A DNA stretch of 51,963 nt from a virus (IMGVR_UViG_3300032770_000028:1-51963), one strand, 5' to 3'. Positions 1 to 51,963 are shown, numbered from the stretch's first letter. Numbers and translations are program-made. Notes: generated from the sequence alone by a model not told the origin.

Positions 1-127
1 GGGCATGCACCCCGATGTCATTATCTGCGACGACGTGATCAGCCGCGAAGCGATGGAGAACGCGCGGGCGGGTTCCTGGCAGATCATGGAGCGGACGAAC
101 CGCTGGATCAACCAGTTGCGCCCGCTC
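1..127. repeat. Terminal direct repeat copy 1 (circular-assembly overlap)
   Basis: Bases 1-127 are identical to 51837-51963, and the TerL frame runs through the join. Confidence 0.95.
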
Positions 128-1180
128 CTCAACTTGAACTATCCCGCGTACGAGATATTCGTCGTGGGCACCCGCTGGTGGCAGGGGGATTCGTATGAGC
201 ACATCGAGCGCAGTTTCGGCTACGGGGAAACCGAGCAGAAGTTTCTCCTTAAAACTCGGCTGGCCGACGGTTCTACCCAAACCCTTCCTGCTTTTAGACG
301 GGGAGACTTGGCAATATTTCGGCGAGCCATCATCGAAGACGGTGTATGTATTTTTCCCGAAAAGTACTCCCTCGACGATCTGGCCAAAATCCGGGTAGCC
401 GACGAGTTGCTCTACGCTGCCAACTTCATGAACAACCCTACGGACCAGCTCATCGCCACGTTCAAGGCGAACTGGCTCCGGTACTTCTCCTACGACACGC
501 CGAGGCAGGTGCACTTTGTCGACCGCGATGGGAAAGACCGCTACGTCCTCACCGACGACCTTGACTGTGTGCTTTCGGTGGACCCGGCCTTCGCAGAAGG
601 TGAGGGACGAAGTCGTGCAGCGCTTGTGCTTACTGGAAGTACCGACGATGGGCACCGGCTACTTCTCGTTGCCGACGCGAAGAAAGGCGGCGCGGAAGCG
701 CTCACGCAAGACATCGTCGCCCTCTGCACGACGTGGAAGCCGCGCAAGCTCCTGATCGAGCGCGCGGGGCAGCAGGCGGCGTTCATCCTCTACGTCCGGC
801 AGGCGCTGGAGAAGGCGCGGCTGTTCACGCCCATCGTGGAGGTGACGCCGGGCGGGCGCAAGAAGGACGTGCGGATCATGACGCTGGAGCCGTATTTCCA
901 GCGGGGCATCATCTACGTGCAGCGGGAGCAGCACGATTTCCTGAACGAGTACACGGGGTTTCCACGTACGGAATTTAAGGATCTGCTCGACGCGTTATCG
1001 TACCAACCGCCGGAGTGGCGCAACCCAACCAACGCGGGCCTGGACGGCTCCCCGCTGGCCGAGCAGCGCGTGCGGGCCGAACGCGAGCGGCTCTATCAGA
1101 AGATGGGCACGCGCCCCACCCCTGCCAAACGGGAGTTGAAGGACATTAGATTCCGAGAAGACGGCTCGAAAAGGTGGTGA
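1..1180 (+). CDS. terL: Terminase large subunit, C-terminal part (continues from 51328 across the origin; about 562 aa in total)
   Basis: Walker B VIICDD, coupling motif GTRW, nuclease motifs VDPA and DLLDAL; in frame with the Walker A part at the window end. Confidence 0.93.
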   Translation, partial: GMHPDVIICDDVISREAMENARAGSWQIMERTNRWINQLRPLLNLNYPAYEIFVVGTRWWQGDSYEHIERSFGYGETEQKFLLKTRLADGSTQTLPAFRRGDLAIFRRAIIEDGVCIFPEKYSLDDLAKIRVADELLYAANFMNNPTDQLIATFKANWLRYFSYDTPRQVHFVDRDGKDRYVLTDDLDCVLSVDPAFAEGEGRSRAALVLTGSTDDGHRLLLVADAKKGGAEALTQDIVALCTTWKPRKLLIERAGQQAAFILYVRQALEKARLFTPIVEVTPGGRKKDVRIMTLEPYFQRGIIYVQREQHDFLNEYTGFPRTEFKDLLDALSYQPPEWRNPTNAGLDGSPLAEQRVRAERERLYQKMGTRPTPAKRELKDIRFREDGSKRW

Positions 1181-1182
1181 CG

Positions 1183-1707
1183 ATGCGCTGTCGCGTTGAG
1201 GGGTGTCCGAACGAAGCCAACGTGCCGGGTAGCGCCCGCGACCTTTGCCGCGCGCACTATCGTAGGTGGCAAAACTGGGGCGACGAGAACGCCCCGCTGC
1301 GAAAAGTGTATTCGTGGGAAGGCGACGTATGTGCGGAACCAGGATGTGGCAAGCGTCCGTGTGCGCACGGGCTTTGCGATACCCACTACCAGGCAACTAG
1401 GCGTCGGCACGATCCAGAGGGCAATCGGCGTCGGGGCCTGGCTTTCAAGGAGCGCACGCGGCGGAAGCAAGAGGCGTTGATGGGCAGGCCGAGGCCGGAA
1501 CGCTGTGAGTTATGCGGCGAACCCGGTTACGGCCGCAAGCCATCCATCGTTTTCGACCACGACCACGCCACGGGCCAACCGCGTGGCTGGCTCTGTGACC
1601 GCTGCAACAAGGTGCTAGGCTTGGTGCACGACGACCCAGCGTTGCTTGCTGTTCTACAACACTATCTAGAGGACCATCGTGGCAAAACTCACAACGAAGC
1701 AGCGTAA
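1183..1707 (+). CDS. Endonuclease VII-family free-standing nuclease with two N-terminal Cys/His zinc motifs
   Basis: CELC...FDHDHATGQPRGWLCDRCNKVLG; CxxxxC...LCxxHY occurs twice; ATG 1183 follows AAGGTGG. Confidence 0.85.
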   Translation: MRCRVEGCPNEANVPGSARDLCRAHYRRWQNWGDENAPLRKVYSWEGDVCAEPGCGKRPCAHGLCDTHYQATRRRHDPEGNRRRGLAFKERTRRKQEALMGRPRPERCELCGEPGYGRKPSIVFDHDHATGQPRGWLCDRCNKVLGLVHDDPALLAVLQHYLEDHRGKTHNEAA

Positions 1708-1879
1708 AGCGCTCCCGAAGTCTGATTTTGCGTTGGGGGGTGGTAGATACCCCATCGAAGACAAAAATCACGCACGGGCAGCGTTGTCTCGCGTGTCGCA
1801 GCACGGCACGCCGAGCGAGAAGGCGAAGGTGCGGGCGAAGGTAAAGGCCAAGTACCCCGACATCGGGAAGGGCAAGTAA
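1679..1879 (+). CDS. Small basic phage protein (DUF6582-like from memory)
   Basis: RKALPKSDFA...RYPIEDKNHARAALSRV; GAGGA SD before GTG. Confidence 0.65.
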   Translation: MAKLTTKQRKALPKSDFALGGGRYPIEDKNHARAALSRVSQHGTPSEKAKVRAKVKAKYPDIGKGK

Positions 1880-1880
1880 G

Positions 1881-2105
1881 ATGGCATACGCGCAGAGGTG
1901 CCCGATTTGCAACGGCACCGGCAAGATCGCAGACAACACCACGGCAGGGAACCGCACCTGTCACGGGTGCTACGGTCGCGGATGGGTGGAAGTTGGCAGC
2001 GCCTACCCGATCTACCCGTATCCCGTGTACTCGTGGCCGCAGCCAACCACCATTCCACCGTGGACTATCACGTGGGGCAGCACACATGGCCAATCGAACT
2101 TTTGA
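1881..2105 (+). CDS. Small CxxCxGxG zinc-finger protein
   Basis: CPICNGTG and CHGCYGRG. Confidence 0.65.
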   Translation: MAYAQRCPICNGTGKIADNTTAGNRTCHGCYGRGWVEVGSAYPIYPYPVYSWPQPTTIPPWTITWGSTHGQSNF

Positions 2106-2298
2106 CATCTCCAAACTCGACACCTTCAACGGTTCCGACACCGACCCCTCGCGCGGGGACATGGCGGCCATGACGCTGCGCCACCCGCCCAAGGGCAAGG
2201 GGTTGCGCAAGGGCAAGAGCGAGCAGGCGGCCGCGCGGGCGGAGGCCACGCGGGACCAGCGGGACAGGCACCAGAGCCGCGCGCTCTCGTACTTCTAG
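2086..2298 (+). CDS. Small basic hypothetical protein
   Basis: ATG 2086, tightly packed, Lys/Arg-rich. Confidence 0.55.
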   Translation: MANRTFDISKLDTFNGSDTDPSRGDMAAMTLRHPPKGKGLRKGKSEQAAARAEATRDQRDRHQSRALSYF

Positions 2299-2306
2299 GA
2301 GGACGT

Positions 2307-2453
2307 ATGCCAAGCAAGCAGACCAAGCGCCAAGTCGGCTACCTGCTCTCCAGCGGCTCGTCCCTGACGCCAGCGCAGAAGGCCAAGGAGAAGGCCGAAC
2401 TCCATTCGGGCGCCGTGAAGGTGGTGCCGAACAAGAAGAAGCGGGGCAAGTGA
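2307..2453 (+). CDS. Small basic protein, 48 aa (absent from the ORF track)
   Basis: AGGAGG SD; MPSKQTKRQVGYLL...NKKKRGK. Confidence 0.6.
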   Translation: MPSKQTKRQVGYLLSSGSSLTPAQKAKEKAELHSGAVKVVPNKKKRGK

Positions 2454-2656
2454 GGAAGCCGTCCCCGCCCGCCTGCACCTACGTCACGCCCGCCCGCCTG
2501 GCCCAGATGCGCGCCTACCAGCGCCTGCGCTACGCGCGGCCCGCCTTCCGCACCATCAAGCTGGCCGCCAAGCGGGAGCGGTGGCGGCGCCGGGAGGCCT
2601 GGACCGACGACTCACGGGAAACCCAGGAGACGGAGTCTCCCCGCGAGGCGCGGTAG
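2450..2656 (+). CDS. Small Arg-rich hypothetical protein
   Basis: GTGA overlap with the upstream stop. Confidence 0.5.
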   Translation: MRKPSPPACTYVTPARLAQMRAYQRLRYARPAFRTIKLAAKRERWRRREAWTDDSRETQETESPREAR

Positions 2657-2677
2657 CGCCGAGCGATAAACCGGCTG

Positions 2678-2706
2678 TTGCATTTCGCTGCGCCGAGTGC
2701 CATCTT
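2678..2706 (+). promoter_or_regulatory. Possible sigma70-type promoter
   Basis: TTGCAT-17 bp-CATCTT in an intergenic gap. Confidence 0.35.
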
Positions 2707-2734
2707 TTACAACAGACGCCCACTCGGAGCGCGT

Positions 2735-3061
2735 ATGTCGGGAGTGAAGGACTCGTTTGACCCTACCTGGCCCATGCCCAAGCCCGATGACTCTGTGGCG
2801 GGCAGTTACGAAGCACCGGAACGCGCCGGCCCGGACAGCAAGCGCCCCTCAGTCATTCAGTACGCAGGTGACGGCACCGCCGAGTTGCGCAGCGCTGCCG
2901 AAACCAAGCACAGCGCGGAGATCCCCCGTGGCGAAGGCGCGACCAAGCGCTTCCCGAAAGGCGTTGACCAGTTCGACCCCATCAACCTCCGTATCCCGAA
3001 ACAGGACAACGCGCTCAAGCACGGCAAATACGACACGGGCGAAGGCGAAGACAGCGCCTGA
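2735..3061 (+). CDS. Hypothetical protein
   Basis: GGAG SD before ATG 2735. Confidence 0.6.
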   Translation: MSGVKDSFDPTWPMPKPDDSVAGSYEAPERAGPDSKRPSVIQYAGDGTAELRSAAETKHSAEIPRGEGATKRFPKGVDQFDPINLRIPKQDNALKHGKYDTGEGEDSA

Positions 3062-3136
3062 CGACCCCATTTCGGTGGCGTGGCATATCTGGACGGCGCC
3101 GCCGCATCCGCTCTGCAAGCACAAGGTGGGCTAAAC

Positions 3137-3328
3137 ATGGCCATTGAGCATCCGAAGCCGAAGCCGCTGCCCGTCAAGAACACCGTGCCCGAATACGGGC
3201 AGGCTCGTTACAAGGAGCCGCGCCAGCGCCAGTTCGGCGTGCTGGGCTTCGATGACCGGCCCGAGGCGCTGATTGGCGGCACCGTCATCCACAAGGGCGA
3301 GAACTTCGAGGACTCGAAAGATGAGTGA
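3137..3328 (+). CDS. Hypothetical protein
   Basis: AAGGTGG SD, ATG 3137. Confidence 0.55.
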   Translation: MAIEHPKPKPLPVKNTVPEYGQARYKEPRQRQFGVLGFDDRPEALIGGTVIHKGENFEDSKDE

Positions 3329-3491
3329 GCCGAAGGGCAATCCCCACAAGACGCGCCGCGCTACGGTGAGGCCCGTCTTCGGCAAGGAGAAGGGCAAGGC
3401 CGTCGGCGACAAGCCCGCCAGCAAGCACGACGGCGCCAGCAACGAGCCGCACGGCACCACGGACCGCCAGTCGTACTACGCCGAGCACTAG
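3321..3491 (+). CDS. Small basic hypothetical protein
   Basis: GAGGA SD; stop abuts the portal ATG. Confidence 0.55.
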   Translation: MSEPKGNPHKTRRATVRPVFGKEKGKAVGDKPASKHDGASNEPHGTTDRQSYYAEH

Positions 3492-5462
3492 ATGCCCGCA
3501 GCGGTACAATTTGGCGACGGGCGCGACGAGGCTTTCCGGCTCTGGTCGAGTTTCGAGCTGACGCAAGCCCTGGGCAACCGCTCGGGGCTTGAGCAGTTGT
3601 GGACGCAGTGGCTGGGGGAGTATCGGCCGCCCGTCGAGTCGCTAACTAAAGCCTTCCCCTGGGAGGGTGCCAGCAACAGAACCCTTCCCCTCAGTGCGAT
3701 GAACGCGGACCCCACGTTGGCCAAGCTAATGGCCACGTTGCATGCCCCGGACAATTTGTGGACGGTGCAACCGCTCAACGAACGGTGGGTGAATGTGGCA
3801 AAGCCGCTCCAAGATTTTTTGGAGTTCCTCGATGCCACGCAATTACATATGTTCGGCGTGAACTACCGGGCGATGTTGGAGTTCATCAAGCTCGGCACTT
3901 GCATCTACAAGACGGGCTGGTTTTACGAGAAGCGCAAGGGCCGCTCCTACGATGCGAGCGGGAAGATCGTGCCGGCGACGAAGATCGTGAGTCGGCCGTA
4001 CGTTGATTTCGTGAGCCTCAACGACTTCGTGGTGCCCGGCGGCTACGACAACATCCAGGCGGACGATTACCGGGGCGCGCCGTGGGTGGCCGAGCGCTTC
4101 TGGCTCCGGTATCCCGACTTTCTCGCGCGGGCCGAGGGGCAGGAGCCGTTTTTGCCGCAGTACGACCCGGCGAAAGTGGAGATCGTCAAGAACTACATCC
4201 AAATCCAGCGCACGAAGTTGGAGCAGGAGCGGGATGTGCTGGAGGAGAACCCGCCCTGGCGGATGCAGCGGATTGAGCTATTCGAGTTCCACACGCGGTT
4301 CGGCATCAAGGACGACAGCGATATCGATGACATTGTGGCCGTCATTCACTTGCCGACCCGCACGGTACTAAGGGTCACGCTGAATCCGTATCGCCACGGG
4401 CTCCGGCCTTACGAGTGCGCCCGCTATATCCGGGGCGACGGCTTCTACGGCATCGGCATCGTGGAGCAGTCGCACATGTTCCAGGAGTGGCTGAGCCTCT
4501 TGGCCAATTACCAGACGGACAACGTGCTGGCGGCCAACGCGACGATGATCGCGGCGAAACTCGGGGCGAACGTGGTGCCGGGCGAGCCGGTCTATCCGGG
4601 CAAGGTGTGGGCGCTGGACAATCCGGCGGATGACCTCAAGGTGTTCAAGCTTGCCGATATTTACCCGAGCCTCCCGGCCTTGGGGGCGATGGTGCAGGCG
4701 TGGGGCGAGCGGCGCACGGGGCTTTCGGACATCCAGTTCGGCAACCCGTCGAACATGCCGAGCCGTACGCCCGCCACGTCGATGCTCAGTCTCCTGCAAG
4801 AGGGCAACAAGCGCTTCGACCTCTCGCTCAAGGAACTGCGCGTCAATTGCCTCGACCGCGTGGGCCTGCGCTTGCTCCAGATGCTCCAGCAGTTCGCGGC
4901 CGACCCCGTGATTGACCCCGAGCGCAAGTATCTGCGCTTGGCCGCCACGGTGCTGGGCGACCAGCCGGGGCAGTGGCTCAGCCAAGTGCTGGAACTCCCG
5001 ATTGAAGAGATCGAGAACGGTGTCGGGTGCGCCGTGAGCGCCACGAGCGGCACGGCGAACAAGGAAGTGGAGAAGCAGGCGTTCTTGGCGCTCGTGCAGT
5101 TGCAGGCCCAGTTGGCGCCTCAGTATCTTCAGCTCTCGCAGATTGCGACGAATCCCCAGGTCTTGCAGAGCGCACCCGGCGTGGCCCAGACGGCGCAGGA
5201 ACTCTATCACGGCTTCGCCGAACTCCAAAAGCGGCTTCTGGAGCAATACGATGTCCGAAACCCCGAAGAAATTCTGGTCAACGCTGACACGCTTACGCAG
5301 GCCGTCCAAGCCGTCGCTGGCGGGCAGCCTCTCCAGCCCGGACCCGGTGGCTTCGCTGGCGGACAGTCTGGGGCTCAGCCTCTCGGACTTGTCAGCCCTC
5401 AAGCGACTGCTAACCCTGCCGGAATGGGCCAGTTACTTGGGCTTGCTGGAGCGGCTGTATGA
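3492..5462 (+). CDS. Portal protein
   Basis: 656 aa between TerL and scaffold/MCP; FIKLGTCIYK, FYGIGIVE and RTPAT segments and a Q/G-rich tail are typical of podoviral portals. Confidence 0.85.
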   Translation: MPAAVQFGDGRDEAFRLWSSFELTQALGNRSGLEQLWTQWLGEYRPPVESLTKAFPWEGASNRTLPLSAMNADPTLAKLMATLHAPDNLWTVQPLNERWVNVAKPLQDFLEFLDATQLHMFGVNYRAMLEFIKLGTCIYKTGWFYEKRKGRSYDASGKIVPATKIVSRPYVDFVSLNDFVVPGGYDNIQADDYRGAPWVAERFWLRYPDFLARAEGQEPFLPQYDPAKVEIVKNYIQIQRTKLEQERDVLEENPPWRMQRIELFEFHTRFGIKDDSDIDDIVAVIHLPTRTVLRVTLNPYRHGLRPYECARYIRGDGFYGIGIVEQSHMFQEWLSLLANYQTDNVLAANATMIAAKLGANVVPGEPVYPGKVWALDNPADDLKVFKLADIYPSLPALGAMVQAWGERRTGLSDIQFGNPSNMPSRTPATSMLSLLQEGNKRFDLSLKELRVNCLDRVGLRLLQMLQQFAADPVIDPERKYLRLAATVLGDQPGQWLSQVLELPIEEIENGVGCAVSATSGTANKEVEKQAFLALVQLQAQLAPQYLQLSQIATNPQVLQSAPGVAQTAQELYHGFAELQKRLLEQYDVRNPEEILVNADTLTQAVQAVAGGQPLQPGPGGFAGGQSGAQPLGLVSPQATANPAGMGQLLGLAGAAV

Positions 5463-5685
5463 GCGCCACGCCAATCGGTTCAAGGAAGGGCTGAGTTACG
5501 AGGAGTATCGTCAGGAAGTCGGCGCCCTGAAAGCATTCGAGGAGATGGCCAAAGCCGCCGACCAAATCGCCTGGAAGATGGAGGAACTCGATGACCGCAG
5601 TCGCGCAACCGAGCAGCGGAACCGTACCAGCAACAGCGTCAACCCCTTCCTCGCCCACAGCCACTGGGGCAGCGGAGCCGTTTAG
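5251..5685 (+). CDS. Small helical head-region protein overlapping portal and scaffold
   Basis: GGAG 7 nt before ATG 5251; amphipathic helical sequence (LKRLLTLPEWASYLGLLE...EYRQEVGALKAFEEM). Confidence 0.55.
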   Translation: MSETPKKFWSTLTRLRRPSKPSLAGSLSSPDPVASLADSLGLSLSDLSALKRLLTLPEWASYLGLLERLYERHANRFKEGLSYEEYRQEVGALKAFEEMAKAADQIAWKMEELDDRSRATEQRNRTSNSVNPFLAHSHWGSGAV

Positions 5686-6457
5686 GTTCGCGGCCGGGCC
5701 CGGTGTGCCGCCGTGGGCCGTAGGTAAGACGGCGCAGGAAGTTCTGGCGCAGAATGTGGCAATGGCGGATGCCTTGGCCACGGTGCAGCCGCCGAAGCCC
5801 GTGCAGCGGGAGCCAGCGGCGCCTAGCCCGGTGCCAGCCGCCCCCACGCTCCCGGACAACGATGCCTACACGCTGAATCCCGCCGATGCCACGCAGCGGG
5901 CGCTGGAGTACAACTGGCAGGTGCGGGCGCAGCCCTACCTCGACCAGTTGGCGGCGCAGGTGGCGGGCACGGGCCGGCAGGTGGCGAGCATCCAGTACGC
6001 GGACGAGTTCCGGCGCTGGGGGCCGGAGATCGACGCGCTCGTGGCGGGCGCGGCGCCGCAGCAGCGCACGCCCGCGCTGTATGAGCAGGCGGTGAAGCTC
6101 GTCAAGAGCAACCACATTGACGAGATCGCGGCGGAGCGCGCGCAGGCCAAACTGGCCGAACTCGGCGTGACCGACCGCACGAGCGGCGGCGGCACTGTTG
6201 CGTCAGTGGTGGCAGGCGCAGTAGATTTGACAAAGTTGCCCGCGTCGTACAAGGACGCGATGGAGCAGATGGGCATCGGGCCCAGCGAACTCCACGAGTT
6301 CCTCGGCAAGACGGGCCAGACGATGGAGCAGTTCGTCGAGAGCGCGAACCGCAACCAGATCATCACCGACATGCAGTGGGATCGGAAGGGACGCTCGCAC
6401 GTGGTCATGGACATGGAAAAGCTTTATCCCAAGGGCACGAAAGTGCAGGCCTGGTAA
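5591..6457 (+). CDS. Putative scaffolding protein
   Basis: Ala/Pro/Gln-rich and helical; lies between portal and MCP. Confidence 0.65.
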   Translation: MTAVAQPSSGTVPATASTPSSPTATGAAEPFRFAAGPGVPPWAVGKTAQEVLAQNVAMADALATVQPPKPVQREPAAPSPVPAAPTLPDNDAYTLNPADATQRALEYNWQVRAQPYLDQLAAQVAGTGRQVASIQYADEFRRWGPEIDALVAGAAPQQRTPALYEQAVKLVKSNHIDEIAAERAQAKLAELGVTDRTSGGGTVASVVAGAVDLTKLPASYKDAMEQMGIGPSELHEFLGKTGQTMEQFVESANRNQIITDMQWDRKGRSHVVMDMEKLYPKGTKVQAW

Positions 6458-7035
6458 TGGGCAAAGACCCCTTGATCGTGGCGGGCGACCGCTCGCTGGT
6501 GGGCGGCGTGGAAGGCTCCGCGCAGTTGTTCGACGTGGCGGCCAGCGCGGGCGACGTGACGTACGTGGAAGGCTATTCGGACAAGCGGCGCCACAATGCG
6601 TTGGCCCAGACGGATATCGGGCGCGAACGCGGGCTCAAGAAGGTGGCCGTGCCGCATCGGCTGCACTGGGTGCGGAACTCGACGCCGACCGGGAAGCCGG
6701 ATGCGCGGGACATCACGTCGCACCGCATGAATGGCTATGAGTTTGTCACGAAGGACAATCTGGCCGATTTGGGGCTCAAGGCTCCGGCGTCGGGTCAGTT
6801 GGATTCCGCCACGGGTCGTTACACCTGTGGCGACACGGTGTTGATGTACTGTACTCGCGATGTCGCTGCGCGAAACGAAAACATGTTGCGTCGGGCAACG
6901 GAAGATCGCTCATCGGCAGACGCCACGGGTGCCCATTTGGAGCAGGCGGGGCGCGAAGTGGGTCGGCAGATGGGCCAGGACATGCTCACGGAATCCACGG
7001 TCCAGCAGAAGCTGTCGAATCGTGCCGTAGAGTAG
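6457..7035 (+). CDS. Head-region hypothetical protein
   Basis: TAATG coupling; HWVR...GYEFV...GDTVLM pattern; two genes before the MCP. Confidence 0.6.
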   Translation: MGKDPLIVAGDRSLVGGVEGSAQLFDVAASAGDVTYVEGYSDKRRHNALAQTDIGRERGLKKVAVPHRLHWVRNSTPTGKPDARDITSHRMNGYEFVTKDNLADLGLKAPASGQLDSATGRYTCGDTVLMYCTRDVAARNENMLRRATEDRSSADATGAHLEQAGREVGRQMGQDMLTESTVQQKLSNRAVE

Positions 7036-7068
7036 TCCTGGGTCACCCCCTGCCAAAGGAGGCAAGTC

Positions 7069-7566
7069 GTGGCAAACACGATTGCCGGCATCGGGTTCCG
7101 GCCTGTCCGAGGCAACTGGGAAAAGGTGATGCTGCCGGTGGCATCCGCGGCGACGTTCCAGCAGTGGGCGCCCGTGGATTACGACGGCAACCGCAACCTC
7201 ATTGAGGCGACGAGCGCGTCCACGTTCATCGTGGGCGTGGCGATGTCGAACTCCACCGCCTCCACTCCCAGTCAGCTTTCCGTGAACGGCCCGCTGGTCA
7301 ACTGCGTGTTGGTCAGCATTCCGATGGATTTCTCCGCGACGGCCCGTGCCAGCATTCTGAGCACGGTGGTGGCGTCGGCGATTTCCATCGGGCAGTGTTA
7401 CAACATCGACAAGAAGGCCAACAACCTGGGCGTCGATGTCACCTCGCAGGCGTCCGCCATCGTGTATCTGGCTGGGAACTTTGACTCCGCGCTCTCGCAG
7501 GTGGATGTCCGGTTCCTGACTCAGGTGAACGGCCTGCCGTCCTACAAGTCCGTCACCAACTTCTAG
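7069..7566 (+). CDS. Putative capsid decoration/cement protein
   Basis: Strong AAGGAGG SD; beta-rich 165 aa directly before the MCP. Confidence 0.6.
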   Translation: MANTIAGIGFRPVRGNWEKVMLPVASAATFQQWAPVDYDGNRNLIEATSASTFIVGVAMSNSTASTPSQLSVNGPLVNCVLVSIPMDFSATARASILSTVVASAISIGQCYNIDKKANNLGVDVTSQASAIVYLAGNFDSALSQVDVRFLTQVNGLPSYKSVTNF

Positions 7567-7587
7567 TGGGAAAGGAGCTAGCGAACC

Positions 7588-8490
7588 ATGACAATTACTA
7601 GGGCGCAGTTCCAGATCCTACTGGAGCCCAAGCTTCGGAACATCTGGAACGACGGGTGGCCGCCCCGGCCGCTCGAATACCCCCGCTTCACGAATATCGG
7701 GTCCAGCCGCAAGGCGCAGGAAACCGACTTCAAAATGACGGGGCTCGGGCTGATGGTGAACAAGCCCGAAGGCACCAACATCTCCTACGGCGATCCGATT
7801 CCCGGCTCGACGGTCGTGTATACGCACACCGTCAATGGGCTGGGCTACAAGATCACGGACGAGATGATTCGTCACGAGCTGTATGGGCAGATGGCCAAGA
7901 TGGAGACCTCGCTCATGCGCTCGGCCGTGGACCGGCAGGAGACGGACGCGGCGAACATCCTGAACAACGGTTTCTCCACGGCGGTCACGGGTTTCGCGGC
8001 CGGCGAGTCGTTGTTCTCCACATCCCATGCCCGCCTCGATGGCGGCACGGCGCAGGCCAACCGGCCCAGCACGGACATCTCGCTGGGCGTGACCGCGCTC
8101 CAGAATGGCATCATCCAGTTCCATCTCTGGAAGGACGACCGGGGTCGTCCGTTCCTGTCGATCCCGCGTTTGCTCATCATTCACCCTAACGATCTCATGA
8201 CGGCACGGGAGCTATTGGGCTCGCAGTACAAGCCCGGCACGGCGAACAACGAGATCAACGCCCTGATGGAAGACGGCCTCACGTTCATGGTCAGCCACTA
8301 TGTGACGGACACGAACGCGTGGTATCTGATCGGGGACAACCACGACCTGAACTTCATCTGGGATTTGCGTCCGACGATTGAGATGGACGAGGATTTCGAT
8401 GCGGGCGTGGTGAAGCGGAAGTTGCAGCAGGGCTACTCCTCGGGCTACGGCGAATTCCGGGGAACGTACGGCACGTCGGGGACCACCTGA
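7588..8490 (+). CDS. Major capsid protein (HK97 fold expected)
   Basis: AAGGAG SD; KPEG..I.Y, KDDRGRP..PRLLIIHP, GTANNEINAL; followed by a hairpin. Confidence 0.88.
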   Translation: MTITRAQFQILLEPKLRNIWNDGWPPRPLEYPRFTNIGSSRKAQETDFKMTGLGLMVNKPEGTNISYGDPIPGSTVVYTHTVNGLGYKITDEMIRHELYGQMAKMETSLMRSAVDRQETDAANILNNGFSTAVTGFAAGESLFSTSHARLDGGTAQANRPSTDISLGVTALQNGIIQFHLWKDDRGRPFLSIPRLLIIHPNDLMTARELLGSQYKPGTANNEINALMEDGLTFMVSHYVTDTNAWYLIGDNHDLNFIWDLRPTIEMDEDFDAGVVKRKLQQGYSSGYGEFRGTYGTSGTT

Positions 8491-8510
8491 CGTTGAGTAG
8501 GTGAATGACA

Positions 8511-8540
8511 GGGGCGGGCGTCTTCGGGCGCCCGTCCCTT
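8511..8540 (+). terminator. Hairpin after the MCP (weak terminator or mRNA stabiliser)
   Basis: GGGGCGGGCGTC-TTCG-GGCGCCCGTCCC with a cUUCGg loop and only a TT tail. Confidence 0.6.
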
Positions 8541-8563
8541 CACCCTTGAAAGGAGCAGCATCG

Positions 8564-9016
8564 GTGGCAGCCAATACCGCATACTTGGGTGGCCTGACCA
8601 CGCTGAGTCAGTTGTCGCTTACCGACCCGAGTGGGGCGACGTTGACGGCCAGCGATGGCACGTTTGGCGGGAACGTCACGATTCAGGGCACGCTCACGCA
8701 GGTGGGCGCCGTGACGCAGACGGGGGCGGAGTATCTAGGGGACGGCACGGCGAGCGCGCCCTCGCAGAGCTACGCGAGCGAGAAGAGCCTCGGCTTCTAT
8801 CGCAGCGCGGCGAGCGTGGAGGCGCTTTCGTACGGGTTCTTGCAGGCGCCGTATTTCCTGAGCACGACCACGACCAGCTCTTCGGCTTCGACGCTGGCGC
8901 TGCCGAATAAGCAGGGGATGATCTCGTTCGCGGTGCTGTCGGCGACGAGTGCGCAGTTGCAGTTCCGGTCGGCGAATACGGTTTACGTCTGGAATTGCTC
9001 GTCCTACGCTAGTTAG
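8564..9016 (+). CDS. Ser/Thr-rich virion fibre-like protein
   Basis: AAGGAG SD, GTG 8564; GDGTASAPS...EKSLGFYRS motif shared with 25343-26275. Confidence 0.7.
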   Translation: MAANTAYLGGLTTLSQLSLTDPSGATLTASDGTFGGNVTIQGTLTQVGAVTQTGAEYLGDGTASAPSQSYASEKSLGFYRSAASVEALSYGFLQAPYFLSTTTTSSSASTLALPNKQGMISFAVLSATSAQLQFRSANTVYVWNCSSYAS

Positions 9017-9030
9017 GGAGGGGCGTTCCC

Positions 9031-9357
9031 ATGATGTATAAGTGGAACACCACCTCGGACGCCTACGCGGGGCTTGCCCAGAGTGCGGAAACGTCGAACA
9101 CGTTCTTCACGGGCGATGCGGTGATGGTGACCTACTCCATCACCACCTCATCCACGACGGCGTCGAGTTGGACGGTGATGGGGCATCTGGGCGACGGGTT
9201 CTTCGCGGCGCTGGACAGTACGCAGTGGATGCCGATTCACCAGGCGACGGCGCAGGGGCTGTACAGCCTGGACACGATCCCGCGCTGGCTCGCATTCCAG
9301 CGCACGGCGAGCGCGTCCTCGACGACCATCACGCTCACGATCACGGTCGGCCCATGA
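9031..9357 (+). CDS. Ser/Thr-rich putative virion protein
   Basis: GGAGG SD; SITTSSTT patch. Confidence 0.65.
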   Translation: MMYKWNTTSDAYAGLAQSAETSNTFFTGDAVMVTYSITTSSTTASSWTVMGHLGDGFFAALDSTQWMPIHQATAQGLYSLDTIPRWLAFQRTASASSTTITLTITVGP

Positions 9358-9842
9358 ACGAGAATCTGTCCGCCATCTTCAACTACCACGTGATTTGCGA
9401 GCGTGGCGAGGGCGTGGCGTGGGAAGACTGGTCGCATAACACGGTCACGGTGCAGGGCAAGAACCAGTTGCTGGCCACCGGACTCTGCAACGGCTCGCAG
9501 ATCACGCTCTGGTACGTGGGGCTCAAGGGCACGGGCTCGGCCGTGACGGGTGACACGCTGAATTCGCACGCGGGCTGGAGCGAACTATCCACGATCTACG
9601 TGGGCACGACCCGCAGCGTGTGGACACCGGGCACGCCGGCCAACGGCTTCGTGGACAACTCGGCCGCCACGGCGGCGTTCAGTATCACCACCTCATCCAC
9701 CGTGTATGGGGCGTTTCTGGCGAGTGTGCCGGCCGCGTCTCTCTCGACGCAGACCCTGTATTCCGCTGCCGACTTCGGCACGTCGCGTTCCGTGCAGAGC
9801 AGCGACACGCTGAACGTGGTGGCGGGCTTCACGTTGGCGTAG
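9354..9842 (+). CDS. Ser/Thr-rich putative virion protein
   Basis: ATGA overlap; WEDWSHNTVTVQGKN...WYVGL...DTLNV. Confidence 0.7.
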   Translation: MNENLSAIFNYHVICERGEGVAWEDWSHNTVTVQGKNQLLATGLCNGSQITLWYVGLKGTGSAVTGDTLNSHAGWSELSTIYVGTTRSVWTPGTPANGFVDNSAATAAFSITTSSTVYGAFLASVPAASLSTQTLYSAADFGTSRSVQSSDTLNVVAGFTLA

Positions 9843-9852
9843 GGGCGGCCCG

Positions 9853-10959
9853 GTGGCGAGCCGCTACGACCTGGTGCCGACGAAGGTGACCTATGCGTCG
9901 GGCATTGACCCGACGAAGTGCACGGTCACGCTGGGTTCGTCGAGCATTGCCAACAGCGGGACTACCACGGTCACGCTGCAAGCCAAGAACTTCTCCTCGC
10001 AGAACATCACGCAGGGCGGGGCCACCGTGGTGTTCAGCAACTCGGGGGGCTCGTCCACGGTGTCGTTCGGGTCCGTGACGGACAACAACAACGGCTCGTA
10101 CGTGTGCACCATCACAGGCACCGGGTCGGGCACGGCGACCACGGTGAGCGCGACGATCAACGGCTCGGCCGTGACGCAGACGCAGTCGCTCACGGTCACG
10201 TCATTTCAGACGCCGGACATTATTGTCAACGCCTCGTTCGAGGAAGGCGACTCGCCCAATCACTGGGACGGCTATAACGATGGGGGTGGCGGGAGTCCCA
10301 CGGCTTCCATCGACACCACGCAAGCCTATGCGGGATCGCAATCGGTGGTTTATGCGTGGACACCCAATCCGGGTGGCGACTCGGGTTGCGCGATGTATCA
10401 CACGTTTGGGGGAAGCGGCTATGACCGCGTGTGGATACGCGGCTACTTCAAGCTGACCGCGCATATCACGCAAACGTGGAAGTGGTGGCGGTTTGAAGAT
10501 GCCGGGTTGAGCGGGGGGATCGGTGGACTCTGGGTCGAGAAGGACGGCGGCGGCCTCAACGGGAACGGCCTCTTTAACGTCGTCTGGGATGCGGAGGATA
10601 GCGCCATCGGGACGACGATTGGCCTCACCGAAGCGCAGGTGATTGATGGGAACTGGCACTGCATTGAGATGGACTATCAGCGCAACGGTGGCTCGACGGG
10701 CTACCCGGAGGCGTCGTTCTGGTTCGATGGGAACGCGCAATACCCGGAGTACAACGGTCACTCCACCGTGAAATACTGGGACGGCTCGCAGCAGAAGTCC
10801 TCGTGGGTGAATGGCCGGATCAATGCGGGGATGCGGAACTCCACCACCAAATTGGGCGCGATGTTCCACATGGGGACACTGAACAAGAACAACACGACCA
10901 CGGGTCAGTGCAACATTGACTACGTGGGCGTGAGCAGCCTCGGCCGGATCGGACCCTGA
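9853..10959 (+). CDS. Ig-like (Big/invasin-type) domain plus lectin/jelly-roll-like domain protein
   Basis: TVTLQAK...VTDNNNGSYVCTIT...VSATING Ig pattern, then a Trp-rich beta domain (WIRGYFK, GNWHCIEM, WFDG). Confidence 0.65.
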   Translation: MASRYDLVPTKVTYASGIDPTKCTVTLGSSSIANSGTTTVTLQAKNFSSQNITQGGATVVFSNSGGSSTVSFGSVTDNNNGSYVCTITGTGSGTATTVSATINGSAVTQTQSLTVTSFQTPDIIVNASFEEGDSPNHWDGYNDGGGGSPTASIDTTQAYAGSQSVVYAWTPNPGGDSGCAMYHTFGGSGYDRVWIRGYFKLTAHITQTWKWWRFEDAGLSGGIGGLWVEKDGGGLNGNGLFNVVWDAEDSAIGTTIGLTEAQVIDGNWHCIEMDYQRNGGSTGYPEASFWFDGNAQYPEYNGHSTVKYWDGSQQKSSWVNGRINAGMRNSTTKLGAMFHMGTLNKNNTTTGQCNIDYVGVSSLGRIGP

Positions 10960-11789
10960 TGTTTAACGCCTCGAATTACACGTCTTACGCGTCCAATATG
11001 ACGATTGGCGCGGCCATCTCGTACGGCACGGGGGAGTTGATCCGTGTTTCGCACGGGGCGGTGACGGGCAGCGTGACGACGCCGTCGGTAACGGGCAGCG
11101 GGTTGTCGTTTACGCAGATTGCGAACACGCAATTCAACGGGTCGTGGCTGGGCCAGTTGGCGGTGTTCGAGTCGTTGACGACGCAGGCGGGGAGTTCGCG
11201 CATCACCTGCGGCGTGGGCCTTGTGCAGCAGGTGTGGTCCATCGACACGTTCAACGGGATGGATACCACCACGCCGCGCGTGCAGGCGAGCGGGAACTCC
11301 GGCGCGGCGACGCTGGTGCTGAGCGCGTTCCACGCGGCAACGAACTACAACGTCGCCTCGTTCCTGATTATCAGCGGTTCGACGCTCACACAGGGTGCGG
11401 GCTGGACCTCGTTGCTCAGTATGTATGGGCCCACGCAGGGCATTGGGCTCACCATCGAGTATTCGCAGAACACGTTGACGGCGCGCGTGGCCAATGCCAA
11501 TGGCAGCCACCAGGCCATCGTGGCGTCGGAGATGTCGGTCGGGGCGGCGAGCGGGTCAAACTACAACGTCAGCTCGCTGGATACGGCGACGGCCACCGAC
11601 ACGATGGTCATCACGGACATCTACGGGCCGTATCAGTCGAGCGAGAATGTGCTGGCGACGGATGCGTACGCGTATACGTGGCAGCAGGGACCGAACTGGC
11701 CGAGTGCGGGGTCGGGCGGAGCGGGTTGGCACGTGTGGCGGAAGATGCGGGCTGGAGGCGGGAACGCTCGCCCGCGCCGTCCGTTCTAG
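10959..11789 (+). CDS. Ser/Thr/Gly-rich putative virion protein
   Basis: TGATG coupling, composition and position. Confidence 0.6.
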   Translation: MFNASNYTSYASNMTIGAAISYGTGELIRVSHGAVTGSVTTPSVTGSGLSFTQIANTQFNGSWLGQLAVFESLTTQAGSSRITCGVGLVQQVWSIDTFNGMDTTTPRVQASGNSGAATLVLSAFHAATNYNVASFLIISGSTLTQGAGWTSLLSMYGPTQGIGLTIEYSQNTLTARVANANGSHQAIVASEMSVGAASGSNYNVSSLDTATATDTMVITDIYGPYQSSENVLATDAYAYTWQQGPNWPSAGSGGAGWHVWRKMRAGGGNARPRRPF

Positions 11790-11817
11790 GTAACTTACAG
11801 GGAGTCCGGGAGGCCGC

Positions 11818-12438
11818 GTGCCGATTTTCAATTTGCAGACGCTGATGAGCCAAGCCACGGCGATGGTGGGGCAGCGGCTCGACCTGACGCCGAGCCAGGT
11901 GAGTTTCTGGGCGAACACGGCGCAGCTTGAAGTAGCAACAAGAGCCCCGCACATGTTCATGCTGGCGAACTCGTATTTCAGCACGAGCGCGAGCCAGAGC
12001 AGCGCCTCGCTCCCGACGGATTTCCTCTCGCCCGTGGCGCTCGTCAACTTGGGCTCCGGCGATTCCTGGGGCAACCACACGCTGCGGGAAGTGGCGCAGC
12101 GGGAAGTGTACAATGCCTCCGAGGGCACGGCCAACGCGCGGCCGAATAGGTACGCTGTGGCGCCGCCGAGCCTCATGCTCTACCCGCCGGCCGACGGCGC
12201 GTACAGCATGCAGTTCACGTACTACAAGACGCCGAGCGATCTCGTAAGTTTGTCTGACACGTTGAGCGTCGGAAGCGCATTGCGCCCGGCCGTCATCTTC
12301 AAGCTCGCGGAATATCTGTTCGCCGTGACGCTCGATCAGGAGCGGGAGGCGTTTGCGCGGAATCGGTACCTCTCCTTTGTAGGCTCGACGCCCAGCGATG
12401 AAGCCTTCAAGTACCGCTCCGAGCGGAGTTCGATCTAG
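11818..12438 (+). CDS. Head-tail adaptor/ring protein, paralog 1
   Basis: G...RPNRYAV...LMLYPPADGAYSMQFTYY adaptor-type motif. Confidence 0.65.
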   Translation: MPIFNLQTLMSQATAMVGQRLDLTPSQVSFWANTAQLEVATRAPHMFMLANSYFSTSASQSSASLPTDFLSPVALVNLGSGDSWGNHTLREVAQREVYNASEGTANARPNRYAVAPPSLMLYPPADGAYSMQFTYYKTPSDLVSLSDTLSVGSALRPAVIFKLAEYLFAVTLDQEREAFARNRYLSFVGSTPSDEAFKYRSERSSI

Positions 12439-13158
12439 ATGCCCGCCTGGACGCTCAGGCAGATCATGTCCGAGTCCACGCGGCTCGCGGGCATCGGGGC
12501 CGAGATGGAGCCCTCGCGCGTGTCGCAGTTTGCCAATCAGGCGATTCAGGACATCGCCGTTCGCACGCCGATGGCGGAGAAGGAAACCATCGCCATCTCG
12601 TCCACGAGCAGCGGGGAACCGAAGTTCTACCTGCCCGCCGACTGCGACGAAGTGGTGACGCTGTCCTATCTCACGGCAGCTACGGGCGTGTCGTTCGACA
12701 ACGCGGATGCCCAGTTCTGGACGGATCGGGCGGCTGTGTTCGACGCCTCGGGCGGGGACAGCGGGAACGGTGGCTGGGTCATCAGACAGGCCAGCCCGTG
12801 GGAAGTGGATAGCCAGAGCGAAGGCACGGCGACGGGCGTGCCCGACCGCTATCTCTGGTACGGGAGCTGGCTGGAGCTGTACCCGAGCCCCAACAGCGCC
12901 TACTCGCTCCAGTTACGCTATTACAAGCGCATCTCGGACCTGACGAATCTGGACTTGGCGCCGAGCATCGCCACGCGGTTCCACTATGGCGTCGTGCTCA
13001 AGACGGCCGAGTTGCTGGCGCAGGGTGGGGACACGGCGCGGGCGGCGTACTTTGCCAACCGCTACATTTCGTACCTAGAGTCTATGCCCGACATTCAGAA
13101 GCAGCGTCTGCGGGACCGGACGGGCGCCGGGTTCCGCGTCCAACTCGTGGAGGACTGA
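12439..13158 (+). CDS. Head-tail adaptor/ring protein, paralog 2
   Basis: GVPDRYLW...LELYPSPNSAYSLQLRYY; colinear similarity to the preceding gene. Confidence 0.65.
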   Translation: MPAWTLRQIMSESTRLAGIGAEMEPSRVSQFANQAIQDIAVRTPMAEKETIAISSTSSGEPKFYLPADCDEVVTLSYLTAATGVSFDNADAQFWTDRAAVFDASGGDSGNGGWVIRQASPWEVDSQSEGTATGVPDRYLWYGSWLELYPSPNSAYSLQLRYYKRISDLTNLDLAPSIATRFHYGVVLKTAELLAQGGDTARAAYFANRYISYLESMPDIQKQRLRDRTGAGFRVQLVED

Positions 13159-13160
13159 CC

Positions 13161-13250
13161 ATGACGGAGATCATTGTGCTGTTGCTGTGCGGGTTCGTGG
13201 GTGGCGTGATTGCCACGCGGGCCTTTTTGAAGAAGAACCCGACGGTCTGA
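13161..13250 (+). CDS. 29-aa single-TM peptide
   Basis: GGAGG SD; MTEIIVLLLCGFVGGVIATRAFLKK. Confidence 0.5.
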   Translation: MTEIIVLLLCGFVGGVIATRAFLKKNPTV

Positions 13251-13424
13251 ATGACGTGGACAACGGCACCTGTGCCTGCTCCGTACGAGCAGTGGAACAC
13301 GATTACCCCGCAGCCGCCTGTGGGGGATAACAGCGTGCCGTTTGTCTATACGGTAAGCGCGTACCATCCTATCATCTGCACGGCCATCATGCCAGTGGCG
13401 TGCACGAGCGCGGCGGTGCCCTGA
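13251..13424 (+). CDS. 57-aa protein coupled to spike 1
   Basis: Fills the gap exactly; TGATG overlap. Confidence 0.5.
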   Translation: MTWTTAPVPAPYEQWNTITPQPPVGDNSVPFVYTVSAYHPIICTAIMPVACTSAAVP

Positions 13425-14701
13425 TGCCGTGGGTTGAAGGCGATCCCCTCACCCCTGTCAATATGAACGCCAAGATGGCCAGCGCGCCATCTACGGCGGG
13501 TTTCAGTACTAACACCTTGCAGGACGAGGTGGGGGGCACGATCACGTCGCTGGCCAGCGTGCTGATGCCGCAGGGGCTGGTGCTGGTGGACGGGTTCGGG
13601 GCCGTGGGCAATGGCGTAACAGAGGATGGGAACGCCATTTGGGCGGCAGAGAATGCTCGGCAACCGGGGCAGAGCCTGTGGTTCACGCCGACCAAGACGT
13701 ATGCCGTGGGCTCGCTGAGCACGGCCTCGTTGCCGCAGATCACGAAGATCGGCGGCTGGATCGGCGGCGGCACGCTCAAGTACATCGGGGCCAACCAGCT
13801 TAAGACGGGCTCGGACGGCGGCTCGCTCGGGATGGTGAATGTGCGGGTGAGCGGGGCCAATATCGCGCTCACGCTGGACGGCAACAATCTGGTGCGCTAC
13901 CCGGTCACGGTGGAGAGCAGTGCGAGCACGCAGGTGTCGGGCGTAGACCTCAACAACATCCACCAGAACTTGCTTCAGACCAACGGGCAGTGGACAGGCG
14001 TGCATTACGCGACTTCCGTGGACATCACGGGTAGCGCGATTTCCGCGCGGGCTCTGAATGTCAGCGGACGCATCCGGTTGCCGTCGTGCCCGATCATTGA
14101 CCCGAACACGCTGGCCATCGTAGACCAGACTCCGACCATGGCGCATCTCTACGGGAACAATCACCCGCAGGGCAACGGCTCGGGCGTGGCCGTGGCGATC
14201 AGCGACTTGCTGAACATCAGTATGGTGCTGTCCACCATTTCGGGCATCCCGCAATTTGTGGGCAACTTCCAGGATAACTCGCTGCTCGGCAACGTGCAGG
14301 CGCAGGACGTGAACGCCAATGCGTTTGAGGGCTACGGCGTCAGCGCCGCGATCAATAGCCAGTACTCGATTCCCTCGGGCCGCACGCTGAGTTATTTGGC
14401 GCGGAACGGCGTGGGCAGCGGGTGGTTCTACGCCAACGCGGGTTTCGCGGGCACCGGGGCGCCGAACGTGTGGATTGACGCGCGGTCGGCCAAGAGCGAT
14501 GGGCTGATCGAGAACTGGGGCCAGACGGGTAGCCAGCACTGGGTCTCGCTCAAGACTGGCGGGGCGAGCCAGACGAGTAGCAGCCTTGTCACGCAGGGCG
14601 AGTTCCTGTTCAGCATTCTCTCGAACACGACGAATGGCGCGGAGCTGGCGATCCGTTCGGGCAACTCGGTCTGGAAGTTCGCCAGCGTGAGCGTGGGGTG
14701 A
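13424..14701 (+). CDS. Tailspike/fibre 1
   Basis: VDGFGAVGNGVTEDGNAI pectate-lyase-3-like entry motif; W..GDPLT..N.N.K N-terminus. Confidence 0.7.
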   Translation: MPWVEGDPLTPVNMNAKMASAPSTAGFSTNTLQDEVGGTITSLASVLMPQGLVLVDGFGAVGNGVTEDGNAIWAAENARQPGQSLWFTPTKTYAVGSLSTASLPQITKIGGWIGGGTLKYIGANQLKTGSDGGSLGMVNVRVSGANIALTLDGNNLVRYPVTVESSASTQVSGVDLNNIHQNLLQTNGQWTGVHYATSVDITGSAISARALNVSGRIRLPSCPIIDPNTLAIVDQTPTMAHLYGNNHPQGNGSGVAVAISDLLNISMVLSTISGIPQFVGNFQDNSLLGNVQAQDVNANAFEGYGVSAAINSQYSIPSGRTLSYLARNGVGSGWFYANAGFAGTGAPNVWIDARSAKSDGLIENWGQTGSQHWVSLKTGGASQTSSSLVTQGEFLFSILSNTTNGAELAIRSGNSVWKFASVSVG

Positions 14702-14883
14702 GCGATACCTACTTCTGGACAGTCACGGGCTCGCCCACGACACTCGGGCTTCAGCAGGCGCCGCTGCGGCCGTTCGACATCGGCGACGGCTCGCTGCGGT
14801 TCAATCTGATGTGCAACGACGACGCGCCCGTGTTTCTGAATGACGCGTGGCCGTTTACTATCGTGGATGAGGGAGTCGTCTGA
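14698..14883 (+). CDS. 61-aa protein coupled to spike 2
   Basis: GTGA and TGATG overlaps at its two ends. Confidence 0.55.
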   Translation: MSDTYFWTVTGSPTTLGLQQAPLRPFDIGDGSLRFNLMCNDDAPVFLNDAWPFTIVDEGVV

Positions 14884-16451
14884 TGTGGGCGAGTGGCGAT
14901 CCACTGACTAGCACGAACCTGAACAGCAAAGGCGGCGCCTTCACCGCCTATAACGTGCAGGAGTTCGGCGCCGTAGGAACGGCTGACGACACGGCGGTGG
15001 TGCAGCAGGCGTTTGCCCAAGTGGGGAACGGCGGGGGCGAACTTATCATCCCTGCGCGCCTCACGATGACGCTCACCTCGACCGTGACTTATACGCCGGG
15101 CATCGTGGTTCGGGGCCAGAGCGGGCCGGCGAACGTGGGCAAGTTCGTCTGGGGCGGGGCCGCTGGCGGCACGATGTTCACGTCGGCCACGCCGGCCGCG
15201 TCGAACGAATACACGCGCTGGAAGGCGCTAGAGATTGACGGCGCCAGCCTCGCCAGCTTCGGGCTCGACTTCTACCGCGTGTCGCACGGGTTGGCCGAAG
15301 ATTGTTACATCCACAATGCCTGGGCCAACGTGCGCCTGTACCGGGACGCGGCGTCGGGCTACGGCTGCTACTTCAACAACATCGTCCGGGGCAAGATCGC
15401 TAATGGCACCTACGGCGTGCTGCTGGATGGCGCGGGTGTGTCGCACACGAACGGCCCGAACTCCAATTGGCTCCAGTTCATCGACTTCGAGAACAACGCT
15501 ACGAGCGTGTATCAGAAGTACGGGAACGAGCTGTTCATTCTGGGCTGCACGAGCGAGCATCCGCTGAATGCCCATTTCGAGTTGGCGGGTTGGGGCGCGC
15601 ACATCATCGGCTGCCGCCTGGAAGACAGTAGCGCGTCGGCCACCGTGCCGGGCATTCTGATTGACAGTACGGCCCAAGGGGTGGTGGAGGTCGGGAACTA
15701 CTGGGCCAACTTCACCAATGACCCGGTGGTGGACAACCAGGCGAGTGGCGACCACATCTTGCGGTTCTCGACCTACGGCTCGGGCGTGAACGGGGGCCAG
15801 CAGGGCTATCAGGCCGTCAACATCCTCGGCGCGCTGGCGTTGTACGGGCGTACGGGGTACGGGTTGCTGGATTTGAACGGGGGGGACCGGAATGCAACTA
15901 CGCCGGGCACCATCCGCATCAATCGCAGTTCCACCTGTTCCGGCGACCTGATGGATTTCTACAATGGGTCCAGCGTGCAGGTGGCGTCGGTGGATAGCAC
16001 GGGGCTGATTACGGGCACGGCGCTGTCAGGCACGACCGCGACAGGTTACACGGTTAATGCGACTAACAACCTGCGAGTAGGAACAAGCGGCGCGACTGGT
16101 GTGCGGGCAGTGATTCAGTCGCAGGATTCTTACAACAAGGACTTGGTCTGGGCGAGCGGCGGCGACCGTTGGGTGGGTCGGGTCGTTGGACAAAACGTCA
16201 CGCCGGGCGCCGGGGACAACTTTGCTCTGTCAGCGCGTACCGATGATGGCACATTGATTGATACTCCATTGTCGGTCGTCCGGGCTTCGGGCGGCACGCT
16301 CACGATTGCCCGCCCGCTGGTCTATTCGTGGCTCAGCACGCCGCTCGGGACGGACAGCGCCGTGACGGGGCAGATGGCCTACGACGCCAACTACATCTAC
16401 ATTGCCACGAGTGCCAATTCCTGGCGGCGGGCGACGCTGGCGAAGTTCTAA
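14883..16451 (+). CDS. Tailspike 2, beta-helix depolymerase-like
   Basis: YNVQEFGAVGTADDTAVVQQAF; Asn/Gly beta-helix repeats; C-terminal GQMAYDANYIYIATSANSWRR. Confidence 0.78.
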   Translation: MWASGDPLTSTNLNSKGGAFTAYNVQEFGAVGTADDTAVVQQAFAQVGNGGGELIIPARLTMTLTSTVTYTPGIVVRGQSGPANVGKFVWGGAAGGTMFTSATPAASNEYTRWKALEIDGASLASFGLDFYRVSHGLAEDCYIHNAWANVRLYRDAASGYGCYFNNIVRGKIANGTYGVLLDGAGVSHTNGPNSNWLQFIDFENNATSVYQKYGNELFILGCTSEHPLNAHFELAGWGAHIIGCRLEDSSASATVPGILIDSTAQGVVEVGNYWANFTNDPVVDNQASGDHILRFSTYGSGVNGGQQGYQAVNILGALALYGRTGYGLLDLNGGDRNATTPGTIRINRSSTCSGDLMDFYNGSSVQVASVDSTGLITGTALSGTTATGYTVNATNNLRVGTSGATGVRAVIQSQDSYNKDLVWASGGDRWVGRVVGQNVTPGAGDNFALSARTDDGTLIDTPLSVVRASGGTLTIARPLVYSWLSTPLGTDSAVTGQMAYDANYIYIATSANSWRRATLAKF

Positions 16452-16460
16452 ACTCCGCTC

Positions 16461-16489
16461 TTGACAGCGTCTCGACAGTAACGTAATAT
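16461..16489 (+). promoter_or_regulatory. sigma70-type promoter
   Basis: TTGACA-17 bp-TAATAT. Confidence 0.75.
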
Positions 16490-16519
16490 GGCGGCGTCCT
16501 GCAACCGGGGTGCCGCTAT
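16488..16519 (+). promoter_or_regulatory. RNA hairpin covering the RBS of the endonuclease gene
   Basis: 14-bp stem (4 G-U pairs), CAAC loop, ending 1 nt before TTG 16520. Confidence 0.55.
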
Positions 16520-16975
16520 TTGCAATACTGTAAGGCTGGCCATCCGTTAGATAGCGTTAACGCAAGGGTGCGTTTTCGTCCCGGTCCCCGCAGCGAGGGG
16601 CGCCAGGTCGAATGTCGTGTATGCCAGCGCCTTCGTATGCGTGAATGGAAGCGCAAAAACCCCGAGCGGGCTCGCGCTCAGCAGCGGAAAAGTGCTGCTC
16701 GGCGCAAGGACAAGCACCGCGACTACTCTATCCGTATGCTTTATGGTATAGGCACAGCAGAGTACGATAAGTTGCTTGGGGAACAGGGTGGCGTTTGCGC
16801 CATTTGTCGCCGCAAGAACATTGGCCAACGACGCTTGGGTGTAGATCACAACCACGAAACCAAGAAGATTCGTGGCATTCTTTGCGACCGATGTAATCGG
16901 GGACTTGGGTTCTTTGGGGATCGCGAGGATTTGGTGGCCACGGCCTTGGAGTATCTACGTCAAAAGAACCGCTAG
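16520..16975 (+). CDS. Endonuclease VII-family free-standing nuclease
   Basis: YGI...Y..LL.EQGGVCAIC...VDHNHETKKIRGILCDRCNRGLG. Confidence 0.88.
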   Translation: MQYCKAGHPLDSVNARVRFRPGPRSEGRQVECRVCQRLRMREWKRKNPERARAQQRKSAARRKDKHRDYSIRMLYGIGTAEYDKLLGEQGGVCAICRRKNIGQRRLGVDHNHETKKIRGILCDRCNRGLGFFGDREDLVATALEYLRQKNR

Positions 16976-18840
16976 TCTCGGCGATTCTCACAAGGAACGA
17001 AGCGGGGAGATACCTTGGAGAAATTCTCGCTCGATGCAGCGAGTTTGGGAAGGTGGTTATCCTTGACGACGCCAGCACGGATGCAACGGAGGAGCTGTGT
17101 CGAAGCAACCCGAACGTGGTTGCTTACCGGAAACGCGAGGCGCAGGCTTCCGCCTGGGGCGCCGAATCGAGTGCCAGACGAGAACTCTGGGACTTGGCCG
17201 CCGAGTACGGAGAGTGGGTGCTGTTCTGCGATGCCGACCAGTTGCTCGTCGGCGACCCCCGACCGCTGCTGCAAACCGTAGAAGCCAACGCCATTGCCTA
17301 CATACTCTACGATTGTTGGCACGAGCGCACGCTCTATCGCGACGATGGCTTTTGGCGAGCCCATCTGCATCCTCGTGCCTGGCTGGTCAATCCTCATCGA
17401 GTACCAAGCGACTGGACGCCTCGATGGTCAGACCGTGGTTGTCATTGCGGTCACCTGCCTGAAAACTTCCCCGCGCGGACTCTGGTGGCGCCTCCGGCAA
17501 CGCATTATTGGTTGCATCTCGGCTACGTCAAAGAAGCTGATCGCGCGGCTAAGCTCGAACGATACCACGCTGTCGGAGGGCAATTGACGGATTTCGAGAA
17601 AGCGCACGCCGAGAGCATTGGGGACAAGCACCCGACGCTCCGGCGCCTGCCAACAGAACAGCCGATCCGCGTGCTTGTCGGCGCCCCCACGCGCAAGCGA
17701 GCGGACGTCCTCAAGGCGCACTTGGACTCGCTGGCGTGGCAGGAACTCCCGCCCCGCGTGGAAGTGGAATACTGCTTTATCAACGATTATCCCGAACCTG
17801 ATGTGGGTGAGGTGATTCTGCAACACTTTGTTGCTGATCGTAAGGGTGTGTTACTGACGCCACAAACCAGGCCGCCAGGGAATGACTTCTCCGACAGCGA
17901 CCCCGTTACCCACCGCTGGACCCAGTCGGCGATGGGCCGCGTGGGGGCGATGCGGCAGCAAATCCTGGCCTACGGCGCCTCGCAGGGCTTCGATTACGTG
18001 TGGATGGTGGATACGGACCTCATCTGCGACAAAACGGTGCTAGCGAGCCTCCTGGCGTGCCAGAAGGCCATCGTGAGCGCCGTATACTGGACGCGCTGGG
18101 AGCGCGTGGGCTTGCACGCGGGGCCGCAGGTGTGGCTGGCGCCCGTGTACGAACTGGGCAAGGGGCCGTTCTACCCCGAGTCGGAGTTTCGCAAGCAGTT
18201 GGCAGACCGCGAGTTAGTGCCAGTCGGCGGGCTGGGCGCCTGTACCTTGATTCGGATGGACGCGATCCGCAAGGGCGTGGGCTACACGCGCTGCCCGAAT
18301 TTCCCCACGGGAGGGCTCTGGGATGGCGAGGACCGACACTTCTGCGAGTGGGCCAAACGTCTCCACGTCGAACTCTGGGCCGACGCGTGGCCCGACATCT
18401 TCCACGTCTACCACACCGATGATGTGGCCCGCGTACCGCTTTGGCAAGAGCGGCTGGGAACCGTTCATCCCGCCAAGCCTCGACCTGGCGACCTTATCAG
18501 CCTCCGCCTGCTCGCCGTCGAGAAGCCCATCGGTTACGAGTTCGTACGCACGCTGCTCAGCGGCGATGCGCTCCTACCTGAGCTTGCACAGGCCGTCTCC
18601 GAGATGACGCGAGGCGAGACGCGGATCGTGCGCGTCCATTTCCCCAAGAGTTGGCCGCTGGAGGAAGTGCAGGGCAAGACGCGGCTCATCGAAGTGATGC
18701 TCATTGACTGCAAGCCGCAGGGCGTGGCGCCCGTGCTGGAAGACGAGTTCCACGTGAGCGCGGCCGGGTTTCGCAAGGACGCGATGGACATGACGCAGCA
18801 GCAGTGCGACTTGCTGGGGAGTGAACATGCCAATGTCTAA
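16957..18840 (+). CDS. Tandem GT-A (GT2-like) glycosyltransferase with C-terminal FKBP-like domain; start uncertain (ACG 16957 or GTG 17053)
   Basis: ILTRNEA..ILDDASTD..FCDADQ; second domain MVDTDL..GLGACTLI..GEDRHF; C-terminal MTRGETRIVRVHFPKSW..E.QGK. Confidence 0.8.
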   Translation, partial: TSKEPLVSAILTRNEAGRYLGEILARCSEFGKVVILDDASTDATEELCRSNPNVVAYRKREAQASAWGAESSARRELWDLAAEYGEWVLFCDADQLLVGDPRPLLQTVEANAIAYILYDCWHERTLYRDDGFWRAHLHPRAWLVNPHRVPSDWTPRWSDRGCHCGHLPENFPARTLVAPPATHYWLHLGYVKEADRAAKLERYHAVGGQLTDFEKAHAESIGDKHPTLRRLPTEQPIRVLVGAPTRKRADVLKAHLDSLAWQELPPRVEVEYCFINDYPEPDVGEVILQHFVADRKGVLLTPQTRPPGNDFSDSDPVTHRWTQSAMGRVGAMRQQILAYGASQGFDYVWMVDTDLICDKTVLASLLACQKAIVSAVYWTRWERVGLHAGPQVWLAPVYELGKGPFYPESEFRKQLADRELVPVGGLGACTLIRMDAIRKGVGYTRCPNFPTGGLWDGEDRHFCEWAKRLHVELWADAWPDIFHVYHTDDVARVPLWQERLGTVHPAKPRPGDLISLRLLAVEKPIGYEFVRTLLSGDALLPELAQAVSEMTRGETRIVRVHFPKSWPLEEVQGKTRLIEVMLIDCKPQGVAPVLEDEFHVSAAGFRKDAMDMTQQQCDLLGSEHANV

Positions 18841-19033
18841 GGAAAAGTGTCTTGAGGACGCGCTACGCTATGCCGTGCTCATCATTCAGAGTTACGAGTC
18901 TGATATACGTAATTCGGATTGGGTGGGCATAGACCTTGTCAAGCGCGGGTTCTGCCAAGGCGATATTTATCGGGGCGCGCTCAAAATGATTGAGCGCCTG
19001 TCTGAACCAGACAGGGTCACATTGCATGGCTGA
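18827..19033 (+). CDS. Small hypothetical protein
   Basis: GGGGAG SD; overlaps both neighbouring GT genes; more AT-rich. Confidence 0.55.
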   Translation: MPMSKEKCLEDALRYAVLIIQSYESDIRNSDWVGIDLVKRGFCQGDIYRGALKMIERLSEPDRVTLHG

Positions 19034-19859
19034 CCAGCAAGTGCAAGTGCCGCCGGGTTGCGTGTTTCTGACCACGTACGGCTTGCTCAGGCACGAGACA
19101 CACCGCTGCATCATGGAAATGCGCAGCCATTGCGAGAAGAACGGGCTCTTCAACATCGCGTGGGAATCCATTCCCGGCATGCTCGTGGACATGGCGCGCA
19201 ACCAAGCCGTAGCCACGATGCTCAGCAAGCCCCCGCTCCAGTGGCTGCTGTTCGTCGATGGGGACGCCACGTTCCAACCCGACGCGCTCATGCGCCTGCT
19301 GCTCTTTGCCTACCGCGACATGCCGAGCGCGGACATTGTGGGCGCGTACAATCCCTTGCGTTCTTCGCCGCACTTGCCGACCATCGATACCGGCACCGGC
19401 ACGTGGGAATCTCATCTGCCGATGAGCGGCCCGATGGAAGTGATGCGCACGGGTAGCGCGTTTGTTTTGCTCAAGCGTCATGTGTTCGAGCGCATCCCCG
19501 GCCCATGGTATGGGGTTAAGAACATGATGCGCCCGATTGACGCGCTGGCCGAAACAGATACGTTTGCGAGAACGAAGTTCGATGGCCGGAACCCCTTGGC
19601 GAACACGCCGGAGTGGCAAGCGTTGTTGAAGTGCGCCAAAGAGGAACAGTCCACGTTTGCACCGCCCGATCCGGTGAGTTTTGTCGGGGAAGATAGCGGT
19701 TGCCTCGATAAGGCTATGTTTGCCGGATGCTCCGCGTGGGTCTTGACAGACGTGGTATGCGGCCACGTGGCTGACAGAATTATCACAGCGGCAGATCATC
19801 GTCGGGCGCTTGGTGAGAACGCACTCAGGCGCAGGCAACTTGTAGGGATAACCCGGTGA
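19026..19859 (+). CDS. GT-A fold glycosyltransferase
   Basis: ARNQAV..WLLFVDGD..TGSAFVLLKRHVF..GED..CGH. Confidence 0.78.
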   Translation: MADQQVQVPPGCVFLTTYGLLRHETHRCIMEMRSHCEKNGLFNIAWESIPGMLVDMARNQAVATMLSKPPLQWLLFVDGDATFQPDALMRLLLFAYRDMPSADIVGAYNPLRSSPHLPTIDTGTGTWESHLPMSGPMEVMRTGSAFVLLKRHVFERIPGPWYGVKNMMRPIDALAETDTFARTKFDGRNPLANTPEWQALLKCAKEEQSTFAPPDPVSFVGEDSGCLDKAMFAGCSAWVLTDVVCGHVADRIITAADHRRALGENALRRRQLVGITR

Positions 19860-20494
19860 AATCTTGCTCTCAGTGTTTCCGCGAACTTGATGAGAGTTGC
19901 TTTCCTCGTATCAAGGCACGGGGCAACCGCGCCGGTTCGTGGTGCAGAGAGTGTTGCGCCAAAAAGAGTGGCGAGTCTTACCGTGCCCACAAAGAGCGTG
20001 CGGCAAAATGGAGCAGAGAATATCGGAAAACGCATGCCGCAGAGATTCGCGAGCGCAATAAACGGTACTACGCTGAAGGGGCAGCAGAACAAATAGCCAA
20101 AGCAGTTGCATGGGCGCGTGCCCACCCAGAACGTCGGCGTGCCACGCGTGCCAAGTGGGCCGCTGCGCATCCCGATCTGGACAAGAAGGCCAAGGTCGAG
20201 TGGAAGCGTCGAAATCCCGACAAGTTAGCCGAGGAGTCAGCACGTCGTCGGGCCAGGAAGCTTAACGCTCCGATCAATGATTTGAGTGGGCGGGTGTGGC
20301 CACTAGTGCAAGCGGTGTTCCGCAACCGTTGCGTATACTGTGGCGAGACGAAGAAACTGACACGCGACCATGTTCAGGCGCTGACCAGGGGCGGCGATCA
20401 CTCGTTGCACAACATTGCCCCGGCGTGCCAATCGTGTAATTCGCGGAAGCACAATGGCCCCGCGCCGACTTTCTGGTGGAAGCGGCGTGTCTAG
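19856..20494 (+). CDS. HNH endonuclease
   Basis: CVYC..TRDHVQALTRGGDHSLHNIAPACQSCNSRK. Confidence 0.9.
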   Translation: MKSCSQCFRELDESCFPRIKARGNRAGSWCRECCAKKSGESYRAHKERAAKWSREYRKTHAAEIRERNKRYYAEGAAEQIAKAVAWARAHPERRRATRAKWAAAHPDLDKKAKVEWKRRNPDKLAEESARRRARKLNAPINDLSGRVWPLVQAVFRNRCVYCGETKKLTRDHVQALTRGGDHSLHNIAPACQSCNSRKHNGPAPTFWWKRRV

Positions 20495-20666
20495 ACTCAC
20501 CGCAGTTCCGAGCGGCGTGACGTGCGGCGTGTGCGCGGGCTGGAGCAACGGCGGCTACCGCGAGCAAGAACTCGTCTATACCAGTTGGAACTCGCGGCTG
20601 AGCAATGCCTGCTGCCCGAATTGCGGGGTGCAGTACACGTGGGCAAGGAGCGCGTATGACGCTTAG
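20487..20666 (+). CDS. Small zinc-ribbon protein
   Basis: CGVC...CPNC; overlaps both neighbours. Confidence 0.45.
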   Translation: MSRLTAVPSGVTCGVCAGWSNGGYREQELVYTSWNSRLSNACCPNCGVQYTWARSAYDA

Positions 20667-21255
20667 GGCAACCGTGGGGCTGGCGCTGGCCTGCGTGCTG
20701 GTGGGTGGCATTGCGGGCTACTGCTATCAGGGCAAGACCGTGGACGCTGCGTACCAGCGGCTGGATAGTGCGTACGTAAATTACAGGCGGCAGCAACCGA
20801 AGGTGGACAGCGTGGACCGCTGGCGCGTGGACACCGTGCGGATCGTGGGCCACGCCATCGCGGGCGACTCGCTCAAGGTGGACAGCCTGACGCGCATCAT
20901 CGCGGGCAAGGACTCGGCCTTCGCTGCCCATCTGCGCGAGGACTCGGCTTCCACGGGCGAGTTCACGGCCTTCGCTCAAGCCGTGCAGGAACGCGACTCG
21001 ACCGAGCGTGCCCAGATCGCCAGCCTCAAGTTCGTCGTGGCCCAGCAGGACACGGATGCCGTGGCGCTGCGCGGGCGGCTGATGCAGGCCAACGCCCTGC
21101 TCGCGCAAGCGATAGGCGTCTCCCGACAACTGGCGAGCCGGGCCGACCGCCGCTGGCACCTCGTGGCCTACGCGGGCTACGGCGCCACCGTTGCCGCCGG
21201 CACGCTCCACGCCGGTCCCCAGGTGGGTGTCGGGATTGGCTATACCCTCTGGTAG
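20656..21255 (+). CDS. Spanin-like membrane protein
   Basis: AAGGAG SD; N-terminal TM, coiled-coil middle, C-terminal amphipathic beta-hairpin ending YTLW. Confidence 0.55.
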   Translation: MTLRATVGLALACVLVGGIAGYCYQGKTVDAAYQRLDSAYVNYRRQQPKVDSVDRWRVDTVRIVGHAIAGDSLKVDSLTRIIAGKDSAFAAHLREDSASTGEFTAFAQAVQERDSTERAQIASLKFVVAQQDTDAVALRGRLMQANALLAQAIGVSRQLASRADRRWHLVAYAGYGATVAAGTLHAGPQVGVGIGYTLW

Positions 21256-21294
21256 CGGGTAGATTATAGGGAGACGGTTTACCGAGGAGACACG

Positions 21295-21411
21295 ATGCGC
21301 CGGGTGGTCATGCTGGCCGCAGGGCTGGTCCTCCTTGCTGCGGCGCTCCACTGGAGTCCGCGCCGCCCGGCGCCCCTCTCGCGGCGTGAGGCCGCAGGAT
21401 ACGGACACTAA
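21295..21411 (+). CDS. 38-aa membrane/signal peptide-like protein
   Basis: GAGGAG SD; MRRVVMLAAGLVLLAAALHW. Confidence 0.5.
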   Translation: MRRVVMLAAGLVLLAAALHWSPRRPAPLSRREAAGYGH

Positions 21412-21414
21412 TCC

Positions 21415-22002
21415 ATGCCCATTACGTGGAACGAAGCCTCTCCCGCTGATACCGACGGCGCCGGCACGGCCGCCAGCGCTCTGCGGTCCCTCAAGGCCAA
21501 TCTCGCTACTGGACTCGCCACGTCCGTGTACTGGCCGGGCAGCGGCGGGGCGTCGGCGGCCAGCGCAGGTTGGCCCAAGATCGGGACGGCACGGCCCCTG
21601 TATGGTACGCAGTCGCAGGTGAGTGCCTATGCCGATGCCTTCCTGATGCTCACCAGTGATACCAGCCGCCTGTTCGCCGTGAACAGCGCTTCCACGGTGT
21701 TCCTCGGGGGCTCGCGGGTGATTGAGTCCTCGACCACGTCGATGGCCGTGAACACGCACTACATCCTGGCGACGGGCCAGCTTCAGAACAGCGTGGTGGG
21801 CGGGTACGGCGTCACGTTCACGCAGGCCCCGGCGCTCATTCTTCAGAACACGGGCGTGAGCGGGTCGGCCACCGCGATCATTCGGGGCGCTCCGTCGGCT
21901 ACCACCTTCATCTTTGATGCCTGGATGCTCGGTTCTAGCTTCACCGCCACGGCATCCACCATCACCTTCACGTACCTGGCCTACGGCCCCGTGAGTTTCT
22001 AG
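21415..22002 (+). CDS. Short tail fibre-like protein, paralog 1
   Basis: WNE..P.D.D...A.RSL...WPGSGG.S.ASAGWP N-terminus; Ser/Thr-rich. Confidence 0.6.
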   Translation: MPITWNEASPADTDGAGTAASALRSLKANLATGLATSVYWPGSGGASAASAGWPKIGTARPLYGTQSQVSAYADAFLMLTSDTSRLFAVNSASTVFLGGSRVIESSTTSMAVNTHYILATGQLQNSVVGGYGVTFTQAPALILQNTGVSGSATAIIRGAPSATTFIFDAWMLGSSFTATASTITFTYLAYGPVSF

Positions 22003-22003
22003 C

Positions 22004-22663
22004 ATGGCCATCGGCTGGAACGAGTTGCTGCCGAACGACAGCGATTTCTACGCGGGCGACGCCTCGGCCGTACGGAGTCTTGAAACGTCGTTCGCGCAGG
22101 GCATCAGCAACGCGCTGATGTGGCCGGGGAGCGGCGGCAGGAGTTCGGCAAGCGCGGGCTGGCCGCAGTTCGGATTCGGCAGCCGTCCGTGCCTGGACGT
22201 ACAAAGTAACCTCTCCTCCACGGTGTCGGCCTCGCTGATGCTGTCACTGGACTCGGCGTTCACGAGTTCCTCTACGTTCACGATGCGTCTCTGGGACACG
22301 TCCTCCGTCACCACGCAGGTGGTCGGGGGGCGCCTCGCCGTGGAGCACTACTGGCTCCAAGACGGCACCTTCTCGCTGGTCACGGAGGCCGGTCCCCCCA
22401 AGGGCACGCGCTGGGTGATGAGCGGGGGCACGGTCTCGGCCAGCAGCGCGGCGGTGTTCGGTGTCACCTACGGGGCGCCACCGCGCGTGTGGGGAACCGG
22501 GCAGGCTTCGACGTTCCCCGGCGGGATGGAGGAATCGGCGGTGTCGCTCTCGGGCATCACCACGGGTGGCTGCTACACGAACATCGTGTACTGGAACGGG
22601 AGTTCGGAGAATTTGCTGGTGGGCGTGGTGCACTGGCTGAGTCTCGGCACGGTGGCGTTCTGA
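22004..22663 (+). CDS. Short tail fibre-like protein, paralog 2
   Basis: Same N-terminal block as the upstream gene. Confidence 0.6.
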   Translation: MAIGWNELLPNDSDFYAGDASAVRSLETSFAQGISNALMWPGSGGRSSASAGWPQFGFGSRPCLDVQSNLSSTVSASLMLSLDSAFTSSSTFTMRLWDTSSVTTQVVGGRLAVEHYWLQDGTFSLVTEAGPPKGTRWVMSGGTVSASSAAVFGVTYGAPPRVWGTGQASTFPGGMEESAVSLSGITTGGCYTNIVYWNGSSENLLVGVVHWLSLGTVAF

Positions 22664-24582
22664 TGGCCGTCAAGCGCAGTGGCTCGGGCAAGTACGGGAC
22701 GGGCGTGAGCTTGCCGCAGCCCCCGGCCGCGCCCACGTTCGGGACCGCCTTCGAGGGGCCGCAGAAAGGCGGGCCGACGAGTGCGGCCACCACGATGGAG
22801 CCCAACTGGGGCCTGCCCATCGAGATGCCGCAGCAGCGGTTCCCGCGCAACTTCGCGTACCTGAAAGATCAGGAAACGCCGAAGCCCGAGCCCACGTTCG
22901 GCTCCGACGTGGGGGGCTCGATCTACCAGCCCACGCCCAATAACCCCACGCCCTACGGCACGGACGTGCGGGAGTACGGCAACTACCATTTCCTGAATCT
23001 GCCGCAGACCATCGTGAGCAAGGCCCAGCCGCTCACGTTCGGCCTCAACACGAAGGTGAGCCCACCCGATTTGCCCGCAGGCGTGACGCCGGTAGCCCAG
23101 AACTTCCTCGTCCGCGATGGCGGCATCGAGCCGCGCTACAAGCTGGCGCAGCTCTCGTCCACGAGTCTCCACGACTACACCGTGGGCCTGACGGAGTATT
23201 CCACCACCACGGGGGCCAAGTATCCGGTGGCTGTGAGCCCTGCCACGGTGGCGTGGTTCAACTCGCAGGGCGCCGTATGGTCGAACCTGTCGTATGTGGC
23301 AAACTCGGTGAACGTGAAACCCAGCGGCGCCAATACCGACTACTGGGATTTCGCCGTGACGTATCATCCCACGCTGGACGAGAACATCCTCGTCATGTGC
23401 AACGGGGTGAACCAGGCGTTCGAGTGGGACGGGCCGACGAGCGGCAGCGGCAGCAGCGCGGGGCTCTTTAGCGCGCTCACCAACGCCCCCACGGCCCGCT
23501 ACGTGGCGGAGTTCGATTCCCGCGTGCTGTTCGGCTACATCACCAGCGGGTCCAACGTGTACCCGCAGCGCATCATCTGGACGGGCAAGGGGCTGCCGGA
23601 GACGGCGAACCAGATCGCCTCAGATGGTGGGTTCTACGACCTGCTGGACGCCACGGGCCGGATTCAGCGGCTGGTGGAAGATGGCCAGCGCATCCTCGTG
23701 TTCTTCGAGTACGAGACGTGGCAGGGGTATCGGGCGGACTACCCGTTCGACTTGCAGTTCGTGCCGTTGCATCGGGGCGTGGGGCTGGCGGCGCCGTTCA
23801 GCGCGGCGAAGACTCCCTATGGCACGGCGTTCCTCGGCTCCGACTACCGCATCTACCTGATCCCGCCGGGCGGCACGCCGCAGTGCATCAGCGATGCCAT
23901 CTGGGCGAGTATGCGCGACGAGATTACGAGCCCACAACTCAGCGTGGGCGTGTTCGATCAGCGACTCAATGAATACCAGCTCTATTACCCGGTGGCGGGC
24001 GGCAGCGGGCGGCCCACGCACTCGCGGCACTACAACTTTGCGGACCAGACCTGGACGCCGCACACGTTCGGCATCGACATCGACGCCGCGACGAACGCCA
24101 CGCTTAGCAGCAGCGCCACCACGTTCGGTGGCCTCGTCGGTACGTTCCTTCAGCAGACCCTCACGTACGGGCAGTTGAGCGGCGTGGCGGGCCAGCGTAC
24201 GGTGCTGGCGGGCACGTCCGACGGGACGATTGGCCAGTTCGTCTCGGGCGCCACGGGCGACCTCGGCGCGAGCGTGGATGCCAAGTACCTCGCGCACATC
24301 GGGAATGCGGAATCCGACCGCCGGCTCATGCTCAGCGAACTCTGGATCGACTATCGCGCGGACAGCGCCAGTTCGCTCACCATCAGCGTGAGCCGGGATT
24401 TCGGGCAGAGCTTCGTGCAGAGCTACAGCGTGGCCTTGCCAGCCGCGAACCCCAGCGCGCAGACGGTGGTGCAGGTGGGGCTCAGCGCGGTGTATCCGAG
24501 CGTGCAATTGGAGGACGATCACGGCACGCGGTTCAGGATTCAGCGCGCGCTCGCCCGGCTAGAGGATACGGGCCGTGGCTAG
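22663..24582 (+). CDS. Tail nozzle/stabilisation protein (P22 gp10/T7 gp12-like role)
   Basis: TGATG start; about 640 aa beta-propeller-like sequence (FGLNT, MCNGVN, RIIWT, VGLAAPFS); position. Confidence 0.7.
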   Translation: MAVKRSGSGKYGTGVSLPQPPAAPTFGTAFEGPQKGGPTSAATTMEPNWGLPIEMPQQRFPRNFAYLKDQETPKPEPTFGSDVGGSIYQPTPNNPTPYGTDVREYGNYHFLNLPQTIVSKAQPLTFGLNTKVSPPDLPAGVTPVAQNFLVRDGGIEPRYKLAQLSSTSLHDYTVGLTEYSTTTGAKYPVAVSPATVAWFNSQGAVWSNLSYVANSVNVKPSGANTDYWDFAVTYHPTLDENILVMCNGVNQAFEWDGPTSGSGSSAGLFSALTNAPTARYVAEFDSRVLFGYITSGSNVYPQRIIWTGKGLPETANQIASDGGFYDLLDATGRIQRLVEDGQRILVFFEYETWQGYRADYPFDLQFVPLHRGVGLAAPFSAAKTPYGTAFLGSDYRIYLIPPGGTPQCISDAIWASMRDEITSPQLSVGVFDQRLNEYQLYYPVAGGSGRPTHSRHYNFADQTWTPHTFGIDIDAATNATLSSSATTFGGLVGTFLQQTLTYGQLSGVAGQRTVLAGTSDGTIGQFVSGATGDLGASVDAKYLAHIGNAESDRRLMLSELWIDYRADSASSLTISVSRDFGQSFVQSYSVALPAANPSAQTVVQVGLSAVYPSVQLEDDHGTRFRIQRALARLEDTGRG

Positions 24583-25012
24583 CCGCCCCGCGTTGGTAGT
24601 TTCGCCCACGGTTAAGCAACAGGCGCTGGCCTATCTGGCTGAGCGGTACGATGAGGATACGCGCGACATAGATGTGATTTGGCTGATGGCAGATATGGTT
24701 GAGCAGTTGCCCGCGAAAGTGCCTCTGCTGCAAACGCCCATTCCTGATGACCCGAACGGGTTGCCCGATGCGTTGTTCGCCTATCTACAACGATGGGCCA
24801 AAGTTCTGTCGGGTGTACGGGTGCTCACGGTATGTCATATGGGGGAGAATCGTAGCGGGCTGGCCAGCGCTTTGTTGCTGATGGCACAGGGCAAAACAGC
24901 CCAAGGGGCCATTGCGGCTATTCGGGCGTCGGGAACTCCGTTAACCGACAATCCGTACTTCCTGTGGAATCCGGGGTTCGTGCGCCAACTAGAGGCGGTC
25001 AGTGGCCAATAG
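24575..25012 (+). CDS. Dual-specificity/PTP-superfamily phosphatase
   Basis: CX5R loop VCHMGENRSG; upstream IPDD acid loop. Confidence 0.78.
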   Translation: MASRPALVVSPTVKQQALAYLAERYDEDTRDIDVIWLMADMVEQLPAKVPLLQTPIPDDPNGLPDALFAYLQRWAKVLSGVRVLTVCHMGENRSGLASALLLMAQGKTAQGAIAAIRASGTPLTDNPYFLWNPGFVRQLEAVSGQ

Positions 25013-25346
25013 CCCTGGCGCGCAGCGCATCGAGACGCCGCCTTCCACGGTGTCGGCCGATCTTTACGGCTGGCTCACACGGCTCGCGCTGGCCGTGAAC
25101 AACTTGCCAGCCATCAGTTACACGTCCTACGCCTCGCCGGAATCGAACGTCACGGGAGCGCCGGGCGACGTGCTGATTAACTTGGCGGCCGATAGTGGGG
25201 CGACCCGCGTGTGGTACAAGCAATCGGGGGCGACCAATACGCATTGGACAGGTATCGGTGCAGGTGGTGGGGGCACGGGGCCTAGCGGTGCGACAGGAGC
25301 AAGCAACTTGACGATTGCCTATGTAGCAGCGTGGTGTGGCGTATGA
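25002..25346 (+). CDS. Small tail-associated protein
   Basis: SPESNVTGAPGDVLIN...WYKQSG..NTHW motif of a type seen in fibre/spike modules. Confidence 0.55.
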   Translation: MANSPGAQRIETPPSTVSADLYGWLTRLALAVNNLPAISYTSYASPESNVTGAPGDVLINLAADSGATRVWYKQSGATNTHWTGIGAGGGGTGPSGATGASNLTIAYVAAWCGV

Positions 25347-26275
25347 TTGTTCTCGACGCCACAACGAAAGCCGTGGAGGTGGTGCTGTCGGCCGCCAAGG
25401 GTGCGAATGATATGGGGGCCTCGGCTTCTTATGCCGACACCAGCGCCATCACCTTCACCCCCGGTAGCTCGCAGGCTTCGACCAATGGCACGTCTGTGGT
25501 CACGCTCGTTACGGCTCCGGCTTCGGGCTACCAGCGGGTCGTGAAGGCCCTCACCGTATACAATCAAGACACCTCGTCGAATACGGTGACGGTGCGCATC
25601 AACTCCAACGGCACCCTGTATAACCAGACTGTGGTGAACCTGGCGGTGGGCGACACGCTGGAGTACAGCGAGACGTTTGGCTGGAAGGTGTTGGCCACGA
25701 CCGGCTACATCAAGAACTCGGCGGGCCTGACGAGTGTACTGGGTACAGCCAATCAAGTCACGCTGACGACGGCTAGCGGCGTGGCGACGGCAAGTTTGCC
25801 GAGTACGTTGACGGTGCCCGGCACGCTCCAGACTACGGGCATTTTCTGCACGCCCGATGGCACTGCCTCGGCGCCGAGCGATACGTTTACCAGCGAGCAG
25901 TCGCTCGGGTTCTATCGGTCGGGCGCGTCGGCCATTGCACAGTCCTACGGCCAGTTGCTGTCGGGAGACGGCACGGCGTCGTTGCCCCCGGATGCCTACT
26001 TGAGCGAGAAGTCGCTGGGTTTCTACCGTTCGGCCAGCAGCATCCAGCGCCTGAGTTACGGTACGTTGGATGCCAGTGCGGGCGGGTTCCTGTTCAAGAA
26101 CCTGGCGATGACCACGGCTACATCGAGTACGACAACCAGTTTCAGCGGCACCACGGCCAAGGTGGCCGATGGGACACTGTATTTCAGCGTGCTGTCGCTG
26201 ACTACGAATGGAGCGGAGTTCGGGTTCCGGTCGGGGCGTACCGTGTATCGGTTCGCGTCCGTGGGTGCCGGATGA
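25343..26275 (+). CDS. Ser/Thr-rich tail fibre-like protein
   Basis: ATGA overlap; two DGTAS.P....SE.SLGFYRS repeats. Confidence 0.68.
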   Translation: MIVLDATTKAVEVVLSAAKGANDMGASASYADTSAITFTPGSSQASTNGTSVVTLVTAPASGYQRVVKALTVYNQDTSSNTVTVRINSNGTLYNQTVVNLAVGDTLEYSETFGWKVLATTGYIKNSAGLTSVLGTANQVTLTTASGVATASLPSTLTVPGTLQTTGIFCTPDGTASAPSDTFTSEQSLGFYRSGASAIAQSYGQLLSGDGTASLPPDAYLSEKSLGFYRSASSIQRLSYGTLDASAGGFLFKNLAMTTATSSTTTSFSGTTAKVADGTLYFSVLSLTTNGAEFGFRSGRTVYRFASVGAG

Positions 26276-26526
26276 CCGTTGACTTCAGGGCGGGCGCCTA
26301 CACGGCCGCAGGAGCGTTCTTCGTGTTACGGGCAGTGCCACTACTCAAGAGTGCGTTGGGCGTGTTCAGCACCAACGGTAACGGCGGGAAGACCGAGTTC
26401 TACTTGGAGCAGATCGCCAGGAACACGGAGACGATGCGGGACTCGCTGGTGGGGCTCACGGCGAAGTTCGAGGCGCACGACAAGGCCACGCTGGACGGGC
26501 TGCGGGACTTGCGGGAGGGACAATGA
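26272..26526 (+). CDS. Membrane protein (holin/antiholin-like)
   Basis: N-terminal hydrophobic segment plus coiled coil; before the endolysin. Confidence 0.45.
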   Translation: MTVDFRAGAYTAAGAFFVLRAVPLLKSALGVFSTNGNGGKTEFYLEQIARNTETMRDSLVGLTAKFEAHDKATLDGLRDLREGQ

Positions 26527-26729
26527 AAAGCTTGCCGAAGGACTTGGTCGGGTTGGCGCTCGTCGTCTTTGGCGGGCTGGGATTGCTTGCCAAGGTGAGT
26601 CCGTGGCCCTGCGTGGCTGTAGTGGGGCTAGGCGGCGTGCTGATTGACACAGATGACATCATCAAGGTGCTGACCACGGTGGCCCCGTTCCTGTCCAAGT
26701 ATCTGCCCGGTGGCCCACCCGCCCCTTGA
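26523..26729 (+). CDS. Putative holin
   Basis: 68 aa, two hydrophobic segments, before the endolysin. Confidence 0.5.
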   Translation: MKSLPKDLVGLALVVFGGLGLLAKVSPWPCVAVVGLGGVLIDTDDIIKVLTTVAPFLSKYLPGGPPAP

Positions 26730-26753
26730 CAGGCGCCGCTCAACCCGTACATT
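26726..26753 (+). promoter_or_regulatory. sigma70-type promoter
   Basis: TTGACA-16 bp-TACATT. Confidence 0.6.
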
Positions 26754-26763
26754 AGGCGCGCAT

Positions 26764-26888
26764 GAGACATGAAGACAATGGGCCGGAGGAGTCGGGAGTA
26801 GTGACCCGAGACAGAAAGGGCTTGCAACCTGATCTGTATGGCGCAGAGGGTTCCGCGCGGAATCCAACACGCGCGCCGGCCATGTCTC
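26764..26888 (+). ncRNA. Candidate cloverleaf structured RNA (also spanned by a 43-codon ORF, 26762-26893)
   Basis: Nested stems GAGACATG/CATGTCTC and GGCCGG/CCGGCC enclose three hairpins. Confidence 0.35.
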
Positions 26889-26889
26889 T

Positions 26890-27414
26890 ATGACTGCCTT
26901 CTCTGACGCGTTGAGTCTGACCCTCACGTTCGAGGGAGGCTTCGTGGACGACCCAGTCGATCACGGGGGCGCAACGAACAGGGGCATCACGCAACGCGTC
27001 TACGACCACTACCGCAACGGGCTGAACCTCCCGCTTCGTACCGTACAGGACATCACCCCCGAAGAGCTGTCGTCCATCTACCTTTCCACGTATTGGGTGC
27101 CAGCCCGTTGCGACGATTTGGCCAAGGCTCCCGGCGTCAAGTTGGCGAAGGTGCACTTCGACGCCGCCGTGAATCACGGACCGGTTCGCGCCATCAAGTT
27201 CTTGCAGGAAGCGGTGGACGTGGAGCCGGATGGCATCTGGGGACCGGAAACGGCCGCTGCGACGGCCACGGCCGACGAGGCCGCCACGATTACCGCCTAT
27301 CTGGCAATCCGCATTGCCCGATACCATCACGACGTGGAGGTGGACCCCTCGCAGGCGAAGTTCCTGCCGGGCTGGCTCAAGCGGGTGGAGCAACTCCGAG
27401 CGGCCGTGTCGTGA
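26890..27414 (+). CDS. Endolysin, glycoside hydrolase family 108
   Basis: EGGFVDDPVDHGGATNRGIT, FDAAVNHG, DGIWGPET, FLPGWLKRV. Confidence 0.92.
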   Translation: MTAFSDALSLTLTFEGGFVDDPVDHGGATNRGITQRVYDHYRNGLNLPLRTVQDITPEELSSIYLSTYWVPARCDDLAKAPGVKLAKVHFDAAVNHGPVRAIKFLQEAVDVEPDGIWGPETAAATATADEAATITAYLAIRIARYHHDVEVDPSQAKFLPGWLKRVEQLRAAVS

Positions 27415-28466
27415 CGCGGTTCCGCTGGGGGCCGGAAGACAAGCGCGCCGTGCTGGAGGCGGCGGTTGAACTCGGCAATGACCGCGTGGCGATTGCCCAC
27501 CGCGTGGGCTGCACGTACAAGCAACTGGACAACTTCATTCCCGACATCCGCGACGAGTACAAGGCCGCCATCGACGCGTTCTATGCCCGGCAGCGGGCGT
27601 TACGTGAGGTGCCTGGGGCGCTTCCCCCCGCCGCCAGTGAGCAGACCGTACGCCCGTTTGCCGTGCCTATTCCCGCTCCGGCCCAGCGCCGCGAAGGCGA
27701 GTTGCTGAAAGCTGTAGTGTTCAGCGACTCTCACATACCGTACCAAGATGACGGCGCGCTGGCGTGTGTGGAAGCCGTGATCCAAGATGCCAAACCCGAC
27801 ATCTTGGTACATCTGGGCGACCTCATTGATGCCGGGGAACTCAGCGAGAAATTCCCGGTTGACCCGCGACGGCTTGGTACGCTCCAGCAAGACATTGACT
27901 TTGCCAGAACGAAGTTGCATCAATGGGCGCAACTGGCACCGCAGGCCGAGCGGTGGATTTTGGAAGGCAATCACGAGTCGAGACTTCAACGGGCCATCTG
28001 GCGGCTTCAAGGGCCGGCGCGCGAGATAGCCAGGCTCGATACGTTCTATGAGAAACTGTCGTGGCCTGAACTGTTGCAACTCAAGGACATCGGGTGGAAG
28101 TGGATTGGTTATCGTGAGCAACCGGGCCGGAGCGTGTTACCAAAACTGCTGGTCAAGCATGGCGATATAGTTTCCCAATGGGCCGGGTTCACGGCCAAGC
28201 GCGAGTGGATGGCCAGCGGCCGGAGCGGCATCAGCGGGCACACACATCGGGCGGTCCCGTGGCCCCATACGGACGACAACGGCGTGGCGCGCTGGATTGA
28301 GGACGGGTGTACCTGTCGCTACGATATTCCATGGGCCACGCACACGGACTGGCAGCAGGCTGTAACCATTCTTACGTGGAATGCCGACCGCTATCTGATG
28401 GACGTGGAGATGCCCTTCATCCGTAACGGGCAACTGCTGTGGCGGGACAAGGTGTATGGCCGATAA
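27411..28466 (+). CDS. Calcineurin-like metallophosphoesterase with N-terminal HTH
   Basis: SDSH, GDLID, GNHE, KHGD, GHTH; GTGA overlap. Confidence 0.88.
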   Translation: MTRFRWGPEDKRAVLEAAVELGNDRVAIAHRVGCTYKQLDNFIPDIRDEYKAAIDAFYARQRALREVPGALPPAASEQTVRPFAVPIPAPAQRREGELLKAVVFSDSHIPYQDDGALACVEAVIQDAKPDILVHLGDLIDAGELSEKFPVDPRRLGTLQQDIDFARTKLHQWAQLAPQAERWILEGNHESRLQRAIWRLQGPAREIARLDTFYEKLSWPELLQLKDIGWKWIGYREQPGRSVLPKLLVKHGDIVSQWAGFTAKREWMASGRSGISGHTHRAVPWPHTDDNGVARWIEDGCTCRYDIPWATHTDWQQAVTILTWNADRYLMDVEMPFIRNGQLLWRDKVYGR

Positions 28467-28989
28467 GCTCCCGTTGGTTGAGCGCAAACGCATTGCTCGT
28501 GCCAAGTGGCGCAAGGCGCATCCCGAGCGCTATCGGGAATTGTGGGAACGTTATCGGGCCGAGAATCCAGAGAAGTGCCGTGCTACTGAGGCCAGGTATC
28601 GGCGTGAAAACCGCGAGCGGTGCAACGAAGCAATTCGCCGTTGGCGAGCTGCGCACCCCGATAAGAAGCGCGAGGAGTCTCGGCGTTATGCTCAGGCGCA
28701 TCGAGATCGTCTGCGCTTTGCCGCAGCCAAGCGCAATGCCCTGAAGTTGTCTGCGCCAGGAACACTTACTTGGCAAGACTGGCAGGACATTCTTGCTGCA
28801 TCGTTGGGGTTCTGTACGTATTGTGGGCGACCCAAGAAGCTGACCATGGATCACATTGAGCCGCTATCCCGAGGTGGCTGGCACGATGCCAGCAACATTG
28901 TAGCGGCGTGCCAGAACTGTAATTCATCCAAGAACCAGGCGACGCTTATCGTGTGGCTGGCAAGGCGTAGGAGGAGACAGGTTGCATGA
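28456..28989 (+). CDS. HNH endonuclease
   Basis: CTYC..TMDHIEPLSRGGWHDASNIVAACQNCNSSK. Confidence 0.9.
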   Translation: MADKLPLVERKRIARAKWRKAHPERYRELWERYRAENPEKCRATEARYRRENRERCNEAIRRWRAAHPDKKREESRRYAQAHRDRLRFAAAKRNALKLSAPGTLTWQDWQDILAASLGFCTYCGRPKKLTMDHIEPLSRGGWHDASNIVAACQNCNSSKNQATLIVWLARRRRRQVA

Positions 28990-29351
28990 AACGCAGCGCA
29001 TACAAGACCCTCGGCCAACTCTATGCCGCGTACCACGAAGTCAATCAGTCGCGGTTCGGTATGCTGCTGCCCATGCTGCCCATTTTTATCAATCCCGGCG
29101 TGCGCAAACGCCAGAACTCCGAGGAGCCTGAGATCGCGCATCTCTGGACGGACGACTATACGGGCGCCCCGCGCTACATCGAGTTCTGGGAACACCACGC
29201 CCTGACGGACCACTGGTCATATGTACGGGAGACTTTGCTCCACGAAGTCATCCATGTTTGGCAAGCGGCAACTGGACGCAAGGTTGCCCATGATGCAGTT
29301 TTTCGCCTGATGGCGAAGCGGCTAGGTGTATCGGGGAGGGCCTGCGATTGA
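28986..29351 (+). CDS. SprT-like zinc metalloprotease
   Basis: ETLLHEVIH...HDAVF. Confidence 0.78.
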   Translation: MKRSAYKTLGQLYAAYHEVNQSRFGMLLPMLPIFINPGVRKRQNSEEPEIAHLWTDDYTGAPRYIEFWEHHALTDHWSYVRETLLHEVIHVWQAATGRKVAHDAVFRLMAKRLGVSGRACD

Positions 29352-29989
29352 GCGTGTCAGTCATCATCAATACCGCCGCACTCGGCGCCAAGTCGGGTGA
29401 AGTATTAAGCAGCGGGAAGGTGCCGCACAAGGCGCGGGCCAAGATTCTCCAGCGCGTGTTGCTGCCCCGCGTGTGCGAGAACCCGCTCGTGGATGAGGTG
29501 ATCGTCGCAGGCGAGTGGCACGAGCCGGGACTCGGGGATCGCTGGCGCTACGTGCCCGTGGCGAGCCAGAACTTCGACTGCACGGATGCGCTGGCCGCGC
29601 GGCAGGCCGGGGCCGAGGCTACGTCCTCCACGTTGCTTGTCTTTCTGCACGACGACCACGTGCCCGCCGAGGACTTCTTCGTGAACCTCGTCTCGCATTA
29701 CGGCACCGACGGGCACTGGGACGTACTGGTGCCCGAACGCCACACGTTCCGGGACGAGCTTGATATCCTGCTGAACAATGGCAAGGAGGACGGTTACGTG
29801 ATGGGCCACGCCTGCGTGATGCGGCGCGAGATGTGGAAGGACTGCCCGTGGACGGACGTGCCGCAAGTCTTTACGTGGGACCAGGGGCACACGATCTTGC
29901 TGAAGCACAAGATGGCGGCCATTCGGTGGGTGCGCGATCTCGCAGTCTACGACGCTGAAGTTGCCTTAGGCGCCGAACCTTGGAAGTGA
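29348..29989 (+). CDS. GT-A (GT2-like) glycosyltransferase
   Basis: VSVIINT..DEVIV..ARQAGAEA...LLVFLHDD. Confidence 0.68.
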   Translation: MSVSVIINTAALGAKSGEVLSSGKVPHKARAKILQRVLLPRVCENPLVDEVIVAGEWHEPGLGDRWRYVPVASQNFDCTDALAARQAGAEATSSTLLVFLHDDHVPAEDFFVNLVSHYGTDGHWDVLVPERHTFRDELDILLNNGKEDGYVMGHACVMRREMWKDCPWTDVPQVFTWDQGHTILLKHKMAAIRWVRDLAVYDAEVALGAEPWK

Positions 29990-29993
29990 GACA

Positions 29994-30959
29994 ATGAGAA
30001 TCCTCGTTAGCGGGTCGTGCGGGTTCATTGGGAGCCACGTTGTAGACCGCCTGCTCGCTGCGCATCACGAAGTGCTGGGCGTGGACTGTCTGGAGCCGCG
30101 CGTGCACCCGGAGCAGATGAAGCCCGCGTGGTGGCCCGACTCCGTCGAACTGCGAGTCTGCCATGCCGACGCCATCACCTACACGGACTTGGCCGAGACC
30201 GAGTGCTTGATTCACTTGGCCGCGCAGGTAGGCGTGGCCGACTCGATGGCCGACCCCGACCGCTACATCCGAGGCAACACCGTCGAGACCACGCAGCTCC
30301 TGCGCAACTTGGAGCAGGCGATGGCGCGCGGGAACTTGAAGCGGCTCGTCGTGGCCAGCAGCATGAGCGTGTACGGGGCAGGCGGCCACCTCGTGCCCGA
30401 GTCCGCGCCCTGCGTGCCTGCGTCCGTCTATGGCCTCACCAAGTACGACCAAGAGCGCCTCTGCCTGATGTGGGGCGCGCAGCACCGCGTGGAGACCGTG
30501 GCCCTGCGGTTCTTCAACGTGTACGGGCCCCGGCAAGCGCTCACGAATCCCTACACGGGCGTGCTGGCCAACTTCGCACAGGCGCTCTTGGCGGGGCAGC
30601 CGCCCATCGTCTACGAGGACGGCGGGCAGACGCGGGACTTCGTGTACGTGGCGGACGTGGCGGATGCCGTCGTGCGCACGGCCACGATGGCGGGCCCCAT
30701 CTTCGGGGCGTACAACGTGTGCACGGGTTGGCCAACCAGCATCCTGACCGCCGCCCGCACGCTGGGTCTCGCACTCGGTCGCCCCGACATCGAGCCTCGC
30801 ATCACCAACACGCAGCGCGAAGGCGACATCCGTGACTGCACGGGCTCGCCCGATCTCTTTGCCAAGCGGACGGGCTGGCGCTCGCGCTGGATGTTCCGCA
30901 CGGGCATTGAGGCTTACGCCAGCTGGTTGCTATCCTTCGACCGTTGGTTGATCGCGTGA
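29994..30959 (+). CDS. NAD-dependent nucleotide-sugar epimerase/dehydratase (extended SDR)
   Basis: SGSCGFIG, ASSMSVYG, YGLTK, RFFNVYGP, NPYTGV, RDFVYV. Confidence 0.92.
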   Translation: MRILVSGSCGFIGSHVVDRLLAAHHEVLGVDCLEPRVHPEQMKPAWWPDSVELRVCHADAITYTDLAETECLIHLAAQVGVADSMADPDRYIRGNTVETTQLLRNLEQAMARGNLKRLVVASSMSVYGAGGHLVPESAPCVPASVYGLTKYDQERLCLMWGAQHRVETVALRFFNVYGPRQALTNPYTGVLANFAQALLAGQPPIVYEDGGQTRDFVYVADVADAVVRTATMAGPIFGAYNVCTGWPTSILTAARTLGLALGRPDIEPRITNTQREGDIRDCTGSPDLFAKRTGWRSRWMFRTGIEAYASWLLSFDRWLIA

Positions 30960-31096
30960 CGGTCGCCGCGCGCAAGGCATTAGCCGACTTGGACGAAGCC
31001 CTGCTGCGCTCGCCCCTCAAGAGCGTGGCCGGGCACTGGGCACTGGTACTCATCCGGTTCGAGCGATTGGAGCAGGCGCTCCGGGGGAATCCGTGA
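30956..31096 (+). CDS. 46-aa hypothetical protein
   Basis: GTGA overlaps at both ends. Confidence 0.5.
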   Translation: MTVAARKALADLDEALLRSPLKSVAGHWALVLIRFERLEQALRGNP

Positions 31097-31629
31097 CCGA
31101 CTTGGATGCCTACCGCAGCGGCAGCGCGGAGCCGTGGACCGTGGACGTACTGTGTGCGCTGATTCGGGCGAAGAAACCCCACGTACTGATCGAGACCGGC
31201 ACGTTCGAGGGCCGTACCTCCATCGCCATGTTCCACGCCATGGAAGCCTACGCGAGCCAGCACGGAGCGCTGCTCTGGACGCTGGAGAACGACCGCGAGC
31301 GCATCCTGCGGGCCTTTGAGCGCATCAAGCCCATCACGACCGACACCTATAGCGGCGTGAATCTGATCGAGTGCGATGCATTGGAATGGCTGCGCGGTCG
31401 CCCGGACAATTTCTGCGACTTCGTGTTTCTGGATGACGACCACACGGCAGCTCACGTAGGGCTGGAACTGGACGAGTGCCTGCGCATCGTCCGGCCCGGC
31501 GGGCTCATCTGCGGGCACGACGTGGTGGGGCCATTCGGACTCGACATTGAGTTCAAGAAGCGCGGGGGCGTGGTGCTGGAGTTCGAGCGCCTGCACGCGG
31601 CGGGCGGACTGGGGCTACTGACTAAGTGA
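31093..31629 (+). CDS. Class I SAM-dependent (O-)methyltransferase, Methyltransf_24-like
   Basis: LIETGTFEGRTS..DFVFLDDDH..PGGLICGHD. Confidence 0.85.
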   Translation: MTDLDAYRSGSAEPWTVDVLCALIRAKKPHVLIETGTFEGRTSIAMFHAMEAYASQHGALLWTLENDRERILRAFERIKPITTDTYSGVNLIECDALEWLRGRPDNFCDFVFLDDDHTAAHVGLELDECLRIVRPGGLICGHDVVGPFGLDIEFKKRGGVVLEFERLHAAGGLGLLTK

Positions 31630-32315
31630 GCCGCTTCCTCGCCGTGCCCTTCACGCCCGAACCCGGCGCAAAGCTCAGTTACATCCTCGACCGCCTCGTG
31701 GAACACGACACCATCTGGTCCGACTACCAGAAGGGCCGCCGCGACCTCGCGGGCGCCATGCTCGGCAACCCCTCGAACCTCATCTTCGAGGTGTGGGAAC
31801 TGGGGAAGGACTGGGCCAGCGGGGCCCAGCCGGCGGGCATCATCATGCTCACCGACTTGGTGCCCAACGTAGATGCGCACTGTCATTTCCTGTTCTTCGA
31901 CGGCAAGCTGGACAACAAGGTGCCGCTCCTCTTCAACATGATGGAGTGGGCGTTCGCGAACCTGCGCATCCACCGACTGAGCGCGGAAATCCCGGCCTTT
32001 GCCATCAATCTCATCTACTTTGCCCACAACGTGCTGGGCTTCCGTTACGAAGCCGAAGGCCGTAAATTGAAGGTGCAGGACAAGCGCACCCACGTGCAGG
32101 GCCGCTACCCCGTGAGGGAACGCACCCTGACGGAAGAGCAGGCCATGTGGGGATCGCGGCGCTATCAGGTAGTCCGGTCGCATGGCAAGTGGCACGATCT
32201 GATCTTGCTCAGCTTGACCGAGGACGAGTTCCTCGCGCTCAAGCGACCGGAGACGACCGATGGGTCTGGCACAGATAGGGTCGAGCCTGGGCTTGGGGAG
32301 CCTGCTCAGCACTAA
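31626..32315 (+). CDS. GNAT acetyltransferase-like protein
   Basis: WAFANLRIHRLSAEI..LGFRYE..GKWHDLILLSL; sits before the ejection genes as P22 gp14 does. Confidence 0.7.
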   Translation: MSRFLAVPFTPEPGAKLSYILDRLVEHDTIWSDYQKGRRDLAGAMLGNPSNLIFEVWELGKDWASGAQPAGIIMLTDLVPNVDAHCHFLFFDGKLDNKVPLLFNMMEWAFANLRIHRLSAEIPAFAINLIYFAHNVLGFRYEAEGRKLKVQDKRTHVQGRYPVRERTLTEEQAMWGSRRYQVVRSHGKWHDLILLSLTEDEFLALKRPETTDGSGTDRVEPGLGEPAQH

Positions 32316-32967
32316 GCCTTCCAACACGTATCTGCCGAACTATCCGGGTGCGCAGGGCACCCAGCAATCCATTCTGAACATGCTGATGGGCACGGGGGCG
32401 CAGCCCGGCGGGGGCCTCGGTGTGCTCGGAGGCTTGGCGGGTCTTGGCGGTCCCGGTGCCGGCGCTTTGCAGATGGGCGGCACGGGCATCGGGCAGTACT
32501 CGGCCATGCAGTCGCCCGAGATGCAGGCGCTGAACGTGGCGTTCCCGCAGATCCAGAAGATGCTGACGGGGCAGGTGCCGAGTGGCCTGGATGCCTTGCA
32601 GCCCGTGTTCCAGCAGAATCTCAACACGGCCAGCAACAAACTCACGGCGAACGCCCCCGGCGGGCGCTTCAGTTCCGGCATGTTGCAGGCGCAGGGGCAA
32701 CTGGGCTCGCAGAGCGTGAACGACTTCAACATGCTGGCGAGCCAGATGATCCAGCAGGGGCTCAATCGCCAGTTGCAGGCCGCCTCCACGCTGGGCGGCC
32801 TCGCCGGGCAGGCGGGCAACGCGCAGATGCAAGCGCTCCAAGCCTTGTTCGGCGGCGCGCTAGGCAACACGTTCGGCGGCGCGTACCAGACGCAGCCCAG
32901 CGGGCTCGTCCAGTTGATGCAGATTCTCGCGGGCGGCGCCAAGATCGCTGGCGCAGCGGGAGCGTAA
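32260..32967 (+). CDS. Ejection/internal virion protein (Gly/Gln-rich)
   Basis: Composition and position. Confidence 0.62.
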   Translation: MGLAQIGSSLGLGSLLSTKPSNTYLPNYPGAQGTQQSILNMLMGTGAQPGGGLGVLGGLAGLGGPGAGALQMGGTGIGQYSAMQSPEMQALNVAFPQIQKMLTGQVPSGLDALQPVFQQNLNTASNKLTANAPGGRFSSGMLQAQGQLGSQSVNDFNMLASQMIQQGLNRQLQAASTLGGLAGQAGNAQMQALQALFGGALGNTFGGAYQTQPSGLVQLMQILAGGAKIAGAAGA

Positions 32968-32968
32968 T

Positions 32969-33991
32969 ATGCCCGGCCCCGAAGTCATTCCGGTCGAGGG
33001 TGCGGGCGAGGCCATCGGCAACGCGCTCTCCAGCATTGCCGATGCGATCCAGCGGCACCGCGAGAACCAGCAGGCGCAGCAAGAGGCGGCCATGCGCGCC
33101 TTGCTCCAAGCGGCCCAGTTGCGCAACATCGAGAGCGAGACCACCCAGCGCGGCCAGCAGACGGCCGACGACCGCAAGCGCCAGCAACTCGCTGACAAGC
33201 AGCAGCAGCGCGAGGACGAGATTCGCACGGGCGTGCAGCGATACATGGGCCCGCTGATGATTGCCGTGGCGAAGGGCGCACGGCCCGGCGACAAGGCGTA
33301 CGATGACGCCATCAATCAGGCGTTCACGCACAACGACGATCCCGACATCACGGCGGCGTTTCGGACGGCCGTCGAGAACACGAACAAGATGTTTGCGAGC
33401 GGGGCACAGGCACAAACCGCTCGCACCGAAGCCGCTGTAGGCGGAGCAGAGGCGCCTGCACGCATTGCCGCAGCGGGGGCGCAAACCGCTGCATCGCGCG
33501 CCTTAGACCAATGGTACCAGCAACATCCCAATTCGGGACCGCTAGAAGTATATCTGACACACTTGCGCGCCTCGCTGGAGCGGCGTTCGGCACAAACCGC
33601 TGGAGATGCCCAAGCCGACATGGCCCAGCGCCAGATGATTATTGGGGCCTTTGATGCTGCCCGGCGGGCCAAGGCGGCCGACGACGCCAGACACTTTGTC
33701 AACAACCGGCGTCCGTTGTCGGCTTATTTGGATGAGCAGGCCCAAACGTTTACCGATCCGATCACCCACAAAAACATGACCGGGGCAGAATTGGCCGCGC
33801 AGGCCGGGGTTTTGATACGTGGCATTCCCAAAATTGCTTCTCCCACTGGCAAAATTCCCGACGACGCCGTGAGCGTCCGCCGCATCTTGCCTGCGCTGCG
33901 TCGGGCTGGTTTTGATGATGTGGGAATTGCTAGCCTTCTCAAAGATAACGGCTATTCTCGGGAAGCCCTGCAACGGGCTGGTCTGAAGTAA
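32969..33991 (+). CDS. Ejection/internal virion protein
   Basis: Ala/Gln-rich helical sequence; position. Confidence 0.6.
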   Translation: MPGPEVIPVEGAGEAIGNALSSIADAIQRHRENQQAQQEAAMRALLQAAQLRNIESETTQRGQQTADDRKRQQLADKQQQREDEIRTGVQRYMGPLMIAVAKGARPGDKAYDDAINQAFTHNDDPDITAAFRTAVENTNKMFASGAQAQTARTEAAVGGAEAPARIAAAGAQTAASRALDQWYQQHPNSGPLEVYLTHLRASLERRSAQTAGDAQADMAQRQMIIGAFDAARRAKAADDARHFVNNRRPLSAYLDEQAQTFTDPITHKNMTGAELAAQAGVLIRGIPKIASPTGKIPDDAVSVRRILPALRRAGFDDVGIASLLKDNGYSREALQRAGLK

Positions 33992-33994
33992 CCG

Positions 33995-36900
33995 ATGCCA
34001 GTGTCCAGTGCCGTGACAGGCGGCAGCGTTCTCGATCAGGTCTACGGAACGCCTGCGCGCTCTGCCCTAGACCAAGTGTATGGAAGCCCAGACCCGTTTG
34101 CGTCTCTCCATTCACCCTCTACGCCATTGCCGCCAGGATGGGCGATTGGCGAAAGCCCGTTGGCCGCCCAACTCCACCCCACACCACCTACGGCCCATCG
34201 GGCAATTGAAGGCGCTGCCACTACTGACCAGCCTATCCGACTCTCCGGCACCGCAGGAACCAGCCTGGAGCATCAACTCTTTGGTTCCTTTGAAGGCGTG
34301 GCCCAAACCGTGATGGACTTGCCCGCAATGGCCGAAGGCGCCACCCGGCACTTCGCCCGCCTCGCCGGCTCCAGCGGGCTCCCCGGCGCCAATAACCTCG
34401 GTTACGTGCCCTCCACGCCCGAGGAACTCCAGGACGAGGCCCATGCCCAGACGGCGACCGCCCTAGCCGCCTCCGTGGCCGTAGGAGGCCCGCTCGGGCG
34501 CTTGGCCGAGTCCGTACTGCCCGAGGCCGCGCTCGCAGGTTCTGGAGGCGTCCAGACGCTCCTACGGGGATTGGGGAACGTGGTCAAGGGGTTTGCCCAC
34601 GGGGCCACCATCGGGACCGTGTACGGGGCCCTGCGCCCCACCCGGCCGGATGAGACCCGGCTGGATGCCGTGACGAAGGACGCGCTGGGGTTTGGCGGCT
34701 TTGAGGCGGCGGCCGTGGGACTCATTGGCGCCGCGACCACGCTGGCCCAGCGGCGCTTCCCTTCGCCCACCGCGCAGAATCTTGCACGCGCCTCGGATGC
34801 CGTGTTCCCGCGTGTCACGGAACGCCAAGTCCCGATGTGGGATAACGACGGGATGTATGTGGTGGGCCAGATGCCGGATGGGCGGTTCCGGGCCGTGGGC
34901 GGGACGCGCATCAATACGCCGCGTGGGTTCGGGATAGGGACCACGCCCGCCGAGGCCATTGCCAACGTGAAGGGTTTGCCTGAGACGCCGCACGAGATCC
35001 CGACGGGCACCGTGTCAGAGACGGGCGCGGGCGTCTCGCTTACACCCTTGAATTCCCCGCCCAATCCCGAGTTCACGGGGCTCTTCGGCCGCATGCGCTA
35101 CTTCTCGCAGGTGGCGTTCGGCGATCTGTTTGCGGACGTGCGGAAGGCAGGCTTCGACCGCGCCCATGCCGCGCTCAGTCAGGCCGCCGCGAGCCAGATG
35201 GCCACGGGCTACACGGGCCTGATGGTCAAGGACTTCTCCGGCATCGCGCGGCTGAGTATCGATGACCGCACATTGCTCGGGGACTGGTTCAACGCCCGCG
35301 AGGGCGCGCGGCTGCGCGGCAGGCTCGACGCCCAGATTGCCAGCACCACGGACCCGAACGAACTGACACGACTTCAATCCGCCCGCGAGGCCGTGCGCAT
35401 TCCCGAATTGACGCAGGCCCAGCAACAGCAATTCGCGGCCCGCAGCGCCGCGCTCCAGCCCATCGTCAAGTGGCTAGACGAACGGCTTCAGCCGATGCTC
35501 GAAGCGCACAAGCTCCAGACGGGTCTCTCGCTCGGCCAGTTCCACGCGGCCGATCTGGAAGCACCCGTGCTCTCGCTGGTGCCGAAGTTTGAGACGGCCG
35601 AGGCCACCGAGGCTGCGACCGTCACGGGCGTGCCCGCCGTGCCAGCGGGCGCAGGCTCCATCCCGTCTCGTTATCGCGCGCTCAAGACTTCGGCCGCGCT
35701 GGGCCGCACGGGCACCGGCACGTACGAGAACGACATCTCCACGATGGTGGATAGCTGGCTGCACGACGTGATGCCCAAGACCACGCGCCGGGCCATGATG
35801 GAGGAAATCACCAAGTCGCCCGGCGTCCGGCAACTGGGCGAGCGCGAGCGACCCGATCCCGGCATGGTGACGTTGCCCTTCCAGGCCGCCGACTTGAAGT
35901 CGCTGGGCGCGGACGTGAACGGGCGCTGGCAAGTGCCGCCCGTCTTGAAAAACGCCTACGACAAGCTGGCCACGCGGGACGTGTTCTTCCGCAGCGCAAC
36001 AGGCAACCGGGCCGTGGGGCTCTTGGACTTGGCCACCCAGCTCCAACTGGCGGCGCCCGTGGAGGCAAGCTCGCACGCGTGGCGCATGGTCAGCGGGCTC
36101 GCGGGTGTGCCGGGCGTGGGGAACGAGATCGCCAAGGGTTGGGGGCGCGCCATCAATCTGTTCCCCTCGCTGGGGCCCAAGGGCACGGCCATTGCCTCGA
36201 TGGTGCACGTGGGCAGCGACCCGGCCGCGATGGCGGAAGGCATCTCCTACTTGGCCCGCATTGGTGCCTTGTCGGGCCGCCCGCTGGCCGAGGAGGCCGG
36301 GCAGGGCATGGTGGCTGCCTTGCGGCGCGGCGTGCCACTGCTGGATGCCATGCCCAAGTTCTTGTTCGGCATGCCGCAGTTCGGGCCGGGGCTCGCGGGC
36401 TGGGACACGCGCGTGCGGCTCATGGCGTTGCAGGCAGTGCGGCAGTTCGCCAAGGACGCGGGCCACGACGCCACGGATGCGGAAGTGAGACAATTCGTGA
36501 ACGGAATGGCCGGTACCTACGGCACCCAGATGCAGACCAACACGCTGGCCTTGCTGCGTAAGAGCCGCCTCTGGGCGTTCGGTTCCTACCAGTCCAGCGC
36601 CATTCCCCGCGAGGCCGAGCGGATGGCGGGCCCGTTCCTGCCGGGCGTGAGCGGGGGCACAGGGCTCCCGATGAGCATCTGGGGCAACCTGCCCAAGAGC
36701 CGCCAGCTTCTCTTGCGAGCGGAGACCGCGTGGCGGGGCGTGGTGGGAGATGCCGTGGTAAGATCGGCCATCACGAAAGCTTCGACGGGCTACTGGCCGT
36801 GGGACCCGCAGCACTTGAACTGGGGCGATCCCACGAAGATCGGCATCGGCGCCACCGGGACAGGCGATGACCAGAAGTTCGTCTATGCGCGCGGGAATAT

Positions 36901-37579
36901 GCTGGACCCTGGCATCACGCGGGCCTGGCGCACCACAGGACTCCGCGCTTTGGCCACTGAGACGATGGCGGGCGTGGGACCACTGGCGCAGCGCGTGGCG
37001 CAGGGACTCCAGCAGGCGACCACGGATTTCGGGAACGTCATCCTGGGGATTGCCAGCCCGTGGATACGATTCGCCGGGACGGCGCTCTTGAATACGCAGC
37101 CCTACATGACGCAGCCCGGCGAGTTCCTGCACCCGGCGCCGCTGGGTCTCACGGCGGCCGAGCAGTGGAAGAACCAGATTTCCACGGCGCTCACGCAGGC
37201 GAACCCCATCGTGGGGCAAGCCGAGCAACCAGGCTCGCCTATCCGCGCGATCCAGAACCCGCTCGCGCGCACGGGCGCCTTCCTCGCCAACATCTCGACG
37301 CCCGGCATCTCGATTGGCCCGCCCGCCTCGCAAGTAGCTGGCATGAAAGAGGGCCAGCTTGAACGCCGCGTCCAGGCTTACGTGACGCAGCGCGCCACGG
37401 ACATCCTGAAGGCGCCGTCCGACTCGGCGCACGACGCCATGCTGGATGACGTGACCAATAGCATCGAGAACTCCAGCCTGCCCGATGCCGTCAAGGGGCA
37501 GGCGTTGTCGGAGTTGCGCCGTCAGTTGGCGAGTCGGCCGAAGGCGGCGAGTCGGCGGGCGGCTCGCGCCGCCCCCTGA
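33995..37579 (+). CDS. Large ejection/DNA-transfer protein
   Basis: 1194 aa Ala/Gly-rich, last late gene, as in podoviruses. Confidence 0.65.
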   Translation: MPVSSAVTGGSVLDQVYGTPARSALDQVYGSPDPFASLHSPSTPLPPGWAIGESPLAAQLHPTPPTAHRAIEGAATTDQPIRLSGTAGTSLEHQLFGSFEGVAQTVMDLPAMAEGATRHFARLAGSSGLPGANNLGYVPSTPEELQDEAHAQTATALAASVAVGGPLGRLAESVLPEAALAGSGGVQTLLRGLGNVVKGFAHGATIGTVYGALRPTRPDETRLDAVTKDALGFGGFEAAAVGLIGAATTLAQRRFPSPTAQNLARASDAVFPRVTERQVPMWDNDGMYVVGQMPDGRFRAVGGTRINTPRGFGIGTTPAEAIANVKGLPETPHEIPTGTVSETGAGVSLTPLNSPPNPEFTGLFGRMRYFSQVAFGDLFADVRKAGFDRAHAALSQAAASQMATGYTGLMVKDFSGIARLSIDDRTLLGDWFNAREGARLRGRLDAQIASTTDPNELTRLQSAREAVRIPELTQAQQQQFAARSAALQPIVKWLDERLQPMLEAHKLQTGLSLGQFHAADLEAPVLSLVPKFETAEATEAATVTGVPAVPAGAGSIPSRYRALKTSAALGRTGTGTYENDISTMVDSWLHDVMPKTTRRAMMEEITKSPGVRQLGERERPDPGMVTLPFQAADLKSLGADVNGRWQVPPVLKNAYDKLATRDVFFRSATGNRAVGLLDLATQLQLAAPVEASSHAWRMVSGLAGVPGVGNEIAKGWGRAINLFPSLGPKGTAIASMVHVGSDPAAMAEGISYLARIGALSGRPLAEEAGQGMVAALRRGVPLLDAMPKFLFGMPQFGPGLAGWDTRVRLMALQAVRQFAKDAGHDATDAEVRQFVNGMAGTYGTQMQTNTLALLRKSRLWAFGSYQSSAIPREAERMAGPFLPGVSGGTGLPMSIWGNLPKSRQLLLRAETAWRGVVGDAVVRSAITKASTGYWPWDPQHLNWGDPTKIGIGATGTGDDQKFVYARGNMLDPGITRAWRTTGLRALATETMAGVGPLAQRVAQGLQQATTDFGNVILGIASPWIRFAGTALLNTQPYMTQPGEFLHPAPLGLTAAEQWKNQISTALTQANPIVGQAEQPGSPIRAIQNPLARTGAFLANISTPGISIGPPASQVAGMKEGQLERRVQAYVTQRATDILKAPSDSAHDAMLDDVTNSIENSSLPDAVKGQALSELRRQLASRPKAASRRAARAAP

Positions 37580-37652
37580 GCACTTCCCACGTGCCGAGGC
37601 CCACGCAGAGATAGATCGGCGCCCACAGGATTAATACGGCCCACCACTTCAC
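37491..37652 (-). CDS. 53-aa membrane peptide overlapping the end of the last late gene
   Basis: GTGA coupling to groES; MKWWAVLILWAPIYLCVGLG. Confidence 0.45.
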   Translation of the reverse strand: MKWWAVLILWAPIYLCVGLGTWEVLRGRREPPADSPPSADSPTDGATPTTPAP

Positions 37653-37939
37653 GCCAGCACCGCGACCACGTCATCCTCGTGCACGAAGAAATGCTGCTCG
37701 TCCCGAGTCGGGATGCGCTTGAACGGCGCGTGGACGAGCAGGCGACCAGGCATCAAGATGGGATCGGTGGGCACCCAGTCGCCCTCGTCGTCGTAGCCCC
37801 CGCTGGCCACGGCCTCGATGATGCCCTGCTGGGCCGTGATGGCGCGGAGGCTGCCGTCGAGGAGCGCGATGCGGGAGCCCGGCAGCGTATCCACGGGGTC
37901 CAGGTAGCGGCAATAGACGAGGCGGTTGCGGGGCTGCAT
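37649..37939 (-). CDS. groES: GroES-like co-chaperonin
   Basis: 96 aa; QPRNRLVY..IAL..QGIIEAVASG..PGRLL..HEDDVVAVL follows the Cpn10 pattern. Confidence 0.68.
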   Translation of the reverse strand: MQPRNRLVYCRYLDPVDTLPGSRIALLDGSLRAITAQQGIIEAVASGGYDDEGDWVPTDPILMPGRLLVHAPFKRIPTRDEQHFFVHEDDVVAVLA

Positions 37940-38259
37940 TAGGACGGGTCCACGTTAATGGGCCGCGCGCCGCAGCACACGCTCTCGAACAACTTGTCGT
38001 CGTCCAGCACGAACTCCGCGTGCTCCCCGCACCTTGGGCAGATGTCGATCTCCGGTTGCTGGAGCGGGATCGTCCAGGGCTGCGGCGGCTCAGGCACATA
38101 GTGCGGCGGCTCCGCGAACGCACGCTGGAGATGCTGCTCCAGGTAGGTGACGTAGACCTTGCCATCGTGGCCGTAGTCCTCGGCGGCGGCGGCCTTCACC
38201 GCCTCGTAGCTGCGGCGCAAGGCTTCCTCGACGGAGATGAGCGTGGTCACACTTTGCAT
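37939..38259 (-). CDS. Hypothetical protein with CPRC..CC motif
   Basis: TAATG coupling. Confidence 0.55.
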   Translation of the reverse strand: MQSVTTLISVEEALRRSYEAVKAAAAEDYGHDGKVYVTYLEQHLQRAFAEPPHYVPEPPQPWTIPLQQPEIDICPRCGEHAEFVLDDDKLFESVCCGARPINVDPS

Positions 38260-38634
38260 TTAGTCCCCCTGCGTGATGGTGATCTGCAAGTGCAACGCCT
38301 TGGCCACCTTGTCCATTGACTGGCTGCTCACGCCGAGCCCCAGCCGCATCCGGCGCAAGAGGCTCGGTGGCACACCCACGCGCTGGGCCAGCGTGCCCCA
38401 CTTGGTACGCGGGGGGCCGGCGGCGGCAAGGGCCTGCGCGAGCGCGGCGGAGAAGGATGTGCCTGCCGCCCAGGTCGCTATCTGTGGGGCCGTCGCCATG
38501 TTCGGGCTTGCCACCGACTGTACGACAGGCACATCGCGAATCGGCTCCGCGCCGCGCGCTACATTTTCCGAAACTCTTTCCACATCGGGCACGGGCTCGT
38601 CGTCCCACGCGCTGCGATAGCGGGGCGCGCTCAT
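38260..38634 (-). CDS. HTH (Cro/XRE-like) protein
   Basis: TLAQRVGVPPSLLRRM...SMDKVAKAL. Confidence 0.6.
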   Translation of the reverse strand: MSAPRYRSAWDDEPVPDVERVSENVARGAEPIRDVPVVQSVASPNMATAPQIATWAAGTSFSAALAQALAAAGPPRTKWGTLAQRVGVPPSLLRRMRLGLGVSSQSMDKVAKALHLQITITQGD

Positions 38635-39032
38635 ACGCTCACCGTGCGGTAGCGGAACGCCTGCTTGAGCAAGTTAATCGTGTAGTCCGTCGCAAGCTGC
38701 ATTGGTGTCACGCGAATGACGCGCCAACCCATCGCGGCTGCCAGTGAGTACTTGCCGAGGTCTTTCACGAAGCCCGGCCCGCGCGTGTGGCGTCCGCCCG
38801 TGTATGCGCCACCTTCTACTTCCAACGCGACCATCTGTTCTTTCCAAGCATAGTCGAAGCGGAATTTCCGTTCGGGCGCTGCGAACGCGTGCTCCATCAC
38901 GGGATCGGGCAAGCCGCTCACACGCACGAGCCCCAGAAACGCTTGATCACGCAGCAGGGCTCGCAGGAGCCGCGCCTCCTTGATAGCTTCCGCCGAAGCG
39001 GGCAGCTTCTTCTTCGCCCTTACTTTCGCCAT
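38631..39032 (-). CDS. PD-(D/E)XK/DUF559-like nuclease (possible resolvase)
   Basis: EHAF..RKFRFDYAW..VALEVEGG..GRH..D..KY..A..GWRVIR. Confidence 0.78.
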   Translation of the reverse strand: MAKVRAKKKLPASAEAIKEARLLRALLRDQAFLGLVRVSGLPDPVMEHAFAAPERKFRFDYAWKEQMVALEVEGGAYTGGRHTRGPGFVKDLGKYSLAAAMGWRVIRVTPMQLATDYTINLLKQAFRYRTVSV

Positions 39033-39142
39033 GCCGTCACCGTGTCAAGGGCGTTGCAGCGGGTGCAGCGCCAGAAGAAGTAGAGGAAGTCGTGCCAGGC
39101 CCCGCTGGACAGGAACTCCCAGTCGTGCACGCAGACGTTCAC
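39020..39142 (-). CDS. 40-aa Cys/His protein
   Basis: CVHDW...CTRC; GTGA coupling. Confidence 0.45.
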   Translation of the reverse strand: MNVCVHDWEFLSSGAWHDFLYFFWRCTRCNALDTVTAWRK

Positions 39143-39576
39143 CGGGGGTCGGTCCCGAGCGCGGCCCGCTCATCCGCCAACGCTGCCTTGGCGTCGTAGT
39201 AAGCCGCCCGCGCGCCGAGTTCGGTTGCGAGCAAGTCTTCGCGCTTCCACGCAGGTAGCCCGTCGAACGGCGGCTCGCCCTTCGTCCCGAGGAACGCGGC
39301 GCGCACGCAGGACTTGTCGTAGCCCTCGGCATCGTTGAGTAGGCCGTCGAGCGAGAGCACCAGCCGCTCCAGCGCCTTGGCGAGTTGTTCGCGCGGGGGC
39401 GCCGCCCGCCGATTCCACGCCGCGCACGTTTGTGCCTCATCGTTGCCGGTGACGTTCGCGTAGCACCGTCGGCACCAGGCTTCCCAGTCCACGTCGTCGC
39501 GTCGCATCAGCGATGCCTTGCCCCCACAGAAGGGGCAGGGGAGCAGTCTCGGCCCCGGGGCCGCCGGGCCGCTCAC
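39139..39576 (-). CDS. Lar-family (restriction alleviation-like) zinc-finger protein
   Basis: LLPCPFCGG...CRRC...AAWNRR. Confidence 0.7.
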   Translation of the reverse strand: MSGPAAPGPRLLPCPFCGGKASLMRRDDVDWEAWCRRCYANVTGNDEAQTCAAWNRRAAPPREQLAKALERLVLSLDGLLNDAEGYDKSCVRAAFLGTKGEPPFDGLPAWKREDLLATELGARAAYYDAKAALADERAALGTDPR

Positions 39577-39848
39577 CGCGCCACCTTGCGTTCCGGCTGG
39601 TAGTCCTGCGTGATGCAGATGATACGGTAGCGGTAATTCAGCCATTCCGTGTAGCCTGCACGGGTGGCGAACCGCTGAGTCTTGGCGATGGCGCGCCGCG
39701 CCTGCTGGCGGGTGCGGAACGGATGGACGCGAGGCCCCGTCGAGAACAGCACGCCGCGCTCGCGCGCGTTGCAGTGCGTCGTCGGCTGTAGGATGCCGAA
39801 GCGGTCGCAGATCACGACGTACCCATGCACCTTCGCCCGCGTGTTCAT
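39573..39848 (-). CDS. Hypothetical protein
   Basis: GGAGG SD; coupled at both ends. Confidence 0.55.
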   Translation of the reverse strand: MNTRAKVHGYVVICDRFGILQPTTHCNARERGVLFSTGPRVHPFRTRQQARRAIAKTQRFATRAGYTEWLNYRYRIICITQDYQPERKVAR

Positions 39849-40315
39849 CGTCCGTCCTCCCCGGCGCGCCCCGACGCCAGCACGGCGTCTGCAAGGTGGT
39901 CGTAGTATTCGAGGTCGCTGCCAAGTTCGTAGCCGCACGTCGCGCACACCGTCACCGGCTCAACCTCACCAGCGCGCCCCGGATAGTGCTTCGTCGGATG
40001 CTCCTTCGCGGCTTGTGCCATCAGTTGCCCCAACGTGCCCAAACGCTCGCGGTCCATCGGGCCGCCGAGTCTGCTGATGGTCGCGCCCACCGCCTTTCCG
40101 GGTTCGACCCTCGCGGCGTCAAGAGCGTCGAAGGCCGCACGAACACGGGGACCAATCTCGCGGTCGGGCGCGGGGGCCGCCGCCAGCCGCCGCAGCAGGG
40201 AGGCCGCCTCAAGGAGTTGCTTGGCCTCGCTCGGGTTGTATTCAGCGAGCATCACAAGCGTCGGCGCCAGTTCCCGCGCTCGCTCGCGGTCGCCCGCGCC
40301 CGGCGCGCCGCTCAC
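39845..40315 (-). CDS. Hypothetical protein
   Basis: GTGA coupling; C-terminal H..CATC..H. Confidence 0.5.
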   Translation of the reverse strand: MSGAPGAGDRERARELAPTLVMLAEYNPSEAKQLLEAASLLRRLAAAPAPDREIGPRVRAAFDALDAARVEPGKAVGATISRLGGPMDRERLGTLGQLMAQAAKEHPTKHYPGRAGEVEPVTVCATCGYELGSDLEYYDHLADAVLASGRAGEDGR

Positions 40316-40467
40316 CGAGCACGCTCCCGCGCTTCGCGTTCCGCGCCGATGGCGAACGAGCACGCCAAGCACGCCCAGAAAGCCGCGTTATCGTGGAAGT
40401 TGAGGATGGCCGCGCCTATTGCGATAACCTGCCCGACGAACGACAGCCACCAGCGAAACTTGCTCAT
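40312..40467 (-). CDS. Small two-TM protein
   Basis: GGAGG SD; hydrophobic. Confidence 0.5.
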   Translation of the reverse strand: MSKFRWWLSFVGQVIAIGAAILNFHDNAAFWACLACSFAIGAEREARERAR

Positions 40468-40727
40468 CCGTCCCTCCCCGGCGGGCTCGCGCCCACCCCA
40501 CACTTTGTCTGGAAGGCGAGGCGCGCCGCCTGTTGGCATTCGTTCTCGGTTCCGCGTCTCGCCCACTCGTCGCGGTATGCCGCCAACGCGACGATGATGC
40601 CTGCCGCGATGCGCCCGTCCCGTGTCCGGCAGTCGCAGCGCCCCGCGCGAGCAGGACAGGCCGGGTCGTGTGGAACCGCATACACCGCATCAACCCAGTA
40701 GCGCCGCCAGTTGTATGGTGCCATCAC
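40464..40727 (-). CDS. Hypothetical protein (HDPAC..CDC)
   Basis: Coupled at both ends. Confidence 0.5.
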   Translation of the reverse strand: MMAPYNWRRYWVDAVYAVPHDPACPARAGRCDCRTRDGRIAAGIIVALAAYRDEWARRGTENECQQAARLAFQTKCGVGASPPGRDG

Positions 40728-41164
40728 GCCTCCGGCGCCACGGCCGCCAAGCGATCCAGTACGCGCGCTGCGAACGCGATACGAGTTTGCTGGTCTATGC
40801 CGCTGTCGGTCCACTTCGCAGGATGTGGCGCGCTGCTCTCCGCTTCCTCGAACCACGCGCGTGCCAGCAGGACAGGATTGTGGAGCGAGCGGATCACGGC
40901 CAATGCTACATCGCGTTCGTCCTCCATCTTCTGCGCGAAGTCCCAGCCATCCAGGACTTCCGGCTCGCGGGCCGCGGAGGCCCGCTCCAACGCCGCCTTG
41001 TAGGCACGGAGGAACACGCGCTCGGCTTCGCTGCGCTCGGCCAGTTCGTTGAAGGCGACACGGTCATTGCGACGCTCCGTGTCAAACGCGATGCGCGCAG
41101 AGTCCAAAGCGGCCAGCGCCAGCAGCAGCGCCTCGGCCTCGGCCGTGTACGCGCGGGCGCTCAC
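40724..41164 (-). CDS. Hypothetical helical protein
   Basis: GTGA coupling; GAGGA SD. Confidence 0.5.
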   Translation of the reverse strand: MSARAYTAEAEALLLALAALDSARIAFDTERRNDRVAFNELAERSEAERVFLRAYKAALERASAAREPEVLDGWDFAQKMEDERDVALAVIRSLHNPVLLARAWFEEAESSAPHPAKWTDSGIDQQTRIAFAARVLDRLAAVAPEA

Positions 41165-41373
41165 ACCGTGATCCTCGGTTGCGACGGCAGCGGGCAACCC
41201 GTTGTTGACCCATCGCACGGCCACTTCCCGCAACCGGGGCACCGCTGCTGTTGCTGAGGCACGAAGCCCGTCCCGCCACGCACCACGTCGTATCCGCGAC
41301 AGTTGAGACATTCCATCACAAACGGCCCGTAGACGCGCCCACACTTCGGACACTCCCAACCTGATGCGCTCAT
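41161..41373 (-). CDS. Small Cys-rich protein
   Basis: GWECPKCGRVYGP..CLNC, CPGC. Confidence 0.6.
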   Translation of the reverse strand: MSASGWECPKCGRVYGPFVMECLNCRGYDVVRGGTGFVPQQQQRCPGCGKWPCDGSTTGCPLPSQPRITV

Positions 41374-41457
41374 GCGTTCCCCCGGTGGGCGCTCACCGCC
41401 CCCAAGTGTGTATTCACGGCGTGCGCGCCCGCCCCGGCACGCGCTCAACTTGGCCGC

Positions 41458-42177
41458 TCATCGGGGGCGCCCGCCCGGCTCAGCCAATGGAGTCGCGGTA
41501 TGCCGCACGCCGTCGAGGATCGCTTGCCCGTGCGCTCGCGCGTTCGGGTGCCCGCCGAGCTGCTTGAGGAAGAACGGCACGCCCGCCGCCGCGCATTCGT
41601 CGCGCAGCGCCCGCGCCCACTCCAACGCCATCGGCCGCGCCTGCGGGCCGCTCTCGCCGCCGCAGATCACCCAGTGCAGGTCACGCAGCGTCCCGAAGAC
41701 CACCGGGCCAAGCAGCGGCTCGACGCTGACGAACCGCACGCGCGCGGGGACACAGGCCAGCGCCGACGCGCGGAAGATGTGCCGGTGATTCTCGACACTG
41801 ACGCCGAGCCAGACGTTCCGGTAGCCGTCGCCCCAGTCCGGCGGCAGATGGTCCACCACCCGGCCGATCCGCTTGGTCAGGATTTGGTAGGTCAGGTGCG
41901 GTGTGGCGCGGATGATCGCCCACGCCTCGTCGCGCCACGGGTCGGCGGCGGTATGGAAGAAATCGGACCACGAACAGGTGAAGACGCGCGCCGGTTCCCG
42001 CCAGCGCAGCGGGGCGGTGAACGTCGTCTTGCTGCGCATCACCACGTCCGGGTCTTGGCCGTAGCGCGCCTTCTCCCGATACATGTAGCAGTGCGCGCAG
42101 CCCGGCGAGACCTTCGTGCAGCCGTGCCACGGATTCCAGGTGCGATCCGTCCACTCGATCCCCGTGCGCTCGCTCAT
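41458..42177 (-). CDS. DUF5131 (phage Gp37/Gp68-family) protein
   Basis: IEWTDRTWNPWHGCTKVSPGCAHCY, SWSDFFH, LTKR, EPLLG, GGESG, FFLKQ. Confidence 0.9.
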   Translation of the reverse strand: MSERTGIEWTDRTWNPWHGCTKVSPGCAHCYMYREKARYGQDPDVVMRSKTTFTAPLRWREPARVFTCSWSDFFHTAADPWRDEAWAIIRATPHLTYQILTKRIGRVVDHLPPDWGDGYRNVWLGVSVENHRHIFRASALACVPARVRFVSVEPLLGPVVFGTLRDLHWVICGGESGPQARPMALEWARALRDECAAAGVPFFLKQLGGHPNARAHGQAILDGVRHTATPLAEPGGRPR

Positions 42178-42911
42178 GGCCGGGGCCGGGCCGCCGACCC
42201 GCCAGCGTACGCCTCCGCAATCACGCGCTCGATGTCCACCCGGCCCTCGATGTACGCGACGAGCCGCTTGGTCTGCCACGCCCTTTCAGCGACCCAGGCA
42301 GCGGCCCTGGCAGCGGCCCTGGCAGCGTCCCCGGCAACGTCCCCGGCAGCGGCCCCGGCAGCGGCCCTGGCAGCGGCCCTGGCAGCGTCCCCGGCAGCGT
42401 CCCAGGCAGCGTCCCTGGCAGCGGCCCAGGCAGCGGCCTTGGCAGCGTCCCTGGCAGCGTCCCCGGCGGCGTCCCTGGCAGCGTCCCTGGCGGCGGCCCA
42501 GGCAGCGGCCCCGGCAGCGGCGTCTATCAGGCCGCCCGCAAACTCCCGTGCGGCCTTGACGGCTGCGTGGCTCCGGGCGTCGGTCACCTTCGCCACGGCG
42601 AGCGCCCGTTCCGCGCAGTCGGCCGCAAAGAGCCGCGCCGTCGTGTCGCCCCACGCGGTCGGCGTGGTGATGCGGGCCGAGCGCACAACGAGCTTGTTGC
42701 CGCCGTCCACGATCTGGCCTCGCGCTTCCGCGTGCCAGATTTCGGCGTGCAGCCATTCGAGCAAGTCGTTGGCGCGGCAGAGGTGGAAGCCGCGCTTGCA
42801 CGCGACGAGTTCGCCCTCGACCGTGTACCAGACGCCGGGCTCCCAGGTATGCGAGCCGCCGTGGCACGAGCGCCGGCAGGGGGCAAGTACCTTGTACAGC
42901 TTGGGGTTCAT
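42174..42911 (-). CDS. Hypothetical protein with Ala-rich tetrapeptide repeats
   Basis: CKRGFHLC, RLFAADCAE, AA(R/W/G)(D/A) array. Confidence 0.75.
   Translation of the reverse strand: MNPKLYKVLAPCRRSCHGGSHTWEPGVWYTVEGELVACKRGFHLCRANDLLEWLHAEIWHAEARGQIVDGGNKLVVRSARITTPTAWGDTTARLFAADCAERALAVAKVTDARSHAAVKAAREFAGGLIDAAAGAAAWAAARDAARDAAGDAARDAAKAAAWAAARDAAWDAAGDAARAAARAAAGAAAGDVAGDAARAAARAAAWVAERAWQTKRLVAYIEGRVDIERVIAEAYAGGSAARPRP
42286..42522. repeat. 12-nt coding tandem repeat (about 19-20 units)
   Basis: GGCAGCG(G/T)CCC(T/C/A) period. Confidence 0.85.
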
Positions 42912-42975
42912 CGGGCCTCTCCCGTGGTGGGCCGGGTGACTGGCCCCATCGCCAGCCACCCGCCGCCCGGCCGCC

Positions 42976-43482
42976 CTACAGCGCCAGCCACTCGATCACC
43001 TCGGGCTCCATCTGCACGTTCCCCTCCTCGTCCTTCACGGGCTTCTTGTCCTTGCCCATCTTCGCCCGCAGGCGCGTCTTGACCAGCAGTTCCTTGCCCG
43101 TGATCTCCGTCGCGTAGGCTTCCGGCGCCTCGAACGGAAACTCCGCCTCCGCGCCCTTGGCCGGCGCCTGCATCAGACCCAGCGCGATGGCCTCGCGCGC
43201 CAGTTCCCGCTGGCCGATCTGCGCCGCCTGCGCGTTCGTGTGCTCCCACCAGGAGCGCGCGAAGAGCTTGCGGTTGCCGATGTGGTACATGGAGCCATCA
43301 GGCATTTCCACTTGCGTCGTGCCGTCCCGGCAGCGGATGTTGCCGTAGCGGCGCGTGACTTGCGTGCCGTTCTCCCTCTGCTCGACGTTCGCCTCCTCGA
43401 CCAGCACCTGATAGATGCCGTTGGGGAGCGGGGCGCCGCGCCCGCCGCCTGCGAGGTCCGACCCTGCGACTTTGAAGCTCAT
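42976..43482 (-). CDS. Putative ssDNA-binding protein (DUF669-like)
   Basis: AAGGAGG SD; PLPNGIYQVLVEEA; downstream of the Sak4/exonuclease pair. Confidence 0.6.
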   Translation of the reverse strand: MSFKVAGSDLAGGGRGAPLPNGIYQVLVEEANVEQRENGTQVTRRYGNIRCRDGTTQVEMPDGSMYHIGNRKLFARSWWEHTNAQAAQIGQRELAREAIALGLMQAPAKGAEAEFPFEAPEAYATEITGKELLVKTRLRAKMGKDKKPVKDEEGNVQMEPEVIEWLAL

Positions 43483-43547
43483 CGCCTGCATCCTCCTTGT
43501 AGGTTGCCTGCGTGCTGCGTGAAAAAACAAGACGTCTTCGCTCGGGC

Positions 43548-43805
43548 CTATCGGCCCTCGCGGGGAGCCTGCGGCTCCTGGGTATCCCGGTACGATGGCG
43601 CCGCCGCATCAAGCCCCGACCGGCGCTTCCGTCCCCGCCACGGCCGGGTTTGGGCCTCGCCGCACGCGCGGCAGAAGCGGCGCTGGGTTTCCGTGTCCCA
43701 GCGAGCCGTGCCGTTGCCCACGGGCCACAGCGGTTGAAATACCTTGCGCCAGCGGGACCAGTCGTGGAGCCCGCAGAGGCAGCGCAGCGCCTGCCACTTG
43801 CTCAC
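43548..43805 (-). CDS. Small Cys/His protein
   Basis: CLCGLHDW...RFCRACG. Confidence 0.55.
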   Translation of the reverse strand: MSKWQALRCLCGLHDWSRWRKVFQPLWPVGNGTARWDTETQRRFCRACGEAQTRPWRGRKRRSGLDAAAPSYRDTQEPQAPREGR

Positions 43806-44632
43806 TTGCCTGCCCCCTCCACCAGCTTCAAGAGCGTGGGCCAGTCGTTAGGCAGCTCCCCCTTCGCCTGGATCGCCGGCATGATGGGCAGCCGCGTCTT
43901 CGCCAGCCGCGTGGCATCCGGGCTCGCAATCAGCCGACACCGGAACGGCTTGCTGCCCAAGACGGGCTCCGCGTAGAAATGCACGTCGAAGGCCGTGGAG
44001 ATCGTCTGCCGGAGCGAGCCGAGCATGGCCGGGAGCTGGGCCTCGTCCCACTTCACCACCGTCTTCATCCCGCCGGCCGTCTTCTCGCTTTCCTTGCGCG
44101 GCGTGCCCAGGCCCTCGACTTCCCGGACTTCGCTCCACCACGTGACGATCACGTGACACTTGCGGGCCCAGCGCAGCGCGTCCAGCGTCTGCACGAACTC
44201 GGTGAAGCGCATGTTATGCACTTGGTAGGGCGTGCGCGCGTTGCCGCCGAGGCTCGTGGGGTCGTCGGTGTTGTAGGCGGCCATCGCGTCCCGGAACACG
44301 CACGTGGAGAGCGCGCTCGCGGTGTCCACCACGATCAGCCCCAAGTCGTCCCGCTTGAACAGCGGCATGAGCGCCTTGATCGCGTTCCGGTACCCGCTGG
44401 CCTTGAACGTCTCCAGCGACGGGTGCCACTCGGGATCGTCCAACGTGACGTATTCGAGATCCACGCCCGCGTAGGTGGCGGCCTCGGCGGGCGCGAGGAA
44501 GCCGAACGCCTTCTTGCCCGCTGGCAACGACGCGATGGCGCTCTTGGCGAACGTGGACTTGCCCGAGCCGCCCACGCCCAGCACGCTCACCGTGAAGCCG
44601 TCCCGCACGGGGGAGTAGTCTTTGGTGTTCAC
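43802..44632 (-). CDS. Sak4/AAA_24-like recombination ATPase
   Basis: GVGGSGKST, LIVVDTAS, C-terminal AKTR. Confidence 0.78.
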   Translation of the reverse strand: MNTKDYSPVRDGFTVSVLGVGGSGKSTFAKSAIASLPAGKKAFGFLAPAEAATYAGVDLEYVTLDDPEWHPSLETFKASGYRNAIKALMPLFKRDDLGLIVVDTASALSTCVFRDAMAAYNTDDPTSLGGNARTPYQVHNMRFTEFVQTLDALRWARKCHVIVTWWSEVREVEGLGTPRKESEKTAGGMKTVVKWDEAQLPAMLGSLRQTISTAFDVHFYAEPVLGSKPFRCRLIASPDATRLAKTRLPIMPAIQAKGELPNDWPTLLKLVEGAGK

Positions 44633-44892
44633 GCGTTGAATTCTCCCCACCAGTCATCGCCGAACAGCATATTGATGAGGGCGTCGTTTGTGTGTTTGGG
44701 CGCGGGCACGTCGCCAAGCCACTTGATGTCCTCCACCGTGCCAATGACATGACGGAACCGCCATACCTTGCCTTCGCCAATGTGGGCAAAGGACGCGTGC
44801 CCGGCTGCGTATGCTTCGGGCGTGGCAATGAAGCCGCCCACGCCATCGAAGTCACTGATGTACCGCTGGCCCTGAAATTCCAGTGCTTTCAC
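44629..44892 (-). CDS. Hypothetical protein
   Basis: GTGA coupling at both ends. Confidence 0.55.
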   Translation of the reverse strand: MKALEFQGQRYISDFDGVGGFIATPEAYAAGHASFAHIGEGKVWRFRHVIGTVEDIKWLGDVPAPKHTNDALINMLFGDDWWGEFNA

Positions 44893-45743
44893 TCGGTCCC
44901 TCGCTTGGTGAAGTCCCATTCCTTCTCGACCCACTCGCCCGCCGCCAGCCTCGACTGAATCACGGCTTCCCGAATGTCGGGATCGCTCTTGCACGCATTG
45001 AAGAACGGGCACAGGCGATTGTAGCGGAAGCAGGCGTTCGGGTTCATCTTCGGCGCGTGCAAGCCTCGCTGGATCTGGTCCGCGAGCGCCAGGGCGTTGC
45101 TCCGCAGCGTACGCAGCTCCGCGCGCAGGCTGGCCGAGTAGTAGATCGGCCCGAAGCGCTTGAAGCAGTTCGGCCAGTCGGGTTTCGCCGCACGCGGGAT
45201 GCTCCACACCTCGATCCACGCCTGGTTCACCGGCTTGCCCGTCGCCACTTCCGCCAGGTCTAGGTACCCACTGATCTGGTTCGACATTTCATACTGCCGG
45301 CTGAACGCTTCGCTCGGGAACAGACCCGTACTCTTGAGGTCATCCACGGCCAGCTCGCCATTTACTTCAATGAGCGCGTCCAGGATGCCGCCGTAGCCGC
45401 TGGCCGCGTCCGAAATGGGTTGCTCGCCCGCCAAGACTTTGAAGCCGCGCGCGCTCGGCGGGCCCACGTGCTCCGCATACGCGCGCATCATCGTTTCCGC
45501 CAAGGGCCAGGTGCGCTTCTCGCCGTCCGCTGGCGTGTAAGCGCCCCACGCGTCCTTCGCCGCGCTCACGGCCGCGTCCGCGTCCTCGCGCAGAAAGTAT
45601 TCGTTCCTGAACGTGTGCAGGATGGCCCCGAAGTGCGGCGCGTCCTCGTCCCGCGCACTGGCGAAGTGCCTATTGTACCGATAATCGCCCTCCTGCTCGC
45701 ATCGCGAGAAGGCGGTTAGGGCGGTGGCGTCACGGACGGTCAT
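44889..45743 (-). CDS. PD-(D/E)XK exonuclease (Cas4/RecB-like, Cys-containing)
   Basis: FGAILH, GILD, VDDLKS, QISGY, C....CPF...C. Confidence 0.83.
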   Translation of the reverse strand: MTVRDATALTAFSRCEQEGDYRYNRHFASARDEDAPHFGAILHTFRNEYFLREDADAAVSAAKDAWGAYTPADGEKRTWPLAETMMRAYAEHVGPPSARGFKVLAGEQPISDAASGYGGILDALIEVNGELAVDDLKSTGLFPSEAFSRQYEMSNQISGYLDLAEVATGKPVNQAWIEVWSIPRAAKPDWPNCFKRFGPIYYSASLRAELRTLRSNALALADQIQRGLHAPKMNPNACFRYNRLCPFFNACKSDPDIREAVIQSRLAAGEWVEKEWDFTKRGTE

Positions 45744-45985
45744 ATCTTGCACGGCTCCAAGTAACGCATCGTGTTCGCATCGGCCTCGACCCATACCGTT
45801 TTGCCGTCAAGGTCGTGAACGTCGCGCACGCCCATCGTCTTGATGAGATGCACGCCTTGATCCACCGTAAGCACTTGCAAGCTGGCAAGGGACGGCTCGG
45901 TGTACGCGCTGAACCATAGCGCGACTTCGCCGTAGTCCCCGACGCCGAACTGCACGTCTCGAATGACTGCCATTTGCTTGCTCAT
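45740..45985 (-). CDS. Hypothetical protein
   Basis: ATGA coupling. Confidence 0.55.
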   Translation of the reverse strand: MSKQMAVIRDVQFGVGDYGEVALWFSAYTEPSLASLQVLTVDQGVHLIKTMGVRDVHDLDGKTVWVEADANTMRYLEPCKI

Positions 45986-46037
45986 CGCGCCCGCCAATAT
46001 AGGCATCGCCCGATTTCGCGCAAGTCCACGCTCGGTG

Positions 46038-46250
46038 TCATTGTGGTGTCGCTACGCTGTCTCTGAACCGCTCGACCCGCACCCGCCCCACCGTATCAAA
46101 CGAGTCCCGATACACCCGCCGCCGATACTCGGTGAACGAGTGCGCCGGCACGCCATGCGGCTGGCAGCGGGGCTCGCGATGCACGCACACGGCCACGCCC
46201 GCCAAGAACCCGACGGCCAGCGCCACGAGAGGCAACGCCACCCTGGTCAT
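46038..46250 (-). CDS. Small membrane-anchored protein
   Basis: N-terminal TM. Confidence 0.5.
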   Translation of the reverse strand: MTRVALPLVALAVGFLAGVAVCVHREPRCQPHGVPAHSFTEYRRRVYRDSFDTVGRVRVERFRDSVATPQ

Positions 46251-46441
46251 AGCGTGCGCAGCAAGTGCTCGATGGCTTCCCGGTCGCTACGCTCGCAGGC
46301 GTACGGGTCTTCGCACAACGAGGGCGCCTCCGGCCGCTGGCGCTTCCGGTGCCAGCCCACCAGCCACATACAAGCGAGCACCAGCGCATCCACCACGCAG
46401 GGCGTGAGAAGGCCCAGCAGGTACCACGCCCAGGGCTTCAC
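46247..46441 (-). CDS. Small membrane protein
   Basis: GTG start; MKPWAWYLLGLL. Confidence 0.5.
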   Translation of the reverse strand: MKPWAWYLLGLLTPCVVDALVLACMWLVGWHRKRQRPEAPSLCEDPYACERSDREAIEHLLRTL

Positions 46442-46776
46442 GCTTCCCCCAAGATGCGCCTTGCGTTTGCCAGCCGCCGGGCGCGTCGTTCTGACACGGA
46501 CGCGCCGCTGCGCTCGGGCGCGTTCACCCAATGCCGCGCGAACACGCCCGTCCGGTTCTGCTTGCCCACGATGCCCGCCAGCGTCGGAATCGTGTAGCCT
46601 GCCCGCAAGTGCTTCCATGGGTCCGCCTGGATCGCTTCTACGATCCGCCGCTCGCGCTCCAACTCGTCGGCTAGCGTGTCCATGTGCCGCAAATCCGGCC
46701 GCACGTTCGGCGGCTCCATGCTTCTTACGTCGCCGAACAACGTGGTCGCGCTTGGCCATCCCCATGCCCTAGCCAT
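46438..46776 (-). CDS. Hypothetical protein (start uncertain)
   Basis: Packed between neighbours. Confidence 0.45.
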   Translation of the reverse strand: MARAWGWPSATTLFGDVRSMEPPNVRPDLRHMDTLADELERERRIVEAIQADPWKHLRAGYTIPTLAGIVGKQNRTGVFARHWVNAPERSGASVSERRARRLANARRILGEA

Positions 46777-46966
46777 TGCCGCCCTCCGCGTGCTCCAGCT
46801 CCACCAGCCGCAGAAAGAGCGCCGGGTGCGACCTCACCCACTTGAGCGCTTCCACCGGACTCAACCGCATGACGCGCTCGGCCGACTCGCCCCGCGCCAC
46901 GCGCCGAATGCGCCGCTGGATCGCCCGCACCTGGCAATGATACTGGCTGTGCGCTGCCTCGGTCAT
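46769..46966 (-). CDS. Hypothetical protein
   Basis: TAATG coupling. Confidence 0.5.
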   Translation of the reverse strand: MTEAAHSQYHCQVRAIQRRIRRVARGESAERVMRLSPVEALKWVRSHPALFLRLVELEHAEGGNG

Positions 46967-47289
46967 TAGAGCCACTCCTGCTTGAGTGCGTAGCCGTCCC
47001 CGAACAACGCGCCCGACAACTCGTATACCAAGTGAAACCCCATGTCCATGCCGCAGCCGTCCACCCGTACGCCGTCGCGTCCGTTCCGATCCACCGACCA
47101 GCCCAGCAAGCAGGCCGCCGCCCAGTTCGGGTGCATGGGGAATTTCCTGTCACGGAAGCTCACGAGTCCGATACTCCGCGACATGCCGCTCCGGCTCACG
47201 TGGCGAAGTATGGTGTAAATCGTGTCGCCGGGCTTGAGATACGCCAACGTGTCCCGCGCCCGCTGAATGTCTTCCTTGCTGTACCGCAT
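46966..47289 (-). CDS. Early hypothetical protein
   Basis: AAGGAG SD; ILRHVSRSGMSR...GCGMDMGFHLVY. Confidence 0.7.
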   Translation of the reverse strand: MRYSKEDIQRARDTLAYLKPGDTIYTILRHVSRSGMSRSIGLVSFRDRKFPMHPNWAAACLLGWSVDRNGRDGVRVDGCGMDMGFHLVYELSGALFGDGYALKQEWL

Positions 47290-47335
47290 GGCGTCACTCC
47301 TTGAGAGAGAAACAAGGGACTGCCAACCCGCACCT

Positions 47336-47364
47336 ACCTTACCGCCCCGCCCGCCCGAACGCAA
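47336..47364 (-). promoter_or_regulatory. Leftward sigma70-type promoter
   Basis: TTGCGT-17 bp-TAAGGT on the - strand. Confidence 0.5.
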
Positions 47365-47387
47365 GACTGCGGACAGTGTCACGCCAC

Positions 47388-47471
47388 CTATTTGGCCCGC
47401 GCCGCCCGCCGATGGTCTCTCACCACCAACACCACCACCGAAAGCACGATGTCTGCCAGTAGTATGGTCAC
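47388..47471 (-). CDS. 27-aa hydrophobic peptide
   Basis: GGGAG SD; MTILLADIVLSVVVLVVRDHRR. Confidence 0.4.
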   Translation of the reverse strand: MTILLADIVLSVVVLVVRDHRRAARAK

Positions 47472-47516
47472 GATTGCTCCCGCTCCCGTTGAGGTGAAAT
47501 GCTGCCCCTTGCTCAG

Positions 47517-47531
47517 GCATCGGCCGTGCCA
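47517..47531 (-). promoter_or_regulatory. sigma54-like -24/-12 promoter
   Basis: TGGCACGGCCGATGC (GG-N10-GC) on the - strand. Confidence 0.45.
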
Positions 47532-47586
47532 CGGCAGCGCACCAAATCGCTAAGTCCCGCAACCCCAACGAATATGCAACGTTGAT

Positions 47587-47710
47587 TGTATAATGCATAT
47601 ACAGTCACGAGTGCATAATGTATAGAAACGCACCGCGAGACGCGGCATTCGTCGCGGAATGCGAGGGTGCGCGTGCATAGTCGTGAACGAATCCATGCAT
47701 AATGTATAGA
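47587..47710. repeat. Three copies of a 15-bp operator-like motif
   Basis: TGTATAATGCATATA at 47587; TGCATAATGTATAGA at 47612 and 47696. Confidence 0.75.
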
Positions 47711-48047
47711 GCTGTGAGGCGCCGGCCCTCCCTGGTGCGCGCGAGCGCGTCGGATGCGATCCGTGTCGAATTGAAACAGTGTCGCGATGTTGTCGCTAGT
47801 CCACGCACGCGATCAACCAAACGGTTGAACACGCGCGCGGGCCAGGCCCAGCAAAGCCGACCCACCAGCACCCCTTTGCAAGCCCACAAGACAGGCTATC
47901 AGCCCGCTGGAACGCGGCATATAAAATTGGGATTCTCGTCCGAATTCGCACGATTTGGCACGAATTCGTTCATTTATGGCGAAGTGGGCTTAGCGGCTTT
48001 GCGCTTTGGGGCAGAGCGGATTTGTCCATTTCGCGTTTTGCGGCAGG

Positions 48048-49112
48048 TTATGGGGCAAATTGCGCCAGTACGTTGGCTATCCGCTCGCCTGCGTGGCCGT
48101 CGCCGAACACGTTGGAGGGCTCGATGCGCATGGAGAGCGCTTGGGAGATGGATGTCGCGACGCTGTCGCTAGTGCGGCCGGCCAGGATGGCGAGTTTGGC
48201 CTCGACGGCTTCTTGGCGTTCGGTGCGGTCGCGGGCTATCGCGGACGGGACTCCGAGCGTAGAAGCTTCTTCGACCACGCCGCCAGAGTCGGTGAGTACG
48301 GCGCGAGAGGTGGCGAGCAGGCGCACGAAGGGCAGGTAGTTCATCGGCGACACGCGGTGCACATTCGCAGGTACCGTGGCCAAGTTAATTATCGGGCCCA
48401 CGTTAGGGTTTGGGTGCATGGGCCAGAGGAACTCGGTGGCCGGGTGCTGAATGGCCGCGCGGATCAGACCGGAGACGATGCGCTGGAGCGGCGCGCCGAA
48501 GGATTCACGGCGGTGGAGCGTGACGAGCACGCGGTTTTCGTGCTCGCCGAGGCGGGCGGGCCGGATACCGGCCTGGACGAGCGCGTCCACGACCGGGTTG
48601 CCGACGAGGGCAATCAGGGCGCGTTTGGCGTAGGAGCGCATGGAGCGCAAGTTGGCAGCGGCCAAGGGCGTAGGGGCGAACAGGAGCTGGGCCCGGCGGT
48701 CGAGTTCCGTGCGAAACCGCTCCTCGGGCCAGGGGTCTTGGAGGTCAAACGAGCGGAGCCCGGCCTCGACGTGGGCCAGCGGGATGCCCCTAGAACGCGC
48801 GTAGCGCCCGCCAGCTACGCTGGAGGCCGTGTCCCCCTGCACGATGACGCCCGCGAGGGGATCGGGCCCCACAGAGGCGCCTAGCGCGCCCAGGGCCGTC
48901 TCGACGTAGGCCAGCGGGTCGTTGGCGCTCACGCAGCCCAGCGCCTCGACCGGGAACTCGTCGGCGAAGCCCGTCTGGGCGAAAAGCCCCGTGTGCTGGC
49001 CCGTGACCACCACGCGGAACGGGAGGTCGCGGGCCTTCATTGCCCGGAGCACGGGGGCCATTTTAATTCCCTCGGGACGAGTCCCGATTACCACCAACCA
49101 CGGCTTCGTCAT
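48048..49112 (-). CDS. wecB: UDP-N-acetylglucosamine 2-epimerase (non-hydrolysing)
   Basis: GTRPEGIK, TGQH, QGDT, HVEAGLRS, PWPEE, TLHRRE, TDSGG..EEA, FGDG. Confidence 0.93.
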   Translation of the reverse strand: MTKPWLVVIGTRPEGIKMAPVLRAMKARDLPFRVVVTGQHTGLFAQTGFADEFPVEALGCVSANDPLAYVETALGALGASVGPDPLAGVIVQGDTASSVAGGRYARSRGIPLAHVEAGLRSFDLQDPWPEERFRTELDRRAQLLFAPTPLAAANLRSMRSYAKRALIALVGNPVVDALVQAGIRPARLGEHENRVLVTLHRRESFGAPLQRIVSGLIRAAIQHPATEFLWPMHPNPNVGPIINLATVPANVHRVSPMNYLPFVRLLATSRAVLTDSGGVVEEASTLGVPSAIARDRTERQEAVEAKLAILAGRTSDSVATSISQALSMRIEPSNVFGDGHAGERIANVLAQFAP

Positions 49113-49127
49113 GCCTGCTCCTTCGCG

Positions 49128-49264
49128 TGAGACTGATACCTCGCGAGCGATCCCCCTAGAACCCTAGTCTCACAGGCCCCTAGTTAACTAACGTTAACTA
49201 GGGGAGTGGGAGTGAGACTAAGATTGGGCACTCTCACTATGGGCCTTGAGACTAGTTTGAGACT
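49128..49264. repeat. Iteron-like repeats plus inverted repeat (candidate origin)
   Basis: TGAGACT four times plus one inverted copy; CCCCTAGTTAAC-TAAC-GTTAACTAGGGG at 49177-49204. Confidence 0.6.
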
Positions 49265-50234
49265 TGTACAAAAATGCCTTTCCGAGCGGCGTGGGCAGGT
49301 AGAGATTGTCTTCCTGTACCACGAAGCCCCGGTCCAAGAGATTCTTGCGCACGCGGAAGAAGGTGGCGCGGCTGGTGTCGGCGCAGGCGTGGGTCCAAGC
49401 GCCGAGGCGGATCGGGGTGTCGCCGGCCGCGTCGGCCAGCACTCGCAGGAGTTCCCGTTCCTTCTCCGCCACGCCATCGCCGTCGGCGCTGGGGACCAGC
49501 ACGCAGGAGTCGCCCACCTTCTTGAGCGTGAAGTTCATCGGCTCGAAGGGGGCGGCGTCTTTCTGCTTGGCGCAGGTGAGGGAGAAACTGGTGCCCTTGC
49601 TGGACGTGGACTTGAAGCGGAGCATCGTGTCGCAGGCGCCGCCCAAGGAGGTGTGGCCGCGTTCCTCGCCGCTCTGGCGGGCCGTGTGGTGCGTGAGGGC
49701 CACGGTGGCGCCGAATTGGTCTTGGAGCGCGGCGGCGCTCGCTACCACCATGCCCATGTCGATGGCATTGACTTCGTCCCCGCCGACGAAGCAGCGGGCC
49801 AGCGTATCGAAGACGAACAGGCCCACGGGCTGCGGCACGTCCGATAGCACTTCCCCGATGAACGCCTGGAGATCGCGCGGACGGTGGAGCTGCACGGGGG
49901 CGAGCGCAATGTAGAGGCCGGGTGTCGAGACAGTGTCGTGATGCTGCATCCAGGCGGCGATGCGGGGGCAGAAGCCCCACGTGCCCTCGGCCACCACGTA
50001 CACCACGTTCGTTTGCCTCGCGGCGTGCCCGTGCCAGGGCTGGCCCAGCGAGACCGAGGCCGCCAAATCCAGCATGCCGAAGCTCTTGGCGCTCCCGCGC
50101 TCCCCGAATGCCAACACCAGACCGCCCTTGGGGAGGATGTCGGTAACTAGCCATTCGGGGGGCGGGATATCCTTGAGCGTGTCGGCGCGGACGATGTTGA
50201 AGCGGTGAGAAGTCTTCGGCAGCGGTCCCGTCAT
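49218..50234 (-). CDS. AAA_25/RepA-like replicative helicase with C-terminal winged HTH
   Basis: GERGSAKS, VVYVVAEG, FVFDTLAR, THHT..ERG.TSL, KQKD; GGAGG SD. Confidence 0.85.
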   Translation of the reverse strand: MTGPLPKTSHRFNIVRADTLKDIPPPEWLVTDILPKGGLVLAFGERGSAKSFGMLDLAASVSLGQPWHGHAARQTNVVYVVAEGTWGFCPRIAAWMQHHDTVSTPGLYIALAPVQLHRPRDLQAFIGEVLSDVPQPVGLFVFDTLARCFVGGDEVNAIDMGMVVASAAALQDQFGATVALTHHTARQSGEERGHTSLGGACDTMLRFKSTSSKGTSFSLTCAKQKDAAPFEPMNFTLKKVGDSCVLVPSADGDGVAEKERELLRVLADAAGDTPIRLGAWTHACADTSRATFFRVRKNLLDRGFVVQEDNLYLPTPLGKAFLYKSQTSLKAHSESAQS

Positions 50235-50256
50235 GCAGCCTCCCCAAGAGGGCGCG

Positions 50257-50295
50257 AACTTAACTCTTGACAGAACGCCGCGCAAGCACCAAATT
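50257..50295. promoter_or_regulatory. Overlapping divergent sigma70-type promoters
   Basis: + strand TTGACA(50267)-17-CAAATT; - strand TTGCGC(50285)-17-TAAGTT. Confidence 0.6.
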
Positions 50296-50301
50296 CGCGC
50301 C

Positions 50302-50853
50302 GTGACTGAACGCCTCCCTGCGGAAGTGACCGCCGACGATTTCGGCCTCTCCGAGTACGACCGCGAGATCATCGACCTGTTGGTCTGGCGCAAGTACCGT
50401 TTCTCCTACGTGGAGGCGCAGCGGGGCGCACGGCTCAAGCTCCTCGTGGACGCCCAGCGGCAGGTGGATGCGAAGCTCACCGAGCGCAAGATGATGAACA
50501 TCCTGCGCAACCCGGCGGCGAAGCGCTACGCGCGCAAGCAGAAAGAGGACTTGCGAGCGCTGGCGATGCGGCGACTCAAGGACTCCATTCCCGAAGTGGT
50601 GGACGACTACCACTGGGCGCGGCAGGCGGCGCGCGAGGCTGGCGACTATCGTGAGGTACGAGTGGGCGCCGCCGACCACCTTGACAGAGTTGGCGCCACA
50701 GAGAAGCCCCCGACCCAAGTGGCACAGGTGGCCGTCATCCAACTTCGCGGAAGAAACTTCGGCGCGGAGAACCTGCTTGCGCCAAGCCCGGAGCTTATTG
50801 GAGAGGTGATCGAAGCGCCGAAAGAAGGAACAGATGCCTCCGTTCAAGAATAG
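50302..50853 (+). CDS. terS: Putative terminase small subunit
   Basis: Helical, first late gene, upstream of terL; RVGAADHLDRVG segment. Confidence 0.6.
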   Translation: MTERLPAEVTADDFGLSEYDREIIDLLVWRKYRFSYVEAQRGARLKLLVDAQRQVDAKLTERKMMNILRNPAAKRYARKQKEDLRALAMRRLKDSIPEVVDDYHWARQAAREAGDYREVRVGAADHLDRVGATEKPPTQVAQVAVIQLRGRNFGAENLLAPSPELIGEVIEAPKEGTDASVQE

Positions 50854-51331
50854 TCACGGGCCACGAGAGCGTCCGTGTCGTAAGTGTGGAACTAACGACT
50901 GGCTCACCGACAAACACGGGTATCGAAAGTGTCGGGTATGCAACCAGCGTCGGGTCACGCGTTGCTACAATAAGCATCGGAGCGCTCGCCTGGCGTCAGC
51001 CTTGAAGAGACGCGCCGAGAATCCAGAACGTCACTTGTTGAAGATGGCAAAGCGTCGTGCCCGAGAGGACAACTTGGAGTTTTCTTTGGTGGCCGACGAC
51101 ATCACGATTCCGTCAACGTGTCCGATACTTGGCATTCCCATTGAATGGAAGCAGGGGAACGGCAAGGCCAGCATAGCCAATAGCCCGTCGCTGGACCGTC
51201 TGGATTCCACTAAAGGCTATACGCCCGATAACGTGCGGGTCATTTCGTATCGGGCTAACGTGATTAAGAACGACGGCACGGCTGCCGAGCATCGGGCCAT
51301 TGCGGCGTGGATGGAGCGCGAAAGCGCGTGA
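50834..51331 (+). CDS. HNH-type endonuclease
   Basis: AKRRA..CPILG..SPSLDRLDSTKGYTPDNVRVISYRANVIK. Confidence 0.85.
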   Translation: MPPFKNSHGPRERPCRKCGTNDWLTDKHGYRKCRVCNQRRVTRCYNKHRSARLASALKRRAENPERHLLKMAKRRAREDNLEFSLVADDITIPSTCPILGIPIEWKQGNGKASIANSPSLDRLDSTKGYTPDNVRVISYRANVIKNDGTAAEHRAIAAWMERESA

Positions 51332-51963
51332 CAGCACCGCTGACCATTCAACCGAACAGCCCGGAGTGGTTTGCCCTGCGCAAGCGGGCGATAACTGACC
51401 TGTATTGGTTTGCCGACATCGTGCTTGGCTACGGCCAACTCGTTCCGATGACGCCGCACACGCATTACGCGATGTGCCGGTTCGCGGAGCACCGCACGGG
51501 CATCCCGGCGCTGGACGAGGCGCACTACCGCATGGTCTCCGTGCCGCGTGGCGTCGGGAAGACCACGCTCATCACCCGTGCCCGGTCCATCCAACTTGCG
51601 CTGGCCAACCCGGACATCGCCATCCTGATCGCGAACGAGCGGCAGGAGAACGCGAACGCGTTCCTGGCGGAGATCAAGAGTCACTTCGAGGGCAACGACT
51701 TCCTGCGGGCGCTGTTCCCCGAGCGGATGCCCGGCGACTTCCTGCGGGACTGGAGCGCCGAGCGCGCCCTGCTCCCGCGCGGCCAGGCCCGCGTCGAGCC
51801 CACGTTCATGACCATCGGCGTGGGCGGCACGATCACGGGCATGCACCCCGATGTCATTATCTGCGACGACGTGATCAGCCGCGAAGCGATGGAGAACGCG
51901 CGGGCGGGTTCCTGGCAGATCATGGAGCGGACGAACCGCTGGATCAACCAGTTGCGCCCGCTC
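51328..51963 (+). CDS. terL: Terminase large subunit, N-terminal ATPase part (wraps to 1180)
   Basis: GTG 51328; Walker A VPRGVGKTT; GVGGTITG.HPDVIICDD; absent from the ORF track because it has no stop before the window end. Confidence 0.93.
   Translation, partial: MTAPLTIQPNSPEWFALRKRAITDLYWFADIVLGYGQLVPMTPHTHYAMCRFAEHRTGIPALDEAHYRMVSVPRGVGKTTLITRARSIQLALANPDIAILIANERQENANAFLAEIKSHFEGNDFLRALFPERMPGDFLRDWSAERALLPRGQARVEPTFMTIGVGGTITGMHPDVIICDDVISREAMENARAGSWQIMERTNRWINQLRPL
51837..51963. repeat. Terminal direct repeat copy 2
   Basis: Identical to 1-127. Confidence 0.95.

Follow-up and report, generated by a model that had tools for sequence, protein, structure and literature searches.

A phage glycosyltransferase protein with a trigger factor-type FKBP domain, a possible docking module for a third glycosyltransferase

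A gene of the phage studied here encodes a protein in which two GT-A glycosyltransferase domains are followed by an FKBP domain of the trigger factor type, and a gene for a third, GT-A-like glycosyltransferase (GT3) lies directly downstream. We tentatively propose that the FKBP domain is the docking module of a machine of three glycosyltransferases, which probably glycosylates virion proteins; we assign this reading a probability of about 45%. The gene product would be a soluble, compact three-domain enzyme, whose two probably active GT-A domains precede an FKBP domain of the PPIase type; this domain was acquired from the trigger factor gene of a bacterium, the adjoining linker and the initial helix of the C-domain having come with it. 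The pocket of the FKBP domain would function as a peptide receptor clamping the C-terminal tail of GT3 (R-x-x-x-G-hydrophobic-x-x-COOH), by which the third catalytic domain would be tethered and a three-transferase assembly would arise. With its own epimerase/dehydratase, UDP-GlcNAc 2-epimerase and methyltransferase, the phage may thereby decorate its virion proteins, at a late stage of infection, with a short glycan that is possibly methylated. That the assembly is catalytically active, uses a protein acceptor and has the virion as its target is what we infer.

The window, i.e., the whole stretch of DNA analyzed, is a complete phage genome of 51,963 bp; the phage is uncultured. On the + strand, the frame is open from 16897 through the stop codon at 18838-18840. 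Read from 16957, the gene (16957..18840, +) comprises 627 codons plus stop, an extent which is based on the open frame, the N-termini of homologues and a Pfam GT2 match beginning at residue 10. This is the frame given by the initial annotation, and the GT-GT-FKBP architecture read from it was borne out by Pfam, profile searches, AF2 and Foldseek. The start at 16957 agrees with the N-termini of the homologues, which align to 16957-16960, but the codon itself is the non-canonical ACG, and the earliest in-frame ATG, GTG or TTG is the GTG at 17053. Reading of the sequence disclosed a Shine-Dalgarno-like GGAG (16948..16951, +) 5 nt upstream of the ACG codon. One of four sequencing runs compared covers position 16957 (one contig, depth 56) and is identical to the window at the ACG codon, this run being the probable source of the window and not independent. 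Inspection of 16897-16975 by eye showed no X XXY YYZ slippery site at which ribosomes translating endonuclease VII could shift by -1 into the GT frame. Because the gene has no canonical start codon, the full-length product is regarded as putative.

GT-A domain 1 (16957..17571, +) is of the GT2 type, as indicated by Pfam, the AF2 model and its motifs. Residues 10-101 matched PF13704 (5.8e-9, 36.8 bits versus a cut-off of 27.5), and the domain also matched PF00535 (2.6e-8, 34.4 bits versus a cut-off of 23.3). The nucleotide-binding motif ILDDASTD (17059-17082, residue 35) and the DxD motif CDADQ (17227-17241, residue 91) are kept in the full-length homologues. The closest solved sequences are a ThuS-like enzyme (7msk, 1.5e-6), SunS (7msp, 2.7e-6; also 7msn) and GmaR (22ao, 3.3e-5). 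GT-A domain 2 (17662..18414, +), taken alone, gave a PF00535 match below the Pfam cut-off (E 0.0063, 16.9 bits). Its family profile matched COLGALT1 among the PDB sequences (E 3.1e-12, chain residues approximately 10-160), and profile, conservation, model and Foldseek together characterize it as related to the N-terminal GT1 domain of COLGALT1 and also to Anp1. The DxD motif VDTDL is located at 18007-18021 and GEDRHF at 18325-18342; in 119 aligned sequences D352, D354, E458, D459 and R460 are invariant. Many Trp and Tyr residues of this domain are invariant in the same 119 sequences, a feature that would suit a glycan acceptor equally well. Glyco_transf_25 (PF01755), which we take to be the catalytic domain of the GT25/COLGALT1 family, was absent from the whole-protein Pfam matches and, at E values up to 10, from residues 210-498. 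The full-length AF2 model (pLDDT 95.4, pTM 0.92) is compact and contains two Rossmann-type domains, both of which matched two-GT-A enzymes in Foldseek, with COLGALT1, LH3 and Mnn9 among the matches of domain 2. Thus, the two GT-A domains which the initial annotation had placed ahead of the C-terminal module were confirmed by Pfam, the COLGALT1 profile match, AF2 and Foldseek. Both are probably catalytically active.

The trigger factor-type FKBP domain comprises residues 503-590 (18463..18726, +). A fold prediction of the C-terminus had been proposed together with the initial annotation; AF2 modeling of the last 146 aa gave an FKBP fold, in which a five-stranded antiparallel sheet wraps around a short helix (pLDDT 93.6), and Foldseek with this model returned 16 matches at E ≤ 1e-3, all of the FKBP type, with trigger factor 1t11 on top (E 4e-5). 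VIA-align found 31 chains at Z ≥ 8, and all 33 rows listed at Z ≥ 8.0 were FKBP-type domains. SlyD ranked first (Z 11.6, rmsd 2.0, 81 aa); the trigger factor of E. coli reached Z 11.1 (rmsd 2.6, 87 aa; model residues 22-108), and among the matches was 2mlx (Z 11.1), a complex of trigger factor with unfolded PhoA. In Pfam, FKBP_C (PF00254) scored 13.0 bits on the 146-aa C-terminus (E 0.14), below the gathering cut-off of 21.1, and was not found in the whole-protein scan at E ≤ 0.01.

Profile searches pointed to trigger factor in particular. Among PDB sequences, trigger factors were the top matches of the C-terminal profile (8e-6 to 2.6e-5), and these matches extend beyond the PPIase domain into ELPELTAEF. 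Against 1.84 billion proteins the profile yielded 1283 matches at E ≤ 1e-3, bona fide trigger factors being matched down to 1.1e-12. The closest matches outside the family were proteins of approximately 430 aa, matched at residues 150-280 or so, and Trigger_N, FKBP_C and Trigger_C were present in each of the five that were checked. Comparison by hhalign with 26 trigger factors (99.1%, E 1.6e-18, 130 columns) aligned family columns 12-143 with trigger factor positions 148-282. This alignment includes a helix and linker in front of the FKBP domain (18415..18462, +; the helix being residues 487-500 in the full-length AF2 model), homologous to the segment preceding the PPIase domain of trigger factor, and behind it a conserved C-terminal tail (APVLEDEF..., 18727..18837, +), homologous to LPELDDEFA, the start of the trigger factor C-terminal domain. 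In the tail, P592 is conserved in 111/116 and E597 in 92/110 sequences. The peptide that had originally suggested a trigger factor-type FKBP domain is present, starting with PRPGDLISL at 18478 and ending with LIEVML at 18702 rather than at about 18714, and the resemblance itself was upheld by all of these comparisons at levels well beyond chance. According to the sequence evidence, the domain is derived specifically from trigger factor, and the homology takes in the linker next to it and the start of the C-domain with its first helix. Homologous domains, preceding linkers and helix starts are found in the trigger factors of E. coli (1w26, 2mlx, 1l1p), V. cholerae (1t11) and M. genitalium (1hxv), which share with the phage domain the G-D-x-V strand, the P-x-(F/L)-E helix, the FP motif and L-x-D-x-K. 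Unlike trigger factor, the phage-encoded protein is fused to glycosyltransferases and does not possess the Trigger_N and Trigger_C body. The Pfam scan of the 627-aa protein revealed neither Trigger_N with its ribosome-binding GFRxGxxP, whose G-F-R-x-G is invariant in all 26 true trigger factors compared, nor Trigger_C (about 160 aa); approximately 35 residues remain past the FKBP domain, and they align with the initial helix of the C-domain in trigger factor.

The phage pocket differs from that of trigger factor in that its aromatics are mostly aliphatic and one loop is shorter. We mapped it by means of the trigger factor alignment, counting residues in the columns of 119 rows, and presume the aromatics of the FKBP12 pocket to be Tyr26, Phe36, Phe46, Trp59, Tyr82 and Phe99. 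Position 518, equivalent to Tyr26, is Leu in 71 and Ile in 29 rows; position 530 (Phe46) is Val in 74; position 543 (Trp59) is Leu in 59, Ile in 38 and Val in 18; and position 578 (Phe99) is Ile in 38, Leu in 23, Val in 20 and Phe in 18. The Phe36 loop is deleted or variable. Among the six canonical positions only 566, the equivalent of Tyr82/Tyr221, is mostly aromatic (Tyr 57, Trp 19, His 13). Despite the loss of most of its aromatic lining, the pocket is still hydrophobic. Since the aromatics have mostly been replaced by aliphatic residues and the loop that would bear Phe36 is not conserved, prolyl isomerase activity of the domain appears doubtful, and so does the PPIase-like function originally considered, five of the six positions not being kept mostly aromatic. 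These substitutions speak against canonical catalysis, which forms part of a further view: the FKBP domain would either be active, isomerizing prolyl bonds or acting as a chaperone to help fold fibre or capsid proteins, or be an inert buttress, with no specific peptide ligand in either case. In its native setting within trigger factor, the PPIase domain is a genuine isomerase, and the compactness of the full-length model (pTM 0.92) would agree with such roles. Arg531, which trigger factors do not have, is invariant in the phage family (119/119 rows). Its neighbors 530 and 532 face the pocket, and it lies outside the predicted interface with GT3; it is therefore probably turned toward the GT body, in keeping with a structural role. 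An inert domain, however, is at odds with the conserved hydrophobic pocket, the conserved tail of the partner and a complex prediction that passed its mark, and we consider this view decidedly unlikely.

GT3 (277 aa, PHROG 1574; 19026..19859, +) carries a DxD motif within FVDGDATF. Its profile gave no match to PDB sequences at E ≤ 1, and hhalign against the GT family reached only 42.6%, around the DxD motif. At its C-terminus is the motif R-x-x-x-G-hydrophobic-x-x; in 14 of 17 sequences, exactly three residues follow the Gly. Complex prediction with residues 210-627 and GT3 gave a score of 0.67 (runs 0.60, 0.67 and 0.70), while the best of three controls gave 0.00. Among solved complexes, 58 of 80 attain the mark applied, as do 2 of 110 mismatched pairs; these counts hold only roughly here because self-made unpaired alignments were used. 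The runs share at least 90% of the contacts, and the pLDDT of the partner is at least 81. Confident contacts of the GT-GT-FKBP chain are residues 518-520, 523, 525, 528, 530, 532, 537-540, 543, 560, 562, 566-568, 570-571 and 578, including positions mapped to the ligand pocket of FKBP and trigger factor. On the side of GT3, they are residues 254-256, 259 and the last ten, 268-277 (RRRQLVGITR; 19827..19856, +). The predictions suggest that the conserved C-terminal tail of GT3 sits in the FKBP pocket. Covariation between pocket and tail (13 pairs) consisted of clade-structured variation only, inseparable from phylogeny.

A peptide-binding module had been expected at this place, and the controlled complex prediction supports a peptide-binding pocket; the favored ligand, however, is the GT3 tail and not a substrate polypeptide. 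The pocket might instead hold the acceptor polypeptide, an unfolded or proline-containing virion segment, and present it to the GT active sites, as accessory domains do with substrates in ppGalNAc-transferases (lectin domain) and OGT (TPR domain). The homology to the PPIase domain of trigger factor with the match to PhoA-bound 2mlx (Z 11.1), the hydrophobic pocket, modeled as peptide-binding in the complex prediction, the kinship of both GT domains to protein or peptide glycosyltransferases, and ppGalNAc-T2, a GT-A enzyme with an accessory binding domain, among the Foldseek matches are consistent with this. Yet no candidate acceptor segment emerged: a collagen-like (G-x-y)5 repeat occurs in none of 39 translated genes, Ser/Thr richness in these genes is generic and spread across many structural proteins, and the MCP C-terminus, conserved in 10 relatives with the motif [YW]G[ST][SQ]G, is uninformative, as nothing links this motif to glycosylation. 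Moreover, the GT3 tail is the one tested ligand that fits the pocket, and a generic substrate holder would not need strict co-occurrence with GT3. We therefore regard acceptor holding as rather unlikely, though worth considering. A further scheme seems improbable to us: the captured module would act in a chaperone-like manner, its pocket alternating between the GT3 tail as placeholder or tether and unfolded segments of new virion proteins, and the three transferase domains would glycosylate structural proteins ahead of folding and assembly. The phage, whose host is probably Gram-negative, would then possess a glycosylation machine coupled to a chaperone.

Docking of GT3 agrees with the distribution of the genes. 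GT3 lies directly downstream in 16/16 related loci bearing the FKBP domain and, within the flanks fetched, in 0/40 relatives without it, some of the latter being contigs so short that a downstream gene could lie beyond their ends. The idea that the module holds the polypeptide substrate was not supported as stated by this pattern and by the favored ligand. In the reverse direction, a search starting from GT3 disclosed 15 loci, 15 of which have an FKBP-bearing GT upstream; as most FKBP-bearing loci come from a single phage lineage with shared synteny, the co-occurrence is confounded by ancestry. Sequence comparisons indicate that the GT-GT-FKBP protein does not stand alone. The FKBP region is represented in each of 119 aligned rows (42 GT1+GT2+FKBP, 77 GT2+FKBP), and when cluster representatives at 50% identity were searched with the profile of the C-terminal domain, 81 matched at E ≤ 1e-10, mostly fragments or GT-linked members of the family. 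By tblastn, the 627-aa protein had one weak match in 50,697 phage records (Caudovirales GX15bay, 28% identity over 33% of the query) and none in a mycobacteriophage. The viral structure library BFVD contained no model of the same architecture (TMq ≤ 0.32). In the ESM Atlas, residues 490-627 gave no usable match and the whole protein only generic GT2/Anp1 clusters (score ≤ 0.90). A fusion of a GT with a trigger factor domain was not mentioned in the full-text literature searched, main texts being covered. The genome collection contained a single FKBP-bearing contig (7.3 kb), assigned to a Krumholzibacteriia MAG; it resembles a phage fragment and was not counted as evidence on the host.

The GT genes are flanked by fibre-like and virion structural genes, and synteny is kept across 12 related viral contigs. 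Two neighbors have no counterpart at this place in relatives: the endonuclease VII gene (16520..16975, +; PF02945 1.1e-21, PHROG endonuclease VII), which overlaps the 5' end of the GT gene, and an HNH endonuclease gene directly after GT3 (19856..20494, +; PF01844 1.1e-10). Genes for an NAD-dependent sugar-nucleotide epimerase/dehydratase (29994..30959, +; PF01370 8.8e-48, PHROG 540) and a methyltransferase (31093..31629, +; PF13578) are syntenic with the GT genes in relatives, and a UDP-N-acetylglucosamine 2-epimerase is encoded at 48051..49112 on the - strand (PF02350 1.2e-68). A protein acceptor is plausible because the closest solved relatives of the two GT domains are SunS, the ThuS-like enzyme, GmaR and COLGALT1. 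Prophage-encoded TarP, by comparison, modifies wall teichoic acid, and the transferases of our phage might likewise act off protein, on a host envelope glycopolymer precursor or on hypermodified DNA bases, the question of FKBP and GT3 being independent of this. PmHS2 (1.7e-13) and K4CP are structural neighbors, the many invariant aromatics in GT-A domain 2 are typical of sugar-binding subsites, and a precedent exists in phage GT-A enzymes that glycosylate 5hmC DNA (bioRxiv 10.1101/2023.12.21.572611). On the other hand, the protein contains no strongly hydrophobic segment, and its gene and that of GT3 reside inside the structural module. The ORFs scanned revealed no integrase; lasting conversion of the host surface would thus be of no obvious benefit. 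DNA hypermodification was judged unlikely, as the complete genome contains neither a thymidylate-synthase-type hydroxymethylase (PF00303; control matched in 10/14 genomes) nor a C5 DNA methyltransferase (PF00145; control matched in 9/14 genomes); in the search for Tet_JBP (PF12851), the positive control matched in no genome. Altogether, an acceptor other than protein seems unlikely.

As a rule, a glycosyltransferase with a protein acceptor depends on an additional module to locate its partner or substrate; lectin domains, TPR repeats and carriers are examples. In the GT-GT-FKBP family this module is a domain from the ribosome-associated chaperone trigger factor. If the predicted contact is true, the FKBP pocket has been re-used as a dedicated receptor for the C-terminus of a partner enzyme, which would be a clean example of phage capture and repurposing of a host chaperone domain and a simple, transplantable way to assemble multi-step glycosylation machines. 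If the virion is the target, phage self-glycosylation would extend beyond mycobacteriophages, which bears on the recognition of phages by hosts and immune systems.

Several known enzymes share part of this architecture. The S-glycosyltransferases SunS/ThuS and GmaR of Listeria (GT2, peptide or protein acceptors) also combine GT-A with an accessory domain, but have a single GT domain, and their likeness to the phage protein is limited to the first 100 residues or so. Their accessory domains are helical or TPR-like and not FKBP. Polypeptide GalNAc-transferases (GT27), of which T2, T4 and T12 were among the Foldseek matches of the full model (2.4e-8 and weaker), link GT-A to a C-terminal binding module as well; this is a ricin-type lectin domain for glycopeptide instead of FKBP, and the enzymes belong to the eukaryotic Golgi and show no sequence kinship beyond the GT-A fold. 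The best Foldseek E-values of the full model were obtained with P. multocida heparosan synthase 2 (PmHS2, 8vh7, 1.7e-13) and E. coli K4 chondroitin polymerase (K4CP, 2z86, 4.8e-10), which likewise possess two GT-A domains per chain. With a TM-score of 0.22 and an rmsd of approximately 21 Å versus the phage model, their domain arrangement is not shared; they polymerize polysaccharide and have no FKBP domain. COLGALT1/GLT25D1 and LH3/PLOD3 are tandem GT-A proteins acting on protein. Their overall domain arrangement differs from that of the phage protein (TM ≤ 0.34, Foldseek); COLGALT1 has no FKBP domain and the phage protein no PF01755 catalytic domain. The GT1 domain of COLGALT1 is described in PMC12003778 as non-catalytic, binding Ca2+ and UDP-Gal, whereas phage GT-A domain 2 keeps DxD and GEDR invariant. 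According to the title of PDB 8zgc and to PMC11897130, COLGALT1 operates in a multi-enzyme complex with LH3. In mycobacteriophages, the transferase genes occupy another genome position, and an FKBP domain is not reported for them. The phages' own transferases (Che8 gp110, Corndog gp38) glycosylate capsid and tail tube proteins (PMC12363180, PMC11256854), which provides a functional precedent for the role proposed for the GT genes.

The protein encoded at 16957-18840 on the plus strand carries, behind two GT-A glycosyltransferase (GT) domains, a region that the initial annotation had read as a trigger-factor-like FKBP module. The peptide on which that reading was based is present, PRPGDLISL starting at position 18478 and LIEVML ending at 18702, and the C-terminus is indeed predicted to adopt an FKBP fold. 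Structure prediction with AF2, for which the initial annotation had named the last 120 aa, was run on the last 146 residues and gave a pLDDT of 93.6 (115-row alignment). Foldseek against the PDB placed trigger factor 1t11 at the top (E 4e-5), and all others of the 16 matches at E ≤1e-3 were FKBP domains. When the same model was compared with 48,161 chains by VIA-align, SlyD (Z 11.6, rmsd 2.0, 81 aa), the Escherichia coli trigger factor (Z 11.1, rmsd 2.6, 87 aa) and the Mycoplasma genitalium trigger factor PPIase domain (Z 10.6) were retrieved; 31 chains reached a Z of at least 8, and every one of the 33 rows listed with Z ≥8.0 was of FKBP type. The matches span model residues 22-108, i.e., 18463-18726.

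At the sequence level, Pfam FKBP_C alone remained sub-threshold on the C-terminus (13 bits, E 0.14). A 13-sequence profile of the C-terminal region matched PDB trigger factors at 8e-6, 9.4e-6, 9.5e-6 and 2.6e-5 and generic FKBPs more weakly (2.8e-4), and the trigger factor match extended past the PPIase domain into ELPELTAEF. Among 1.84 billion representatives this profile hit 1283 proteins at E ≤1e-3 and 81 at ≤1e-10. Next after the GT family itself came proteins of about 430 aa matched at about residues 150-280 (best 1.1e-12), and all five of these that were checked contained Trigger_N, FKBP_C and Trigger_C. By hhalign, 26 such trigger factors aligned over 130 columns (99.1%, E 1.6e-18) spanning the linker that precedes the PPIase domain, this domain and the start of the C-domain. 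Since trigger factors match by profile and by hhalign, including the linker and the start of the C-domain, the FKBP module is a fragment captured from a trigger factor gene. The protein itself is not a trigger factor, because neither Trigger_N nor the body of Trigger_C was found in it by the Pfam scan.

The first GT domain (residues ~1-205) scored above the cut-off for PF13704 and PF00535 in the Pfam scan and contains the motifs ILDDASTD and CDADQ (DxD). By sequence, the solved structures closest to it are a ThuS-like enzyme (7msk, 1.5e-6), SunS (7msp, 2.7e-6; 7msn, 3.8e-6) and GmaR (22ao, 3.3e-5), whose acceptors are peptides or proteins. For domain 2 (residues ~236-486), which on its own falls below the Pfam cut-off, a profile built from 115 sequences hit the COLGALT1 N-terminal domain (3.1e-12). 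That COLGALT1 domain is described as non-catalytic (PMC12003778). In contrast, the phage domain has kept its DxD and is therefore probably active; across 119 aligned sequences, D352, D354, E458, D459 and R460 do not vary, nor does a series of Trp/Tyr residues. Prediction of the whole protein gave a compact model of high confidence (pLDDT 95.4, pTM 0.92). Its Foldseek neighbours are two-GT-A enzymes, namely PmHS2 (1.7e-13), LH3, COLGALT1, K4CP and mimivirus R699, followed by Mnn9 and GalNAc-T2. As their TM-scores do not exceed 0.34, the domain arrangement of the phage protein is its own.

A protein search yielded 224 matches among 8000 scored candidates. The alignment of 119 rows comprised the window's protein and 118 of the best 120 matches, leaving out P0034 and P0004, the window's own call; four rows (P0106, P0112, P0114 and P0117) have low identity and are possibly forced alignments. 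None of the 119 rows lacks the FKBP region, 42 having it with both GT domains and 77 with domain 2 only, for which reason domain 2 plus FKBP is the conserved unit of the family. Domain 1 is either fused to it or separately encoded, the latter as in locus L029. Farther relatives of the GT core lack an FKBP domain; these came from 15 viral loci and 25 loci of the genome collection, mostly Bacillota. A Bacillota relative of this core at L036:6049-7644 on the Neobacillus cucumis chromosome, likewise without FKBP domain, has the domains swapped (Anp1-like 16-159, GT2 305-446 in Pfam coordinates) and lies beside a GT2, a GT2-TPR protein and a 1146-aa repetitive coiled-coil-like protein. The search of the 1.84 billion representatives also returned flagellar hook proteins of the FlgE type (P0198, 1250 aa; P0209, 940 aa) with two or three FKBP_C domains between D1 and D2.

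Pocket positions were mapped through the hhalign trigger factor alignment, and residues were counted in the 119-row alignment. As reference we take the pocket to be formed by Tyr26, Phe36, Phe46, Trp59, Tyr82 and Phe99 in FKBP12 and by Phe198, Tyr221 and Phe233 in trigger factor. Tyr26 and Phe46 of FKBP12 correspond to Leu518 and Val530, and the loop of Phe36 is either missing or variable. Trp59/Phe198 is replaced by Leu/Ile/Val543 and Phe99/Phe233 by Ile/Leu/Val578, while Tyr82/Tyr221 has its equivalent in Tyr/Trp/His566 in 89 of 117 sequences. Judged from these residues, the pocket is hydrophobic yet largely de-aromatised, which makes a canonical isomerase activity of the domain doubtful. 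Arg531, which is invariant in all 119 rows, has no counterpart in trigger factors.

The gene next downstream (19026-19859, plus strand) encodes GT3, a GT-A-like protein of 277 aa with a DxD motif (PHROG 1574). GT3 lies directly downstream in 16 out of 16 FKBP-bearing related loci (L001-L010, L013, L014, L029, L061, L063 and L068) and, within the fetched flanks, in none of 40 FKBP-less loci. The reverse search starting from GT3 gave 15 viral loci, each with an FKBP-bearing gene upstream. Because of this co-occurrence, residues 210-627 were paired with GT3 for complex prediction, along with three controls. The pair scored 0.67 (runs 0.60, 0.67 and 0.70) against 0.00 for the best control; of 80 solved complexes, 58 reach this mark, as do two of 110 mismatched pairs, counts which are only rough here as own alignments were used. 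The runs agreed in at least 90% of contacts, with a partner pLDDT of at least 81. These models support binding of GT3 to residues 210-627. Confident predicted contacts line the FKBP pocket (518-520, 523, 525, 528, 530, 532, 537-540, 543, 560, 562, 566-568, 570-571 and 578), joined by 404-406 outside it. On GT3 they comprise 254-256, 259 and the last ten residues. The C-terminal tail of GT3 is conserved (R-x-x-x-G-hydrophobic-x-x), 14 of 17 sequences having this Gly as their fourth-last residue. Arg531 lies outside the predicted interface and its neighbours 530 and 532 inside, a pattern that fits a strand with side chains pointing alternately into the pocket and towards the enzyme body.

The evidence best supports a docking role for the trigger factor module, whose pocket would tether GT3 by its tail and so build a three-transferase assembly. 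The initial annotation had suggested instead that the FKBP module holds the polypeptide substrates of a protein glycosyltransferase; this is possible and not wholly exclusive with docking. The assembly of docked transferases may glycosylate virion proteins, as suggested by what the two GT domains are related to, by the location of the genes in the structural module and by the precedent of virion glycosylation in mycobacteriophages (PMC12363180, PMC11256854). That it might serve DNA hypermodification is unlikely, because searches of the genome, both with positive controls, revealed neither a ThyS-type enzyme nor a C5 methyltransferase. Possible glycosylation targets are the products of 21415-22002 and 22004-22663, paralogous Ser/Thr-rich proteins (26% and 24% Ser+Thr) with the common N-terminal motif WNE..P.D.D...A.RSL, whose genes sit just past the GT cassette and are kept in six of 12 related contigs.

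Our full-text literature search brought up no glycosyltransferase with a fused FKBP or trigger factor domain, nor was the architecture found in BFVD or the ESM Atlas. The parts are of known kinds; what is new is how they are combined and the use to which the pocket is predicted to be put.

The window, 51,963 bp long and with direct terminal repeats, is the complete record of an uncultured virus. It belongs to a tailed phage and encodes a large terminase, a portal, a major capsid protein, virion structural proteins, a GH108 endolysin and also a UDP-GlcNAc 2-epimerase. Structural proteins are encoded at 7588-8490 (major capsid protein), 11818-13158, 13400-16451 (fibres), 21415-22663 and 22489-24582. 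Synteny comparison revealed that the position of the GT-GT-FKBP gene is kept in 12 related viral contigs, with two virion structural genes and variable fibre genes upstream and, downstream, GT3, a large virion structural gene, an epimerase/dehydratase and a methyltransferase. Four endonuclease VII/HNH genes are scattered over the late region (1174-1707, 16520-16975, 19856-20494 and 28456-28989). Those flanking the two GT genes look like homing-endonuclease insertions, since they have no counterpart at these places in the 12 contigs. One of them, the endonuclease VII gene at 16520-16975 (PF02945, 1.1e-21), overlaps the 5′-end of the GT-GT-FKBP gene and ends at 16975 within its frame.

No stop interrupts this frame between 16897 and its terminal stop codon at 18838-18840, and reading from 16957 yields 627 residues; the source collection's own gene call (P0004) has only 418 aa. 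The codon at 16957 is ACG, with GGAG 5 nt upstream. The first in-frame ATG, GTG or TTG is a GTG at 17053, and the only other in-frame near-cognate codons within 16897-17055 are ATT at 16984 and 17026. Aligned to the window, full-length homologues have their N-termini at 16957-16960, and the Pfam GT2 match starts at residue 10. In the structure model, strand 4-12 and helix 20-30 belong to the first Rossmann domain, and a start at 17053 would delete both. Reads over 16957, from the probable source run only, agree with the window, so ACG stands as assembled, without independent confirmation.

A 1194-aa ORF at 33995-37579 gave no Pfam or PHROG match. Three proteins (8501-9016, 13400-14701 and 25331-26275) share a module with the motif DGTASxPS...SE(K/Q)SLGFYRS...SYG, present twice in the last, and resemble one another at the C-terminus (...NGAE...RSG..V..FASV); these common parts point to exchangeable fibre or decoration modules. 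The major capsid protein (7588-8490) has a short C-terminal tail, [YW]G[ST][SQ]G plus 0-3 residues, that is kept in ten relatives.
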